From NCBI GenBank assembly GCA_051294905.1, contig CM119373.1, positions 5,768,001-5,832,000 of the forward strand: DNA of 64,000 nt, in the 5' to 3' direction. The notes beneath the pieces are model-generated. The model was not told where the DNA came from and did no database searches. It worked only from the letters and a program-made list of their open reading frames with translations. Positions within the stretch are counted from its first letter, which is position 1. Each line of letters opens with the position of its first letter. The DNA comes from Botryllus schlosseri. Its lineage: Eukaryota. A program made the translations under genes and the position numbers. Positions 1 through 64,000 of this stretch are shown one piece after another.

Positions 1-249
1 TTTGTAAGATTAAGGATTTTTGCTTCCGTATTCTTTCTGAACTACTTCCACACTCGCGCGCTCCCAACTTCAGTCTCTCTCTTTTCCATGAATCCGGATT
101 TGTTCTTTGCTGCCGACTTCGTCCTGGCGCGGCTCACCATCATACTGGGCTTTTTGAGACACTCCTATAGCAGTGAGGTTGGCGATGAGGAGCCAAGATA
201 AACCTCCGACACATAGAATTTGATTCGAACCGGGACTCGTACCACATAA

Positions 250-1110
250 ATCTATGTTACTGACCGACTCACCGAAGTTAAGCTTTAATGCCCTACCATG
301 GTTTCTCATTATCGAAAAGACACGTGTAATCATTCGTGGATGGATAGAAATCGTGTCGCCACCATGATGTCTACATAAAAGCGTTTCTAAGCACACCGTG
401 TATTGTTTTGATGAGCTTTAAATCATCAATAGACCTCGACTATAGAGCTGACACAAATAAGGGAAATACCAGCGATGCGTGAATGCAACGGCAGCGTTGC
501 TGATGTTGTTTTGGTATGCATGATTATCGACTACTTGGATCACTTGACACGTGGCCGATGTTCTTTATTATGAATCAGATCTGTTCCATAGTAACTGGGT
601 CAACATTCGTTCTATAGGATATTGTATAAATCTGCTTACGTTTAATTCAGATGTCGCGGAGGAGCCGAGATGGACCTCTGATACTTTTGGTAGGAGGTTC
701 TTATCATCAGCAGCAACGTTCGCTATATAGATACGCGGAAGTTGATTACGCGAGAAATAATTGCAGTCGCTATCACCACACGCCGCGTACTTCCCGAAAC
801 GATTTCACATAGATCAAAACGTCCCGCCGTAGTTCCAATATAACCAAACAGCGCACCAAAATGTTATTAGGTTACTATCGTGCAGCTTCCACGGCTCTGG
901 CACCAGGCAGTTGTTTCCGTATACCGCACATTAAATCCCGTAAATGTTGGTCGAAATCATTCATTGTATCGTGTCCATAACGCAATTGAGACCAGATTGA
1001 AATTGGGTATGATCGTAAGTGTGTCGAAGCTCGAGGAGGCGGCTCAGCGGTTCGGGATTGAGCCCTGGGGTTATGCTAAGAATTACTAAAGACACCTGAC
1101 CTGCCTATCC
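250..1110. repeat. Unidentified dispersed repeat, uninterrupted reference copy
   Basis: 250-870 aligns by eye with 16420-16840 (shared accatggtttctcat, agagctgacacaaataa, gcgcaccaaaatgtt). 875-1110 aligns with 33413-33780 (tggcaccaggcagttgttt, tcgtgtccataa, cgggattga). No intact or recognisable ORF. Confidence 0.75.
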
Positions 1111-1164
1111 TGGGTTTTTTGCTTTGTAAAAGTGAGCGGAATCACTTATTTAAGATAGTTACAA

Positions 1165-1520
1165 TTCATTATTATAATCATATTGAACGGAATCCGAATA
1201 TATCCGGTTAGCACCCCTCAGGGGTAATAGTCAGCAACTATAGTGAAGAATTGGAAAGAACATTGCATATCAACAATCGTATGAAAAATATAACGTCACC
1301 AGCATGAAATTCCGAATAGCAGAGCTTTCAATCTACTTCTTGTAAATGGTACACGAACTCCTTTTGTTGGCACAGGTTTGGCTAGTGAATTTTCATAAAA
1401 GTCGACTCCAAAGTACACAAATGAAAGTGTAAACGGTCCCTCCAAACGACGTGAAATCTGTCGTTTCGATAAATTTTCGCGCAGCGGGACTATCCAACAG
1501 ATGTGTGCCAATGGCAGAAT
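1165..1520 (-). mobile_element. Degenerate Penelope-like element 3' fragment (GIY-YIG C-terminus plus decayed hammerhead)
   Basis: The minus strand encodes AIGTHLLD...HFHLCTLESTFMKIH*PNLCQQKEFVYHL, matching the copy at 41422-41594. A decayed hammerhead motif lies at 1192-1225. Confidence 0.75.
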
Positions 1521-1682
1521 TTATGACCTTGTCATTGCTCAGCATCATGGTTGAGCGGATGAGTCAAGGGAGGGCTTTTCAATGACGGTGATGCGAGTGG
1601 TCTAATCTCTAATGAATCTAGGGACAGTGGGATACACTGTTTTAGTTGTTCCTGCAAACGCTTTGACGCTCTTCCCACGTAC

Positions 1683-2202
1683 TAGGGCTTGGCAAAATCG
1701 AGTAACTGAGTGATTTGATTTTGAATCACGCAATATGCTTCGAGTCGAGTCGAGTAATCGAGTATTACTCATTATGACGTCAACACAGAATGTAATACGT
1801 CAAAGCTCAGATATGTACCGTTTATGCCACCACAAAGAATACAATGCCTGTTATCGATCTCATAAAAGCTCCTTGGGTATTTTATCGACCACACCGATTT
1901 CATTCCACTTGGTGACAATTTTGTGGGATAATCATGACTTCGGGAATGTGCTACGTCCAGTAACCTTGGTAGCTTTGTACTATATGTTTCGCTATGCTAC
2001 GATACCGCTAATCAAGGTTTCAAGGCTTCAACGGTGAAAATTAGTATCGAAACTATAATCCTAGTTGATAAATTGACTTTCAGTGGTTAGAAGCGTATAA
2101 TTTGAGTACTCGAAAAAATCGTCTTTTAGTACTCGACTCAATCGAATCATTAAAATTAATACTCGATTTAATCGAGTACTCGAATCATTGTGACCAGCCG
2201 TA
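1683..2202. mobile_element. Non-autonomous hAT-like MITE (TAGGGCT termini, TCGAGTA-rich)
   Basis: Terminal TAGGGCTTGGCA / TGACCAGCCGTA. Inverted homologue of 6759-7265 and 57859-58358. TSD not evident. Confidence 0.75.
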
Positions 2203-4057
2203 GTAGCCACAATCGCGGTGGCACTTATGTTCTTCCTGCACTTAAATAATGTAATGTAGCGTACCAACAGCGAGTGCATAAAGCAGACAACAATTTGATC
2301 CAGAGAAGAAGAACGTGAATTTGCTCGTCTGGTGGAGAGAGGAGATGTTGTTGTTTGTAGTATTTCATGGTTTTTGACTGTTTATCGACTGCTATGGTTA
2401 TTTAAACCTGGCCAATTTTCTTCATATTTATTTTTCAGTGTATTTGGTTTATTGGCTGGTACCCAATTAAGGGAACATTGATCACGATCACATTTATTTT
2501 GCTTCCTTAAAATTGAGTTTCTAACGCATATTCAAAGTCAATAAAATAATTGCAATGAAACCACCTAATTATTCAGTACACTCCACTAGTATACGAATCA
2601 TCGACAAGCATAAAGTCAATCATTCAAATTCAAAGCCGCAAATGCGTTCAATTAAAATAAGCAAAAATTCTAATCACGTTGAAAAGCAATGAATTAGAGT
2701 GTTTACATATAAGGACGGAGTTGTTGGTATGAAATGGATAGTGACACCTGATCTTTGCACCCCAGCGACTATCTTATTGAACAGGATTGTCAATATAAGT
2801 CACCAGGTTCGGAGTCATAAGTCAATATTACTTTTATAGTTTTTAACCAAGTTTAATACAGTGAAGTCCTAGTACAAGTCAGGGAACAAATGGTGGAGTC
2901 ATAGTCATAGTGTTTAATGTTCATCGTCGAGCTTAAGTCGGATTCCACTTGCTTTTTCGAAACTCTTGAATCATATATCTAGCGATCAACACGGCAACGG
3001 CTGCGAGGATAATGAATATAATTGGTTCTGTCACGTGAATGTGAGTCCCAGCGTTTTATAAGAGCTACTGAAAACTGTTCGGCGGAAGTTCTTTAAAGAT
3101 CACAGTATGCATGTTCGAATTACTTCGAAGAATGAGGAGATCTCGTCAACGTTTTGATCCTCGCATGTAGTCACTCACTGCTTCGCAGGATTTTGAATCA
3201 ATCATCTCTCCTAGCCACAATCAGACGCATTCAGTATATTCTCTTAAAATTCATCTACGCGACCATTGAATTGAACATTGAATTTCAAGTAGGCGTAGGC
3301 ATATTACATTAACAAAGACGGCCGACGTGGTCATTCTGAGATGACTTAAAATCCACGGGATAACATACATATTCCATAGATTTTGGTCAAGTCTACATAT
3401 GTAGAGTGAGTAGCTATCAAATTAGAAATTCGATGGCCCGGTTGGTGTTGGGAACAAATCGATGAAATTGGCAGCAAATTCCTTGTCGGGAAATGCGCGC
3501 ACGCCAAGTCGCAGTCTTGTGGAAGATGGGACCTGATGTAGATATTCACGGAAGCGACAACGCCAACACGAAAACATCATTGCAGGTTGCATCGACAATA
3601 TAACGGCGCACAAAGAAACCGTGGTCGCACTGCCGTTTAATTTCTGACTCAGAAGACCCCATGCCTCCAGTAAACCCGATTTACGATTTAATTAAAACGA
3701 CGCAAATCCCAACGACCTGGTTTACAGTAAGATCTATTGCATTCCTCACAAATCGTACGCACGGCTAACGCCACCTTGCGACTAATACAAAGAGGGAGCA
3801 TACAAATATGCCAATTGGTACCGTCGTTAGAGCCACTGTTTTAGCGGATTAAAATGTAGGGCAGACCGAGGAAGATTGTCACACCATAGTGTCCTATATG
3901 GTGTCGACACAAGCAAATCTCACGGCTCAGTGAAATTGTAACACGTCACAATTTCCATTTGGCTACAGGCAATTTGACGGTCATTTTTGCGTTACTGCAA
4001 GAAAGAAAATTGTTCGCTCGTGTCAAGGCTGCTGCTCGAGAACGCATGGGTATAAAT

Positions 4058-4873
4058 CAGGGACGGGCAACTTCTCCAGTCGGCGGGCCAGATCTGTGAA
4101 AATTAAGTACTTGGCAGGCCGGATTGCTGAATCGATACATTAAACGACGATTTATTCACATATACAACGAATAAATCGTATTTAATGAATACAAGCAATA
4201 AATCGTATTTAATGAATGCATTTTAACGACAGAAATGTCACGTCAAAGACATTTCTCGCCGATAATGGCGAAGACAATGTGGATTTGAGAACAGCCATTG
4301 TCATACAGTTTCCAAGCGTTCGATAAGCCCGGTAGGCTACCCCATATGCACCAAGATGTCAATTGATCGGGGTTGAGTATACATCGTAAATGCCGATAAT
4401 GCAAGTCTTCTCGCTTCGAAGAACTTAGCGTAAGCTCCACTCTCGCATGCTGCGCACACATGTAGGCCTATATAACCACATACTGTCACTAATATTCAGA
4501 GGTGGTCAGTAAGAAGTACTTCTACTTTTTGAAGTACTTGAAGTAGATTTTGCCTACTCACACTACTTTTCAAGTAGTTATGATTTTAGACTACTTCTAC
4601 TTCTACTTGACAGTTTTCAGTTTTGTAGGCAAACATAGGCGTAGAATACCTACTTACTTACTTACTTGTGAACCACCACTCCTACTTCTACTTGAGTAGA
4701 AATTCCGGCGTTACTTCTACTTCTACTTGAGTAGCGACGGTGACTACCTTGACCACCTCTGCTAATATTTGACGTTTAACCAAGTAAGTGGGAGATGTCA
4801 GCAGACTGGGCCGCAAACCACATTATCATGGACGATGGGAAACTGTCCGCGGGCCGTATGTTGCCCGCCCCTG
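4058..4873. mobile_element. hAT (Charlie/Buster-like) MITE
   Basis: TIRs CAGGGACGGGCAAC / GTTGCCCGCCCCTG. Perfect 8-bp TSD GTATAAAT (4050-4057, 4874-4881). Confidence 0.9.
4497..4761. mobile_element. Nested hAT MITE with ACTTCT repeats
   Basis: TIRs CAGAGGTGGTCA / TGACCACCTCTG. Perfect TSD CTAATATT (4489-4496, 4762-4769). Confidence 0.9.
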
Positions 4874-5449
4874 GTATAAATGCAACATCAGCCCCATCGG
4901 AAAGAGTTTTCAGCCATGCAGGAGAATAGTTTAGTTCGAAACGAAACGAAACAAGCTGAGTTTACAGACGTTACCATTCTCATTATTTTGAGAGTGAACC
5001 ATGATATGATACGAACCGAACTTGAATTCTCTCTAATTCGGTTTTTCCGAATTCAGTAATTCTAATTATAATCCAATTTGGAATAAATTGTGCAGCTCTA
5101 ATTCTCCATGTAGTTTTTACTTAAAATTATCTAGTTGGCCAAGTCTGTCCTCAACTAATATGTTACAAAATAAAGAATTATGATTCGATCGGCTATTTCA
5201 TCGACGGTGTATATGGTGTTTAAAAGTCAATCATTTCGTGGAATGTTTGTATCTTTTTGTAAGCAATACGTTTCAGGCTATCGACGGATGTTTTTTCACT
5301 GAGTTAATAATAATCCTCTTACACGCGATTAAAGTCAAATAACGTCGGAAGATTGAGACATAATAAATGAGGATAAAAATGATCGAGCTCACACGTAATT
5401 ATACGTCATGAATGAAAATAGAGGATTGCATAGTAGAACTTGACATGTA

Positions 5450-5455
5450 TTTATT
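5450..5455 (-). promoter_or_regulatory. Candidate polyadenylation signal of the pentraxin-domain gene
   Basis: AATAAA on the minus strand about 450 nt downstream of the TGA at 5902-5904. Confidence 0.5.
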
Positions 5456-5565
5456 CAATTATGTATTTTACCTTGACATATTCCAGTAGAGAAATTTAAC
5501 ATAGAACTTATGATTCGTGGAGATTCGCTACGACAATTATAATATAGCTGCACCGTCACATGCAC

Positions 5566-5800
5566 ATATATTTAGTGATTTCTTAAGATTTAGAATGTTA
5601 GACTTTTGTAGCTGAAATAAATGCATATTTCCTAACATTTTAAGTCTCATGAAATTGCCGTAACTCCGGTAGCGAGACGAAAATACTTAGCAGATAGATA
5701 TATATTTAGTGATTTCGCAAGATTTAGAAAGTCAGACTCTTGTAGCCGAAACAATTGCCTATTTCCAAACAGTCTGAGTCTCTTGAAATTAGCTCCGGTA
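5566..5800. repeat. Diverged ~133-bp tandem duplication in the presumed 3' UTR
   Basis: Two units starting ATATATTTAGTGATTTC (~5566, ~5699), both ending CTCCGGTA. Confidence 0.8.
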
Positions 5801-5901
5801 ACCAGCACAACTGCACAGAGAGTACATATGTATGTTCAAAAGTCCCATGTTGTCATGCAGGGGACTATACGTTATGACCGTCAATTACCGTTTGCTTCTA
5901 T

Positions 5902-6557
5902 TCATTTGATCGTCATTGGACATGTTACATTCCACTGAGCTGACACATTTCCTTTGATCACCGAATTTCGCTCATCAAAATTTGCAATAGAATCGCCCTC
6001 GCAACTGCATCCGCCTGTTTCAAATAAATCATCAATTTCCCGTTCGTCGAGAGCTTTGTTCCAGAGTTGAACTTCTTTCATTTCGCCGACGAATCCACTA
6101 ATCGGATATCCACTTTTTTCAGGTTCTTGCAAATTCCCTAAAATTAATGCTCCACCTTCTGCAATAGGTTTGCTGTTCTGCCTCGTATATGTAGATGTAG
6201 AACTTGACGAGCCCTTGATGAAATACTGCAATGCTTTTTCTGACATAACAATGCATGCATAGGTCCATTGTCTGAGGGTGAGTGAAGCGGAAACAGATAC
6301 TGAATGGGGTGATCCTTCAGTGATGGAAACGTTTAGGACTATATTCTTGTACTGATCTAGATTTGTGCGAAGAGTTACACAATCCTTTGATTTTCGCGGA
6401 CAGTAGCTTATAACGGCTCTTATTTCTGATTCGTCCATTTGTTCTGGTCGCAACCACAAGCATAGTGTAAAATTCTGCAACTCCGGTAAGCTACCATTGT
6501 ATTGAACGTGGCCCTTGTGTTGCTTCATTGGGAAAATGAAGTGCGATGAGTTACATA
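5902..6557 (-). CDS. Terminal exon: pentraxin (PTX/LamG-like) domain
   Basis: Open frame with FTLCLWLR, WTYACIV, GGALILG and FVGEMKEVQLWNKAL motifs. Acceptor cttctccttttgcatttcag at 6558 (phase 1), stop TGA. The ORF-track start at 6771 is intronic/MITE. Confidence 0.9.
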
Positions 6558-6758
6558 CTGAAATGCAAAAGGAGAAGTCGCTCGGATATGATTTGAAAAT
6601 CACGAGTAAGGGCACTGTTGAATTACATTTTATAACTACGTGAGTCGGGCGGCTGATCCTATTATGCAATTTTTTTCTGTAGGTTAGCTTGCGCGACCTT
6701 GCGGGACTGTTGGTAAATTCGCACGGTTTACTAAGGCACTCCAAATAGTGGTAATAAC

Positions 6759-7265
6759 TAGGGCTGGGCACAATGATTCGAGTACTCGAATCTCAATCAA
6801 GTATTAATTTCAATGTTTCGAGTCGAGTAGCAAAAGACGATTTTTCTCCAGTACGCTTCTAACCACTGAAAGTTGATTTATCAACGAGATTTGTGGTTTC
6901 AATACTGATTTTCACTCTTGAAGCCTTGAAATCTTGAACAGCAGTATCGTAGCATACGAAATCTATGGTACAAAGCTACGAAGGTTACTGGACGTAACAC
7001 ATTTCCGAAATCATGATTATCCCACAAAATTGTCACCCATTGGAATGAAATCGATATGGTCGAAAAAATACCAAAGTATCTTATATGAGATGGATACCTG
7101 GCATTATATTATTTGTGGTGGCAAAAATGGTACATATTTGAACTCTGACGTAATGCATTCTGTTATGACTTCATAATGAGTGATACTCGATTACTCGATT
7201 CGACTCGAAGCATACTACGTGATTCAGAATCGATTCACTCAGGTACTCGATTTTGCCCAACCCTA
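6759..7265. mobile_element. hAT-like MITE (TAGGGCTGGGCA family), intronic
   Basis: TIRs TAGGGCTGGGCA / TGCCCAACCCTA. TSD GTAATAAC / GTAAAAAC. Confidence 0.9.
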
Positions 7266-7421
7266 GTAAAAACTTCAGGCACGGAGAGCATTTTGAACTG
7301 GTCAAAATACTCAATTCTCAAATTCTTCGGAGGTAGTATATCAAAGCATCGGTAATGTTAATGGCAATGTTCGTAATCTACATTTGTAATTGGGTATGTC
7401 ATTTGCTAGATGGCGCATATC

Positions 7422-7848
7422 TAGGCTTACCGTACGTCCTCTTTTAAGAGGATTTGTCCTCTTTTTTGACTTTTTTGAAATTGTCCTCGGAGGACGCCCT
7501 TTTCTCCTCTTTTTTGAGATTTTGTCCTCTTTTTTGAAAATATTGGTCAGATTTAGAGGAAATTGCGAGTGATATGCCGCAAATTAGCGCAGAAGTGAAG
7601 CTCCGGCGGGTATTTCGGAGGGAAAAGCGGTGATTTTAGCTCTGAGCGAAAAGAAGACTTTTTTTAGTGGAAAACGTTATTTTGAGCTCTGAGCGGAAGT
7701 GATGACCTTTTTTATTTATTTTTTTTTAGTCAACCGATCACGAAGTGGGAAAAATTTACCAGATTTTGAGTATTCTTCTCCAGTTTTGCATGTCTGAGAT
7801 TTCTGAAAAAGTGTCCTCATTTTACATTTCCAAAATATGGTAAGCCTA
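7422..7848. mobile_element. hAT-like MITE, intronic
   Basis: TIRs TAGGCTTACCGTA / TATGGTAAGCCTA. Imperfect TSD CGCATATC / CTTATATC. Confidence 0.8.
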
Positions 7849-8532
7849 CTTATATCTCGCGGATGAACATGACGACACTGTGGATTCGAAAACTGCGTTG
7901 TCGTGCATACGTAGCGCAATATTAGTTCTTCAGTCACCAGTTTTATCAGCGGAATTCAGATCCACCGAATCTGTTAACAACGTTCTGATTTACGCATCTC
8001 GCCGATTATATGGAGGCTAGACATTATATTTTATAATGCACTGACTAATTGATCGCTGGTGCGGACTATGAACAACAACCATTCTGGTATAAAATGGATT
8101 TTATGCATTTTTTCAATTTATCAGGCGTACCAGCAGTCAAATGTTAATATTAGTCTAGGATTTCAAAATTCTTCCTTGTAGAAAACGAAATTAAAGTATC
8201 CTACATCGAATGAGAGCAGGAAATGGTAACATTTCTGCAGTGCGTTATTTTTCATAGTCATTGTAGTGAAGATATATCAATGATTTAGTAAACATGAACA
8301 TAGAAATTGCAATCATTCACATTCAGATGACAGCATTCAAACAGCTCGACAGTTAGATTGGGAACATAAATTTTTCACCAATAAGCATTTTCATATTTGA
8401 ATTGAAATCAATAATTATGATTTCAATATCACCTCGTTGCCGATGGAAACGGAGTTGCAACAAACCATAGGTAGGATATTATAAGTCAAAATGGAGTATA
8501 CAATAACCTGAGTACCAGGTAAAAACAATTAC

Positions 8533-8601
8533 CTCTGGGCTTGGAAGATGTAAGTTCGGCTTTAGTCTCGGTCGTGATAGGTTCCACGTGAGCAGTCGTT
8601 T
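8533..8601 (-). CDS. Internal exon of pentraxin-domain gene (Thr/Ser/Glu stalk)
   Basis: tag|AAACG...CCAGAG|gtaatt, 69 nt, phase 1-1, encodes (Q)TTAHVEPITTETKAELTSSKPR. Confidence 0.75.
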
Positions 8602-8801
8602 CTAGATTTCAACATTATTGTCAACAAAACGTAATGTGGAATTTTCCGTTAGTCGCATAATTCCCAGTTATGGGCGAGCGTCGTTTCTTAGTTTGAGTAG
8701 CCTATATGTTGTCATCTTTGGTCAGAGTGTAAGTTCAAACAAATGGAGTAGCCTAATATTCACCTGAAATCAGATTCTTGTGAATTTACGAATCAACTTA
8801 C

Positions 8802-8972
8802 GACTTCCTTGAAGTGGAATATCTGTCGGTATCCTTTCAGTTGTTGTTGTTGTCGTGGTGGTTGGTTTTGTGAAAGTCTGTCCATCTCCCCTATGGACAG
8901 TTGTGGTTATTGAGACTATCCTATTGTGTTGGTCCTGGATAAATTTTTCTAAACTCCGTTGACCTTCCTTTT
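8802..8972 (-). CDS. Internal exon of pentraxin-domain gene (mucin-like Thr run)
   Basis: ttgctttccttcccag|AAAAG...GAAGTC|gtaagt, 171 nt, phase 1-1, encodes KEGQRSLEKF...KPTTTTTTTTERIPTDIPLQGS. Confidence 0.8.
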
Positions 8973-10146
8973 CTGGGAAGGAAAGCAAATTAAAACATTA
9001 AAATCGTTCGTTTGAAACTCGTCTATAGAAAAATTGTTGTCGGTACGGCGAATAAGCGATGGACTATGGGTGCAATTAGCCGAAATATGTATAAATTCGT
9101 TACATTCAGGCGCTACTTAAATATCTTTATTCCAACTACGACACCATCCAAACGCGGACAGGAATTAAACTACTCATTCTATGGTATTATCATCACACAA
9201 TTATAATTGTTGTCGATATGTAGCATTATGTTTAGCTTTCTTCACAACACGATCACCACCCAAAACTAGCCGCAAATGCTATCATTTTGGGTCGCAATGG
9301 CACCAGAACGGTATTTTAATATACATGTAATATTTATTGAATTTCTTGCAACAATTATTTATTCGCGCAATTCTCTGTAGACGTAGTTTGTACACTGTGT
9401 TGGGTATAACCAACAAACCGTAAAATGTCGGTATGAAGATATGGCTTGATCATCACAATGTGCCGTCCTTTATATTTTACAAATTGGATTGAACTCATGA
9501 TAAGATTTCTCTGGCATTGGAATGTATGGAAAATACAGTCGGATACCGTTGCGATACTTTAGTGTAGGGGTGCACAGCGGACAAGTGCGGGAAGATAGTA
9601 CACAGGTATTTCGACTCTAATCTATTCCTCGCTGGGACACGCGAAGAAATGAAGTTTTGGCTAACATACGGTCGGGAAAAGTGCGTTGCTAAACAGACCG
9701 ACATCGATAAATGTTTGGTCAAAATTAACTGTCGCTCGTTAGCAAAAGCCTTAGATATTGAGTTCTCTGGTCGCTGAAATGGCCGACACCTAATTGTCCC
9801 GTCCTTGCAATTTGATTGGACACTATAGTACGAATCTGATGCAAATTTGACCCATGGACAAGAATATTGCGCCACAATGCCAAATACCATGCGCCAGATA
9901 TGTTTCATAAAGCTGCGTTGCGTATAACCATTGTCTGCGCGTTCGGTTTGTCATTCATGCCCGTACAAACGAAGCATGAGGATCAAAATATGTATTCTTT
10001 TGGATGTGTGTGGGCTTGAGTCGCGAGATGCCATTTAAACTCAGATTTAGGTCGCAGTATAAAAAGTTTGAGAACCATTGGTTTACAAAAATATCTGTAG
10101 TCATCATCTTGTTTGCGTATCGTTATGTTACATTTAACGGTTTGGC

Positions 10147-10540
10147 TAGGGTTGCATTTAAAACAAACATGATTAAAACAAAGCCTTTGTTTAATACATG
10201 TTTTAATTGTATTTTTTAAGCCATGACGCAAGGAATATTCATTTTTGACGCCATAGTCAATTCACATTACCAAATAAAAATTTAGGGTAAATTAGGATCC
10301 TTTGATGAAATATCTACGTACTATAGCTGTAAAACAAACTATTTTTAGGGCTCCAACCATCCCATGTCGTATACGTCGGCTATATCGGTTGGCAATCGTC
10401 CGTAGGCATATACAAGATGTGTTTGGAACGTATTCACACAATTATGGCATAAATATACAACTTGAAAAAAACAACATTTTTTCAGAAGACCTTTATTCAA
10501 AACATTGTTTAAACAACCATTTGTTTTAAATTCAACCCAA
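10147..10540. mobile_element. hAT-like MITE (TAGGGTTG family)
   Basis: TIRs TAGGGTTGCATTTAAAACAAA / TTTGTTTTAAATTCAACCCAA. TSD GGTTTGGC / GGTTGAGC. Same family as the outer MITE of the 16852-33412 nest. Confidence 0.8.
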
Positions 10541-11040
10541 GGTTGAGCCACTTTTCTGGCGTCAAATCTATTCCGTCAATACATCATAATAACTATGAAG
10601 CAACTTGCTGGCTCCTATAATACGATAACGACACGGTGACGCTGACAGAGATTCTTCACACGATAATATGGTCAGAAGTTAGGTTATCTAACCACTTGGA
10701 TAAATTTAGATGTAACAGATCATTGCGTTCGATCGGTACAGACTATTGACTAGCGCTCCTATTCTGAACATAGCGCGGGCCGCTGAGACTGCTCGGAATT
10801 CTCTTCCCACGTATTAGCAATTGCAATATCCATAGATCTCATGGTATCCGAATCATTGAAAATGTTGGCTCACGTGTGATATCCTGTCGAAAACAAAATC
10901 ATAAGAATTCATATTACTTTATTGGTGTAGCGATATGCACACAGTGCAGTACACACATCTTTCAGCGAATCTATTAGTGGTGCTCACTGATCATGGTCAA
11001 TTGAAAGTATTGCGAATTAAATGATATACAGACTATATAG

Positions 11041-13992
11041 CAGGGGTCACCAACTCAAAAGTGAGTATGGGCCAATTTCCGAGTTTGCTTGAATACGCGG
11101 GCCGTAGTATTACGATAGTTTGTACAATCTGTAACAAAGATATGGTGATATTGAACCCTCGTATTGAAAGTAAGACAATCTTCGCCAATTGAAAACTAAT
11201 GTAGCACCATTTCTAGAATAACCTCGGTCATTGGTTCTCGACCGCCGCTCTGCGCACCAGAGTTGGAGTTGGATATTTTAAGTCAATTACAATTACAATT
11301 AAAATTACTTCCTTGCATGTTTCAATTACATTACAAATAGAATTACTCAATGCTAAAAATATCAAATTACAATTAAAGTTACAATTATAATTACAATTAC
11401 TTTTAAACAGGTAATTGATTCAGTAAAGAGGTGTTCTTTGACAACCGTAGCGACGTAATTAGCAACAATCTCAAGCTATTCATGTTTCATTCCTGACATG
11501 TAGAATACCCTTTAATTAAAAAAATTAGAACCTATTCGAACTATTCCTAATCATGAGTACTGAAAACTTCAAGCATAGAAATTTTTTTCGAGCGACTGTT
11601 AAGAACCAAAGTTTTGAGCGACTAACAGCGAATAGGCTACAGGACAGTCAATGAAATGTAATCAAACGATTAGGCTACTCAGAGCTGAGTCAGTATAATG
11701 AAACGCAATTGGTAAGGCGTCAGCGATAAGGATGATGCTGATAAGGTTCGTAAAATTAAAATAAATGCAAAAGGAACGAACCCCTGATAATTAAGAATTA
11801 CAATATTTAGGTTCACATTTACATTTTCACTTGCTTGGAAACTGTTAGATTACATTTGATGAACATTATGGTGCGAAAAGTTTCTGGCCTCAGTAAATTT
11901 GACCAAGATTGGAGGTAAGATTGCGCTAACATCTCATCTCTACAAATGCATGATCAAGTTTGATGAAGCCTTGGTTGGAAACTTGAATTTTTTTTGCTAT
12001 TGTTGCAACAACCCTCGGTACTGGTCAGAGATTTAAAAAAAACTTTGACCGTGATGCAGGAAATGGTTCAGCACAGGTTTCAGAAGAGTTTATTTGCTGT
12101 TCATCCATTTTTGAAATATTAATATTTAGTTTAGCCCACTGGTTCCCTAACTTTTTTAGACACGCCCCCCTTTATGACAGTGAATATTTCGTGCCCGCCT
12201 TATCGTCATAGCACACAATGAAACCAGAAAGTTAGCAATTCTTACAATGTATGGAAGGTTATGACTGTTGATGAGAGAATTCTCCAATACGAAATTCAGA
12301 CTATATACACCGAGCAACAAGCATAAAACGGAGGTAAATCGGGCCAGGCGCGGAAATGATTTCAGTTCACTGGAGCGTCACGCCCCGTTCATATGCTTTC
12401 ACGCCATTCAAAGGGGCACGCCCCCAGTTTGAGAACCACTGGCTTAGCCTATATTGTAATTCACAAAATTTTCTGTTGCTACTGAAGTATGGGAAACAGT
12501 TTTGCGTGACTGAATTATCTAGTTATAACGCAGCACGCATAGAACACCAATATATGTAGGCTAATTATGACATGTGGTGACTGTTTACTAAGGCCTTAAG
12601 GCTCATCATCTTAATCCTGGTTCGTACCGGATTTACACTGGTGCGACGAATAAATGATTGATTTAAATGAATATTTTATGTTGTGATTGTCAGGTTTCCA
12701 TGAAAATGTAATTGAGATTGTTATTGAGCAAAATTTTGATCAAATTACAATTACAATTACACAAAATAGAAATGCTTCAATTACAATTACAATAACAATT
12801 AGATGAAAAAATTTAATTCATTACATTCAGCTCTATTACAAATTACAATTGATCGAGCTATGGTGCGCACCGGTGCCGGTCAATGGCAAGTTGCCTGTTG
12901 GTCGGCCAAATACATTAGACTTTTATATGTCAGTTCCAAAATACACGGAGTTGGACTCTGGTTCATTACTTGGAGAAAAAACAACGATTTTTGAATTCCT
13001 TTAGAAGTGCGGAGGGGAATGTTTGTATGGTGTCGCAATAGAGATTTCGTAATCTACTTTGACCGTGCGTCACAATGGGGCAAGCATTCTAAGAAACCAT
13101 TCAAAAGTAGACATCCACTCGTTTCGGTCATGTAGTATGTGGAAACCAGTGGCATACCAGCCACTTAGCGGTCATGGTTCGGCGCCAGGGGCGGAAGGCT
13201 GCAAGGGGGCGGCAAAATATGATGTGATGATCTTTTTTAGTCAACACAACAACATTTCCAGTGAATATAATTGAAAAGACTGAAATCATTTCAGAATTTG
13301 GGCGGCATGTTTAACGAAAGCCAGGGGCGGCAGAATATGCACCTGCGCCACTGGAGAAAACTACGGAGCACATAAGGTAAACATAAGCACTGATCTGACT
13401 GATTTGCCTGTTTTCCAATTGATTTATATTACCTTCATAGTATTGGCAAAGCAATTAAAAAAAGTGGCGTGCGGGAAAATCAATAAAACACGGGATTAGA
13501 ATAAAGACTTTAGAAATAGTCCAACAATATGTCAGCATTTGAACTGTATATTATGAGTCAGTGTATATGCCGCAAAAAACAACTAGGACAGTGGTTCCCG
13601 ACCTTTTTCGACTCATCGCCCCCTTTTCAAGCTCAACACCGATCATCTCCCACCAAATTTAAAAATGGGTATACAAACTGTAATCACCGGCGGGTTGACT
13701 AAAAAAAGGTCCGACTAGACTCCAATATAGCCGTTTTAACGCTTCATCGCCTCCCTATCGCCCCTTCGCTCTTTTCACCCCCTGTCGCCTCCTTTGTCCA
13801 TTTTTGCACCTATCGCCCCTTCGTCATTTTCGCCCTCCTAGATCGCCGAATCGCCCCCTGGGGGGCGATATCACCCACGTTGGGAACCACTGATCTAGGA
13901 CAAAACTAAACTACGTGTTTTCCTTTCCTGAACTATGTTGCGAATTCTTGTGGCGCGCCGCACTAAAAAATTCGTCAAGATGATGACCCCTG
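11041..13992. mobile_element. Intronic MITE nest
   Basis: Outer ends CAGGGGTCACCAAC ... GATGACCCCTG. Contains a CAATTA-repeat MITE ~11258-12862 (TSD CTGCGCAC/GTGCGCAC), a MITE at 12137-12441 (TSD GTTTAGCC/GCTTAGCC) and a MITE at 13589-13892 (TSD AACTAGGA/ATCTAGGA). Confidence 0.75.
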
Positions 13993-14037
13993 CGTTTATA
14001 GAGATGCATAGGCTATATAGTCCATATATATACTTAC

Positions 14038-14072
14038 TATTATGTCGCATTCTTCGAATACATCGCCTTTTC
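14038..14072 (-). CDS. Probable second coding exon of pentraxin-domain gene
   Basis: ctacag|GAAAAGGC...ATAATA|gtaagt, phase 1-0, encodes GKGDVFEECDII in frame after the signal-peptide exon. Confidence 0.6.
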
Positions 14073-15266
14073 CTGTAGTATATGATAAGAATCGAATGTG
14101 ATTGGCATGAAATATTTGTATAAGTTTAATCGAAACACAAACATCAGTCAGCTGATGTAACAAAACTGAACGAAATGGTTTTTCGGGTAAGGCACTATAC
14201 AAAACTGGGACATATCTCACACGAATTCATCGCCAGACAAGAAATGGACAGACCCCCTATCACCCCGAAGCATTACAAGATAGTACACGTATTGGACTGT
14301 CTAAAACAGTGGTCCTCAAAGTGGGAGCGTGCTTTTTTCATTCACTGACTACCTACATTTAGTGTGTTTCTCTGTCGATTTTGTGTGATTGCGGGCAAAG
14401 CTCACAGCAGAGAGTCACTAAATATTTCGAGCTAACTTTTCTATCAAAGCAAATAGTTTTTGAAATTATGGCAAGATGCAAGTTCGCTTAGTACTGAATT
14501 TCTTTTCATGTTGTTAGCGCCATGTGGAGAGTGATGCGAAGTTGAAACGCGAATAATTTCAACAAAGATGTCTTATTGACGTGAAAAATGTAATATATAT
14601 GAACAAAATTCACATTGCAGAACCTACGAGGTTCATTTACGAAGGCGAAGCCCAAAATTTCCGAGTTCTACCCACCGAACGCGAGCGTGAACCTCAAGTT
14701 CACACCATCTCTACTAACTGTTACAATAAATAGTGAATTTCATGTACGATCGGTGCATGTTTATATGATATGCCTACGTATTTTGGAATCATGGGACTGA
14801 AATCGACCTGAAAAGAATGTGCCTCCGCGAGGATAGCGTTCGAAGAAACGGATGATGTCCTCAATGACTATTCGTGTGCTGGAAATCTTCGATAGTAATT
14901 CACATCATAGGCCTAAACCCAAAAATTACGCGACATTTTTATTGTAAACGTTCATCAATTACCTGCCACCCGCTCAAATTTGGCAGGGTTAAAGATTTGA
15001 TAAGCCTTCATCACGAGAATGACTATGCGGAAGAAACTACTCCGCGACATAGATTAATACGAAAATATACCATTGTTAAATGACTAGAGCGCATAACCAA
15101 AGTCTGTTTGAAACTATATTGCAATCGCGATTATAAAATCAATGAAAACTTACTATGACCGGCGTTTTTGTCTGCTTTGCATTACGCATCGCGTCACAGT
15201 GAAAGTATTGCCCCAGTTGCTATCTCACAAATATTGCAATACGAAACATGAAAATTGCTTGCTTAC

Positions 15267-15324
15267 CTCTAGCTAAGATAAAAAACGCGGTGAATGTATA
15301 AATTATCGAAGTTGTTGTCGTCAT
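15267..15324 (-). CDS. First coding exon: signal peptide
   Basis: ATG at 15324, encodes MTTTTSIIYTFTAFFILAR(G), donor AG|gtaagc (phase 1). An upstream acceptor at 15338 implies a further 5' UTR exon. Linkage to the PTX exons is inferred. Confidence 0.65.
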
Positions 15325-15914
15325 CTCAAACTGTCTCCTGTAAATTATAGTAATACCATCAACTTTAAATCGCAAACTACTAATTTAATGATGCATGTAT
15401 CAACCGAATAATGTATGAAACGACTGCAAAGCATCCTCTCAAAGTCACAGCCTTAATGGACTGCCACAACGTCAGATCGCAACGGTACTGGTATGGATCG
15501 CACCATAACGTGAGTCATGTCAGCACTGCGCTTTTACCTGGGTGTCACCTACAGTTCTGATATTCGTCAACGAGATACCCATGACCGGATTTTAGATGAC
15601 TGCGTTAGTCGATTGACTGTCACGCGGTGTGCGACAAACATAGGTTTCAATTGTCGTCTGATGTCAGCAAAAGGAATACGTTCACATAATAGCAAACCTA
15701 CATTGACAATGATCCAGCGCATTTCATTGTGCTGATTATATACGTCCGATGTGTCAAACTCGTGGCCCGTGAAGCTATTTTAGGCAGCCCGCAAAAGTGA
15801 TTCAAAATTGAAATAATCGAAAACGCGCGTGACTAAAAACTACATTTTCCACACTAGATCCTATATACGCCTCGAAATATCAAGTCTTGAAATCGGAAAG
15901 GTACAGTATGAGAA

Positions 15915-16135
15915 CATAGGTTCCGGGTTCGAGTCGAACTGAGATCGACTCCACATTCCCTCCCAAATGTTGGAGGTTTATCTATATTGGCTCCTCATTC
16001 CCATCTGATTCGCGTAAGCGGGGTCTTAAAAAGCGTATAGACGTGAGTGCCACAACAAGTCGGTAGGTACAGAATCATAATAAGGGTTATCAGCCTGGTG
16101 TGAGTGACCATTGTAGCAGACAAACACAATGAATA
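15915..16135 (+). mobile_element. Degenerate tRNA-derived SINE (family of 34482-34749)
   Basis: Shares GGGTTCGAGTC, GGTTTA..GGCTCCTC and GCCTGGTGT..TGACCATTGTAG with the intact copy. Another partial copy lies at ~100-245 on the minus strand. Confidence 0.65.
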
Positions 16136-18074
16136 ACACATTGAACAGCGCACCAGCAATGTCAGTCAAGCATGTAAGAAGAGGAATGAACTTTCAAAAC
16201 CACATTATTGGGAAAGATTACAACTGGCAAATGAATAGGTACTGCGATTTTCGCCCCAATTTACGCATACCCCGCAATGCTGCGGTATTTACCGGCCCTA
16301 AATGTTACCACTGTCACAGATTTCACTAGCATACACTTACACCGTCAAATATACTACCTAAGTGGTATTATATATATTCTATAAATTGCATCAGTGATCA
16401 CCATTTCATTTTATGGTGTAAATAAATCCATGTTAGTGACCCACTCGCCGAAGTTCAGCTTGAATCCCAAACCATGGTTTCTCATCATCGAAACGGTACA
16501 TGAAATCATTCGTGAATGATTATTGATTGCATATCGTATCGCAACCATGATGTCTACAGACGTGCGTCTCTAGGCGCACCGTGTGTTGTTTTGATTAGCT
16601 TCCAATCATAATAGACCAGGACTAGAGCTGACACAAATAACGGAAATTACAGTGATACATGAGTGCAACAGCAGCGTTCGCTATATATACGCGGAAGTAT
16701 AGATAACGCGAGTATAAAGTGCTATCGAAATCACCACGCACCGCCTATACTTTCCGAAATGTTTTCAAAAAGAAGTTGAAACACCTCGCTGTAGTTCCAA
16801 GTTCCAACATAGCCAAACGGCGCACCAAAATGTTTAAAGTCTTCTGTCGTGTAGGGTTGAATTTAACGGTCAACTTTATCGAACAAAACAACTTTGGCTT
16901 ATTCGACATTGTTTTTCTGTGCTGACTTGACAATAGACAATTTCTGAGATCTAGCAGTTCTAAATGTCAGCTACTGAAAAACGGCGATGAAATCATCAAT
17001 CTGGACAAGCGATGTATAACGCAGTATCGTTTGTCAAAATTTTAGCCAGCAGCAGGTTGCTCGCTGTACATATTCGTTGTAATATAGGGGTTTCTATTCA
17101 TTTGTCATGTTTGAATTGCCTATTCAGTCTCTCTTTTATGTTACTAGGTTCATATAATTTGCGATGACAAGCGTAGAAGGAGTAATAAATTATGGAAATT
17201 TTATCGCAGTGGACAGCGATGTGTTGCATACTGCTGCTCTTACACTTGATGCTGACCCATTAAAGGCCATTAATTCTGCCATCGTCAAACATCTGTAAGA
17301 TAATCCGATTTGTGCGAATAATTATCGAGACTACAGATTTCGCGTCGTTAGGAGGGGCCGTTCACACTTACATTTGTGTACATTGGAGTCCACTTTTATC
17401 AAAATACACCAACCAAAACTCTGTCAACAAAAGGAGTTCGGGAACCACCTAAAAATAGTACACTGAACGCTCTCTCATTCGAAATTTAATGCTGGTGACG
17501 TCATATTTTGTGATTAATATTATTATTATTATGTATAAAAACATTTAGTGGTGCTTTTCGCATCGAAGGCTTTTTGCGCCACGGCGATTTAGGTATTTTG
17601 ATCAAAATGATAGCATGAAATGTCATGAAAATACAAGATGAATACATAGCTAAATGTGACGCTTTGACTCTCGCACGAAGTCCAGTAGATCGGCAATAAT
17701 GTTGCTGTCCGTTCAAAGGTTATAGAGCTGGAACGGTACGTTCTTTGTCTGCGCGATACGTTGTAGTTTTTTTCTTATCTCAGTCAGATGTGAGCAGGTC
17801 ATAATATAGTGTTCGGCCGTTTCTAATTCACCGCAATGCTCGCACAATGGAGATTCCGAGCAGCCAATGTGGTGGAGATGTGCATTGAGTCCGCAGTGAC
17901 CGGTGCGTAGTCGAAACAACGTAGCTTCGCTGCGTCTTGGTGGGACTGATGGTAATTTCACCTCAAGATTTGGTCGGAAGATATTGTAATGGCTTCCTGT
18001 TTCTGAATCGAGATATTCCCGGTTCCAAATAGCTTTGCATTTATGTAAAGCGATTTTCTTTGCATCGTCTATAG

Positions 18075-20086
18075 CAGTGGTCGGGAACCTTTTTTGTCCG
18101 AAGAGCCATATTGGCCCTATTTTTTCCATTTTAACTCCCAAAGAGCCATACATGTGGATCGACTGTTGCGTCACAATTGAAAATTCGTGACGTCATGGTA
18201 GCACTAATTTCAACTAACTACATGGGATCCGTCGGGTGCGCCACATTTTCTCTGTTAAAACCCGTTCTAATCATACTGGTTACCTTATTTAAGCATGCAA
18301 AACATGAGTTACTAGAACGTAGATTCGTCGTGATTGTCCTTTTAAATGCGAGAACCCATGATCACATGCGTAGGTGGAGCCAAACATGGCCACTACTGCA
18401 GTAATATGCCTACCAATCTAAAATTTGTGATACATCAGTGACGTCGGGTCAGGGGAGGCAAGTGATGCAGTACCTCACCTGTCGTCAGGATAAGTGAACG
18501 AAAATTTTGAAACCTTCAATTACTTTTGGTATCTTCTATCTATGTTCATGAATGACACGATTTTAAACATTTTTCTCCCGAAATCACACAATTTACATAT
18601 TTATTGTTCGTAAATAAAGCGCGAAACGTGAGGTAGACACAGACGCAGACCATTGATAACACAATTCATCGTAAATAGCTTACATGATTTAATATAACTG
18701 ATATTAATCTAGTCTATTTATCCCCGTGATTCCGAAGATCTAAATACTGATCGAATTCTCAATCCTCAAAGTGTTCGGCAGTTACATATAACGTTGCGCC
18801 GCACGCCTACGTCTTATTGCCGGTAGTACAGAGCTACTTAGGCCTACCAATCAAAAACATGGATAGCTACTACATTTTTTGTAATTTGAGTATTGTAATT
18901 GTGAACGTAACGTCCACGACATTTCATTTCGCGCCGTAGATCAGTAAGATAATATGTATTTGAAAACTGCGTTGTCATATGGGCGTCGCCATGTCTGCTA
19001 ATCTCTTTGATCAATCAACGTATTGTGCAATCCAAGCTTTCGAGTCGGCTACATCGAATTCGCGAGTGATATTGGTCGCCGGCGCGACAGTAACTTAAAT
19101 TTGATGATTTTGAAAAGAGGGGGCTCCTGCCCCCAAACCTGAAGACGGCGTTGTATTTACCTCTCAAAGCCATGTGTATATTGCCACGAGAATACTTATT
19201 CTGGCCGTGATGAAAATTTTCTAGCAAGTTGCTGCAATATTGATCAATTCAGTACAACAATATATATTTGGCAAAGAAGCATATTTATACTCAAAAGAGC
19301 TATATATGGCTCGTAGTGCCTCACCTGTCTACTAGATTTTGAACATTTTTACTACCAAAATCACGTAACTTATTGCCTATTTATTGTCAGACAATAAAGT
19401 TCGAAACAGAGGACAATGCATTGTGATAGGGCAATTCATCGTAAATATCACTGAATGTATAATGACTGATATTATTCGGATGTAATTGTCGCACTGATTC
19501 CGATTCGGCTTCTTAATTCTCACGTGTTCGGTAGTAACATTTGCGCAACACGCCTACATTTTAACAGCGTCTACATTCTACAAAGCTACGTTATCAATCA
19601 AAAACGTGGATAGCTATGGCGTTGTTGGTAATTTAAATTTGTAATTGTGAATGTCACTTCCATCGCAGTTTATTTCTCGCCGCAGATCAGAAAGACAATG
19701 CATATTTGAAAACTGCATTGTGATACAGGTGCCGCCATGTCTCCTCGTCTCTTTGATCAATGAATGCATCATGCAATTCAAGATTTCGTACCGGGTACAT
19801 CGAATTTATTGCGAGTGATATTGGTCGCCGACGCGACAGCAACTTCAATTTGAGGATTTTGAAAAGGGGGTCCGAACTCTTAACCTTGAATAAGTCACTG
19901 TAGTAACCTCTCAAATACATTTTATACTGCCACAAGAATAATTATACTGCTCGTGCTGAAGATTTAATAACTCGTTGCTGCAATATTGAAAAATTGGGCA
20001 CAAAAATAAAAAATTCGCAAACCGAGCCATATCTTATGCCCAAAAGAGCCATATATGGCTCGCGAGCCATAGGTTCCCGACCACTG
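18075..20086. mobile_element. hAT (Charlie-like) MITE within LINE ORF2, with internal ~800-bp diverged tandem duplication
   Basis: TIR CAGTGGTCGGGAACCT, TSD GTCTATAG / GTCTGTAG. Units ~18470-19312 and ~19313-20062. Excision restores HGIP-IDDAKK. Confidence 0.92.
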
Positions 20087-20301
20087 GTCTGTAGGGATGC
20101 CATGAATTGTGATGGCACGGTGTGACGACGTCGCCTCCTTGGCCAGACGATCGGCTACTTCATTGCCGGGAATTCCTGCGTGACCCGGAATCCATATGAG
20201 CGTAATTAATTTTCCTTCACTCGTCCACCTGTTGAGAACATTAACGATTTGATTAACGATAAAATGCCCATCTGTTCGGTAGTTAGCTATACAGTCTAGT
20301 G

Positions 20302-21554
20302 CAGTGCTCTTCAACCTTTTTCGACGTGGTACACCCTTTTAAAGTTTGCTCAAAACTCGTACACCCCTGTTCATTAGGGGTCTTCAAAAATGACTTTTTT
20401 CTCAAATCGTACTGGCTACTTGACAAAATTGTTAGGTTACCTAACTTAAGCCTACACACCAAATTTGGTCCAATTCCAACCAGTTGCCGCATTGCTACGG
20501 GAGAAGAAAGTTTCTGTTTATTATATAAAATAAATAACGAAAAATTTGAAATTTTTCTGTTCACCCATGAAAGTATTAGGTTGTCTATAAAAACGATGTT
20601 CTTCAAATTTGGTTCAATTCCAACCAGTAGAAGCGGAGTTATTGCCGTCAAAAAATTTGGATTTGAATAAAATAGTATTTGGTCACAGAGTCTATTCGCA
20701 GCCAGTTAAGCCGCCCGCCACGCAAATTGGAATTTATTTCGTGTCAGCCCAAAAACAGCATGACATTACGAACGATAATCAACCTAAATGTAACAGTATT
20801 CGGGAAAGAGAGTAGGTAAAGTTACTGCTGCAGAAGCGGTAATTCAGATCAGCGATGATAGCAGGCGCACCAGCCTACTGCGTATCAGGCCTACCCCACA
20901 CCACACACAGTCGATAGTAGCACTTGGGCTGCAAGAGATGTCAGTAACCTCAGATCGTATGCCGCTATACACAGTCTATTGTCGCTAATTTGCATCACTA
21001 ATAACAAAATACTAAATTGCAAATGTATGGCAAAATATTGTTCATAAAATCGGCATTTTAAAACAAAAGGGTTTCGATTTCAACATGGAAGCTGTTTCGA
21101 CCCTGGCTGGCTACGTCACTTCATTTATGTGCATTGCGGTATTTATTAACGTCGGGTAGGAAGTACCGATTCAAGAAGTCTGAGCTATCGCGGCGGTTCC
21201 TTCAAAAATCACTAAAAGACAAATGACTAGCTGAACACATGTTTGTTAACTGCATACTTTCCAACACCAAACGGAACCATTGGTCTATTGCCGACGGCTA
21301 AATGAATAGGAGAAATATTTGATTATGACATCACAATCAAGCGGTGTACAGTTCTTGAGATAACATCGTACCATATTGCTCATTAACCTGTGTGTCAACC
21401 TGTACTGGCCCATAAACCTGCCTTTGTGATAGCTAGCCATCGGCTCATTGTAATTCGGATCTGGTACACCCCTGTACACCCCATCCGAGTGATACACCCT
21501 TTGCAAATTCTGGTACACCCTAGGGTGTACGACAACCCCGGTTGAAGAGCACTG
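20302..21554. mobile_element. hAT MITE within LINE RNase H
   Basis: TIR CAGTGCTCTTCAACC, perfect TSD GTCTAGTG. Excision restores CLSALD-CIANY. Confidence 0.93.
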
Positions 21555-23270
21555 GTCTAGTGCACTAAGGCAATCGCTGAGAACAACAGCTCGGGTAACG
21601 TTATTCGTTTCGATCCAATGAAGAGCGGATAATATTGCATATGATTCTACTGAGAATGACGACAGAGCTCCTTGGCATTTATGGGATATTGTTACATTCC
21701 GATCTTTTACGAATATCGCATAACCAGTGGCATCCGTGATCTTCGATCCGTCTGTGAAAACATGTAAATGGTTAGGGTATGATCCCATTAGTTCAGTATA
21801 GGCTACGTCCACAATGTATCGGAATGAGTGACGATTGATAATTCGTGATATTGACAAATCAACCTGTAAATCTGCGATTGTCCAAGGCGCTGCTCGAACG
21901 AGTTCCTTGCCGCGAATACACTGGTCGTCGAGTGGGTTTGATCTTGTTAAGAAGTTGAACGTACAATATCTGTTTCGCAACAGGCAGTATGTGTCTTCCC
22001 ACGTTGTCTGGAGTAATTCAGAGTTTGGGTGGTTCGACTTAGTTAAAGTTTCATATCGGTATTTCAAACAAAGAAACTGGTGTCTTATGTGCATTGGCAT
22101 CTCATTGCACGACGCTTCTATCGAACATATCGGAGTGCTTTTCATCGCACCACAGCACACCCGTAATGCCTTATTAGTGATTACCGTGATTTTCTTGAGG
22201 TACGTCACAGGCGCGAAGAAATACGCCTCCATTCCATAATCGATCACGGATTTTACTAGAGTTCTGTACAAAGTTAGAAGTACATGTTTCGAAGCCCCCC
22301 CCCCATTTCGTTCCAGACATCAGTTTCAGGAAATTTATCCGTTTTTCGCACTTTTGAGCTATGTAGTCAATATGATACTTATAGTTTAGTCTTTTGTCAA
22401 ATATTATTCCAAGGTATTTGTAAGTATCCGTAAAAGTCACCACGTGATCTCCCATACGTAGATTGGGGAGACTTACTTTCCTTTTCCGGGTGAAAAGCAT
22501 TGCGACAGTTTTTTGACTGGCTATTTCAAATCCCTAATTCCTACACCATTGGTGTACTGATTCTAGAGATATCTATATATCTCAGAAGCGATAGCTTCAA
22601 TGTTCAGGTCACTTTGCCATAATGCAATGTCGTCGGCGTATAATCGGCAGTGTGAAGTCACAGTGGCGGGGAGGTCGTTTATCATTACCGCGAAGAGTAG
22701 AGGACTGAGGACGTTTCCCTGGGCGATTCCGTTTTCCGTAATAAACGATTCTGATAGTGTAGTACCGAGCCGTACTTGAAACGACCTGTCAGTGAGAAAC
22801 TGGTTCAACCAATTCAAGATCTTACCTCGGACTCCTAATAGAAATAGTTTGTGAATAACTGCTTGTCGCCAAACCGCGTCGTATGCTTTCTTAATGTCGA
22901 TGAACACTGCAATTGTGGAACGTCCGTTGTGAATTGCTTTGTAGACTTCATCATGCAGAGCGATTACATGATCGAGACACCTCCGACCACGTCGAAATCC
23001 ACATTGAGAGGTATGAAGTAAATCGTTGGTTTCCAAAAACCAAGATAGACGATGAGCGATCATAGATTCCATGACTTCACTGAAATGACTCGCTAGGGAG
23101 ATTGGGCGGTATGAATTTGTAAGGGATGGGTCTTTATTTCCCTTCAATATAGGAACTACTGTGGATTGTTTCCAAGTCCAAGGAACTTGTCCAGAGTTCC
23201 AAGACTGGTTTATAATGTCTAACATGCTTGTCAAGCCAGAGGTTGGCAAGTGCTTGAACATAGTATAGTT

Positions 23271-24428
23271 CAGTGGTTCTTAACCTTGCCCCCAGCGCCC
23301 CCCAAGGGGCGCTGGCGATTTTGAAGGGGGGCGGAAACGCTCAGGGGGCGATATGGGGGGCGCTGGGATCAGGGGGCGGTATGGGGGGCGCTGGAGAAAA
23401 TTGGCTTCGCAGTAGATGATGTGGTGATAGGACATATCCTTAATGAGTATTCAGAGCAAATTAACACCGAAAACTTCGTTACATATAACCTTCAAAATAC
23501 ATATAGGTTTAATTGTCCATGGGCGCCTAAATGACTGACACCGAATTTTCCTGTCTTGGCAATCTGAACCCCAGAAGACGAATTCCATCTGGCAGGAAAA
23601 AATTATATGTCAGTGAAGAATTACCAATCTGAAATCGTGTGCGTCTTTTAGTTTAGTACGATTGGGCGACAGGGATATTCCTGTTGGGCGATATCCCCGT
23701 TGAGCGATTCTATATTTTTTGATATTGCAGACAGGGGTCACGAAATAACATCATGCAACGAAGTCATTCCAACGGGTCCGCCCGCCCGAATATGTTTAAT
23801 TATTAGTAACGGCCCTACAGTTTCCAAGAAATCTCACAATGTTCGCTTCAAGTTTTGATGAGTCTGCGCACACTCAACAACTCACTGCGCTGACCCTTGG
23901 ACAACAGTGCGTAACGACTAAAAAAAGGTAATAACTCCGGATTTGTTGTGCGCAACGTAGATTTTCTGTGCGCAGAGACCGTGTCAGCACTGCGCACGTG
24001 CGCAGCTTAGAGGGAACATTGCACCTCACTCAGCTCTACCGGTAAATGTGTTTACGTGAGCAGAGAGAGAATAAAAATTGATCTCAATTTACATGCAATT
24101 CCCGATGATATTCACCAATTCAATCATTAATTAGTGAAATTTTTCGCACTTCACACGACTAGGCGAGAATAGCTGCCTCAGTAAATGGACACCCAATGTA
24201 GATACCTAATAGGCTATCAGCAAATGGCGGACAGCCTAATGGGGGTCTGGGAGTGAAGTTCCCCGAAGTTTGGTTTATCGTTTTTAGGGGGGTTGACGAA
24301 GTGCTGTTACGGCCCTCCCTCTCACTCATTGTCTTTATTGCATTCCTTACAATATGAAGTTGGGGGGGCGCTGGAGCACGATAATTTTTGAAAGGGGGCG
24401 CTGGAAGAAAAAAGGTTAAGAACCACTG
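23271..24428. mobile_element. hAT MITE within LINE RT N-terminus
   Basis: TIR CAGTGGTTCTTAACCTT, perfect TSD GTATAGTT. Excision restores PGNDMINYTMFKHLP. Confidence 0.93.
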
Positions 24429-25755
24429 GTATAGTTGATCATGTCATTGCCAGGAGAAGAGCTTTTTTTGGATTTGATGGCTTTAGTTAACTCATTTATC
24501 ATGAAGGGACTGTCAAATTGGTGGTTGCTATCGTCATTGATTAAATGTCCAATGGTTAACTGTTGTCTCCTAAGTCTGAGTTACTCTGAAAGTTGAGAGT
24601 TAGTACTAACGCTTTCGAACGCTTGGGCTATTGCATTTGCTTTTTCCTTCTCTGACTTTACAGTACTTGTACCCACCTGTAGATCAGGGATTGCACCAGT
24701 TGTTCGTTTTCCGGATATGGATCGTGCAATATTCCAGACCTGCCGGAGGTTCGCCTTATTGCCGAGTGATTCACAGAACGCTATCCATGATGACTTTTTT
24801 GCTTCCAGTATTGCTCTCCGACAGAGTGAGCGAAGACGTTTGAACTCAATAATATGTTTGATGCCGAAAGTACGTTTCATCTTGAGGAAAGCGGCTTTCT
24901 TCCTTCTGACGGCCCGATCGCATTCTTCATTCCACCAGGGAACTGGGTTCTTTTTATGATTACGTTTCATTGGTATAGATATACTAGCCGCCTGGAATAT
25001 TTTCTGTGTGAAGTTATCACAAGTCTCATTAATGTTCGCCGAGTTATACTGTATCGGGTAGGACATTCCAGCGTTTCGCGTGAATGTCTCCCAATCTGCT
25101 TTGTTCATATTCCATCTAGTTGGACGTTGTACAGAATTAACGATCCGCATCGCGTAGGATATGTGAATAACGGCGTGGTCACTGTCGATCAGGTCGATCG
25201 TAACGCTGACAGTGCACCTGTTCGCGATATCAGTCGAAGCAACCGATAGATCAATCAGTGACCATCTTCGTATTGCGTTTGTTGCGATGTTAATGTGGGT
25301 GGGGTTTGTTACGTTCAAGGCAATTAAAGGGTTATTGTCCATAATTTCATGAAGTATGCGCCCTCGTCTGTTAGTGGAGTCAGATCCCCAGGACCAATGG
25401 TGAGAATTAAAATCTCCGAATATTAGGGATTTACTGGTGAGCTTCTGCAAAAATTCAAATGGGCTATGACTTACTGTGGAATCCGGATGACAGTACACAT
25501 TGCAAACAGTGATTCCGTTTATTTCTACACACAGTGTTTCAACTCCTCGTGGGCTCGCAATTCTAACTTGGCGGAATGTCAAGTTGTTGCATATGATAAT
25601 TGCTAGGCCTCCACTGCGAACAGTGTTGTCGCACCGTACTACATTATATCCATTGAGCCTTGGTTCGTAGTCAGCTATCAAATGTGTCTCCTGTAAAAGC
25701 ATTACGTGTGGTCGCTCTGATAACTGGGATAGGTATCTTTTGAATTCGTGTAGCT

Positions 25756-27184
25756 TAGGGTTACCATATTTTTGTGACCCAAATTCCGGACGCTCTTTAG
25801 CGCCCACTAGCGGATTTTAAATGAGTAATGAGCACATTTCGATTAATATGACGTCACACCAGCAAAGCTTTGTCTATCGTCTAGAGGTGGTCACGATCCG
25901 GTTCAGGCTGTGTGTTGTAAGTTGTAACCACGGCCGAAGCCACATTTTTTCACCTCACTCCCGCACAAATAAACACTGATCGGGCCGCCGTACGGTAATC
26001 GATGCAACTTCTGGGGGCTTATTATATGCATCTGGTCGTAAATGATTTGAATGAATTATAGAAGAGTGCGGAGAACTAATCCTCTTCGATAATCGATAAT
26101 CAATATCGATAATGATAATAATTTATCGTTGGGATATTTTTTTATCTGAACAAGACACACAAGGTAGCCTACAATGCGATAAGACACAATGTGTTGTAAT
26201 GAACAGATAGGCCTATAGTGCCCGACGTCACAGTTCTCTTCGATGTTGACATTTTATCAAGCTGCGGCCCTCTATAGTTCTTTCTATTCCGTGTGAGTGC
26301 TTTCTGTCGTCGGATCTTTTTCTGGACTTTTTACGGCGAGGAAAGAGGAGACCAGATAAGCCTCCGGCGGGAAACGTACCTGTTCCGCCCGGTTAGTGGG
26401 CCCTTATCGTCACCACTACGCTATCTCCCTCGCGTTTTGTGGAATTAAGTCAATAATATTGGTTCTTCCATATATTATTATATAATTTTGATCCTCTCTC
26501 CGCCCACATGATCAGAGTTAGCGGTCGAGCTGGTGGAGGATGATGACTTCGAAAATGCAAGTAGCGTAATTGTACGTCATGATCATGTCACACCGACAGG
26601 ATCATTTATCAGCCTGCACCACTGACCTACATAAACACCGCACATACGGTGGTTTCCAACCTTTCATGGTCGCGACTCCATTTCCAACTTGGCGTTGCCC
26701 AGCTGATTACTAATTAATGGTCGGCAAATGTGCCCAGATTTGTACTTACAGCCTATTTTGGAAGCTGATTTCGTTCAACCTCTTCGCAAACCCCATAATA
26801 AAGGGAAACTATCTTTGAATAAAGCATCCAAACGGCCTCAGCCGACTCTATGAATATACCGTTACCTTGTAATTGCGATTACAATTAGACTTATTTCTGT
26901 AGATAATTGCTATTTTATATTTTTTATCGCAGTTTTTGAGAGGGTGGTAGTCCCGATATCCAAACGAAGATATGAGATACTAAATCGCGCGCAGCGCGAA
27001 GAAAAATTTCATAAATCTTCCCAAAATCGATCTCGTCTATGTTCATTTATGAAAAAATTATGAGCTTTTTTCAAGCCTTCAAAATTCCGGACATTTGGGC
27101 ATATTTTGGAAATTCCTCCCGGACGCATTAAAAACAGTGAAATTCCGGACATGTCCGGGAAATTCCGGACGTATGGCAACCCTA
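25756..27184. mobile_element. hAT-like MITE within LINE APE domain, carrying a SINE
   Basis: TIRs TAGGGTTACCATA / TATGGCAACCCTA, perfect TSD GTGTAGCT. Excision restores RGIYSK-LHEFKRY. A related inverted fragment lies at ~38355-38930. Confidence 0.92.
26135..26433 (-). mobile_element. tRNA-like SINE, second family (copy 1)
   Basis: A-box-like TAGCGTAGTGG, degenerate B-box GGTACGTTTCC, A-rich end. Homologous to 42786-43146. Confidence 0.6.
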
Positions 27185-27407
27185 GTGTAGCTTGCTATAA
27201 ATGCCTCGGCCGTTCCACTGTATAATTTTGAGTCCGTTTTCATTGAATGCGCTGATTTTTGTACGATGAAATGAGTCCTTTCACCGCCTCGCTATCAAGG
27301 AGAAGGCTAAGCCATTTTTGTGTTGCAAGTGAGACAAGGTTAGATACGTCTACCTCTTCGTTGGCGCGGCATGCTGCTATGGTCAGTGCCATTATTTCAG
27401 TCAGATA

Positions 27408-30400
27408 CACTGTTAGAAAAATTTTAGTAAATTTACTCGTAATTGCGAGGCAGCAGTTTTACTTACCCTGGTAACGTTAAATACTAAAAATTAGTAATTT
27501 TTTTACTATAATTTTAGTAAATTTTCTTACTCAGGATAAGCAGCATTTCTACTCACTCTTGTAACCTTGATGCTAAAAATTAGTAACATTTTTACTCTTT
27601 CTAGTAAATTACTAGTAAAGCTAGCACTGAATTCACAGCCCTGTCTAGTGTCAATCAATGTATTGATTGACTTAATGCTATATGCATGGCGGTTTTCTAA
27701 CACTTCGCGCCCTGGTAATACGCACAACTCCATGGAAATTGAATCAAATGTTGCAGCATGAAAGCATTTATTTTCATGTTCTATTCCGTTTCCCGCAGGA
27801 GGTTGGTGAGTTTCATCGCCTTTTGATGAACTCTAAGTGTCTTTCTCTTTCTTGAACACTTCGCGCCTACGTTGGAAATCTCGGCGAAGACTCTGTAATA
27901 TATGAAATATATCTTATAACATAACTGGGGGCTGGCCATCAACAAGAGCGAATTTGCTTCAGACAAAACTATATTGCTGTATTAACAAAGTTCTGTAGCC
28001 TATTCACTATGGGCTACCAGTACCCCATATGTTAACATTTTCGTGTTAAATTGTGATTGTTATAAGCAAGCAGAGCACCACAATAGTTAATTGTTATTGT
28101 CAATGTGTTGCAGAGCTCTGATTGTTTAAAATAATGCAGATGTCAGATTTTTCAGGGCGATTTCAAGGCATTTTTAGTGCCCATACGGCATTTTAATTTC
28201 TATTTTAGAAATCACCGTTACACTAGCTTTTCATTAGGACCGGATTCATTAATATTTTGCGCCCTAGTTGCCAGCTGTGAGATCACCAATAGAGGTGCCT
28301 TTGCACTGCTCAGCAGTGAACGCAAGCAGCTGAGCCGAGCGAAGAAACATAATCAGTCATTGCCATTACAGGTTGACATTTGATAGTCTAACTCTCACTC
28401 AGCTTACCTTTACATAAACTCCAACGTGGCTGTCAGTTCGCTCGGGTATTCCAGGTTGAAAACATAGAATGTGACAAACAGATACGCCAAAGCAACGTAG
28501 AAGGAGTCCGTGGTGAATATCATTGATCTTTCGGCAGTTACCACTAACTCCTTCAGATTGTAGTTCGATGAGCCTGAAAATAAACAAAAGTTGTAAAGTA
28601 GTCAGCGCTGCTATTCAACTAGATGTAGGGCTATACTGTCATAAATTTATACTCGATTACGAGTAGAAGAAGCGTAAAAATCCAACCACTCGAGTGTAGT
28701 GCTAGTAGGCACTTCAGAAGAGCAAGGCATCAATATAAGGTTAATTATCTTCTCAGGATCCATGACTAACACAAAAATGCATTGTTAGTATGCAGCACAT
28801 TTAACGCCATTGGCTAGGTTATGAAATAGAGACTGCGCAGACAACCAGAGGCGCTGGTCAGTTATCAAGTATATCTATATCTATTATTTTGGCATACTCA
28901 AGTAGGTTTGCCAATGTTGCCTACTTGAGCTACTTATATTTTAGTGGTTGTGGCATTTGACTACTTCCACTTGTACGAAACAGTGATGGGCAGAACTACT
29001 GACTTTGAAGTGTTCAGATTTTGTAAAGTAGTTATGGGAAGTTTTTCATTTTCAAAACTACGGCATAACTATTGACAAGATAGTGAGTACCTGTGACTGT
29101 CTTATCAGTGGTACCAACTTGCTCGCACTCCCTATCTCTACACCACGCTCACCAAGCACACCCGCGGAGGTAACAAATTTCCAGAGAAACCAAAAATCAG
29201 ACGATTTTTACATTCATATCAAACCGACTTGTGCAATACAAAACCGGACATTTTTATAATCGAGACTTATGCCGCTATTCTGTGCATGTCACTTACTGAC
29301 AATAGCAGGAGTGGGCAATCATTTTTACACTACAAACTGGTTTCAACATGAAATGATTTAATTTAATTTGAGGCTCAAATCATTATGCCCGACTTAAGTC
29401 CATGAGATTCGCACGATGACTTTATACTTGCAATAAATTCAGTAACAGTCAGTTAGTCATCAGTGTGAACGTGACCCATACTTTATGTACATAAATACTT
29501 ACCGATTGTAATCAAGAATGGGTGGTTCGGCGCATCTGCCATAAAATCTTGAGCAATGTCCTGAAAACAGATATGCATGTGTGAGCAATGATTCCAATAT
29601 CATTTTTGAGTAGTGAGAATCTTTGCCGGAGGACAGGCAACAACAAGATTATTAAACAAAGTTATTACCAACAATAGAACAGAACTACATTGGAAACATT
29701 CACAAAATCGGTTTTGGGGCTAATATAATACTAACCATTCTTTTGAACAATTGAGAGGCTGGTTCGTCAAAGGACGCACAGATCAGCTCGAGGATGCCAA
29801 GAGAGGAAGCATATGATTCTGATTTCGTTATCTCCGATATAGTTGAAAGTCTTGACACTGTTTTCTGTACTTTCTGCGTCGCCATATTTTTTAATGTCCT
29901 GTGAAGAGTACAATTAGCATTTATTTAAAATGAGAGCAAAGATAACAGGTATCGTGTTGATATAATTGTCTTTGAAATATGCTAGTATATAGTGTGTATA
30001 GGAGCGAAGTTATTACAGTAGAAAAATTTGAATTTGAATAAAATAGTATGTACGGTGACTAATTCTTTAATTATTTGTTATAAAATCATGGAATTAGAAA
30101 TTTTTCTACTGCAGTAACTTCGCTTCTAGTGGTTGGAATTGAACCAAATTTAGTATGCATCATCTCTACTGACAGCCTAACAATTTTATGGGGTGGACAG
30201 AAAAATTTTGAAATTTTTATTTTTTAATGATAATTTCAAAACTTTCTACCACACGAATCACGCTTCTACCGGTTAGAATTGAGCCAAAAATGGTGTGAAG
30301 CATTTTTTTAACCAACCCAACAATTTTATCAAGTAGCCAGTGAAATCTGAAGGAAATTAATTTTTTGAACAGCCCTAGTGTGTAGCCTATTTATGAGATT

Positions 30401-31845
30401 ACAAAAAAATCTTGCTTACTTTTGAATGCGAGGCCAGTTATTGTCCATCTTGCGAATCAAGAATTGCTTGGAATTTCCTGTACCAGTGAGAATACCATAA
30501 TGTTGAAACATGAACTCAACTTCAAAGAGAAAGGGCCACATTTCTCCTATTGTTGATACTGCAGCAGGTTCATTGATTGTCTTTCTTTGGAATGGATACG
30601 GTATGTAGTTTACATTAGCATTCCCACTTTCTCTCTGTCTGGAACTGCCTTTCTGCTTTCTTCGATAAGACATTTCTGGTCAGCGCTCAGTATGAGATGT
30701 ACTGGTAAGTTCAGTATTTTCTTGCTCCATTATTGAGGCTTTAACCTGTTTTACAATCTCGTTACAATGGGAAGCTAACAGCTTACGCAGCTCAGCCATG
30801 ATGTCTTGCACCGTAGTTGAAGGAATGAGGTTTTTGCACTCCATCCTCATTGCAAACATAATGCTCGGGTTATCATTCCTAAATTTCTCTTCCTGAGCGT
30901 TGTCGCTCGTTACATCGGCAGCAGGCAACAGATCCTGGGCGATTGAACTCTGGCTTGTACTAGCAGAATTATGGTTAGTTGGCTGAATCACATTGTTCTG
31001 ATCCGAAACGGTATGATATCGGCTAACATGACTGGAAAATGACGATGTCACGTCATACCTCTTGGAACAGTGCACTTGACGAATAATCCGCTTCCAATAT
31101 GGCTTTTCAGGTGACAAAAGATATCTGATGTTGAAGAAAGTTCCATACCTCAGATGACCACCGGTCATTTCAAATTTACTGCCATTTCTTTATAGTTAGA
31201 CACCAACACAGCTTCCTCCTAAATAAATCCGAGATTTCGCCTGACACGCGACCGCAGCACCTACAATCTACATCCTAGCACGTGAATCAGTAATTTGTCA
31301 CGACCTGGTGAACACAAATTCTTGGATTGTTACGTAACTTTAACGCAGAGCGAATGTTTGTAGTTGTATAATTGTATATCTGACTCCAAGATGTATTATT
31401 GACTTCAGAAGGTTGCGTTTGCGCTGAATTTCATTCCTGGGTGATTTGGCGCGATTCTGAGTTCTGATGCTTTGACGATATAATTCGGTTTTCAAATTCG
31501 TCGTGACAATAGCATTCGCATAATACAAATTATTATAAATTCTGAGCCGTTGATGATGAATTACGGTATCATCACAGGTGAGGCTTGGCCTATATGTATA
31601 CATCAGATCTCCTTTTACGCTTTATTTTTGAAGAATAAATACGCAAATTTCGTGGTTCGCAAATCTCATGGTCTGAAAATGTTCAATATTTAGTCATTCA
31701 GGAGCATTGACACACAGTACCAATAATCCGTATCATAGTAATAATTGACGGGTTTACTAAAAACGATAGTAAATTATGTTACTACAGCAATTCGTATTTG
31801 GTTTACTAATTAATAGGTGTAAATTTACTAATTTTTCTAACAGTG
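27408..31845 (-). mobile_element. Internally deleted CACTG-type (EnSpm/CMC) DNA transposon
   Basis: TIR CACTGTTAGAAAAATT..AGTAAATTTAC, TA 2-bp TSD (27406-7, 31846-7), AGTAAATTT subterminal repeats, internal spliced gene. Confidence 0.88.
27781..31168 (-). pseudogene. Spliced EnSpm-associated gene remnant (SAMD3-like C-terminal region), preceded by a probable transposase N-terminal fragment
   Basis: Phase-compatible GT-AG exons ~30680-30420, 29898-29736, 29560-29503, 28573-28408, 27892-27781 encode QRKTINEP..WPFLF..HYGILTG and ALAYLFVTFYVFNLEYP..ATLEFM*R. Premature TAA at 28410-28412, AATAAA at ~27768. ORF 30680-31168 has a C2H2-like CSKRY..SSFSSHVSRYH. Family assignment is from recalled motif similarity. 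Confidence 0.75.
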
Positions 31846-34443
31846 TACGCAAAGAATATTAGTGGATGGGTGGATGAGATCAAGGACAAGATGGAGGATG
31901 CTCCATTGTCTTCGGGCTGTGGGCCGTAGGGCGGGACGGAGCTTGTGTCTTGTGGTTGGATGTTAGTCGTCAGGAACTGGGTATGTTGGTGGCTTGTGGC
32001 GGTGGGTGAGTGTGGGTATGGATGGCGACTTCTCTCTGTTTGCAGGAGTCTCGGCACTTTCGGGGTATATCCTTATTGGATTAGTTGCCTGGATGTTTTC
32101 AGGGAGGGACAACACTTGGCTGTACGTTGGTCGTCTGGGAGTAGGTACGTTCGGCGGAGGAGCTGTTACCTTCGCTTTTGCGGTAGGGTAGTCTAGATTC
32201 TGTTGCTCCCGAATTTTTGGGATCTCAAACTCTCTTTTAAATATGGGACATCCTGTATATGCAGAGCTATCGTTACCACCACAATTGATACATTTCTTAT
32301 CGCAGTTACAGTCTTTATAATCGTGGTCACGACTTCCGCATCTCGAACAGGTTGTTTTGCCTCCACAGTACCTTTTTGTATGACCAAATCGATTACAGTT
32401 ATGGCATCGCAACGGTGGTGGGTTGAAGAGTTTCGTTCTAAAGCGCAGGTAGCCAATGATTACGAAACTAGGCGGGTCTGGTAGACTAAAGCAAATTAGC
32501 ACGCTCATGATATCTTCGAGTCCTTTATCAGTTCTTCTCTTCAAACGTTTCGCGAATGTTACTCCATAGCTGCTCAAAAACTCTACTATTTCATATTCGG
32601 AGAGGTCAGAGGGTACTCCGTTAATAACTGCCCTGGATGCGTGCTTCCTATTCTTATAACGTGACGTTGTTACTGGTATCAGGGACTTGGGTGGAGTTAA
32701 CACGTCTATATCAAGCAATTTTTTCACCTGTTTTTCATTGAAGCAGTTGATCAGCAAATCCCCCGACGGAAGAGGCCGAATCCCTTCGTCATTTCCAATT
32801 GCAGAGTATATAGCTTCATGCACTATAGTTGGGTGCCAGTGAGACATCTTCCTTTTCGAGCAATTCAGGATAACTTTCAAGTCGCGTTGTTCGTCTGCGG
32901 ATGTTTGGGAATTAGCTGTAGACCGTAGACTGGATCCACCGTCTTCTTCAATAAGTCTCGTCTTCGCCAGTGGTGACTTAGTTCCTGATTCATCGTCTTT
33001 AGTCGATGCTTTACGTTTCGCTGTGTTAGCAATCGCTTCCATGCGTTCGACATCCTCACTTTCCTCCATTACGCGTGATGCTGTGGTTGATTACAACTAA
33101 TGATCGCGGAAGATTGCTAGATACGTCCGCACTCCACGGCGGTCAGAGCGAAGTGTGCATATTTTGTGATAAATTTGTTGATATACAATGTTCTTTCCAT
33201 TTCTCTACTAGTTTCTGACGGTTACCCCTGACAAGTGTCAGCCGAAAATATTCGTGTTCATTTCAATATGAATATACTATTCAATAGTAAATGGAAGCTC
33301 TGTACCTCCAAGAACGTCTTTAATTATGGCATTATTACACAACTTGAAAACTGTTTAAAACATACTTCAAACAATGTGTTTTAAGCAATCATTTGTTTTA
33401 AATGCAACTCTAATATCGTGTACCTTCCTCGGTATGGCACCAGGCAGTTGTTTTCGGATACCACACATCAAATCCTATGAAGGTTGATCGAAATCGTGCA
33501 TCGCATCGTGTCCATAATGCAACCCTCAGTGCCCATAAATCAAGTCTTGCGTTCATCGAAGTAAGACAACATATAAATGGTAAAGTCTCCTTGAAAGTGC
33601 CATCAAGATACGGATTGCCGAAGTGTTGCAAATGAGACCGGACTTAAATTGGGGAAGAGCCGATGTGTGTCGCAATATAACGGCTCGGGATTGACGTCGG
33701 GGATTATGCTACGCCAGTTGTCACAACCAGAAACACTTATACGCAGTTTTTTAATTACTAAACACGCCTTGATTGCCTATTCAAAGCCAGGGATATCTAG
33801 AACTAGTTTCTAGATAACCCTGTTCGAAGCACTTATTAAAAAGTGTAACAACATAAATTTAAAGTCTGTAATTTGGTATTTCAATAAATTACATAACTTG
33901 ATAGGATGCAATATTTAACGGTTACCATATCTTTGTGACTCAAGCTCCGGACACTCTTCAGCGCCTTCTAGCGGGTTTTACAATGAGGTACATGTATTAA
34001 CAGTAAACATATTGTCAGTCACTATGACGTCACACAGCAAAGCTTTGCTTATTGATTTTATACAGGAGTGGATTGGAACATAGCTTCTTAATTGGGCTAT
34101 CTCGAGTGTGAGCTCTGGTGATTGCTTGGATCTGCAACAGATTTCTTCATGGGCCGGATGAATTCGACTGGCGGACCGTACCCGGTCCACCGGTCATGTG
34201 TTGACAGCCCTGCTATACTGCTGTAACGGTGCGATTATCTGATTTTGTGTTGTAACCGGTTTTGAAACAATGTTTTTCCAGCCTCCTTACGTTCAAAAAA
34301 GCACTGATCTTGGGCCCGCCATAAGGTAATCGATGCAACTTCTTAGGGGCTTGTTACTATATTCATATGGTTGTTGAATTTTGAGAATGAATTCTTTCAA
34401 AAATATTTTTTTTACATACATTACTATTAAAGGCAACAACAGG

Positions 34444-35605
34444 CGGTGTTGGGATCAAGTCACTACCTTAGAGTCACGAGTTTGTTTGTTGTTTTGGGTA
34501 TTCATGGTGACTACAATGGTCATTTACACCAGGCCGATATTATTTTTATTTTCCGTAACTGCCGACTTATAGCACGGCCCACCTCTAGGCTTTTGTAAGA
34601 CACCGTTGACCCGGATGAGGTGGCGAGGAGGAGCCTAGGTAAACCTGCAACACTTAGGTGTCGGAATTCGGAAGTCGACCTCGGTCGGACTCGAACCCGC
34701 ACCCATTGGTGTTGCAGCCGCGGATTATACCACTGCGCTATCTTGCCACTAAAGTCACGAGTAATTTCGAGTCAGTGCAAATTTTGACTCGAGTCAAGTC
34801 AAGTCAATCGATTTTCCAAGGTGACTCGAGTCAAGTCAAGTCAATCGAGTTTAGGAGGTGACTCGAGTCAAGTCGAGTCAAGGCAAGTCAAGTCACAATT
34901 CAATTCAAGTAGCCATTTTGAAGTATGAAGCATGATTACATCATTGCATTTTGCTAGCTGTTTAAAGTACAGGTTGACTTGTCAGTGCATTTTGAACCGA
35001 TCAACGAATATAGAGTAGCCTACATATATACGAAGGAAACAGTTGCATCGCTCATATATACGTAGAACTGTCAAACTACTTAACTGCATATCCTCAGTTT
35101 ATAGTTACGAAGTAACCTGCCAAAAAAGACAATAGAAAAACGAATTGACAAAACGCAATACATGATTTACCTACTTCATGCGATACCATTCGAGTCAGCG
35201 CCAATAGCTGACGAGTGTATAATATAGATTCGAATTCAATTTGAATAAAAAATAAAAAATAAAAAATATGTTTTGCTTTTAAATCACTTTACTACCATAC
35301 ACACAACGTAAGCTGTAAGCTCCGATCACTTCGTTTGTGGTCAATTTATTTTTGCGAGAACAACTGAGGCATGAGTGGTCGCTCTCGCGGGTTACAACAG
35401 AGTTTCGTGAACAATCCGAAAATATGCAAAATACAGTGATTTCTATCAATAACGATTATTTAATGACTTGAAATCGGCTTGTGAATTTCGCTCAGAGTCA
35501 TGAGTCAATCCAAATTTCTAATGCGCCTAGTAAAGTAAAGTCAAATCATTTTTGCAAAGTGACTCGAGTCAAGTCATGTCATACGAGAAAGGTGACTCGA
35601 GTCGT
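34444..35605. mobile_element. GAGTCAAGTC-repeat MITE interrupted by a SINE
   Basis: Colinear with the uninterrupted copy at 58472-59410. Confidence 0.85.
34482..34749 (-). mobile_element. Full-length tRNA-derived SINE
   Basis: A-box TAGCGCAGTGG (34730-34740), B-box GGTTCGAGTCC (34687-34697), (CAAA)n tail, 13-bp TSD TA(G/A)AGTCACGAGT. The empty site is visible at ~58500. Confidence 0.88.
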
Positions 35606-36457
35606 TTGAAATAAAAATTTCCGAAGTATTTCCCTAATTTTTCCCGATGCAGGGATTGAAACCTCGCCATGAAATCCATCTTATTCTGTACATAACCACT
35701 ATTTGAACAGCTTCTTGGAGATACAGAACTTCAATATACAATTGAATTAAACCCGAATATTTTCGGCTGATATTCGTCATAAATCGGATAATGATATACC
35801 AGTTCTTAAAGCTCGGTTATCAGATTTGGGGCATTCTTGTTGCGGATGCCCTATCGACAAGGCTGTTTTTTTATGAACAAGGAGTGTTTCGTTGCTATCA
35901 AAACATCACGCTCCAACCCTGAAATTCATATCACCAGTTATATTGGTATGTTAATGTTCAGTTGTTCATGGTCGAAAATGTTTGCTCGTAAATATATACG
36001 TAAACCCGAACAGAACAGGTCTTTTCATGACAGTCTTTCTCAGGTTGGAAAACTGGGATCCGTTCTTTGGCGCATAACATTTCTCAATACTTTTAGATTA
36101 GGATTTCACTCTGACGGTAGAAATTCTCTGCGGACCGATCAAAATGCCGTCGCGGGCCGATATTTGTTTGCAATCCACGAATCCCTGCCATTCGTATCAT
36201 AAGCCCAAAACTCGTTGTAATGTTGAAAAGTATTTTTCGTTATACTAACCAAGCTTTCCTGTTTCACCATTTGAAAATTTCATTATGGATTACATCGGTC
36301 TTGCAAACATATTTTTCAGGTTTTTTCCAGACTTTTATTACTTCTGGATCACTTAATTGGAATATGAACTAAGATATGCTCAATCACGTCAAGTTTTATG
36401 AGAAAAATCGACTCCTTTGATGTGGCAATTAGACATAATGGTTTGTTATGTCTACCG

Positions 36458-36755
36458 CAGTGGATCTCAAACTTTTTCAAACACCCCCCCTTTATGATAG
36501 TGAAAAATTTCGCGCCCTCCCTTATCGTCATATCATAAATTGCAACCAGAATGCTGGCAATCCCAACAGATAATTTGATGGAATGGAAGGTTATGACAGT
36601 TGATGAAATAATTGTCAAAAACGAAATCCGGACTATAGATACAGCAAGAACCATGAAATGGGGGAAATCACTCAAAGCGTGGAAGAAATTTTCGGCTGAC
36701 CGCAGCTTCCCGCCCCCTTAGGATGCTCTCACCCCTCCAAGTGTGAGAACCACTG
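36458..36755. mobile_element. hAT MITE (family of 12137-12441 and 61961-63151)
   Basis: Ends CAGTGGATCTCAAAC / GTGTGAGAACCACTG. Shared internal CCCCCCTTTATGA and GGAAGGTTATGAC. Confidence 0.8.
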
Positions 36756-36835
36756 GTGCATTAAAGTACTCTATATGTTTGTCATGTTATTTTGGAAAAG
36801 ACATAAAACGGCACTAACACCAGAAAGGTTGCGAG

Positions 36836-37843
36836 TAGGGATGGTGTGAACGTGAGGTTCACGTTCGCGTTCTGTGTGTGAACCTCGGAAATTTAGAGGT
36901 TCGCGTTCACAACAGAACCTTGGTAGGTTCTGCACTGTGAACCTTTTGGTAAATTGTAATCTTCGCTCCATTATAAGATCTTTGGCTCAAATTTATTGCA
37001 TTTCAACTGCGGGCCACTCCATGCATGGTGCTGGCAGCATAAAAAATCAACGCTAAACGAGCATGCAGCATGCACCTCGACAACCTTAAAAGTTTTACTT
37101 GCTTTGTTGCAAAAATTTTCTCGGAAAAACCGGCTTTCCGTTTGTGAATATTTAGTGACTCTCTGCTGTGAGCTTGACCCGCAATCACACAACATCACGA
37201 GCGATATATACGTAGTCAGCGAATGATGCTTATTCAACCAATCAATGACATTGATATCGTCTTCTGATGTAAAAAATCGAACGGGCGTACGGAGTCAATC
37301 TTGACTTCATATCTTTACTGTATCATTAAAACCAAATCCGTGCGATTAAGGTGCTTGCTACTGCTGCATAACTTGTTGTTGTTTGTGGTATCGGTAGCGA
37401 ATATAGAGACCCGTTGTACACTCTGCTCAATATAAATGTAGCAATACTCAGACTCCGACCACATTGTCCGGTCTGGCTAAGACCGTTAAGGCGTAAGCTT
37501 GTATTCCTTGGTAAGTTCTCGTCGAAATTGTTGGCAAAGCGACGGAATGTATTGATTTTATGCAATTATTATATCCTTTGATTACCGCGGTCGATACATT
37601 TAGCGACGTTTAAAACGCCAATAGGTACTTCAGCATTGTGGCATTATGTGGACCGAGTATTCGCTAGGTATCGTGTACAACTGTACATTAATATAGGCTA
37701 TCACTTCATTGGAAGATAGGGTTGGAATTAGCAATATGACGTCACGTGACGTCACGAGGTTCACGTTCGTGTTCACACAGAAGCTTTCAAAAAGGTTCGC
37801 GTTCACACGAACCTGAACCTTTCAGAGGTTCACACCATCCCTA
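36836..37843. mobile_element. hAT-like MITE with GTTCAC repeats
   Basis: TIR TAGGGATGGTGTGAAC, perfect TSD GTTGCGAG. Inverted partial copy at ~14380-14714. Confidence 0.92.
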
Positions 37844-39772
37844 GTTGCGAGCCACGGCTTTAATCATACCATCATTTACAAACACACACTCTATTTTCGG
37901 AGGAAATCAAGTCCGGCAATACTCGATTCAAGAACGAGATGGAATAGGTAACGGCGTACGCTGGAGTTATCCATTTAGTTCTATCGGCTTACCATGTAAG
38001 CGGGTACTATTCGCGCCAATCGCTAGCATTTCTGAGTCATGGGATGAATTTATGGTAAATAATATTGCGACTTGTACTTACATATTCCAATATCATTGTT
38101 TCATCCTCCCTCGGCCCACGATCAGATCTACAAGCGGAAAATTTAGGGCAGAAAAATAGCAAAATAATAAAATATATACACTTGTACATCTTAATCGAAG
38201 TTGACATTCGTTTCTTGCGGGTTAGATGCGAGAGGGCCAATGCTATTTATGACTCTGTATATTTGGCGATCTCCAGTAAAGATTTTCCATTTTCCATCAC
38301 ACGTGCGAGACGAAATTAAATATAAACTCCTTTCGAGCCCAGTATTGAAATGTGATATGGTGACCATATGTCCCGAATTTCACTGTAAACAATGCGTCCG
38401 GAAGGAAATTCTAAAATATGCCTTAATGTCCGGAATTTTGAAGGCTTGAAGTAGGTTCGATTTTATTTCCGTAAATTACCATAAACAATAATATTTTTAA
38501 GCAGATATATGCTATTCGAAAGTTTTCTTCGCACTGCGCGCTATTTAGTGCCCCGAATATTCGTGGAATATTCATGGACACCTTGCACCGCCCTCGCAAA
38601 AAAATGCAATAAAAATGAATAAAAAATAACCATGATTTACTGAGATAAGTCTAAGTGTAATCACAATCATAAGATAACGGTATATTCCTAGAGTTGGTTA
38701 AGCTCGTTTGCGTGCTTTAGTCAAAAACAGTTGTTCTAAACGTGGTAGTCGTTTGCCTTTATTCTGGTGATCGCGTAGATGTTCGACGATATCAGCTTCC
38801 AAAATAGGCCGTGAGTAAGTCTGGGCAATTTGACCTATTTAAGTAATCAGACCAACAAATTTTCGAGCTGGGCCAGGGAACATTTTCAAATCGGAAATGA
38901 CGTCGCAACCATCAAAGGTTGTAGAATAACGGATGTGCAACCTGTTAGCAGTGTTGGGATGACTCGAGTCAAAAATCGAGAATGATTTCGCAAACATTAC
39001 GAAGTCACCCTGATTGACGTTACTATCTCCATATTTTTATTTTTTTCACTAACCCAACAAAACGTCTCTATAAACAGCAATATGTTTGTATCAGCAGGTT
39101 ATTGGAAAATTCTCAATGAACATGAATTTCCACACTACGATAGTTCATGTCAGACGACTATTATGATGATATGAGTCATGAGGTTTTAGCAGTTGCGAAA
39201 CTGCCTCATGCTTTCTCAAATTAAAAAATAAAATAAAAATTAGGTTATCAACCAAAATTTAGAAGTCTCGCGGAAGTAGTGAGGGGAAGCAATTTTGATG
39301 CAGGCCCTGACGCTATTTATGTTCATCGCTCACCACTAGACTATCGCGATGTATATTAGCACTATGTGTTGTAATGTGCTTCCGAGAAATAAATAACATT
39401 CATTATACGTTAGATGATACTTTCCTCAGATCTATGTATGATTTTGTGTGTATTTCAGACTATGTATGTTCGCGAAGATTGAGTATCGCATGGATAAATG
39501 CATCATCACTAATTAATTACTTGGATGCGACTTGATAATATTAATCCCTAGTAACGTAGTCAGATGAATAACATAATTTACTCAACTATCCACGATTTTG
39601 TATGTATTTAGGATTAAAACGTCGGCAGGAACGCATAAGCCAACATCTCCCCAGATTTATCAGAACACGTGCATCACGCTCAGTGAAAAGCACACCCTTA
39701 ACTCATCCGCTTAAGATTGATGCTGATCGATCAAAGGCCATTAATTTTGCCATCGGCAAACATCTGTTAGAT

Positions 39773-41421
39773 CAGAGGTCTCAAACTCAAATGTGCTCGC
39801 GGGTCAGTTTCCTAGTTTTGATGACACCGCGGGCCGCAGCATCAATAATAGCGATATTCAACGTATAATTTCCAAGTAGGCATTATTTGACGGGACCTTG
39901 TAGACAGGCATTCCACAAACATCGTGGCAATGTAATTTACTAACGTACTATAGTATATATATATTCACGCTTGACACGGAGAAAAATCACATATTGTCAA
40001 ATATTTGAATAAAATTGTTTTAGTGCCGGGCATATTTTTTTTAATTAATGAGCCTGTGCAAAAAATTATCGAGGCGACAGATTTCGCATACTCGGAACGG
40101 GCCGTTCACTCTTTCATTTGTGTGCCTTGGAGTCGACTTTTATCAAAATACACCAGCCAAGGCTGTGTTCAAAATAGACCAGCCAAGACTGTGTTAACAA
40201 AACGAGTATGTGTATCATCTAAAAATAGTACATTGAACGCTCTCGTGTTCGAGATTTCATGCGGGTGACGTCATATTTTGTGCGACGATTGTTGATATAC
40301 GATGTTCGTTTGAATTCTCTATTAGTTGCTGACGATTACCCCTGACGAGTGTCAGCCGAAAATATTAGGGTTCATTTCAATATGAATATGCTATTCAATT
40401 GGAAAATATCAATATAAAGATATCTACAATATAATCATTATTGCGCCATAGTAATAGCATTGATTTTTAAACTTTTTAGCGATCGTACCCCTTGTGCTTC
40501 CACTAACATTTCTCGTAGCCACTGTCCATTTTCAACACAATTTCTGATGGTACCTATATAAAAATCAGAAAGCCCATTCACACAAAATCGCGCGTTTTGC
40601 AGTTGAATGAATTGGTCGATAAAATATTTCACAGCATATTGACCTGATTCCACAATGCATCTCGTACACCCTGATGCGGTGCTTTGTACCCCGATGGGGT
40701 CTACGGACCCTTAATAAGAATATCTGGAATAGAAATGTCCAATCGGCGAATAATTCATTGGTGTTACAGCTGTAGAGCGTACTACTACTGATTATGACAT
40801 GGATAAAAGAGAACAAACAAAACCCAGCATGTAACCATCTATACGTCACGGGGGTCACAGAATAGCAATGGTTGCCATACTGATCTGATTAGATATAACT
40901 ATTTACCTACTCACAACGCAAGCTACGACCTTTTGATATATTACTGTTCCCCATGACAATTTCATAGATTGTTGAGTCCGTAGGATTACTAAAGTCACCG
41001 CTCCGAGTCGCAGGTCATTCTCTGATTTTAACGTTTGAATGGACTTATCTCGAGTCATTTTTATTTATTCACCCAGTCAATCCGAAATCGAGTCATTTTA
41101 CGAGAAGGACGCACCAAACCAAATCACAATTTTCAGTCACGAATCATCAACTGGTCATGTTTTATCGGCATGAATGTAACGTAATAGCTGATCTTTTACC
41201 GAATGGTAGCTTTTAAAAGTGATGTGATTGTAAAGTTTGTTGAGATTTCAGTGTTTTTTTTAGTAGTTTTAGCATGAACTTCAAATTCGTATATCTAAAA
41301 AAAGATATTTGGCACTTGAATATATTGTTGAATACTTCAAATTACAAAATGCCGTCGCGGGCCGCACAAAATGCTTTCGAGGGCCGCATGCGGCCCGCGC
41401 GACGCGTGTTTGAGACCTCTG
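39773..41421. mobile_element. hAT (Charlie-like) MITE containing a second PLE 3' fragment (~40065-40400)
   Basis: TIR CAGAGGTCTCAAAC, perfect TSD TGTTAGAT (39765-39772, 41422-41429). Confidence 0.92.
40338..40371 (+). ncRNA. Minimal type I hammerhead ribozyme motif
   Basis: ACCC-CTGACGA-G-TGTCAGC-C-GAAA-ATAT-TA-GGGT: intact core, stem I ACCC/GGGT, palindromic ATAT in stem III. Confidence 0.8.
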
Positions 41422-41691
41422 TGTTAGATAATCCGATTTGTGCGAATAATTATCGAGACGACCGATTTCAAATCGTTGGGCGGGGCCGTTCACAATTCCA
41501 TTTGTGCGCCTTGGAGCCGACTTTTATCAAAATACACCAACCAAAACTCTGTCAACAAAAGGAGTTCATGTACCACCTAAAAATAGTACATTGAACGCTC
41601 TCTCTCTCTTTCATGCTGCTGGCGTCATATTTTGTGATACGATTGTTGATATGCAATGTTCGTTCCAATTTTCTACTAGTTTCTGACGATT

Positions 41692-41725
41692 ACCCCTGAC
41701 GAGTTTCAGCCGAAAATATTCGGGT
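41692..41725 (+). ncRNA. Minimal type I hammerhead ribozyme motif
   Basis: ACCC-CTGACGA-G-TTTCAGC-C-GAAA-ATAT-TC-GGGT: intact core with UUC cleavage triplet, ~100 nt after the PLE ORF stop. Confidence 0.82.
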
Positions 41726-42460
41726 TCATTTCAATATGAATATACTATCCAATTGTATATTAGGATTAATACTAACACCCGCAAATTTTTTTGCATCTCT
41801 AGAATACGGGTAATTAAATCGTTAGGATGTCTATGCAAGACTATATTCGTCAAATATTTTATTATTATGTGTATCTAGGACTTTATATTTTCGCGGATAA
41901 TATGAGCTCTCAGATAACACTCATCAACGTTGAAGTAGGTGCGGTTTTTATGATGATATATTAGAATTTTACGCACATTTCGCACGATCAACTACGCAAG
42001 GACGTTGGTAACATTCAGATTGTGCGTATGTTTCGCGTGATGAACATAATTTTTTTGTGTATTTCAGACTATGAATGTTCACGAAGACTGCGATATCGCA
42101 TGGATAAATGCATCATCACTAATTATTTACTTCAATGCGACTTGATAATAATAATCCCTAGTAACGTAGTCAAAATCATAATAGAATTTACGCGAAATCG
42201 GAATTGCTCTGCGATAATTTTGATCACTATGTATTGATAATAACTTGCTTCCGAGAAATAATACTTCTATTAAACTCTTACACTTGCACTAAACTTCTAT
42301 TTTACACCACGGATTTTGTAGAGTAGATAGAGCACTAACCTTTAAAATGTATAATAAATGCTAATGATCTCGTTCCATATCGATTTGACGAAAACGAACT
42401 AGCCGCAGGCATGCGATTCTTGGGGCTAAAATTATACAAACACTTACGCTGCATGTACAC

Positions 42461-44363
42461 CAAGGGTCGGCAACCTACGGCCCGCGGGCCGGATCCGGCC
42501 CGCCAAGCGAAATCGTCCGGCCCGCGACATCATAATTAGTTATCACAAGAATACGGCCCGTCGTTTCATAATGAGTTTCAATTTGCAGTGCAGCACTGCT
42601 TGGAAAGAATGAGGCATTGCTATCCTACATGGTATTAGTCTATTGTTACGCCATAAAACGAAGGTGGTTGAAGTAGGAGATGAGATTGTCTGTAGAGTAG
42701 ACTACATCAGTAGGCTACTTATGAATCGGGTGTGAAAATAAAGGTGTCCTTCCTCTGCTTGCTGGAATCAATCAATCGTTGAGTTATATTTTTCATCTGA
42801 ACAAGTGATACACAATGTGCAATGCGATAAGACACAATGCTATGTCATGATCAGATATGAGGATGTCGAACGACACGCAGTTGTGATCCTATCATTTTAA
42901 CATCCACCTCGGCCACAGTTCTTTTCGATGTTGATCTTTTTGAAGCCGCGAACCTTTCTACTAGTTCTTTCCATTCTTAGTGAGTGCTTTCTTTCCTCTC
43001 TCGGGTCTTTTTCTGGGCTTTTCTGTCGCCGTAAGAGCGGCGACGGCGGGGGAAGAGGAGCCCAGATAAACCTTCGACGGGAATCGAGTCGGGCCGCCAG
43101 ATTAGTAGGCGCTTATCGTCACCACTATACGCTATATGCCCCTCGCCAAAAACGCTTGGAACATCTCAGACGCAATGACAAAATCTCAAACTCACACTGT
43201 TTAATTATAGATAACTAGCCTCCGTAGGTTAGTTATTTATAGTTAAATTCACTAGAAGGCATTGTGCGCCAAGACAACAAACCTGAATAGTGTTTTGGCC
43301 ACAATGACGAAAACTCTTTATATGATTTGGTCTCACAAACTGAATCACCAACATTTACGCCAGACAATATTAGAAGCAGAGAATTAATATGGCGATGTCC
43401 TGTATATCTGCTATGTTGGCGCACGTCGAGCAGCTATACTTGCACGAGTGTACGAACTGAGAAATGAAACAGCAACTCTCTTCGAAAATATAAATATCGC
43501 CGACTCATAACCTTGTAATCGAAAATGGTTATCTAATCTTGCTTTCCTTGTACATTTAACGTCACATCTGAACAAATTGAATTTGCAACTTCAAGGGGAA
43601 ACAGCTGAATACATGAGATGTTGAGGCGCATTCGAAACAAATTTGCGACCCAAGGAATGTCAACAATACAAAGAAATTATGCTCACGTTCCTATACTGTA
43701 GGAGAGAAAACCTAGTCCCAGCACTACATTTGTAACTGTGATGCGAAATTTAATTACTGAATATTCACCCGCTTTCCCTAAATTCCTTTTCTACAAAACA
43801 AATTCTGACTATTCAGTACTCCGTTTAATGTGGACGCCAATAACATTGCCTAGAAATTTTAAATGCGCCGTTTTGAAATGCGATGCAGTTGAATTGAATG
43901 ACAAATTTCATACAAAGAGCATAACGCAGCATGACTTTACAACGAGTATGTTCTTGAAATTGGTCTTTATCCCAGCTTGACCAACAATGCAAAAGAAATT
44001 GCATCGATTTTTGGTAGCACGTACGCATATCGACAATAGTTTTCAACAATGACATTCACGAAGAGCAAGCTAAGTTCACTATTTCGGACATCCATTTAAA
44101 ATATGGTCAGATTCTTGCTTCATCTGACTTGTTACCAGAAGTTGAAAACCTTTCACAAAGCAAGCTGCGTCAATTGTCACATTTATTCTGCGTTGTTGAA
44201 GTGTAAATAAATGGGCTTTGTTATAGGTATGATCCAGATTGCAGCAATGTAGGATAATATACCGAAGTGAGCATAAAATGTAGTATTGTGAAAAGTTCCG
44301 GCCCGCGAAAAAGTTGTACACTCGAAATTTGGCCCGTGACTAGCAAAAGGTTGCCGACCCCTC
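42461..44363. mobile_element. hAT (Charlie-like) MITE carrying a SINE
   Basis: Ends CAAGGGTCGGCAACCT / AGGTTGCCGACCCCTC, perfect TSD ATGTACAC. Confidence 0.9.
42786..43146 (-). mobile_element. tRNA-like SINE, second family (copy 2)
   Basis: Homologous to 26135-26433. TAGCGTATAGTGG and GACTCGATTCC boxes. Shares a GGTTTATCTGGGCTCCTC-like core with the 34482 SINE. Confidence 0.6.
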
Positions 44364-45954
44364 ATGTACACAATCCCCAGCGTTATAACGATAGGGACAA
44401 ATTAGTCACATGTACGCGAAACTAATGGATATAACGACGTAGACAAATTAGTTTCATGTATGCGGTGTCCGAGGTTACCAATAGAAATAGACACTTTGAG
44501 CGTTTTGTTTTAGGTTTCGTGATGTCATCATACAGGACTCAGGCCACTATCTTGCAGTAGGTTACGGGATCTATTCTCAGTCTCATGGTACTTTCCTCAG
44601 ATATTCTATTATGTGTATTTAGGGCTAACGCGACTTGACAATATTAACGCGTTGATGCTGTTCCATACCAATTTGTCACTTAATTTCGTAAAGTAGGTAC
44701 ATAACTTCTTCTATTAATCTCTTACACTTCTACTAAACTTCAACACTTAATCTTGTGAAGTATAATGAAAAGTGGAAGTAATCGAAAGATTCACGAAGTT
44801 CCGATACACTATATTTGAGTTTTTAAAAGTTATTAATCCCTCACTCCGACTTCAATTTCTTTGTCATGAAAACATTTACTTTCAAAGGATTTTCAATAGG
44901 ATTTTTATGTACCAACAATCACTGTTATTCATAAAGACAGATCAGATGAGGTGCGGCCAACCCGTGGTCAACAGGCCAAATGCGACCCGCGAGAAGGTTT
45001 TGTGTGGCCTGCTAGGTAACACTTGAAATTATTTGTGACAACCAAAATTTGATTAGCCTGACCGCGAAATTAAATGATGACTAAAACACCAGTTCTGGCG
45101 CATTAGCGTAACCAAGGACCAGCCACATTTATCGCAGATCTTCGTATGCGCATAAAGTAGAAGTAGTATGAGTAATGTGCACGACGTGCGCATGCAAGGA
45201 TTATAATAAACAAACAAAGATTATCAATATAATAAGTAATTAAAGAATTAGCTCATTCTCAATTTTGCAGCAATACTTTCATGACCCTGTGTGCGGCAAT
45301 CAAAAAGGGGGAATAATTAACGATAGAGAGAAAACGAACAAAGAATCTTGATTGACCTTTGTACTCAGACATGAGACTTGAGTCATTCTACTTGTACTTT
45401 TCCACTCGCCTCCTGATTCTACCTGCCTTTATTCTGGAGTTTGCGAATATGTTGAACGTAATCAGCTTCCAAAATATCGATTGACCTCTTGTACTCTGGC
45501 CAGAAGTGAAACTTATTGATTAGTAATTCTACTTGTACTTTTCCACTCATGATTTAATCTGCCTCGCTTGACCTCTGGACAAGGACACGAAACTACAGCT
45601 GACTTCGGTCGTACGCGACTGGGCTTGGTAATAGTTGCCTGCCGACAAATCGCCCTGACCTATCGTTTTGTGGTTCAATTTCGTGACGGGGCTTTGGGAA
45701 TAATTGCCTGTCAAACCACCCTGGTTGACTTGTCGTTTCGCGATTGACTCGATTTCGTGCACGGTGGAGCATAGGAATAATTGCCGGTCGTGACGTCAAT
45801 AAAGTTTTCTCCTGATCGGTGAGATCCTGGTGCGTGTTTTAGGTGTCTATACGTTCGGCTGTGCATAGTGACGCTTGTAGTCTGTTCCATACTGTCGTAC
45901 TTGCTCTTGCTTTGTTGTCGACTTAAATAGTAAGGAGAAATGATCTGTTCTGGT

Positions 45955-46530
45955 TATAAATGTGTGTGTCATTTTGATTCATATCGAGAACCAGAAAGAA
46001 TGTCGTGTATTAAAAATAGGTATTAGGCGCCCCCGACATAGATTAACTTAAATACAGTAACATTAAGAATATAATAAGTAATTAAAGAAATAGCTGATTC
46101 TCAATTTTGCTCGCACCAACGTGTTAACTTGCGGTAGTACGTATCTAGTGATTGGTGTAAGCAACAACTGCTGTTCCACACTTTACCGCGTTCTAGCGTC
46201 TTCATATAGGACAGACAATCCCAACCAAACAATGTATCTGTTATTATTATAAATATGTGTGTCATTTCGAGTCATACCGAGAATCAGAACGAATGTCGTA
46301 GTAGAAATTTGTATTAGGCGACCCGACATAGATTAGCTTAAATAACGTAACATTATGAATATAATAAGTAATTAAACAAATAGATGATTCTCAATTTTGC
46401 TCACATCAACGTGTTAACCCCCCGGTAAAACGCACCTAGTATTCGGTGCAAGCAACAAATGTGGCTGTTCCATACCTATACCGCGTTCTAGCGTCTTCAT
46501 AAGGACAGACAGTCCCATCCGAACAATGTA
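45955..46530. repeat. Subterminal ~290-bp tandem repeat sharing a motif with the TIR
   Basis: Two units starting TTATAAAT(G/A)TGTGTGTCATTT. The motif AATATAATAAGTAATTAAA...ATTCTCAATTTTGC occurs at ~45227 (in TIR), ~46068 and ~46358. Confidence 0.85.
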
Positions 46531-47564
46531 TTTATGATGGGGGTGTTTTTACTGCTTCACGTCTGGTCAAGCGTAATCATACCAGTGCCTATAAATGATA
46601 TGTAATTTACCGAGGGATATTAATTTTGTATGCTGTACAGTGTACATGATGGACAACTAGAATCGATCTGTTGTCGTACTGATGCTTTGCCTGTCTGTAC
46701 GATAGATATGGATCACGAATTCACCGCGCACTTGTCATTCGAGGGCGACTCATTTCGCTGTAGACAATCAGTTGTGTTCGCGTGTGCCGTAACATATCCT
46801 CAACACTTGTTATGTCAACACCTCCAAACATATTTACAATGTCATGCTAAGGGTATATTGCTTCGGCGGGGTGTTACCGTCAGAGAATCGCTGTGTCATC
46901 CCTTTCGAGCCTCGTATTTCCCGTTTGAACTCGGTAACTGCGAGTACGATGTCAGATTCAATTGTACAGTGACGAATCGGGGTAGCTCGCTTCATCGGGG
47001 ATCAGTGGACTGACCTTATTTGGCTGAAACGCGCTCGGTTTCGGTGGTGCAATAATGGGAATGAATTGTGACAGATCATACGTGATGCGATCTATAGCCT
47101 GCTTTCGGTGAGGTGTAATGAGTGGGAGATTTCGAAATCAGAATCCACTGCGACTATAAGGTTGCAAAAGCAAAGTCCAAAAAATCCGACTGGCACGTAA
47201 AGTCCTGGTATTTCCATGTATTAGGCTGGTAAAATGTAGCATAAATCCGACTCTCAAAGACACTTGGCCGCATCCAGTCCGGGTTTAACCAAAACTGATG
47301 AAATCTGCGCCGGGTCCGGAAACGAATCGTGACCACCCCCGTCCAGACAAAACAGTTCTGCTGTAAGGGGAGTGTCGCTGTACATTAATTTGCGTACATC
47401 GAGACTTTGTATCGACTCATTGGCGGACTTCTGTTTGTCTGTACAGGTGTTATTAGTGTAATTAGATTTGCCACCACAAGGAGCATATTGGCAAAATCAC
47501 ACAACGATAACAACTTTACCCGTCAACAACTCTCATGACTTGTCGTTGGTACGCTTCCAATTTC

Positions 47565-50500
47565 GATGTGGTGCGATATACGCGAATCAGCTGTGATCAA
47601 TCGAGCGTGACACAATCGATGTCAGTCATCAACCCGCCTGTTGACAAAACTCGCGTCTTCGGGTTGACAGCAATACAATGCGATCCATTTGATGTCCCGT
47701 CGACCCTCCTATTTAATGGGGTTACCATACGGCCTCATTCAAGGGAGCATATGTCCTCCTTTTCCCAGATATGTCACCCCTTCGCCCGAATGTACTCTCT
47801 TTCTGTCAATTTGTCCTCCTTGTTAGCTTAACATATCCAAAAAAACACCACGAGTAACGCAAAATGTGGGCCTAGATTACAAAAGTCGGGTATGTAGCCA
47901 AATCGGAAAAATGACGCTATGATGGTATTGTGCAGGCTATTACATGTATACGGGGGCCTGTGTAAACATGTGAATAGTAAAAGCGACCCAAACTACCGTT
48001 ACATGAAAAAGATCGAGCGCACTCGACCATGTCGGGGTATACCCACCATAGTACAGCCAAATGATCCCATGTCGTACCGAGAATAGCCGGGGTGGTGATA
48101 CATCATTCTCACAAGATGTACTTTGGAATGCGTGTGAAATCGTCATCGTCCGCTACTCGACTAAAGCAGAATATAGCTTTGAAGTACTCAAGTAGAAGTA
48201 GCTTTAAAAGAAATGTCGGTATCGTGAAATGGCTTTCTATCCTAATTATAAAGAGTAGGTCCCCATAAAACTGTCGAGTCAAAATACAGTTTCGAAGCGA
48301 CCCGGTAATTTGTAAATCTTATTTATGGGTTGCACGGTGTGTTAATTCATTAGAGAGAAGCAGACACGGCGGTGCCTGTATAACGAGGCTGTTCTCAAAT
48401 CCACATTGTCTTCGCTATTATCGGGGAGATATGGCTTTGCAGTGACATGGAGGTCGTTAAAATATATTGGTTAAATACGATTTATTCCTCATATATGGGA
48501 ATCAATGCGTGAATAATGTATCGATTCAGCAATTCGCTCCGCCAAGAACTTAATTTTCTTATATCCGGCCCGCCGACCGAAGGAGTTGCCCGCTCCCTTG
48601 TATAACACATATGTAAATGATACAATAGCGACAGCTAACGGTTGTCAATCATCCATAAAAAATACAGCTGACCAGTAATTTATACAGCTCTCAAGGATAA
48701 ACTAGGAATATATGTGTGAGTAACCTCGATTGACCCATGAGGCAAGTTTAGACACGAAAAGCTTTTTGAGGTGTGATATAATCCCAATAATTGTACAGTA
48801 TTTTTCCACGGACACATAGCGCAATCGAAAACGGAGTTCGTCTGTCTCATTCCCTGCGGCTGACTCGAGCAAAAGTATAGGGTATAAGTGACCATGAGTC
48901 CATGCCAAGCCTGTCCACCGCTTTTGAGTAGGTATTTGGAAAGACCGGGTCGTGATAACCTCCATACAAGGCCTAATAGTTCTGCGTACAGCGAAACTTT
49001 GTAGCGACCTATTTGCGGGCTGTGCATGTGTTGTTAGTGCAATCGTGTTTAGCCCCACAAGAACGTAATCATTTGAGGATGAATAAAATCTTACCCCACA
49101 ACGATACCAAATTTACCCCCTCAACAACTCCAACGGTATGTATTTATGTAGATTTCATATTTTTATGAAAAAGCTAATCGACCACAAGATACTGTTACGT
49201 ACCATCTCTTTCGGTAGGGTTTGTTAGTATTGTAACATGATGATCGGGGGCTATGGTCTTTTACACTAGGTCTAAAAGGGTAGGGGTATTCGTTAGTGAT
49301 ACACCCGTCTGACGGTGGGGTATTCGACAAAATCACTCTGTTTTTACTACGGAAACCATGATCACACTTACGAGCTCTCATCACTTGTCGTACGAATGCT
49401 TGTAATATCGGTGTGATGTACTCAAAACAGCTGTGATCACTCGAGTGTGACGCGATCGAAGTCAGTCCTATCAGCTGTCTGAGGAAACTCGTATACTCAG
49501 TAAGAGAGAGAGAGAGAGTCTTTATTTTCATCCAACCAAAATACATAACACACGGCAGTGATGGTGGTACAGAAAATCTCGCACAGTATTCGGTATTAGA
49601 TAGGAATGATCGATAAGACCGTGAAGGTCATCTAGTCTGATCACACCAGCATCAAACAGGTACACTTGACTCTAAACAGTCTGGCTGCAAAGGTTGACGG
49701 CAATGCGATATATTTGATGTCCCCATCGATCCTCATACTAATGGGGTTGGCGTACGTCCTCCTTCTCCAGGAAAATATCCTCGCATAAATGTACTCCTTT
49801 TTGTGAATTTATCTTCCGTTTTAGCTTAAAATACCCAAAAAGACCGTGAATAACGCGAAATAGGGACCTACGAGAAGCGGGTAGGGTCTATCTTGCTGTT
49901 TTCGCATAATTCTGTTATTCAAATGTAGGATTTTGGTGTAGGTCTGATTTATAACTTTGTAAAAGTGAGGTAAACTCATTACAAAATTACTTTCTGCTTT
50001 TAAAGTCAAACGTGCAAAGAGTAAGTAATTTCACCTGAAACGGTTGAGGAGTAAGTTACAACGACTTGGATATATAGCACTAGTACCGAGTACTCGAATC
50101 AGTAGCGTCTTTTTACACCATTACTCAACCCAAGTCCACAACATACCTAAAAACGTGGTATCGTTTTGTGTATTTCAGTGAAGCAAATTCAATTTAAATC
50201 TCAAACCACTTTATCCTGTGCCCGACCTCATTAAAAATCGATCAAAACCTGATCACCACCTGCGTAATCAATCCGCTGTGTGTAAAATGGTATACCATGT
50301 TCGTGTCGATCGTATATTAATTTTGCGTGCGATTTGCGTCGATCTGCTGTCGAACAGATATACTTTTGCCTACTCCTGAAGTATACAGTATTACCATGTT
50401 GTCTATATTACGGCTCTGTGGTTAGACAATACAGATTAGAGACGCCCCGGACTGATCAATATAGTCGGATACTCCCAATCTGCTCAGTCGTGGTTCTTGA

Positions 50501-51450
50501 CCCTCCAAGACCTCTGTTAGCATCAGTCTATCTCACTGTTTGTATTGCCAATTTCAAACTCCGTAATAGTGATCACTCGCTCATGTGTAGAATATAGAAA
50601 TTGACGCCTGGACTATTTGCACGAGCTCATGGTTTATGGTAAACTTACTAAAGCGGAAAGTCACTGCCAAGTTGAACATTGACTGATCGTTTTCTTGTTA
50701 TCGTCGATATTCGCTCGTACGTTCTTTCATGCCTTAGAATTTTTGTTATCATCGAGTGTGGTCATAAATAGACAGGGGGGACAAATTCGATGCGTTCAAC
50801 ACAATACGCGTTTGCCACATCTCAGTCCGGACCGTAACCGATCGTTTACCGCACCTACGATAAATGTCGCTTTTTACTCATAGGTAAGCCGATGATCTGT
50901 GAAAACACAGGCGCTAACGTGCGATTTCGTTATTTATTCCTTCAACGTCACATGACCGCCTATGAGGGCTTTTTGGGTGCCCACCAATACAGTGTTGAAA
51001 CGTGATACATAGGGCCCCCACTGCGTGCTATACGCCTAAATAAATATGTTTACTCGAGTTTACACCTGGTGTGGAGCAGTGAAGTGGATGCAGAAAGTAA
51101 ATAAGACGAAACAAACCAGTTGACTACATCGATTAATATACGGGAGTTGATAAATTTCGTCAAGTGACTTTTGAATGGATGTTATTTGTCTGTTGTTTGA
51201 TGGATAAGATTGTATTCAATCATAAACTACTAATATACTTCTTGTGGTGCTAAACCTGATTATACAAATGAATCAAACAAACAGTATTCCGCCAATTGGG
51301 AGTAGTTGCCCGTCGTCGTGATTGATCTCCTAGTTCGCGGTGGTAACGAAGAATGTATAACAGAAAGTGTAAATAGCGACAACTAACTGTTGTCAGTCGT
51401 CCACAACAATGCAGCTAACCAGTAATCTATAGAGATTTCAAGAATCGATA
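47565..51450. repeat. Old local duplication
   Basis: 47565-47870 matches 49425-49865 (the latter interrupted by a ~190-bp retro-like insert with a (CT)n tail at ~49500-49690). 48580-48700 matches 51300-51445. Confidence 0.7.
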
Positions 51451-51458
51451 ATCAAATG

Positions 51459-54400
51459 TGTGGTGACCTTTCGTGGAAAGCGTAGGTCGACGAAGACGAA
51501 ACTGCTTGACAGCTTTCTAGGTTTTTATTAACTGAAATTCGGCTACAATAAACTTTAAAAAACTAGGACATACGCACTGGACAACACAGATATAAGCAAC
51601 TGAGGTACGAAAGGAATGAACAGAGCGAAGTAAACTAATCACAGTAATCAGCACTTATACAATCACAACAATCACCACATTCAACCCCACCAAGAAAAAT
51701 AGGGACTAGCTTTTACGAGGTCCCTTCCCCGTAACGTTCGGGAGCGCGCCTTAAGTGCGTGGATCGGCGCAGTGGAGGTTCTGCGACCTCTAAGCTGCTA
51801 CTGGGCTGCACTACTTCGTCGCGATGCGGAGAAAATGTTTTACAAGCAATGCCATCTTTTTCGCTGCTGGACGACGTGGTAAGTTCGTCGGAAGATGGCT
51901 CCGTTGTGTCGCAGACAGAGGAAAACTCTTTTTTCTTTCCCTCAAGCGCCTCAGAAGACTTTGTAGAAACAGGGTAGGGTGCGAGATCTTTAACGGAAAC
52001 CGTTGATTCTATGCCGTATCTGTAACGTATCAAAGCGTATTTAGGATTGGCATCCAATAGTTCTACACTTCTACTTCATTAACGAGGGGGTCGCATTTGT
52101 TCCGCACAAAATTTCGTAGGAGTACGGTGCCGCCATGAAGAAGCCAGTCGGGAATGGAGTCGCCCACCATGGATCTCCTTTCAAACTTGAAGAACCTGTC
52201 ATGGGGGGAACAATTAGTTGCCGTGCACAAGAGCGACCGGATGGAATGCAGAGCATCCGGCAAAACCGATTCCCAATGGTTCTCCGACAATCTCCGACTT
52301 TCCAAAAGCAACTTGACGGATTTCCGCGAAGTCTGATTAAGCCTCTCGCATTGCGAATTGCCTGTGGGGTGATAAGGAGTCGACTTGCTGGTGGCAATAC
52401 GCTTGCATGTCAGGAAATCGGTGATTTCCTTAGAAAGAAATGAGGCACCCCTGTCACTGTGTACATATTCCGGTACACCGACAACCGAAAACAAGGATGA
52501 GAGACAATTGACGACCGTTGACGACGTCATGTCGCGACAAGGATAAGCAAATGGGAAGCGACTGTATTCGTCAATAATAACAAGTACGAACTTTCTGGGT
52601 CCATCAACGGGACCTTTGAAATCGATGCTAAAACGTTCCCGTGGTAGAGTAGCTTTTATCAACTTGTTCGTTTCATTAGACATGAAGAACCGAGGTTTCA
52701 ATTTAGCACATATTTGACAATTAGCACAAGTTCTTTTAACGTCCTCCATGGAAAGAGGTAGATTCTTGGATCGTACAAAGTGATCAAGTTGTCGAATCCC
52801 AGGGTGACTCAGCGCTTCATGGATCTCTTGAAGGCTCATGTTTGGCTGGCCTGGGGACGAACAGCAAACACGAGACAGAGTATCAGGCCCGATATTCTCG
52901 GATCCAGGGCGGTGAATTATTTGATACTTTAGCGGACTTAACTCCAGTTTCCACAGAGTGAGCTTTGCATTTTTAATCTTACTCGGATGATCTTTTCTAT
53001 ATATGAAGGATAATGCCTTTTGGTCCGTTATCAATTTAAATTCGTTTCGGTTCAAGAGATAATCCCATTTTCGAAGAGACTCGACAATGGGCAAAGCTTC
53101 CTTTTTTACAGCGGAGTATTTCATTTCACATTCAGATAGCGCTCGAGACATGAACGCAACAGGCCTGCCCTTTGGCTTAAAATAGAGGCGATCGCAACTT
53201 CGGAAGCACCGCATTCAACTTGAAACGGTTCGTCATCATAGATGCAGCTCAAACAGGCGCGAAGTAGATTCTGTTTTAACAGTTCAAACGCGTTTCTCTG
53301 TTTTTCAAGCAATGGGAACACGACATTTTCACAGAGGGGCTTCACTTTGTCGGAAAAGGACAGAATCCATTTTGAATAGTACGAAAACATGCCCAAACAG
53401 CGCTTCAGACTACGAGTATCGCTTGGAGCCGGCATTTACATTAAGGGTCGCAAATGATACGGATCGGGTCGAATATCATTGTGGGATATCAGATGGCCGG
53501 GCAGTGAGAGCTTCGAAACCCCAAACGCAAATTTATTTTTATTTAGAGTCAGACCTGTTGAATCAGCGGCGGACATGAACGAAGAGAGCCTCTCATTGTG
53601 CTCTTTCTGATTCCTTCCGTATATAGTTTTACATTATCCAAGTAAGCTATTGTGCCTTTCAAGTGGTTGTCTGCTATGAATTTATCAATGAACCGCTGAA
53701 ATGCAGCGACCCCATTGGTGATGCCGAAGGGTAGGCGACGAAATTGATACAGACAACCATCAGCTTCAAAAGCTGTGAAAGGTCGGTCGGCCGCAGAGAG
53801 AGACACCTGGTGATATGCAGACTTGAGATGGATCGTGCTATAAACATCTTTTGCAACTTAATTGACAATATCATCAATTTTGGATAGCGGATAGGCATCC
53901 AAAGGGGTGTATCGATTTATCGTTCCCGAGTAATCAATCACTAACCTTTTCTTATGTCGAGGTCCCTTTGGTTACCGAAATTGGGGTCGCCAGGGAGATA
54001 CCGACTTCTCTACAACGCGTTCATCCAGGAGCTTCGACACCTCGCTTTGTACGAAAGATCGATCCACTAAGCTGTACTTTCTCGACTTCACGGCTACAGG
54101 CTTTACAGCTGGATCGACAAACTTGAATATTTCAGGCGGATCACTCACTCCACGGCTACAGGCTTTACATCTCGATCGACAAACTTGAATATTTCGGACG
54201 GATCACTCACTTTAGCGGCAGCTACGGCGCAATGGTTGCGTCCTAATAGGAGATCTCCCTTCGGTCCACCGAATTCAAATATAACTCTCGTTAGCTGTTT
54301 GAGGAATTCCAAGCCGATAATTACGTCGGCGCACAATTCATCAACGATGCAAAATTGATTTGCACCGTAATATTCATCTTCAATACAAAGTGTCGCGTAT

Positions 54401-55721
54401 GCGTGACCAATAACTCGAGCAGAAGATGACTTTAATGCAAGGGTAATAGTGTAATCCCGAGGAGTAAGAACGAGATTGAGAATTTTGGCGAACGATGAGC
54501 TAATGCAGCATTCGTATGCTCCCGAATCTACAAGTACTTTGACCAACCTCTCAGCAACAAAAACTTGCAGCGTCGAACGCCTCAAGGAACCGGGTACACC
54601 GGCAGGCGAAGCCAAATTGAATTTGCAAACTTTGTCAAAGTGACCCCGTCGGCCACATCTCGAGCATTCGCTGTTTCGGGCTGGACAAAACTTGCGAAGC
54701 ATCGTATGGAAACAGCCACACAATACGAACTTCTTTTTTTCAGGAGACTTCTGTAATACGGCCAATTCAGATCCACAAGGCCGCACCAGCGATTGGTCAG
54801 GCGTATGTGAAGTCTTCTGCATTTCCTGATTTCCCGGGACCATGTTAGCGGTAGGAGGCGATATTTCATAGAACGAGGAAAACGCTTGCGCCCGTTCAAG
54901 AGAGCCTGCTATATGCATGGCTTTTTCGAGTGTTCACTCATCATGTTCGAGAAGACGCAATCTAATGCCCGAGGACTGCAAGCCAGTAATTAGGGCATCT
55001 CGCACGGCCTCCATTTTATGCACTTCTGCATTAACAGCTTCAAAATTGCAATCACGCGATAGAGCGATCAACTTTTGTGAGAAATCAGCGACGGTCTCAC
55101 CAGAGTCTTGCTTAGCAGTTGCGAGTAAATGTCGAGCATATATGACGTTCTTTTTCTTTCGATATAACTTGGTTAAGTGTGCCATGGTAGATTCGAACGT
55201 GCCATGATCTTCGATCAAAGCGTACACGCTTGGCGATATATAACCAATCAAAATAGCCAACTTATCGAGAACTACTTCGGGGCGGCCACTGCTAGATTCT
55301 TGTCCAGTGTCCGTGCTGCTGGTCGATGGTAAAGAAGACTCTGCAGCCGATATGAAGCTCGACAACATTTTGTCCCAGTGGTTGAATACTTTCGAAGAGT
55401 CTCGAGAGCTCGGTAATAAATCTAGGATCGGCACGCGGATATACTTCTCTTGAGAGAAAGCCATTCCAGAGTCGATTGTGTCAAAAGCAGATAATAAAAT
55501 TGTGGTGACCTTTCGAGGAAAGCGTAGGTAGATGAAGACGAAACTGCTTGACAGCTTTCTAGGTTTTTATTAACTGAAATTCGGCTACAATCAACTTCAC
55601 AAAACTAGAACATACGCACTCGACAACACAGATATAAGCAACTGATGTACGAAAGAAATAGACAGAGCGAAGTAAACTAATTACAGTAATCAGCACTTAT
55701 ACAATCACAACAATCACCACA
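51459..55721 (-). mobile_element. Full-length degenerate Ty3/Gypsy LTR retrotransposon
   Basis: 221-bp LTRs 51459-51679 and 55501-55721 (TGTGGTGA...TCACCACA; 13 differences counted), 5-bp TSD AAATG, purine-rich PPT-like GGTGGGGTTGAA, PR-RT-RH-IN order. Confidence 0.96.
51713..55464 (-). pseudogene. Gypsy gag-pol, multiply frameshifted
   Basis: gag CSRCGRRGHFDKVC, protease LVDSGA, RT LPFG..NGVAAFQR and AYLDNV, RNase H ITDQKAL, integrase HEALSHPG..CQIC, IDFKGP, HSDRG, NSQCER. 62-bp internal tandem duplication at ~54089-54210. Confidence 0.95.
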
Positions 55722-57169
55722 AAATGTTCATTGCACGGTCATGAGTATGAATATGTGCACTGTGCAGTGCGTAGCAAAGTTATTGAAATACAGTCAACAG
55801 TTAAAAATTTTGTTCCGCTCACTTTAGTCCAGATGAATCGTAAATTAAATGTTCATTGCACGGTCATGAGTAGGATGAGTATGTGCAGACAACTCAATAA
55901 AATATATATTATTGCGTAATAAATGAATTGCAGATGTACTACTTCATCAACATTTTTTCTATTATTACTTTTTCAAATCAATACACGACACGATTGCGAT
56001 GTAATGAAAAGATAGGAGGGTACCGAAACGACTTGGAGTTGTGTTTTAATCAGACACCCCCCTTGGCCCTAGCCTACTCTACACTGAAGTACATGAAACG
56101 GATCGCATAAAACGCACATCGGTTTTACTTTAGGTTTAGCTGTAATGTACAGTATTTCGATACCTAACGATTCAACAAATACTGTACTGTGTTTCTGTGC
56201 AACACACACATATGCAGTGCAAAGAATTAAATCAGCTCATGGATATTGCTCTGTCTATTGCCCAAATTTTGTATTTTCGAATTCTCCCATCAACAATCAT
56301 TACCTTCTATTCCCTCTATTCCCCCAACTATATCCGTTGGTATTGTTATTGCATTCTGATTGCTCTCTTTGTTATGTTGTGATGTCGCGATAAGGGGCTC
56401 GCGAGATTTTTCACTGTCATAAATGGGAGGGTGTCCACAAAAGTCTGAGAACCATTACTCTAAATCAGTGGTCCTTGACCTTTTTTTCTCCAGCGCCCCC
56501 TTTCAAAAATTTTCTGGGTCTGGCGCCCCCCTATTTTAAGGACTGCAGTAAAAACAATGGGTAAGTGGTCGAAATCCGGTTTGGGGTTTGGACTTCACTA
56601 TTAGACCACTCGACTAATTAACGGTATAATTGTATGTGCTATTTTCGGGATCAAATTCAGGTTGTTATACCAACCATCGGTAAGGCCTACGCCCTACGGG
56701 CTCATAGAGGAGATAGATCAACGCATCCCGAATTCTCCTCTGCGATTGGCAATATGGGAAGTTAAATGCATTGGGTTTTGTTTTATTGCTTCGTGTGACT
56801 ACTAAATCAACTGAAAATGTGGTGGAGATTTGTGCTTCATAAATTTAGTACTGCACCAAGTTCTTAACTTCAACATGAATGGGGGTAACAACACCAAATA
56901 GTATCATCCTTTATGATACGATTAACAAATAATCTGATGATTTAATTTTGTAGCTCCCAAATACAAGTATATTTGGTAGAGACAAGGTTAAGAACCAATG
57001 CTCTAAATTGAAACATTTGATTGAGACACCATATTATTGGCTAAACTATTTCTTCTCAGACTTTCCATAATGTGGGCTTGGACATCATCAGAAAAGGTAG
57101 TCCAATATGAATTTCAGCTCTCATAATATCATCTGTAGCCTGTTGAAGTCACTATGGAAGTGTCTGCAG

Positions 57170-58365
57170 CAGTGGTTCCCAAACTTTTTCGGCTTGTGGC
57201 ACACTACAAAACTTATAAAACTCTTGCGGCACACTTGGACCGAGAAAAGATGCTTAAAAATATCGACGTTATTTTATTACATGAACAGAACATATACAAT
57301 AGAAAGGAGGTTGAATTGTTCACAAACTTACCCGCATTTTGTAATGCCCATCTTTAGATATTGAAAGGATTTTTGGATATGGCGAACAAAACCACTTGCG
57401 TTGTAATGGCCAAACAAACATAATCAACAACAACAACCCGCATTTTTTCATCAATTCCAAGCAGTGACTCTCGTTTACAGCTTTTAATTTAACTCAAGAA
57501 AGATAAGTCCTGTCCACCTAGCCATGAAGATGCAAATTTTTGACACAATATTGATTGCATTTACATTGATTATGGAATAGGATTTGCTAGCAGACAGCTA
57601 AAAATCACACAATTTCTGTTGAAGAAGTATCTTCAAATTTTCGTAAATCAAATAGCTGCTCTTCTGCGGAAATATTGCTTGATTTATTAGGATGCCAAAA
57701 CTCATTTCATTGTCACTTATGCTTATTTATCAGCTTTTGAAGAAGTTAAAGTGTCTGTAAGTCGCGTATACTAGGCTTCAGGCCTTTTTCAATATATTTA
57801 TACAGTTCTTTTCCAAAACTCCGAAAATGTTCGCGGCATACAGTTTAGGAATCACTGGTAGGGCTGGGCACAATGATTCGAGTACTCGAATCTGAATCGA
57901 GTATTAATTTTAATGATTCGAGTCGAATAGTAAAATATGACTTTTTCGAGTACTGAAATTTACCCTCCTTGCAACTGAAAGGTAATTTACTAACGGGAAT
58001 TATAGCTTTAATACTATTTTACACTGAGGAAGCCTGAAACCTTGATTGGCCGTGTCGCAACCTACGAGACATAAAAGCTGCGAACGTTACTGGAAATAAC
58101 ACATTTCCGAAGTCGTGTTCGTCTCAGAACATTGTCAAGAAGTACAATGAAATCGGTATGGTCGAAAAAATATCAAAGTATCTGAAATGTGCTGGATAAC
58201 AGGCATTTTATGCTGTTTGTGGTGGCATAAAAACTAAATATTTGAATTTTGACACAGTACATTCTGTTGTGACATCATAATAAATTCGAATACTCGACTC
58301 GAAGCGTAATACGTGATTCAGAACGAATTTCTCAGGTACTCGATTTTGCCCAGCCCTAATCACTG
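57170..58365. mobile_element. hAT MITE with a second MITE (57859-58358) inserted in its right TIR
   Basis: Outer TSD GTCTGCAG / GTCTACAG. Inner TIR TAGGGCTGGGCA with perfect TSD ATCACTGG, which duplicates the outer terminus. Confidence 0.88.
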
Positions 58366-58471
58366 GTCTACAGAATCACTTGAGTAGTCCCGAGTCATAT
58401 ATGCAGCCAGCAGTGCGCGTGAGATCGGAAGTTCGGGAGGAATTTTCGGGGCGACGCCAGTCACGCTGAGC

Positions 58472-59410
58472 CAGTGTTGGAATCAAGTCACTACCTTCGA
58501 GTCACGAGTCATTTCGAGTCAATGCACATTTTGACTCGAGTCAAGTCAAGTCGATCGATTTTCGAAGGTGACTCGAGTCAAGTCAAGTCACTCGATTTTT
58601 GGAGGTGACTCGAGTCAAGTCGAGTCAAGTCAAGTCAAGTCACGAGTCAAGTCACAATTCGAGTCAAGTTGCCGTTTGAAAGTATGGGGCATTCTTACGT
58701 CATTGCATTTTGCTAGCTGTCTGAAATATGGACTGATTGGTCATTGATTGTGAACCGATGAACGAAAATAGAGTTAAATATACGCAAGAAGGCGCTGTAT
58801 CGCTCATATATTCGTAGAAATGCTAAGCTACGTAAGTGATTACATAGCATCAGCTCATAGTTACCAGCTAAAATAGAGTTTAGAGAAACGAATTGATGAG
58901 ATGCAATACATTACCCATTTACAAATTGATATGATACAATTCGAGCCTACGCTAATTGTTCATGACTATATAAACTATATTCGAATTCAATATCACAAAA
59001 ACAAGAGGTTTGGTTGAGGTATGAACACAGAACTGAAATAGAAATTTTACTGTTAAATTACATTACTATACTAGTTTACGACAGCGTAGGCTGTAAGCGT
59101 CGATCACTTCGTTTGCGGTCAATATATTTGTGAGAGAACAATGGAGGCTTAGTAAAACGCACGATAATTGAATTATTGGTCGCTATCACAGTCTACACCA
59201 GCGTTTCGCGAACAATTCGACCATAAGCAAGATACGGCGATTTTTATCGACAGCGATTGCTTGATGACTTGAAATTGACTCGAAAAATTTTGCTCCGAGT
59301 CGCGAGTCAATCCACATTTCGGATACGCCGAGTCAAGTCAATTCATTTTAGCAGAGTGACTCGAGTCAACTCAAGTCATACGAAAAAGGTGACTCGAGTC
59401 TTTGTGAACG
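58472..59410. mobile_element. GAGTCAAGTC-repeat MITE
   Basis: Starts CAGTGTTGGAATCAAGTC. Colinear with 34444-35605. Confidence 0.82.
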
Positions 59411-59698
59411 CTAGTGACCTGTGTTTTCAGATTGTGTATATTGCTCGATAAACCTTGTACAGCATACGTTCTACTCTTTTCGAGCGTTCGGGAGTCGTTG
59501 TCGTCATAAAGATCATACTCGCTACTATCCAGGGAGCAAAAAGAGGTAAACTACGACAGTATGACGCAGACCAGAATCGTCACCTTGCATCGTTTCGTCT
59601 GGCCGAACGCGTTGACAATCCGTCTAAAACACGAACCGGGATCTCACATACGGATCCGAAGGAACAAATATTATACTGACGTCATGTTTGACGGGCAA

Positions 59699-59893
59699 GC
59701 GACACTTGAGCATGCGACACTTGAGCATGCGACACTTGAGCATGCGACACTTGAGCATGCGACACTACAGCATGCGACACTAGAGCATGAGACACTTGAG
59801 CATGCGACACTTGAGCATGCGACACTTGGGCATACGACACTTGAGCATGCGACACTTGAGCATGCGACACTTGAGCATGCGACACTTGAGCAT
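59699..59893. repeat. Minisatellite, 13 x 15 bp (GCGACACTTGAGCAT)
   Basis: Direct count of units. No spacers. Confidence 0.97.
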
Positions 59894-59975
59894 TTGTCAT
59901 TTCTTAGTGTGTAGTTAACTAGCGTCAAAATCATGGATTTATACCAGTCCGAAAATGATATATCTCACCTCCTCC

Positions 59976-60425
59976 AACCCTAATATCCCCCCTCCCAACT
60001 TTGATACCCATCACCTCAACCCTATTCTTGGGATACCGTAACCCTAACGCAAAGCCTAATCCTAACCCTAACTCTAACCCTAATCTTGGGATACCTTAAC
60101 ACCTTAACCCTAACCCTAACCAACCCTAATATCCCCCTCCCAACCCTAATACTCAACACTCATCACCCCCAACCCTAATGTTGGGATACCTTAACCCTAA
60201 CCCTAACCCAGACCAACCCTAATATCCCCCCTCCCAACCCTAATACTCATCACCCTCAACCCTAATCTTGGGATACCTTGACTCTAACCCTAACCAACCC
60301 TAATATCCATCCCCCCAACCCTAATCTTGGGAAACCTTAATTCCAACATGGACCCTAATAACCCTAACCTAACCTAATCCTAACCCTAAGCTAACCCTAA
60401 TCCTAACCCTAACCTAACCCTAACC
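59976..60425. repeat. Degenerate telomere-like (CCCTAA) satellite with higher-order structure
   Basis: AACCCT runs interspersed with recurring TTGGGATACC and ATATCCCCCTCCC blocks. Confidence 0.9.
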
Positions 60426-61648
60426 GAAGTCAGCTGTAGTTTCGTGTCCTTGTCCAGAGGTCAAGCGAGGCAGATTAAATCATGAGTGGAAAAGTACAAG
60501 TAGAATTACTAATCAATAAGTTTCACTTCTGGCCAGAGTACAAGAGGTCAATCGATATTTGGAAGCTGATTACGTTCAACATATTCGCAAACTCCAGAAT
60601 AAAGGCAGGTAGAATCAGGAGGCGAGTGGAAAAGTACAAGTAGAATGACTCAAGTCTCATGTCTGAGTACAAAGGTCAATCAAGATTCTTTGTTCGTTTT
60701 CTCTCTATCGTTAATTATTCCCCCTTTTTGATTGCCGCACACAGGGTCATGAAAGTATTGCTGCAAAATTTAGAATGAGCTAATTCTTTAATTACTTATT
60801 ATATTGATAATCTTTGTTTGTTTATTATAATCCTTGCATGCGCACGTCGTGCACATTACTCATACTACTAGTAGAATATTTCGTAGCAGATTTACTTGAC
60901 TTGAAATTTTTTTCAGCAATTCGCATGATTTATTGTCACTAGATTTCTTGTATTTAGTATTGGATCCCCCTCCTGAAAATTATATGTACGCGTTATTTAC
61001 GGAATTATGTCAAACTATATTCGCAATTCGGAGATAACGTGTCGTCCAACATGCCACTTCGCTTGTGCGCTCGCAGCGAGATCGTCGACGACGAAACATT
61101 TGCACAAAATGATAGAGGCTATGTCTAAACGCCGAATAATCCTGTCCTTGCCAAATGAGCCCAGTGGTATACAGATGCGACCCCCAATATATGTAAATAC
61201 CATATTTATTGATAGAACTCATTAATTACCTTTAAGAAATTACGCCCTTAGCGCAACCAGGGCGTGACTGCACACTATGCACAGTTGCATGATATAATTG
61301 TTATCAATTTTAAAGCATAGGAATATAAGTCTTGTTTGCAATGTTACCTAATTCGGTTCGCTCCTATCTGACGACTAAAAAAAAGTTTTCAACATTCCAG
61401 TTGCCCGCGCAATGGTTCGTAAATCTAATGTGTCCCTTTGGTCGAAAAGGTAGGCCAACCCTGGAGTAAATGCATCGGCTGCTTTTGTAAAATTGTAAAA
61501 TCGATGTAAATATAACCAAACGATGCTTCCCATTTGACAAAATTAAAAGTATTTGTAGTGTAGCTTAGCTGCTGGAATCGAACAAATGATGAAGAAAGAC
61601 TGCAAGTCGTAGTCCTTGAATACTCGATTAAGTACATATAGATTAGAC

Positions 61649-63513
61649 CAGGGGTCACCAACACGCGGCCAGCCATGTCATATTCTGCGGCCCGCGACCT
61701 GATTTGAGATTTCGGATAAAAGCTAAGAAAACCATTTTGAAGTGCTGAAATTGACTACAGTTTCAACATGTTGTTGTTGCTTTTTCCAAATAAGCTATTC
61801 TCCTGTGCCCAACATCACTATTCGTCACTAGCAAATCGGATGTGGCGATGGCAACAGCATTCCATCGAGGGAAAATCAGCTGATATGAATGGGCATATTG
61901 CCTTAACTTTCAATGGCCCAAACACTGCCAAGACCGAGACGCTTAGACAACCGCTGGGGTCAGTGGTTCCCAAACTGGGGGGCGCAAAAGCATCTGAAGG
62001 GAAGGCGGAGCTGCACTCAACTGAAAAAATGTTCGCGCCCCGCGCGATTTACTTTTGTGTCATAGGTATTGCTCTGTGTATAGTCCGGAATTCATCTTAC
62101 ACAATTCTCTCGTCAACAATCATAACCTTTAGTGATGAGCATCGGAACGAAGTCGGAGTGGATTCGGAGCGGAGTTTTGCCGATTTTGTGACAGTCGGAG
62201 CGGAGTCGGAGTTTACTACGGATATTTTTTCGGAGAATTTCGGAGTATTGTAACTTTTTTCTCCGATATCTTTGGATAGTCATCTGCAATGCAATTGGGG
62301 ACTGGAGAGTAGATAATACTATGAGGTCAACCCTATTATCACATTAATTTAGTAAAACACATTACCAAGTGTACCATGCTTGCTATAACGCAGAGCGAAT
62401 GTTTGTAGTTGTTTAATTGACTCCAGAAGGTTGCGTTTACAATTCGCTGCGTGTTCCCTTGCGTTCGACGACCGGCGTAACCACGCCGTACGGCCTTGTT
62501 GGCTGACGTACCACGAAGCCTGTCTATTGCACACGTATTCGATGGATCACACTGACGAATATATTTTGTTTCTGTCTCCACGACTTGTAACTTTATTGAA
62601 TCAATGTACGACGACGTAGCAGTACTTCCGAATTTGTCAATCGAAAAGAATGAATGAATATATTTACGTGGTATTACCTACGCATATCTCTCATAGCCAC
62701 GAGAGAGAGTAGGCTACATGCCCAAAACATCGTACGATTTCATATTTTGTTATCTACGTTCACACGACAAAATATACGACTCACAAAGGTCTTATCAGGT
62801 CTCAGTTTAGGGAATTACGTAAGGCTTACCAACTCCTTATTAAATATTATTAAAATGGCGTTATACCAATATACTTCGTTAAACTTGCCACTGTTTCGCA
62901 TACTTGGCGAGATTCATCGCAGTATCTCGGAGTCTGGGATTGAACTCTTCGGAGTCGGAGGGAGTTTTCCTCAGACACTAAAGTTGTCGGAGGGATTCGG
63001 AGTCCCGAAAAGCACTATCCGCTCATCACTGATAACCTTCCATGCCACCAAATGTACCGTTGGGATTGCTAGCATGCTGGTTTCATATTGTGATGTGACG
63101 GTTTTTGAGTATCACAAATGGGGGCGTGTCTAACAAAGTTTTGAACCACTGCCTCAGGGCTTCCCCTCAAGATCAAGCTTTACGTGAAGATGGTCTTTCA
63201 GCTAGTTACGTATCTCGATAGTCCGAATATCGATTCATTAGTCGCTGAAAACCGTTTCCGGGTATCGTGCACAGCTCAGAGTTCAAAATAAAATTGATGA
63301 TAATCTTTTTTGTTGTATTTGTATTCCTTTATTTAAATATGATTTCTTTTGAGGTTAATATGACCATCGCCTATGTTAGGTACCTCACCGTTGTACAAAG
63401 TAGAGTTTTAGAACGTGGTTGCCTATTTTACATCGATATCGAATTCATGCGGCCCGCGGCCTCTACGAAATTTTAAAAGTGGCCCGCGACCCGTTTTGAG
63501 TTGGCGACCCCTG
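61649..63513. mobile_element. Three-level MITE nest
   Basis: Outer CAGGGGTCACCAAC / GTTGGCGACCCCTG (TSD GATTAGAC/GACTAGGC), middle 61961-63151, inner 62130-63031 (AGTGATGAGC TIR, perfect TSD ATAACCTT, TCGGAG repeats). Confidence 0.85.
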
Positions 63514-64000
63514 GACTAGGCATAGGATATGATATTTGACCAATGTCTATTAGTACTAAGAGTGTGTGTGCTTGTAATCAGTATAGTGTGTAATGAGAAA
63601 ATTATTAGGGTAAATCTCTCTATTAGTTGCTGACTCATACACACGATCTACATTTTGATTATACAGGATTGTATATATGTCATGCTTGAATGATTCATAC
63701 ATATTAGGATATTAGAGAGTCCATGTTATAAAAACTTATAAAATATGAAAAAGGAAGGATATTTAGAAAGGCTTTCTTTCATGTTAATTGTATAGTGAAT
63801 AATTCGATCTGTACCACAATTAAACAATTTGGCATGCCACCGTTAATTGTATGTTTGCATTTGTTTAATGGTTATATGATAGTCATTTAACCATCACTGT
63901 GGCATATGATTTTCGAAGTAAATTGGTAACACCGTTGCAGTCGGAGTTGGAGTCGGAATCGGAGCCGGTACGTTTAAACTTTAAAGACTCGTGAGTCGGA

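Follow-up and report, generated by a model that had tools for sequence, protein, structure and literature searches.

A 64,000-nucleotide stretch of Botryllus schlosseri DNA on contig CM119373.1 (hereafter the window, whose coordinates we use throughout) raises the question of how the ends of a Maverick/Polinton came to enclose some 15 kb of DNA in which no viral gene can be seen. The original prediction, made from the letters of the window, was that such ends had captured a host-like segment and were then mobilised with it as one unit.

Ends, flanks and coding content of the insertion

The whole insertion occupies window positions 45162-60869 (15.7 kb). Its left terminal inverted repeat (TIR; 45162-45609, forward strand, 448 bp) starts with the tip AGTAGT and its right TIR (60423-60869, reverse strand, 447 bp) ends in ACTACT. 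The two match at 446 of 448 positions, the differences being one substitution (C/A at 45260) and a 1-base indel at 45471, in agreement with the prediction of TIRs of about 448 bp with two differences. The predicted termini and perfect target-site duplication were likewise borne out, the hexamer AGTAGA standing at 45156-45161 and again at 60870-60875; the odds of such a 6/6 flank match by chance are 1 in 4096. It had also been supposed that the flanks rejoin into one old repeat. Indeed, the left half of an interrupted high-copy repeat lies at 44862-45155 (40 scored matches of 1895 candidates, 75-83% identity) and the right half at 60876-61169 (2784 first-look candidates), and left and right matches adjoin at the three loci common to both top-40 lists. 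At C3:28475658-28476287 the two flank matches overlap by exactly 6 bases, and thus the hexamer AGTAGA is single in this uninterrupted paralog. In contigs of four public read runs there are joints from 45146/45147 to 60870/60872 with sides of only 21-28 letters; in run X13, nine foreign letters stand between the two sides of the joint 45147 to 60870. All four runs are short contigs, of which no listed piece bridges a junction, and we attribute these joints to uninterrupted paralogs of the flank repeat rather than to an empty allele.

No pPolB, integrase or capsid gene of the element's own was found in 45162-60869, the sole rve domain being that of an internal Gypsy element. A tblastn search with every ORF of at least 80 aa from a resident autonomous copy (see below) found no Polinton genes or remnants inside, giving only spurious ORFs over TIR and subterminal DNA, and the same search found no viral remnants in 12 gene-less relatives. 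Among the 31 ORFs of at least 65 aa scanned outside about 51.7-55.2 kb (56 in the element in total), none had a Pfam match above cut-off. The predicted absence of pPolB, integrase, packaging ATPase, protease and capsid ORFs is therefore confirmed by tblastn and Pfam, and extensive decayed Polinton genes, which had been named as an observation that would speak against the prediction, were not found by tblastn. No host gene fragment was recognisable inside the element, nor any Pfam domain beyond those of Gypsy, and an Rfam and tRNA scan of 44500-61500 returned nothing. The insertion is a real, complete Maverick/Polinton copy without any viral gene.

Inherited and copy-specific DNA of the interior

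Window positions 45162-51445 (6.3 kb) are colinear with all 12 of the other gene-less copies that we fetched, at 82-96% identity, and the inner part of this stretch recurs at no fewer than 39 further places among 40 scored matches. Beyond the TIR it consists of a non-coding family arm (45610-51187, forward strand; colinear with copies L031-L050, 82-96% identity, no Pfam domain) and a loop-side stretch (51188-51445, forward strand), family homology ending at 51445. In palindromic relatives the arm sequence makes up both inverted arms, and the loop-side stretch is single per element in the related palindromic lineage, its relatives matching query 1-966 with one side and 1-708 with the opposite one. 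Such architecture is common in this family: eight of the 12 fetched gene-less relatives are near-perfect palindromes, their arms being 2.9-7.3 kb long and 98.5-100% identical to each other, and one palindromic lineage has in common with the window copy the arm and the 258 bp with which its loop begins. Also in the left part are an old internal duplication, namely a subrepeat (45939-46237 versus 46231-46531, 84%), and a repeat that is also found outside the element (48376-48598). We considered the palindrome loop as a nested small element with AGTAGT ends of its own and rejected this, as there are no such ends and the loop is not resumed after 58402. Judged by its sequence, the left 6.3 kb is inherited family DNA and not a local capture.

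The right 9 kb is unique to the window copy and holds a 2.7-kb unit, a Gypsy element, a MITE, a 930-bp repeat, a 300-bp distal piece and satellites. Family sequence meets the unit abruptly at 51445/51446, with divergence after 51445. The low-copy 2.7-kb unit spans 51446-58402 and is split by the Gypsy element into 51446-51458 and 55727-58402; its one paralog (C4:18871984-18874677, 94%) is non-coding and lies outside all 57 end pairs of the census given below. This paralog does not start exactly at the edge of the Gypsy LTR, as might have been thought, since homology begins 13-16 bp before Gypsy and spans the insertion site. Gypsy itself (51459-55721, reverse strand) is a decayed LTR retrotransposon with RVT_1, RT_RNaseH, rve and gag-asp_proteas domains (Pfam) in several broken frames. 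Its LTRs (51459-51679 and 55501-55721, reverse strand) have TG..CA ends and are identical at 208 of 221 positions (94.1%), and its 5-bp duplication AAATG is intact (51454-51458 and 55722-55726). A nested MITE-like repeat (57859-58358) has copies at window 1683-2202 and 6759-7265 (77%) and recurs as an insertion within an arm region of the C7 copy. The high-copy repeat of about 930 bp (58471-59401), for which 38 of 44 listed matches cover about query 2750-3680 at 83-94% identity, has a further copy in the window (58500-59408 matching 34753-35610), and a short repeat at 56460-56568 likewise has copies outside the element. The copy-specific stretch is limited to 51446-59401, that is, to only one low-copy unit plus nested repeats. 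The interior MITEs known from outside, the old duplication, Gypsy and the satellites of the original prediction are thus all present at mapped coordinates. The search for other copies of the 15.7-kb unit that accompanied the prediction had a different outcome: among the scored genome matches there is no second copy and the composite is single-copy, so it has not been seen to move.

Next to this stretch lies a subterminal piece of the pPolB-distal type (59402-59698, forward strand; 90% identity to L053 659-943). Among 40 listed matches of this piece (77 candidates, best 94%), 18 have a pPolB match at a distance of 9-15 kb, and each of these is on the pPolB strand and at the distal end. Compared with autonomous copies, the insertion is similar to the polymerase-proximal end on its left and to the polymerase-distal end on its right. 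With the 300-bp distal piece at the right end, the window copy thus retains natural ends of both types, as would a derivative whose interior had been replaced. The remainder is satellite DNA according to tandem-repeat calls, with 13 copies of a 15-bp satellite at 59695-59893 and a telomere-motif satellite with an 87-93-bp higher-order period at 59955-60422 (TRF end 60425), whose purest (TAACCC)n-like run (60359-60425, TRF) abuts or slightly overlaps the TIR edge at 60423. A third satellite tract (58532-58669) falls inside the coordinates of the 930-bp repeat. The telomere-motif satellite is not a family feature, being absent from all other fetched loci; only L002, which is the same locus, matches.

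The resident Polinton population

In the genome we counted 161 occurrences of the end motif AGTAGT-N6-RATGTGCR, compared to 11 for the reversed control. The census of ends comprises 57 pairs, five with a pPolB match and 52 without, and 47 unpaired ends. Besides the window's own pair, 13 were read (12 gene-less and one autonomous), and among the 14 elements examined the 6-bp duplication is perfect in 10, matches at 5/6 in three and is absent in one. The 52 gene-less pairs have a median length of 14.7 kb (range 4.8-39.6 kb, none below 4.8 kb); 19 of them measure 14-16 kb, and their architecture is inherited. The idea of a size constraint is compatible with this census but confounded by shared descent, and the existence of gene-less copies of 4.8-11 kb opposes a strict size limit. 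The window copy is a member of a large resident, presumably helper-dependent family, made up mostly of giant palindromes to judge by the relatives fetched, rather than a one-off capture of host DNA.

The autonomous copy (L053/L054) is 16.4 kb long, has the tip AGTAGT-N6-AATGTGCGGAA as in the window copy and is flanked by the 6-bp duplication gctgtc. Homologs of its 1241-aa ORF match PF03175 in 6 of 19 cases (5 of 10 on rescan, best 3.3e-16), and the ORF at L053:5157-6251 on the reverse strand matches rve with an E-value of 2.6e-7 and 31.3 bits, just below the Pfam cut-off of 32.6 bits. For a 504-aa ORF, the nearest Atlas clusters (score 0.97) have the DJR-like domain PF21738 in 14-30% of their members, which makes this ORF a candidate capsid gene as a lead only. 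The search for a packaging ATPase gave weak P-loop matches only, and by Pfam (E up to 1) neither an ATPase nor a protease was identified with confidence in this copy. Across the genome there are 38 pPolB matches, the closest class comprising 16 of near-full length, eight of them without an internal stop. The whole-genome search with PF03175 returned nothing, a false negative, as the polymerase was found via homologs and protein search. When the polymerase ORF was compared with the PDB as a single sequence, no meaningful match resulted; a profile search returned zinc fingers and a VSR-type nuclease insert, and the 60 matches listed out of 122 did not include a polymerase chain. As to autonomous copies sharing the ends of the window copy, the expectation of the original prediction held for the tips and pPolB, with the integrase as a match below the cut-off, but the TIR of L053/L054 is only 77% identical to that of the window copy over 277 bp. 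TIRs resembling those of the window copy were not seen in any autonomous copy; the highest-ranking TIR matches reach 97% and all come from loci that lack a pPolB match.

Origin of the window copy and comparison with known systems

We consider it probable that a gene-less, non-autonomous element of the resident Maverick/Polinton population is present in full at 45162-60869, as one insertion, and that it is an asymmetric relative of the palindromic lineages. The parts kept in cis would be the AGTAGT tips, the 448-bp TIR and subterminal DNA of both end types. Since the element has no coding capacity of its own, the integrase must have come from autonomous copies, and integration with a 6-bp duplication would have taken place in trans, a step that we infer from anatomy alone; replication by the protein-primed polymerase of the autonomous copies is presumed. 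The first 6.3 kb may be regarded as inherited family 'stuffer' and the other 9 kb as specific to the window copy, which could be either a descendant of the palindromes' unduplicated ancestor or a recombinant, rather than the product of bare ends that had newly captured host DNA. Between the two TIRs 2 of 448 positions differ, against 13 of 221 between the inner Gypsy LTRs, and this would fit with movement, or copying of the ends, after Gypsy had aged. Near-identical TIRs give no insertion date, however: in situ gene conversion could also explain the 99.6% identity, and transposition need not equalise the ends, because the TIRs of the autonomous copy are only 85% alike to each other despite its polymerase being 100% identical to that of a second copy.

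Other histories can be weighed against these data. A palindromic member may have arrived, lost most of its right arm and gained other DNA in situ, the identity of its TIRs being a leftover. The multi-kilobase, 98.5-100% alike arms of 8/12 gene-less relatives, the arm and first 258 bp of the loop common to one palindromic lineage, and a telomere-motif run that abuts TIR position 448 with the polarity expected for a healed break all agree with such remodelling. We nevertheless think it unlikely, as the distal subterminal piece sits near the right end in proper orientation, which is easier to understand as an original end, the 2.7-kb unit is not recognisable as an insertion and loop sequence does not resume beyond it, and Gypsy LTRs with a divergence of 5.9% would need to postdate ends that have diverged by 0.4%. 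Somewhat less likely again is the 'Pack-Maverick' of the original prediction, in which Polinton ends captured a host-like block once and then moved in trans as a 15.7-kb unit. What stands of it is the combination of Polinton ends with a lack of viral genes; the abrupt junction at 51445/51446, the low-copy stretch 51446-58402, whose only paralog (94%) is outside all end pairs, and an old Gypsy (LTRs 94.1%) within ends differing at 2/448 also speak in its favour. The single captured host segment does not stand, since 45610-51445, the biggest portion of the presumed cargo, consists of family sequence present in the 12 fetched copies and at 39 other places among 40 scored, 59402-59698 is Polinton subterminal DNA, no host gene fragment was found, and the composite is single-copy among scored matches.

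The satellites and high-copy repeats inside, together with public runs whose short contigs are unable to bridge them, might raise the suspicion that the interior was mis-joined during assembly. This seems very improbable given that the ends are partners, with a matching 6-bp duplication and flanks that are adjacent in paralogs, that the Gypsy 5-bp duplication is intact and the C4 paralog spans its insertion site, and that the total length is typical of the family. Hardly credible, finally, is the decay in place of an autonomous Polinton: both natural end types are kept and the length is near-autonomous, which would agree with it, but neither tblastn with the resident autonomous proteins nor Pfam detected a gene remnant, and the interior is common to gene-less relatives at other loci.

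Beyond the reading of the window copy as a gene-less family member, a bolder and rather speculative proposal, to which we would give only limited credence, is that the gene-less copies are a chromosomal record of defective, helper-dependent Maverick genomes. Palindromes might then arise when protein-primed replication of one end switches template (copy-back), with a single-stranded fold-back intermediate holding the arms 98.5-100% alike; the mode at 14-16 kb, slightly short of the 16.4-kb helper, might mark a capsid packaging window, and the window copy might be an asymmetric, stuffer-filled counterpart that moved with its old Gypsy aboard. Were this true, it would provide direct sequence evidence for self-synthesising replication and virion-mediated spread of Mavericks. 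Two informative shapes are available here, palindromes built from a single end and an asymmetric copy that has each of the natural ends, and they lead to testable predictions on the sufficient cis sequences, the fold-back intermediate and a minimum or favoured length. The presence of retrotransposons and other repeats within such an element also bears on Mavericks as carriers of mobile DNA. For annotation there are two warnings: Maverick derivatives can take the form of multi-kilobase inverted repeats that enclose non-coding DNA, and the Pfam polymerase model by itself missed the resident polymerase.

Gutless adenoviral vectors need only their ends in cis, with replication and packaging supplied in trans and stuffer DNA in between, and among defective adenovirus genomes there are some with one end duplicated in inverted orientation, as well as short genomes in the form of inverted dimers. 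The likeness to our elements (ends in cis, stuffer, inverted dimers) would be one of analogy only. Foldback-like elements such as FB and Galileo have target-site duplications of 7-9 bp. They carry long, internally repetitive TIRs, and Galileo has been placed in the P superfamily in the part of the literature available to us (PMC3573991). The very long inverted arms of the window copy's relatives, with their internal subrepeats, are similar; in contrast, the superfamily is another one, and the 6-bp duplication and Polinton tips set the present elements apart. In nematodes, Mavericks reportedly carry host genes alongside viral genes, whereas the window copy holds no host gene. They have been described, in the accessible part of that report, as carriers of foreign DNA (10.1101/2022.07.12.499685). 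The full-text literature that we searched yielded no report of Polinton families that are palindromic or wholly devoid of genes; Repbase was outside the scope of this search, and absence from print is not thereby established.

Autonomous Polintons/Mavericks are, according to the available sections of the literature, 13-25 kb long with TIRs of 100-1500 bp, 5-8-bp duplications and genes for pPolB, integrase and capsid (PMC10748475, PMC3014272), and their replication and particle formation are, in the sections at hand, still inferred largely from genes (PMC10748475, PMC8097293). With a TIR of several hundred bp, a 6-bp duplication, AG...CT tips and a length of 15.7 kb, the window copy is like them, but unlike them it is without viral genes or their remnants. 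Comparable too are the polintons of Lepidoptera, where, as far as the accessible text goes, copies lacking polB and carrying LINE or Gypsy cargo remain mobile and others have gene-bearing TIRs of about 2 kb (10.1101/2025.02.07.637071). Both systems have retrotransposon DNA in a polymerase-less Polinton and relatives with long inverted ends, although the Lepidoptera polintons, on the same partial view of the source, keep other viral genes and the window copy does not. Also unlike the Lepidoptera polintons, to the extent that they are described there, gene-less pairs here outnumber polymerase-bearing ones by 52 to 5, and arms reach 7.3 kb, which is most of the element.

The insertion and the resident autonomous copies

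The gene-less Maverick/Polinton-type element at 45162-60869 is a true insertion that duplicated 6 bp of its target, because an uninterrupted paralog of its flanks at C3:28475658-28476287 carries the hexamer once, the two flank halves overlapping there by exactly 6 bases. As the original prediction described, the terminal inverted repeats (TIRs) are nearly identical: a substitution at 45260 and a 1-bp indel at 45471 are all that separates the left (45162-45609, tip AGTAGT) from the right (60423-60869, tip ACTACT), and AGTAGA adjoins the element on both sides. The predicted rejoining of the flanks was also seen, as they form two halves of one high-copy repeat that lie adjacent at three loci common to both flank lists (40 scored matches per flank). 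In four runs of short contigs, no listed piece bridges the element junctions.

We then looked at these ends across the genome (495.5 Mb, 219 contigs), in which the window lies at C3:5768001-5832000; about 40 candidates were scored per search, and match counts from these searches are lower bounds. The 448-bp TIR gave 40 scored matches of 2030 candidates, mostly as plus/minus pairs. The end motif AGTAGT-N6-RATGTGCR occurred 161 times, compared to 11 for the reversed control, and when each plus end was joined to the nearest following minus end of its contig, 57 pairs formed and 47 ends were unpaired; 14 of the 57 pairs were read, the window's own included. In the pairs compared by eye, the variable hexamer is usually identical at both ends; it differs in the pairs at C1:38.58 Mb and C7:27.83 Mb. 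Since five of the 57 pairs contain a listed polymerase match, Polintons with such ends are indeed resident, where their absence would have spoken against the original prediction, although the fully read autonomous copy, which has the tips in common with the window element, has a TIR only 77% identical to that element's over 277 bp.

This 16.4-kb autonomous copy (C1:36302815-36319232; L053/L054) is flanked by the duplication gctgtc, and its 45 terminal bases are identical at both ends. Its 1241-aa ORF (reading frame open for 1381 aa in the genome protein search) has 19 homologs, 6 of them with precomputed PF03175, and on rescanning 5 of 10 aligned members matched PF03175 (best 3.3e-16). Positions 943-1004 of the homolog profile also match VSR-type mismatch endonucleases (E 3e-5), in agreement with the VSR insertion that PMC10748475 reports for polymerases of marine mollusc Polintons. 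One named homolog is an abalone protein; together with the polymerase type it suggests no more than a mollusc-like Maverick lineage. The copy further encodes a 365-aa ORF with an rve match slightly below Pfam's cut-off and a 504-aa ORF whose nearest Atlas clusters have a double-jelly-roll-like domain, a candidate capsid-like protein as a lead only. At least 38 polymerase matches fall into three divergence classes (93-100%, 61-64% and 37-38% identical to the ORF in L054), and the genome therefore holds several Maverick lineages; in the closest class 8 of 16 near-full-length matches lack an internal stop. A direct PF03175 scan of the whole genome missed all the polymerase places later found by protein search.

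A gene-less family with palindromic relatives

When all ORFs of at least 80 aa from the autonomous copy were compared by tblastn with the window and 12 gene-less relatives, only spurious TIR or subterminal ORFs were found, and with the Gypsy core of the window element set aside, none of its 31 scanned ORFs scored above the Pfam cut-off. Because neither search gave a gene remnant, in situ decay of viral genes is excluded at this sensitivity, which bears out the predicted lack of viral genes and of extensive decayed Polinton genes. The interior likewise holds no Rfam family or tRNA.

The left 6.3 kb (45162-51445) is colinear with all 12 fetched gene-less copies (L031-L052) at 82-96% identity and in 8 of the 12 forms both arms of a near-perfect palindrome. 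Such arms measure 7346 bp at C12:25.64 Mb (99.9% identity), 6382 bp at C7:27.83 Mb (99.8-100%), 6379 bp at C2:36.57 Mb (99.7%), 4478 bp at C4:25.65 Mb (98.5-98.8%) and 2918 bp at C5:22.63 Mb (99.7%); at C12:22.31, C10:3.11 and C3:35.90 Mb they are 99.7-99.9% alike, one side being interrupted by ~2-kb insertions. The C2:13.0 Mb copy has the arm in both orientations with a 3.5-kb insertion on one side, and its tabulated direct arm-to-arm identity is 2.3 kb at 99.9%, the remainder hidden by an offset filter. Three fetched copies are not clean palindromes, namely C8:10.38 Mb (1.1-kb TIRs flanking a unique centre), C10:1.66 Mb (outer TIRs diverged) and C1:38.58 Mb. The last (L048, C1:38578842-38588384), whose TIRs are only 94.5% alike and whose end hexamers differ, lacks a target duplication; it probably arose by rearrangement or as a chimera joining two elements.

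At least two homology groups can be told apart among the central loops, and the palindromic architecture is therefore inherited. The two arms of one element resemble each other far more closely than either resembles its counterparts in other elements, which indicates that the arms evolve in concert. Of the 40 matches scored for the inner 966 bp of the window element's arm, 39 lie elsewhere; in elements on C8, C12, C10 and C13 one side matches its positions 1-966 and the other 1-708, so that window 51188-51445 belongs to the loop side.

In several gene-less palindromic relatives each arm has one uninterrupted, IAP-like reading frame of ~394 aa that encodes three BIR domains (Pfam BIR 1.4e-46), at L035:4821-6002 (-), L036:820-2001 (+), L042:6098-7243 (+), L050:1553-2560 (-) and L050:6385-7392 (+), and split in L046. 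It is absent from both the window element and the autonomous copy and may be true gene cargo of a Maverick derivative. The 8.1-kb member on C8 (C8:10377590-10385730) has, within the unique 5.9-kb centre between its 1.1-kb TIRs, consecutive ORFs of 293, 205, 168 and 172 aa (L049:2187-5173, +), one with a hydrophobic stretch and none with a Pfam match. The loop of the palindrome at C7:27.83 Mb contains a 229-aa ORF that encodes multiple C2H2 zinc fingers (L044:7062-7748, +), and the one-sided insertion of the C2:13.0 Mb copy contains another zinc-finger-bearing ORF pair (L031:4725-5836, -).

The copy-specific right part and possible movement of the element

Family homology ends at 51445. At 51446 begins a 2.7-kb unit whose sole paralog among scored matches (C4:18871984-18874677, 94%) lies outside all 57 end pairs. 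As homology to this paralog spans the insertion site, a minus-strand Gypsy-type element at 51459-55721 landed 13 bp inside the unit; it has TG..CA ends, a 5-bp duplication (AAATG), LTRs matching at 208 of 221 positions and Pfam domains for reverse transcriptase, RNase H, integrase and protease over several broken frames. The unit also holds a MITE (57859-58358) and is followed by a high-copy repeat of ~930 bp (58471-59401). The interior of the element as a whole also contains repeats present elsewhere in the window, an old internal duplication and three satellite blocks, so that everything originally listed there is present.

The subterminal piece at 59402-59698 shows 90% identity to the autonomous copy at positions 450-734, counted from that copy's left end. 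Of the 40 matches listed for the piece, 18 have a polymerase match 9-15 kb away, in every case with matching strand and with the piece at the polymerase-distal end, and in two elements with known ends it sits 442-744 bp inward of the tip; the right end of the window element is thus of the polymerase-distal type. The left arm is weakly similar to the proximal end (45842-45961 vs L054 5991-6108, 74%). Between this piece and the right TIR are a 15-bp satellite and a telomere-motif satellite, the latter found in no other fetched locus. The (TAACCC)n-like run at 60359-60425 abuts TIR position 448 (edge 60423); on the minus strand the TIR passes directly into TTAGGG-like repeats, which is the polarity that telomerase extension of a broken 3' end would produce.

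Both kinds of natural end, and a TIR of normal length (534 bp in the autonomous copy), are kept in the window element, which lacks all genes and has its 6.3-kb stuffer in common with a large family of gene-less copies. We read it, from sequence, as a non-autonomous Maverick derivative depending on resident autonomous copies, a dependence we infer from its anatomy. The one-off capture of host sequence originally proposed does not hold for the left 6.3 kb, which is family sequence, or for the right subterminal piece; it is possible for 51446-58402 only.

Whether this derivative moved with its present content is close to balanced, with a slight lean towards movement. In favour, the TIRs show 2 differences over 448 positions and the Gypsy LTRs 13 over 221, where a joint onset of divergence would give ~26 TIR differences. 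The arm's nearest relatives match it at 96-97% identity, a divergence below the 5.9% of the LTRs, which argues weakly in the same direction, the contrast (~8 differences expected vs 13 observed in a rough hand Poisson estimate) not being significant. However, the TIRs of the autonomous copy are only 85% alike, although a second copy encodes a polymerase 100% identical to its own; transposition need not reset the ends, and in-place conversion could explain their identity. Nor was a second copy of the composite seen among scored matches.

Size and known systems

Among the 57 pairs, the 52 that lack a listed polymerase match, 13 of them inspected directly, have a median length of 14.7 kb, with 19 at 14-16 kb, 7 at 16-18 kb and none below 4.8 kb; polymerase-bearing pairs measure 16.4, 16.4, 16.4, 16.6 and 21.1 kb. 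The 14-16 kb group carries at least eight end hexamers (motifs read by eye). This clustering is compatible with the size constraint, such as capsid packaging, raised in the original prediction, but copies of 4.8-11 kb and the inherited architecture argue against a strict limit.

Taken alone, the window element would be an ordinary non-autonomous member, and it is the family pattern that would deserve follow-up. Full-text searches, which did not extend to the 2006 founding paper or Repbase, gave neither fully gene-less Polinton families nor giant palindromic derivatives. Typical Polinton features are set out in PMC10748475 and PMC3014272, and nematode Mavericks carrying cargo are known (10.1101/2022.07.12.499685). 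For Lepidoptera, a 2025-26 preprint (10.1101/2025.02.07.637071) reports polintons with 2-kb gene-bearing TIRs, and polB-lacking polintons with LINE or Gypsy cargo that are still mobile.

Follow-up and report, generated by a model that had tools for sequence, protein, structure and literature searches.

The 64,000-nucleotide stretch of Botryllus schlosseri DNA analysed here (the window) carries a composite unit of 15,708 bp (45162-60869), in which a decayed Ty3/Gypsy retrotransposon and MITEs lie between long terminal inverted repeats (TIRs). The positions of the carrier, its ends and its passengers are collected in Table 1.

Table 1 Features of the carrier unit and of the Gypsy element nested in it
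Feature	Position	Strand	Remarks
Carrier 6-bp target duplication AGTAGA, left copy	45156..45161	+	
Left TIR	45162..45609	+	448 bp; starts AGTAGT
Left interior	45610..51458	.	Non-coding, old internal duplications; related DNA plentiful in other samples
Decayed inverted-arm remnant, left partner	45781..45952	+	
Gypsy target duplication AAATG, left copy	51454..51458	+	
Gypsy, whole element	51459..55721	-	Target duplication AAATG on both sides
Gypsy 3' LTR	51459..51679	-	221 bp; purine-rich tract directly interior
Gypsy broken gag-pol	51716..55464	-	Protease, RT, RNase H, integrase; Ty3/Gypsy order
gag-pol frame changes	near 54151-54169, 53615-53627, 53169-53172, 52066		
gag-pol in-frame stops	54936, 53974, 53860, 53438		
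gag-pol tandem duplication	54085-54211		62-bp
Gypsy 5' LTR	55501..55721	-	221 bp
Gypsy target duplication AAATG, right copy	55722..55726	+	
Tandem paralogue of the uninterrupted Gypsy target site	55834..55887	+	
MITE	57170..58365	.	8-bp target duplication at 7/8 identity
hAT-type MITE	57859..58358	.	Nested in end of MITE 57170..58365; perfect 8-bp duplication; TIR 15/16
AGTCA-repeat MITE	58474..59408	.	~73% to copy at 34753-35610
Decayed inverted-arm remnant, right partner	59505..59698	-	
15-bp tandem array	59695..59893	+	13.3 copies
Degenerate TTAGGG-type array	59955..60422	-	22 perfect hexamers; abuts right TIR
Right TIR	60423..60869	-	447 bp
Carrier 6-bp target duplication AGTAGA, right copy	60870..60875	+	

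The carrier unit and its content

The unit displays several attributes of Mavericks/Polintons, namely the end motif AGTAGT//ACTACT, long TIRs and a 6-bp target duplication, the presence of which on both sides has a chance probability of about 3e-4. As reported for vertebrate Mavericks (Barreat and Katzourakis 2021, PMC8097293), elements of this kind end in (AGT)2//(ACT)2 or (AG)3//(CT)3, and the unit resembles them in having the first of these motifs together with a 6-bp target duplication. Its TIR length of 448 bp and total length of 15.7 kb compare with 46-1,447 bp and 12.7-24.6 kb reported for the vertebrate elements, in which secondary transposon insertions are also mentioned (PMC8097293). 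Unlike the vertebrate Mavericks, the unit has no detected core genes, and its interior consists of non-coding repeats, MITEs and a dead Gypsy. Pfam gave no match to the protein-primed polymerase, integrase, ATPase, protease or capsid proteins of Mavericks/Polintons in any of the 94 interior ORFs of at least 45 aa, nor were core Polinton genes found in any of the 12 frames with stops read through as X, a search in which genes that are heavily decayed or lack a Pfam model could go unseen. Pentapeptide models were matched by the 15-bp tandem array only, and Rfam yielded 0 matches in the window.

The preliminary description had called the unit Polinton-like, and what speaks for this label is the end motif, the length of the TIRs, the 6-bp duplication and the size alone; no protein typical of Polintons came to light. 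In its way of working the carrier would resemble a non-autonomous Maverick derivative, for which a helper is predicted. Scans of viral and metagenome contigs for the TIR motifs returned no helper Maverick with these ends (0, 0, 1 chance match and 0), the one match, L001 from the metagenome contigs, being a chance agreement of 22-31 nt in unrelated coding-like DNA. The unit is not palindromic, and its inverted parts comprise the terminal 448 bp and one remnant of 170-190 bp. The left part of the unit up to the Gypsy measures 6.30 kb. Elsewhere in the window, the inverted pair 26703-27152 / 38368-38850 (72%) was weighed as a candidate older Maverick but discarded, since it resembles a pair of MITE copies that lack AGT ends. 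In addition, no homologue of a pentraxin-like ORF at 5905-6525 turned up among longer proteins (E<=0.001).

Comparisons were made with the contigs of three runs (X1, X10 and X13) and the raw reads of a fourth (X16), out of 21 listed runs overall, the contig comparison leaving out the right end of the unit (58401-60875) and the right flank. The reads of X16 covered 10 of 30 bins, mostly MITEs, with none of the TIR and almost none of the left interior. Summed contig depth over the left interior was 19.6 (X1), 22.3 (X10) and 6.5 (X13) times that over the Gypsy, a ratio that is not a copy number, and this excess suggests that most relatives lack the Gypsy. No joint across an empty Gypsy site was present among the 15 of 215 joints listed. 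The MITEs, which had been described as further passengers, are so by position; the hAT-type MITE is ~77% identical to copies at 1683-2202 and 6759-7265, and just one of the MITEs offers a usable hint of age, a weak one, in its target duplication with 7/8 identity.

A Gypsy that is old and has decayed neutrally

The passenger is bounded by LTRs in direct orientation that end in TG...CA and is flanked by a short target duplication, and Pfam places protease, RT, RNase H and integrase on the minus strand in the order typical of Ty3/Gypsy elements. Its coding region is collinear with the relatives P0001, P0003 and P0004, and relatives were found across many animals, while no canonical TGG primer-binding site follows the 5' LTR. 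The nearest intact relative found, P0001, is a single ORF of 1,225 aa with 74% identity over the RNase H-integrase part. When set against this relative, the reading frame of the window Gypsy shifts 4 times and is interrupted by 4 in-frame stops, in agreement with the heavily frameshifted ORFs noted earlier. The joined flanks of the Gypsy match the tandem paralogue of its target site, which shows that both flanks were formerly continuous.

The two LTRs differ by 13 substitutions in 221 positions (95% interval 3.2-9.8%; 7 transitions and 6 transversions, 0 gaps; K2P 0.061), corresponding to a decay of ~0.03 per Gypsy copy. A nonsense clock, using 4 stops in 1,258 codons, gives d=0.028 (95% 0.008-0.073). 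The coding differences from other samples, taken at the 13 sites listed, are distributed over codon positions 1, 2 and 3 as 5/4/4 (P=0.001 against an expectation of 75% in third positions), and such an even spread is what neutral decay of the Gypsy predicts. The distance to relatives in other runs is 3-9% overall; among the contigs listed it is 4.7% for X13 (157/3,340) and 5.1% for X10 (125/2,438), while the best pieces, among the 24 of 84,619 listed, are 3.0-3.6% away. The Gypsy has decayed neutrally, and its old age is agreed upon by four clocks including the LTRs.

It could be argued that a young Gypsy shows an inflated LTR divergence, the element being a chimera of two copies, an element with one LTR converted by another copy, or a target of hypermutation. 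No supporting point was found for any of these. The LTR differences are unclustered and evenly spread (longest identical run 58, p=0.23), CpG transitions make up 1 of the 13, and CpG is not depleted, making a young chimera or a hypermutated Gypsy unlikely and excluding methylation-driven decay of the LTRs. Furthermore, the AAATG duplication matches on both sides, the coding region gives the same age, and the LTR, nonsense-codon and family-distance clocks agree with one another, against the notion of a young element, which we consider barely credible.

Identity of the carrier ends

The two TIRs differ at 2 of 448 columns (95% interval 0.05-1.6%), through one substitution and an indel of one base, and both this measurement and the LTR count are as given in the preliminary description. 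The difference between 13/221 and 2/448 is significant (Fisher p=2.3e-5), and the 95% intervals do not overlap. Had the TIRs aged like the LTRs, ~26 differences would be expected, and observing 2 or fewer would have a probability of 7e-10 (7e-5 if the lower bound of the LTR divergence is used). These data support an insertion of the Gypsy before the TIRs of its carrier were last equalised. As an insertion clock the 6-bp target duplication is uninformative, since it would stay intact with P=0.70 at 5.9% divergence.

Inward from the ends, the identity of the two arms changes in steps, from 99.6% over the outer 448 bp to no match over the next 170 bp and then to 78% in an older inverted remnant, which is separated from the TIR by the arrays on the right side. 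The remnant has 129 of 166 aligned positions identical, with many gaps, and scores 329 against a shuffle maximum of 179 (blastn E 2e-10). A decayed long right arm was also considered and rejected, as a permissive comparison of the left with the right interior returned this one remnant only; among the other left/right pairings, four scored below the shuffle maximum and one merely reached it (280 vs 276).

The junction between the TTAGGG-type array and the right TIR, where only GGT is common to the arm, bears on a reading in which the right TIR is new. Here, an old element that was broken or had a single end, and that terminated in the telomere-like array, would have folded back via these three nucleotides, copied the left 448 bp and integrated, in which case the Gypsy would still have been cargo and the length of the TIR would be private to this element. 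The right TIR does abut the array in register through GGT, and the left segment 45610-45780 lacks a right partner. Yet a match of three bases is weak, 448 bp is an ordinary length for a Maverick TIR (mean 402 bp, PMC8097293), and the 78% remnant shows that a Maverick-type end existed on the right side well before the insertion of the Gypsy. It is improbable that the right TIR arose in this way.

A single position within the TIRs was informative in the comparison with other runs. At site 45505, the sole TIR row among 40 of 623 variant rows, all contigs of X1 (23), X10 (2) and X13 (1) differ from the window letter, which is common to both window arms, and this shared private letter points to copying rather than conservation. 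The same letter bears on the suspicion that the identity of the TIRs was created by assembly or polishing. Counted in favour of such an artefact was that none of the 21 listed runs contains half of the words of the window; however, polishing with reads of the family would give both arms the common letter, while both keep a letter absent from all contigs compared, and two differences between the arms persist. An artefact is highly improbable, and even jointly with a wrong clock it would be a very unlikely explanation.

Taken together, the 2/448 difference, the shared private letter at one TIR site and the 78% remnant make it likely that the outer 448 bp were equalised later, one end being copied onto the other. 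Two contigs of X13 are 3.0% away from the window over the left interior (22/745), like the Gypsy, and from these two contigs only, the left interior of the carrier seems to have decayed to a degree similar to its passenger. These observations suggest that the carrier copy may have aged together with the Gypsy before one end was copied onto the other.

Movement or equalisation in place

Plain cut-and-paste movement leaves TIR differences in place, and young TIRs therefore need copying between the ends, whether the element moved or not. Thus, young TIRs are not in themselves a sign of movement, as they had been taken to be in the preliminary description. Nor do shared private TIR changes speak against a move, as had been proposed there: one was found (45505), but Maverick-type end copying predicts the same. 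Kapitonov and Jurka are said to have suggested in 2006 that Mavericks replicate through a single-stranded racket. A racket of this kind is described as a proposal in PMC4196379, and a panhandle is the usual model for restoring homology in protein-primed genomes, for which direct evidence is stated to be lacking (PMC11886824). Under replication models with end restoration, resetting of the ends during a move is natural, and shared private letters are predicted just as they are by conversion.

We favour the reading that the composite moved here with the Gypsy as cargo and that its 448-bp ends were reset by copying in the process, with a probability of roughly 55%. First, the Gypsy inserted into a carrier copy, as seen in the nesting, the AAATG duplication and the formerly continuous flanks. 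It then decayed neutrally by ~3% per copy, with its target duplication remaining intact. Afterwards, the outer 448 bp would have been made identical, one arm being copied onto the other. Judging from the type of the ends and from what is known of the family, this equalising may have taken place during protein-primed replication via a panhandle, with polymerase and integrase supplied in trans by the predicted helper Maverick. Integration at the present site would then have given a new 6-bp duplication, and the arrays at 59695-60422 would mark where the pairing of the ends stops. Equalisation of the arms up to both edges was counted in favour of a move.

It could further be speculated that helper Mavericks in this animal remobilise long-decayed, gene-less derivatives, with fold-back resetting the ends in each round and dead LTR elements and MITEs being moved along, a generalisation that we offer tentatively and regard as doubtful. 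If it were true, the age of a Maverick-type element could not be read from the identity of its TIRs, nested LTR pairs would provide an internal clock with which genome data could test whether Mavericks replicate through a panhandle, and the 15.7 kb composite, being within the size range of Mavericks, might be packaged.

Alternatively, the unit may not have moved since the Gypsy inserted, and the TIRs may have been equalised in place. The cause would be gene conversion, or a break or abortive excision at one end that was repaired with the other arm as template. The shared private letter at 45505 is accounted for equally well, the intact 6-bp duplication is compatible with an old age, and no second Gypsy-bearing copy was seen in the three contig runs. 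Against equalisation in place, a conversion tract would have to erase the ~26 expected differences up to both edges of 448-bp repeats lying 14.8 kb apart, and the precedent found, as described in PMC4079207, is limited to the homogenisation of internal tandem repeats. Run X1 also appears to hold the flank without the window copy, a weak point against it. Overall, we judge equalisation in place possible but unlikely. The preliminary description had placed the Gypsy inside the carrier before its last move; the independent clocks uphold that it predates the last equalising of the TIRs, and a move of the carrier with the Gypsy inside would be a probable event. Neither a second Gypsy-bearing copy nor a donor was seen, the Gypsy letters of the window being absent from X1, X10 and X13.

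The flank evidence in X1 consists of two contigs of 179 and 163 nt, both with 0 differences from the window. The window letter is wholly absent from X1 at 17 of 28 listed sites in the unit, compared with 0 of 12 in the flank (p=3e-4); when matched for depth, the contrast is 6/12 against 0/6 (p=0.054), with neighbouring sites being non-independent. X1 also has near-identical pieces inside the unit, at 57643-57788 (0/146) and 55807-55949 (2/143), and the zero-difference contig among them shows that zero difference is no proof of orthology and that the unit may be a mosaic. The contrast between flank and unit would fit a young, unfixed insertion and weakly favours a move.

Whether or not the unit moved, the identity of Maverick-type TIRs dates the last copying of the ends and not the element, which matters for dating insertions. 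The drop in arm identity from 99.6% to 78% is the trace that end homogenisation left in the sequence, and this part of the replication model has little direct evidence behind it. If the unit did move, it would offer a dated case in which a gene-less Maverick derivative carried a dead LTR retrotransposon to a new place as cargo. No LTR passenger dated against Maverick TIRs was found in the literature covered, which included few subscription papers. Old passengers in younger carriers are already published for anole hobo elements and for introners in Polinton-like viruses; the locus adds a new and well-dated instance of a type of event already known, probably hitch-hiking. With a single locus and published passengers, the general lesson is modest unless repeated across the genome.

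Among the known systems, the hAT family hobo_AC of the anole is described as a young carrier family of 9-15 kb with older transposon pieces travelling along (PMC3014272). It differs in that the carrier is cut-and-paste and the passengers are fragments ascribed to captured genomic DNA (PMC3014272), whereas the passenger in the window unit is an LTR element of full length that has a target duplication and a clock of its own, and the long carrier ends look reset. Introners in dinoflagellate Maverick/Polinton-like proviruses are likewise passenger transposons, and ~10% of the 197 tested pairs are reported to look older than host copies (PMC11957031). However, age was set there against host copies and not against the carrier TIRs, the full-length carriers shown are gene-bearing, and the hosts are protists (PMC11957031). 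Ngaro retrotransposons in endogenous mavirus-like elements are similarly nested in TIR-bounded, protein-primed, virus-like elements, and their use of these as vehicles is raised as a question (PMC8547959). Yet Ngaro are tyrosine-recombinase elements that are apparently targeted and lie in gene-bearing virophages (PMC8547959), in contrast to the single dead Gypsy in a gene-less element described here. Finally, nematode Mavericks also carry non-viral cargo, while differing from the window unit in being autonomous, in bearing functional cargo genes and in their shown horizontal transfer (bioRxiv 10.1101/2022.07.12.499685).

Terminal and subterminal repeats of the carrier

The left terminal inverted repeat (TIR) of the carrier, the gene-less unit with Maverick/Polinton-type ends, contains a 51-bp stretch (45424-45476) that is 83-90% similar to MITE-family segments at 26754-26804 and 38754-38806. 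In X1, a sequencing run of another sample, 96 contig breakpoints fall at 45424. Two subterminal tandem units of 290 bp, 84% similar to each other, follow at 45939-46531, and within each of them TIR positions 45199-45268 recur as a 70-bp copy.

Immediately interior to the right TIR lies a degenerate TTAGGG-type array (59955-60422), which is organized in higher-order units of 87-93 bp and joins the TIR in register via GGT. The array may represent a healed break or the microsatellite portion of another repeat. Further inward, a 15-bp tandem array (59695-59893) carries an open frame matching pentapeptide-repeat models, most likely an artefact of the repeated DNA.

Interior and passengers

The left interior harbors old internal duplications (77-81%) across 47530-51445. 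Downstream of the 5' LTR of the decayed, minus-strand Gypsy element, no TGG primer-binding site was found at 55470-55500; priming may have been non-canonical, or the site may have decayed. At 57170-58365, a hAT-type MITE has inserted into the extreme end of a second such MITE, its 8-bp duplication overlapping the terminus of the outer element.

LINE fragments and open frames elsewhere in the window

Fragments of at least one LINE element occupy 17716-33090 on the minus strand.

Coordinates of LINE fragments and of paired duplications in the left interior
Feature	Position	Strand
LINE endonuclease	24584-25816	minus
LINE RT	22566-23279	minus
LINE zf-RVT	17716-18192	minus
LINE gag-like ORF, without Pfam match	31966-33090	minus
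Old internal duplication	47530-47627 / 49375-49467	
Old internal duplication	47789-47874 / 49788-49870	
Old internal duplication	48624-48698 / 51372-51445	

An open frame of 296 codons (5905-6792) contains a pentraxin/laminin-G-like domain; no homologue turned up when longer proteins were searched. Another, of 169 codons (30683-31189), gives a weak, sub-threshold match to Phytoreo_S7 (E 3e-4).
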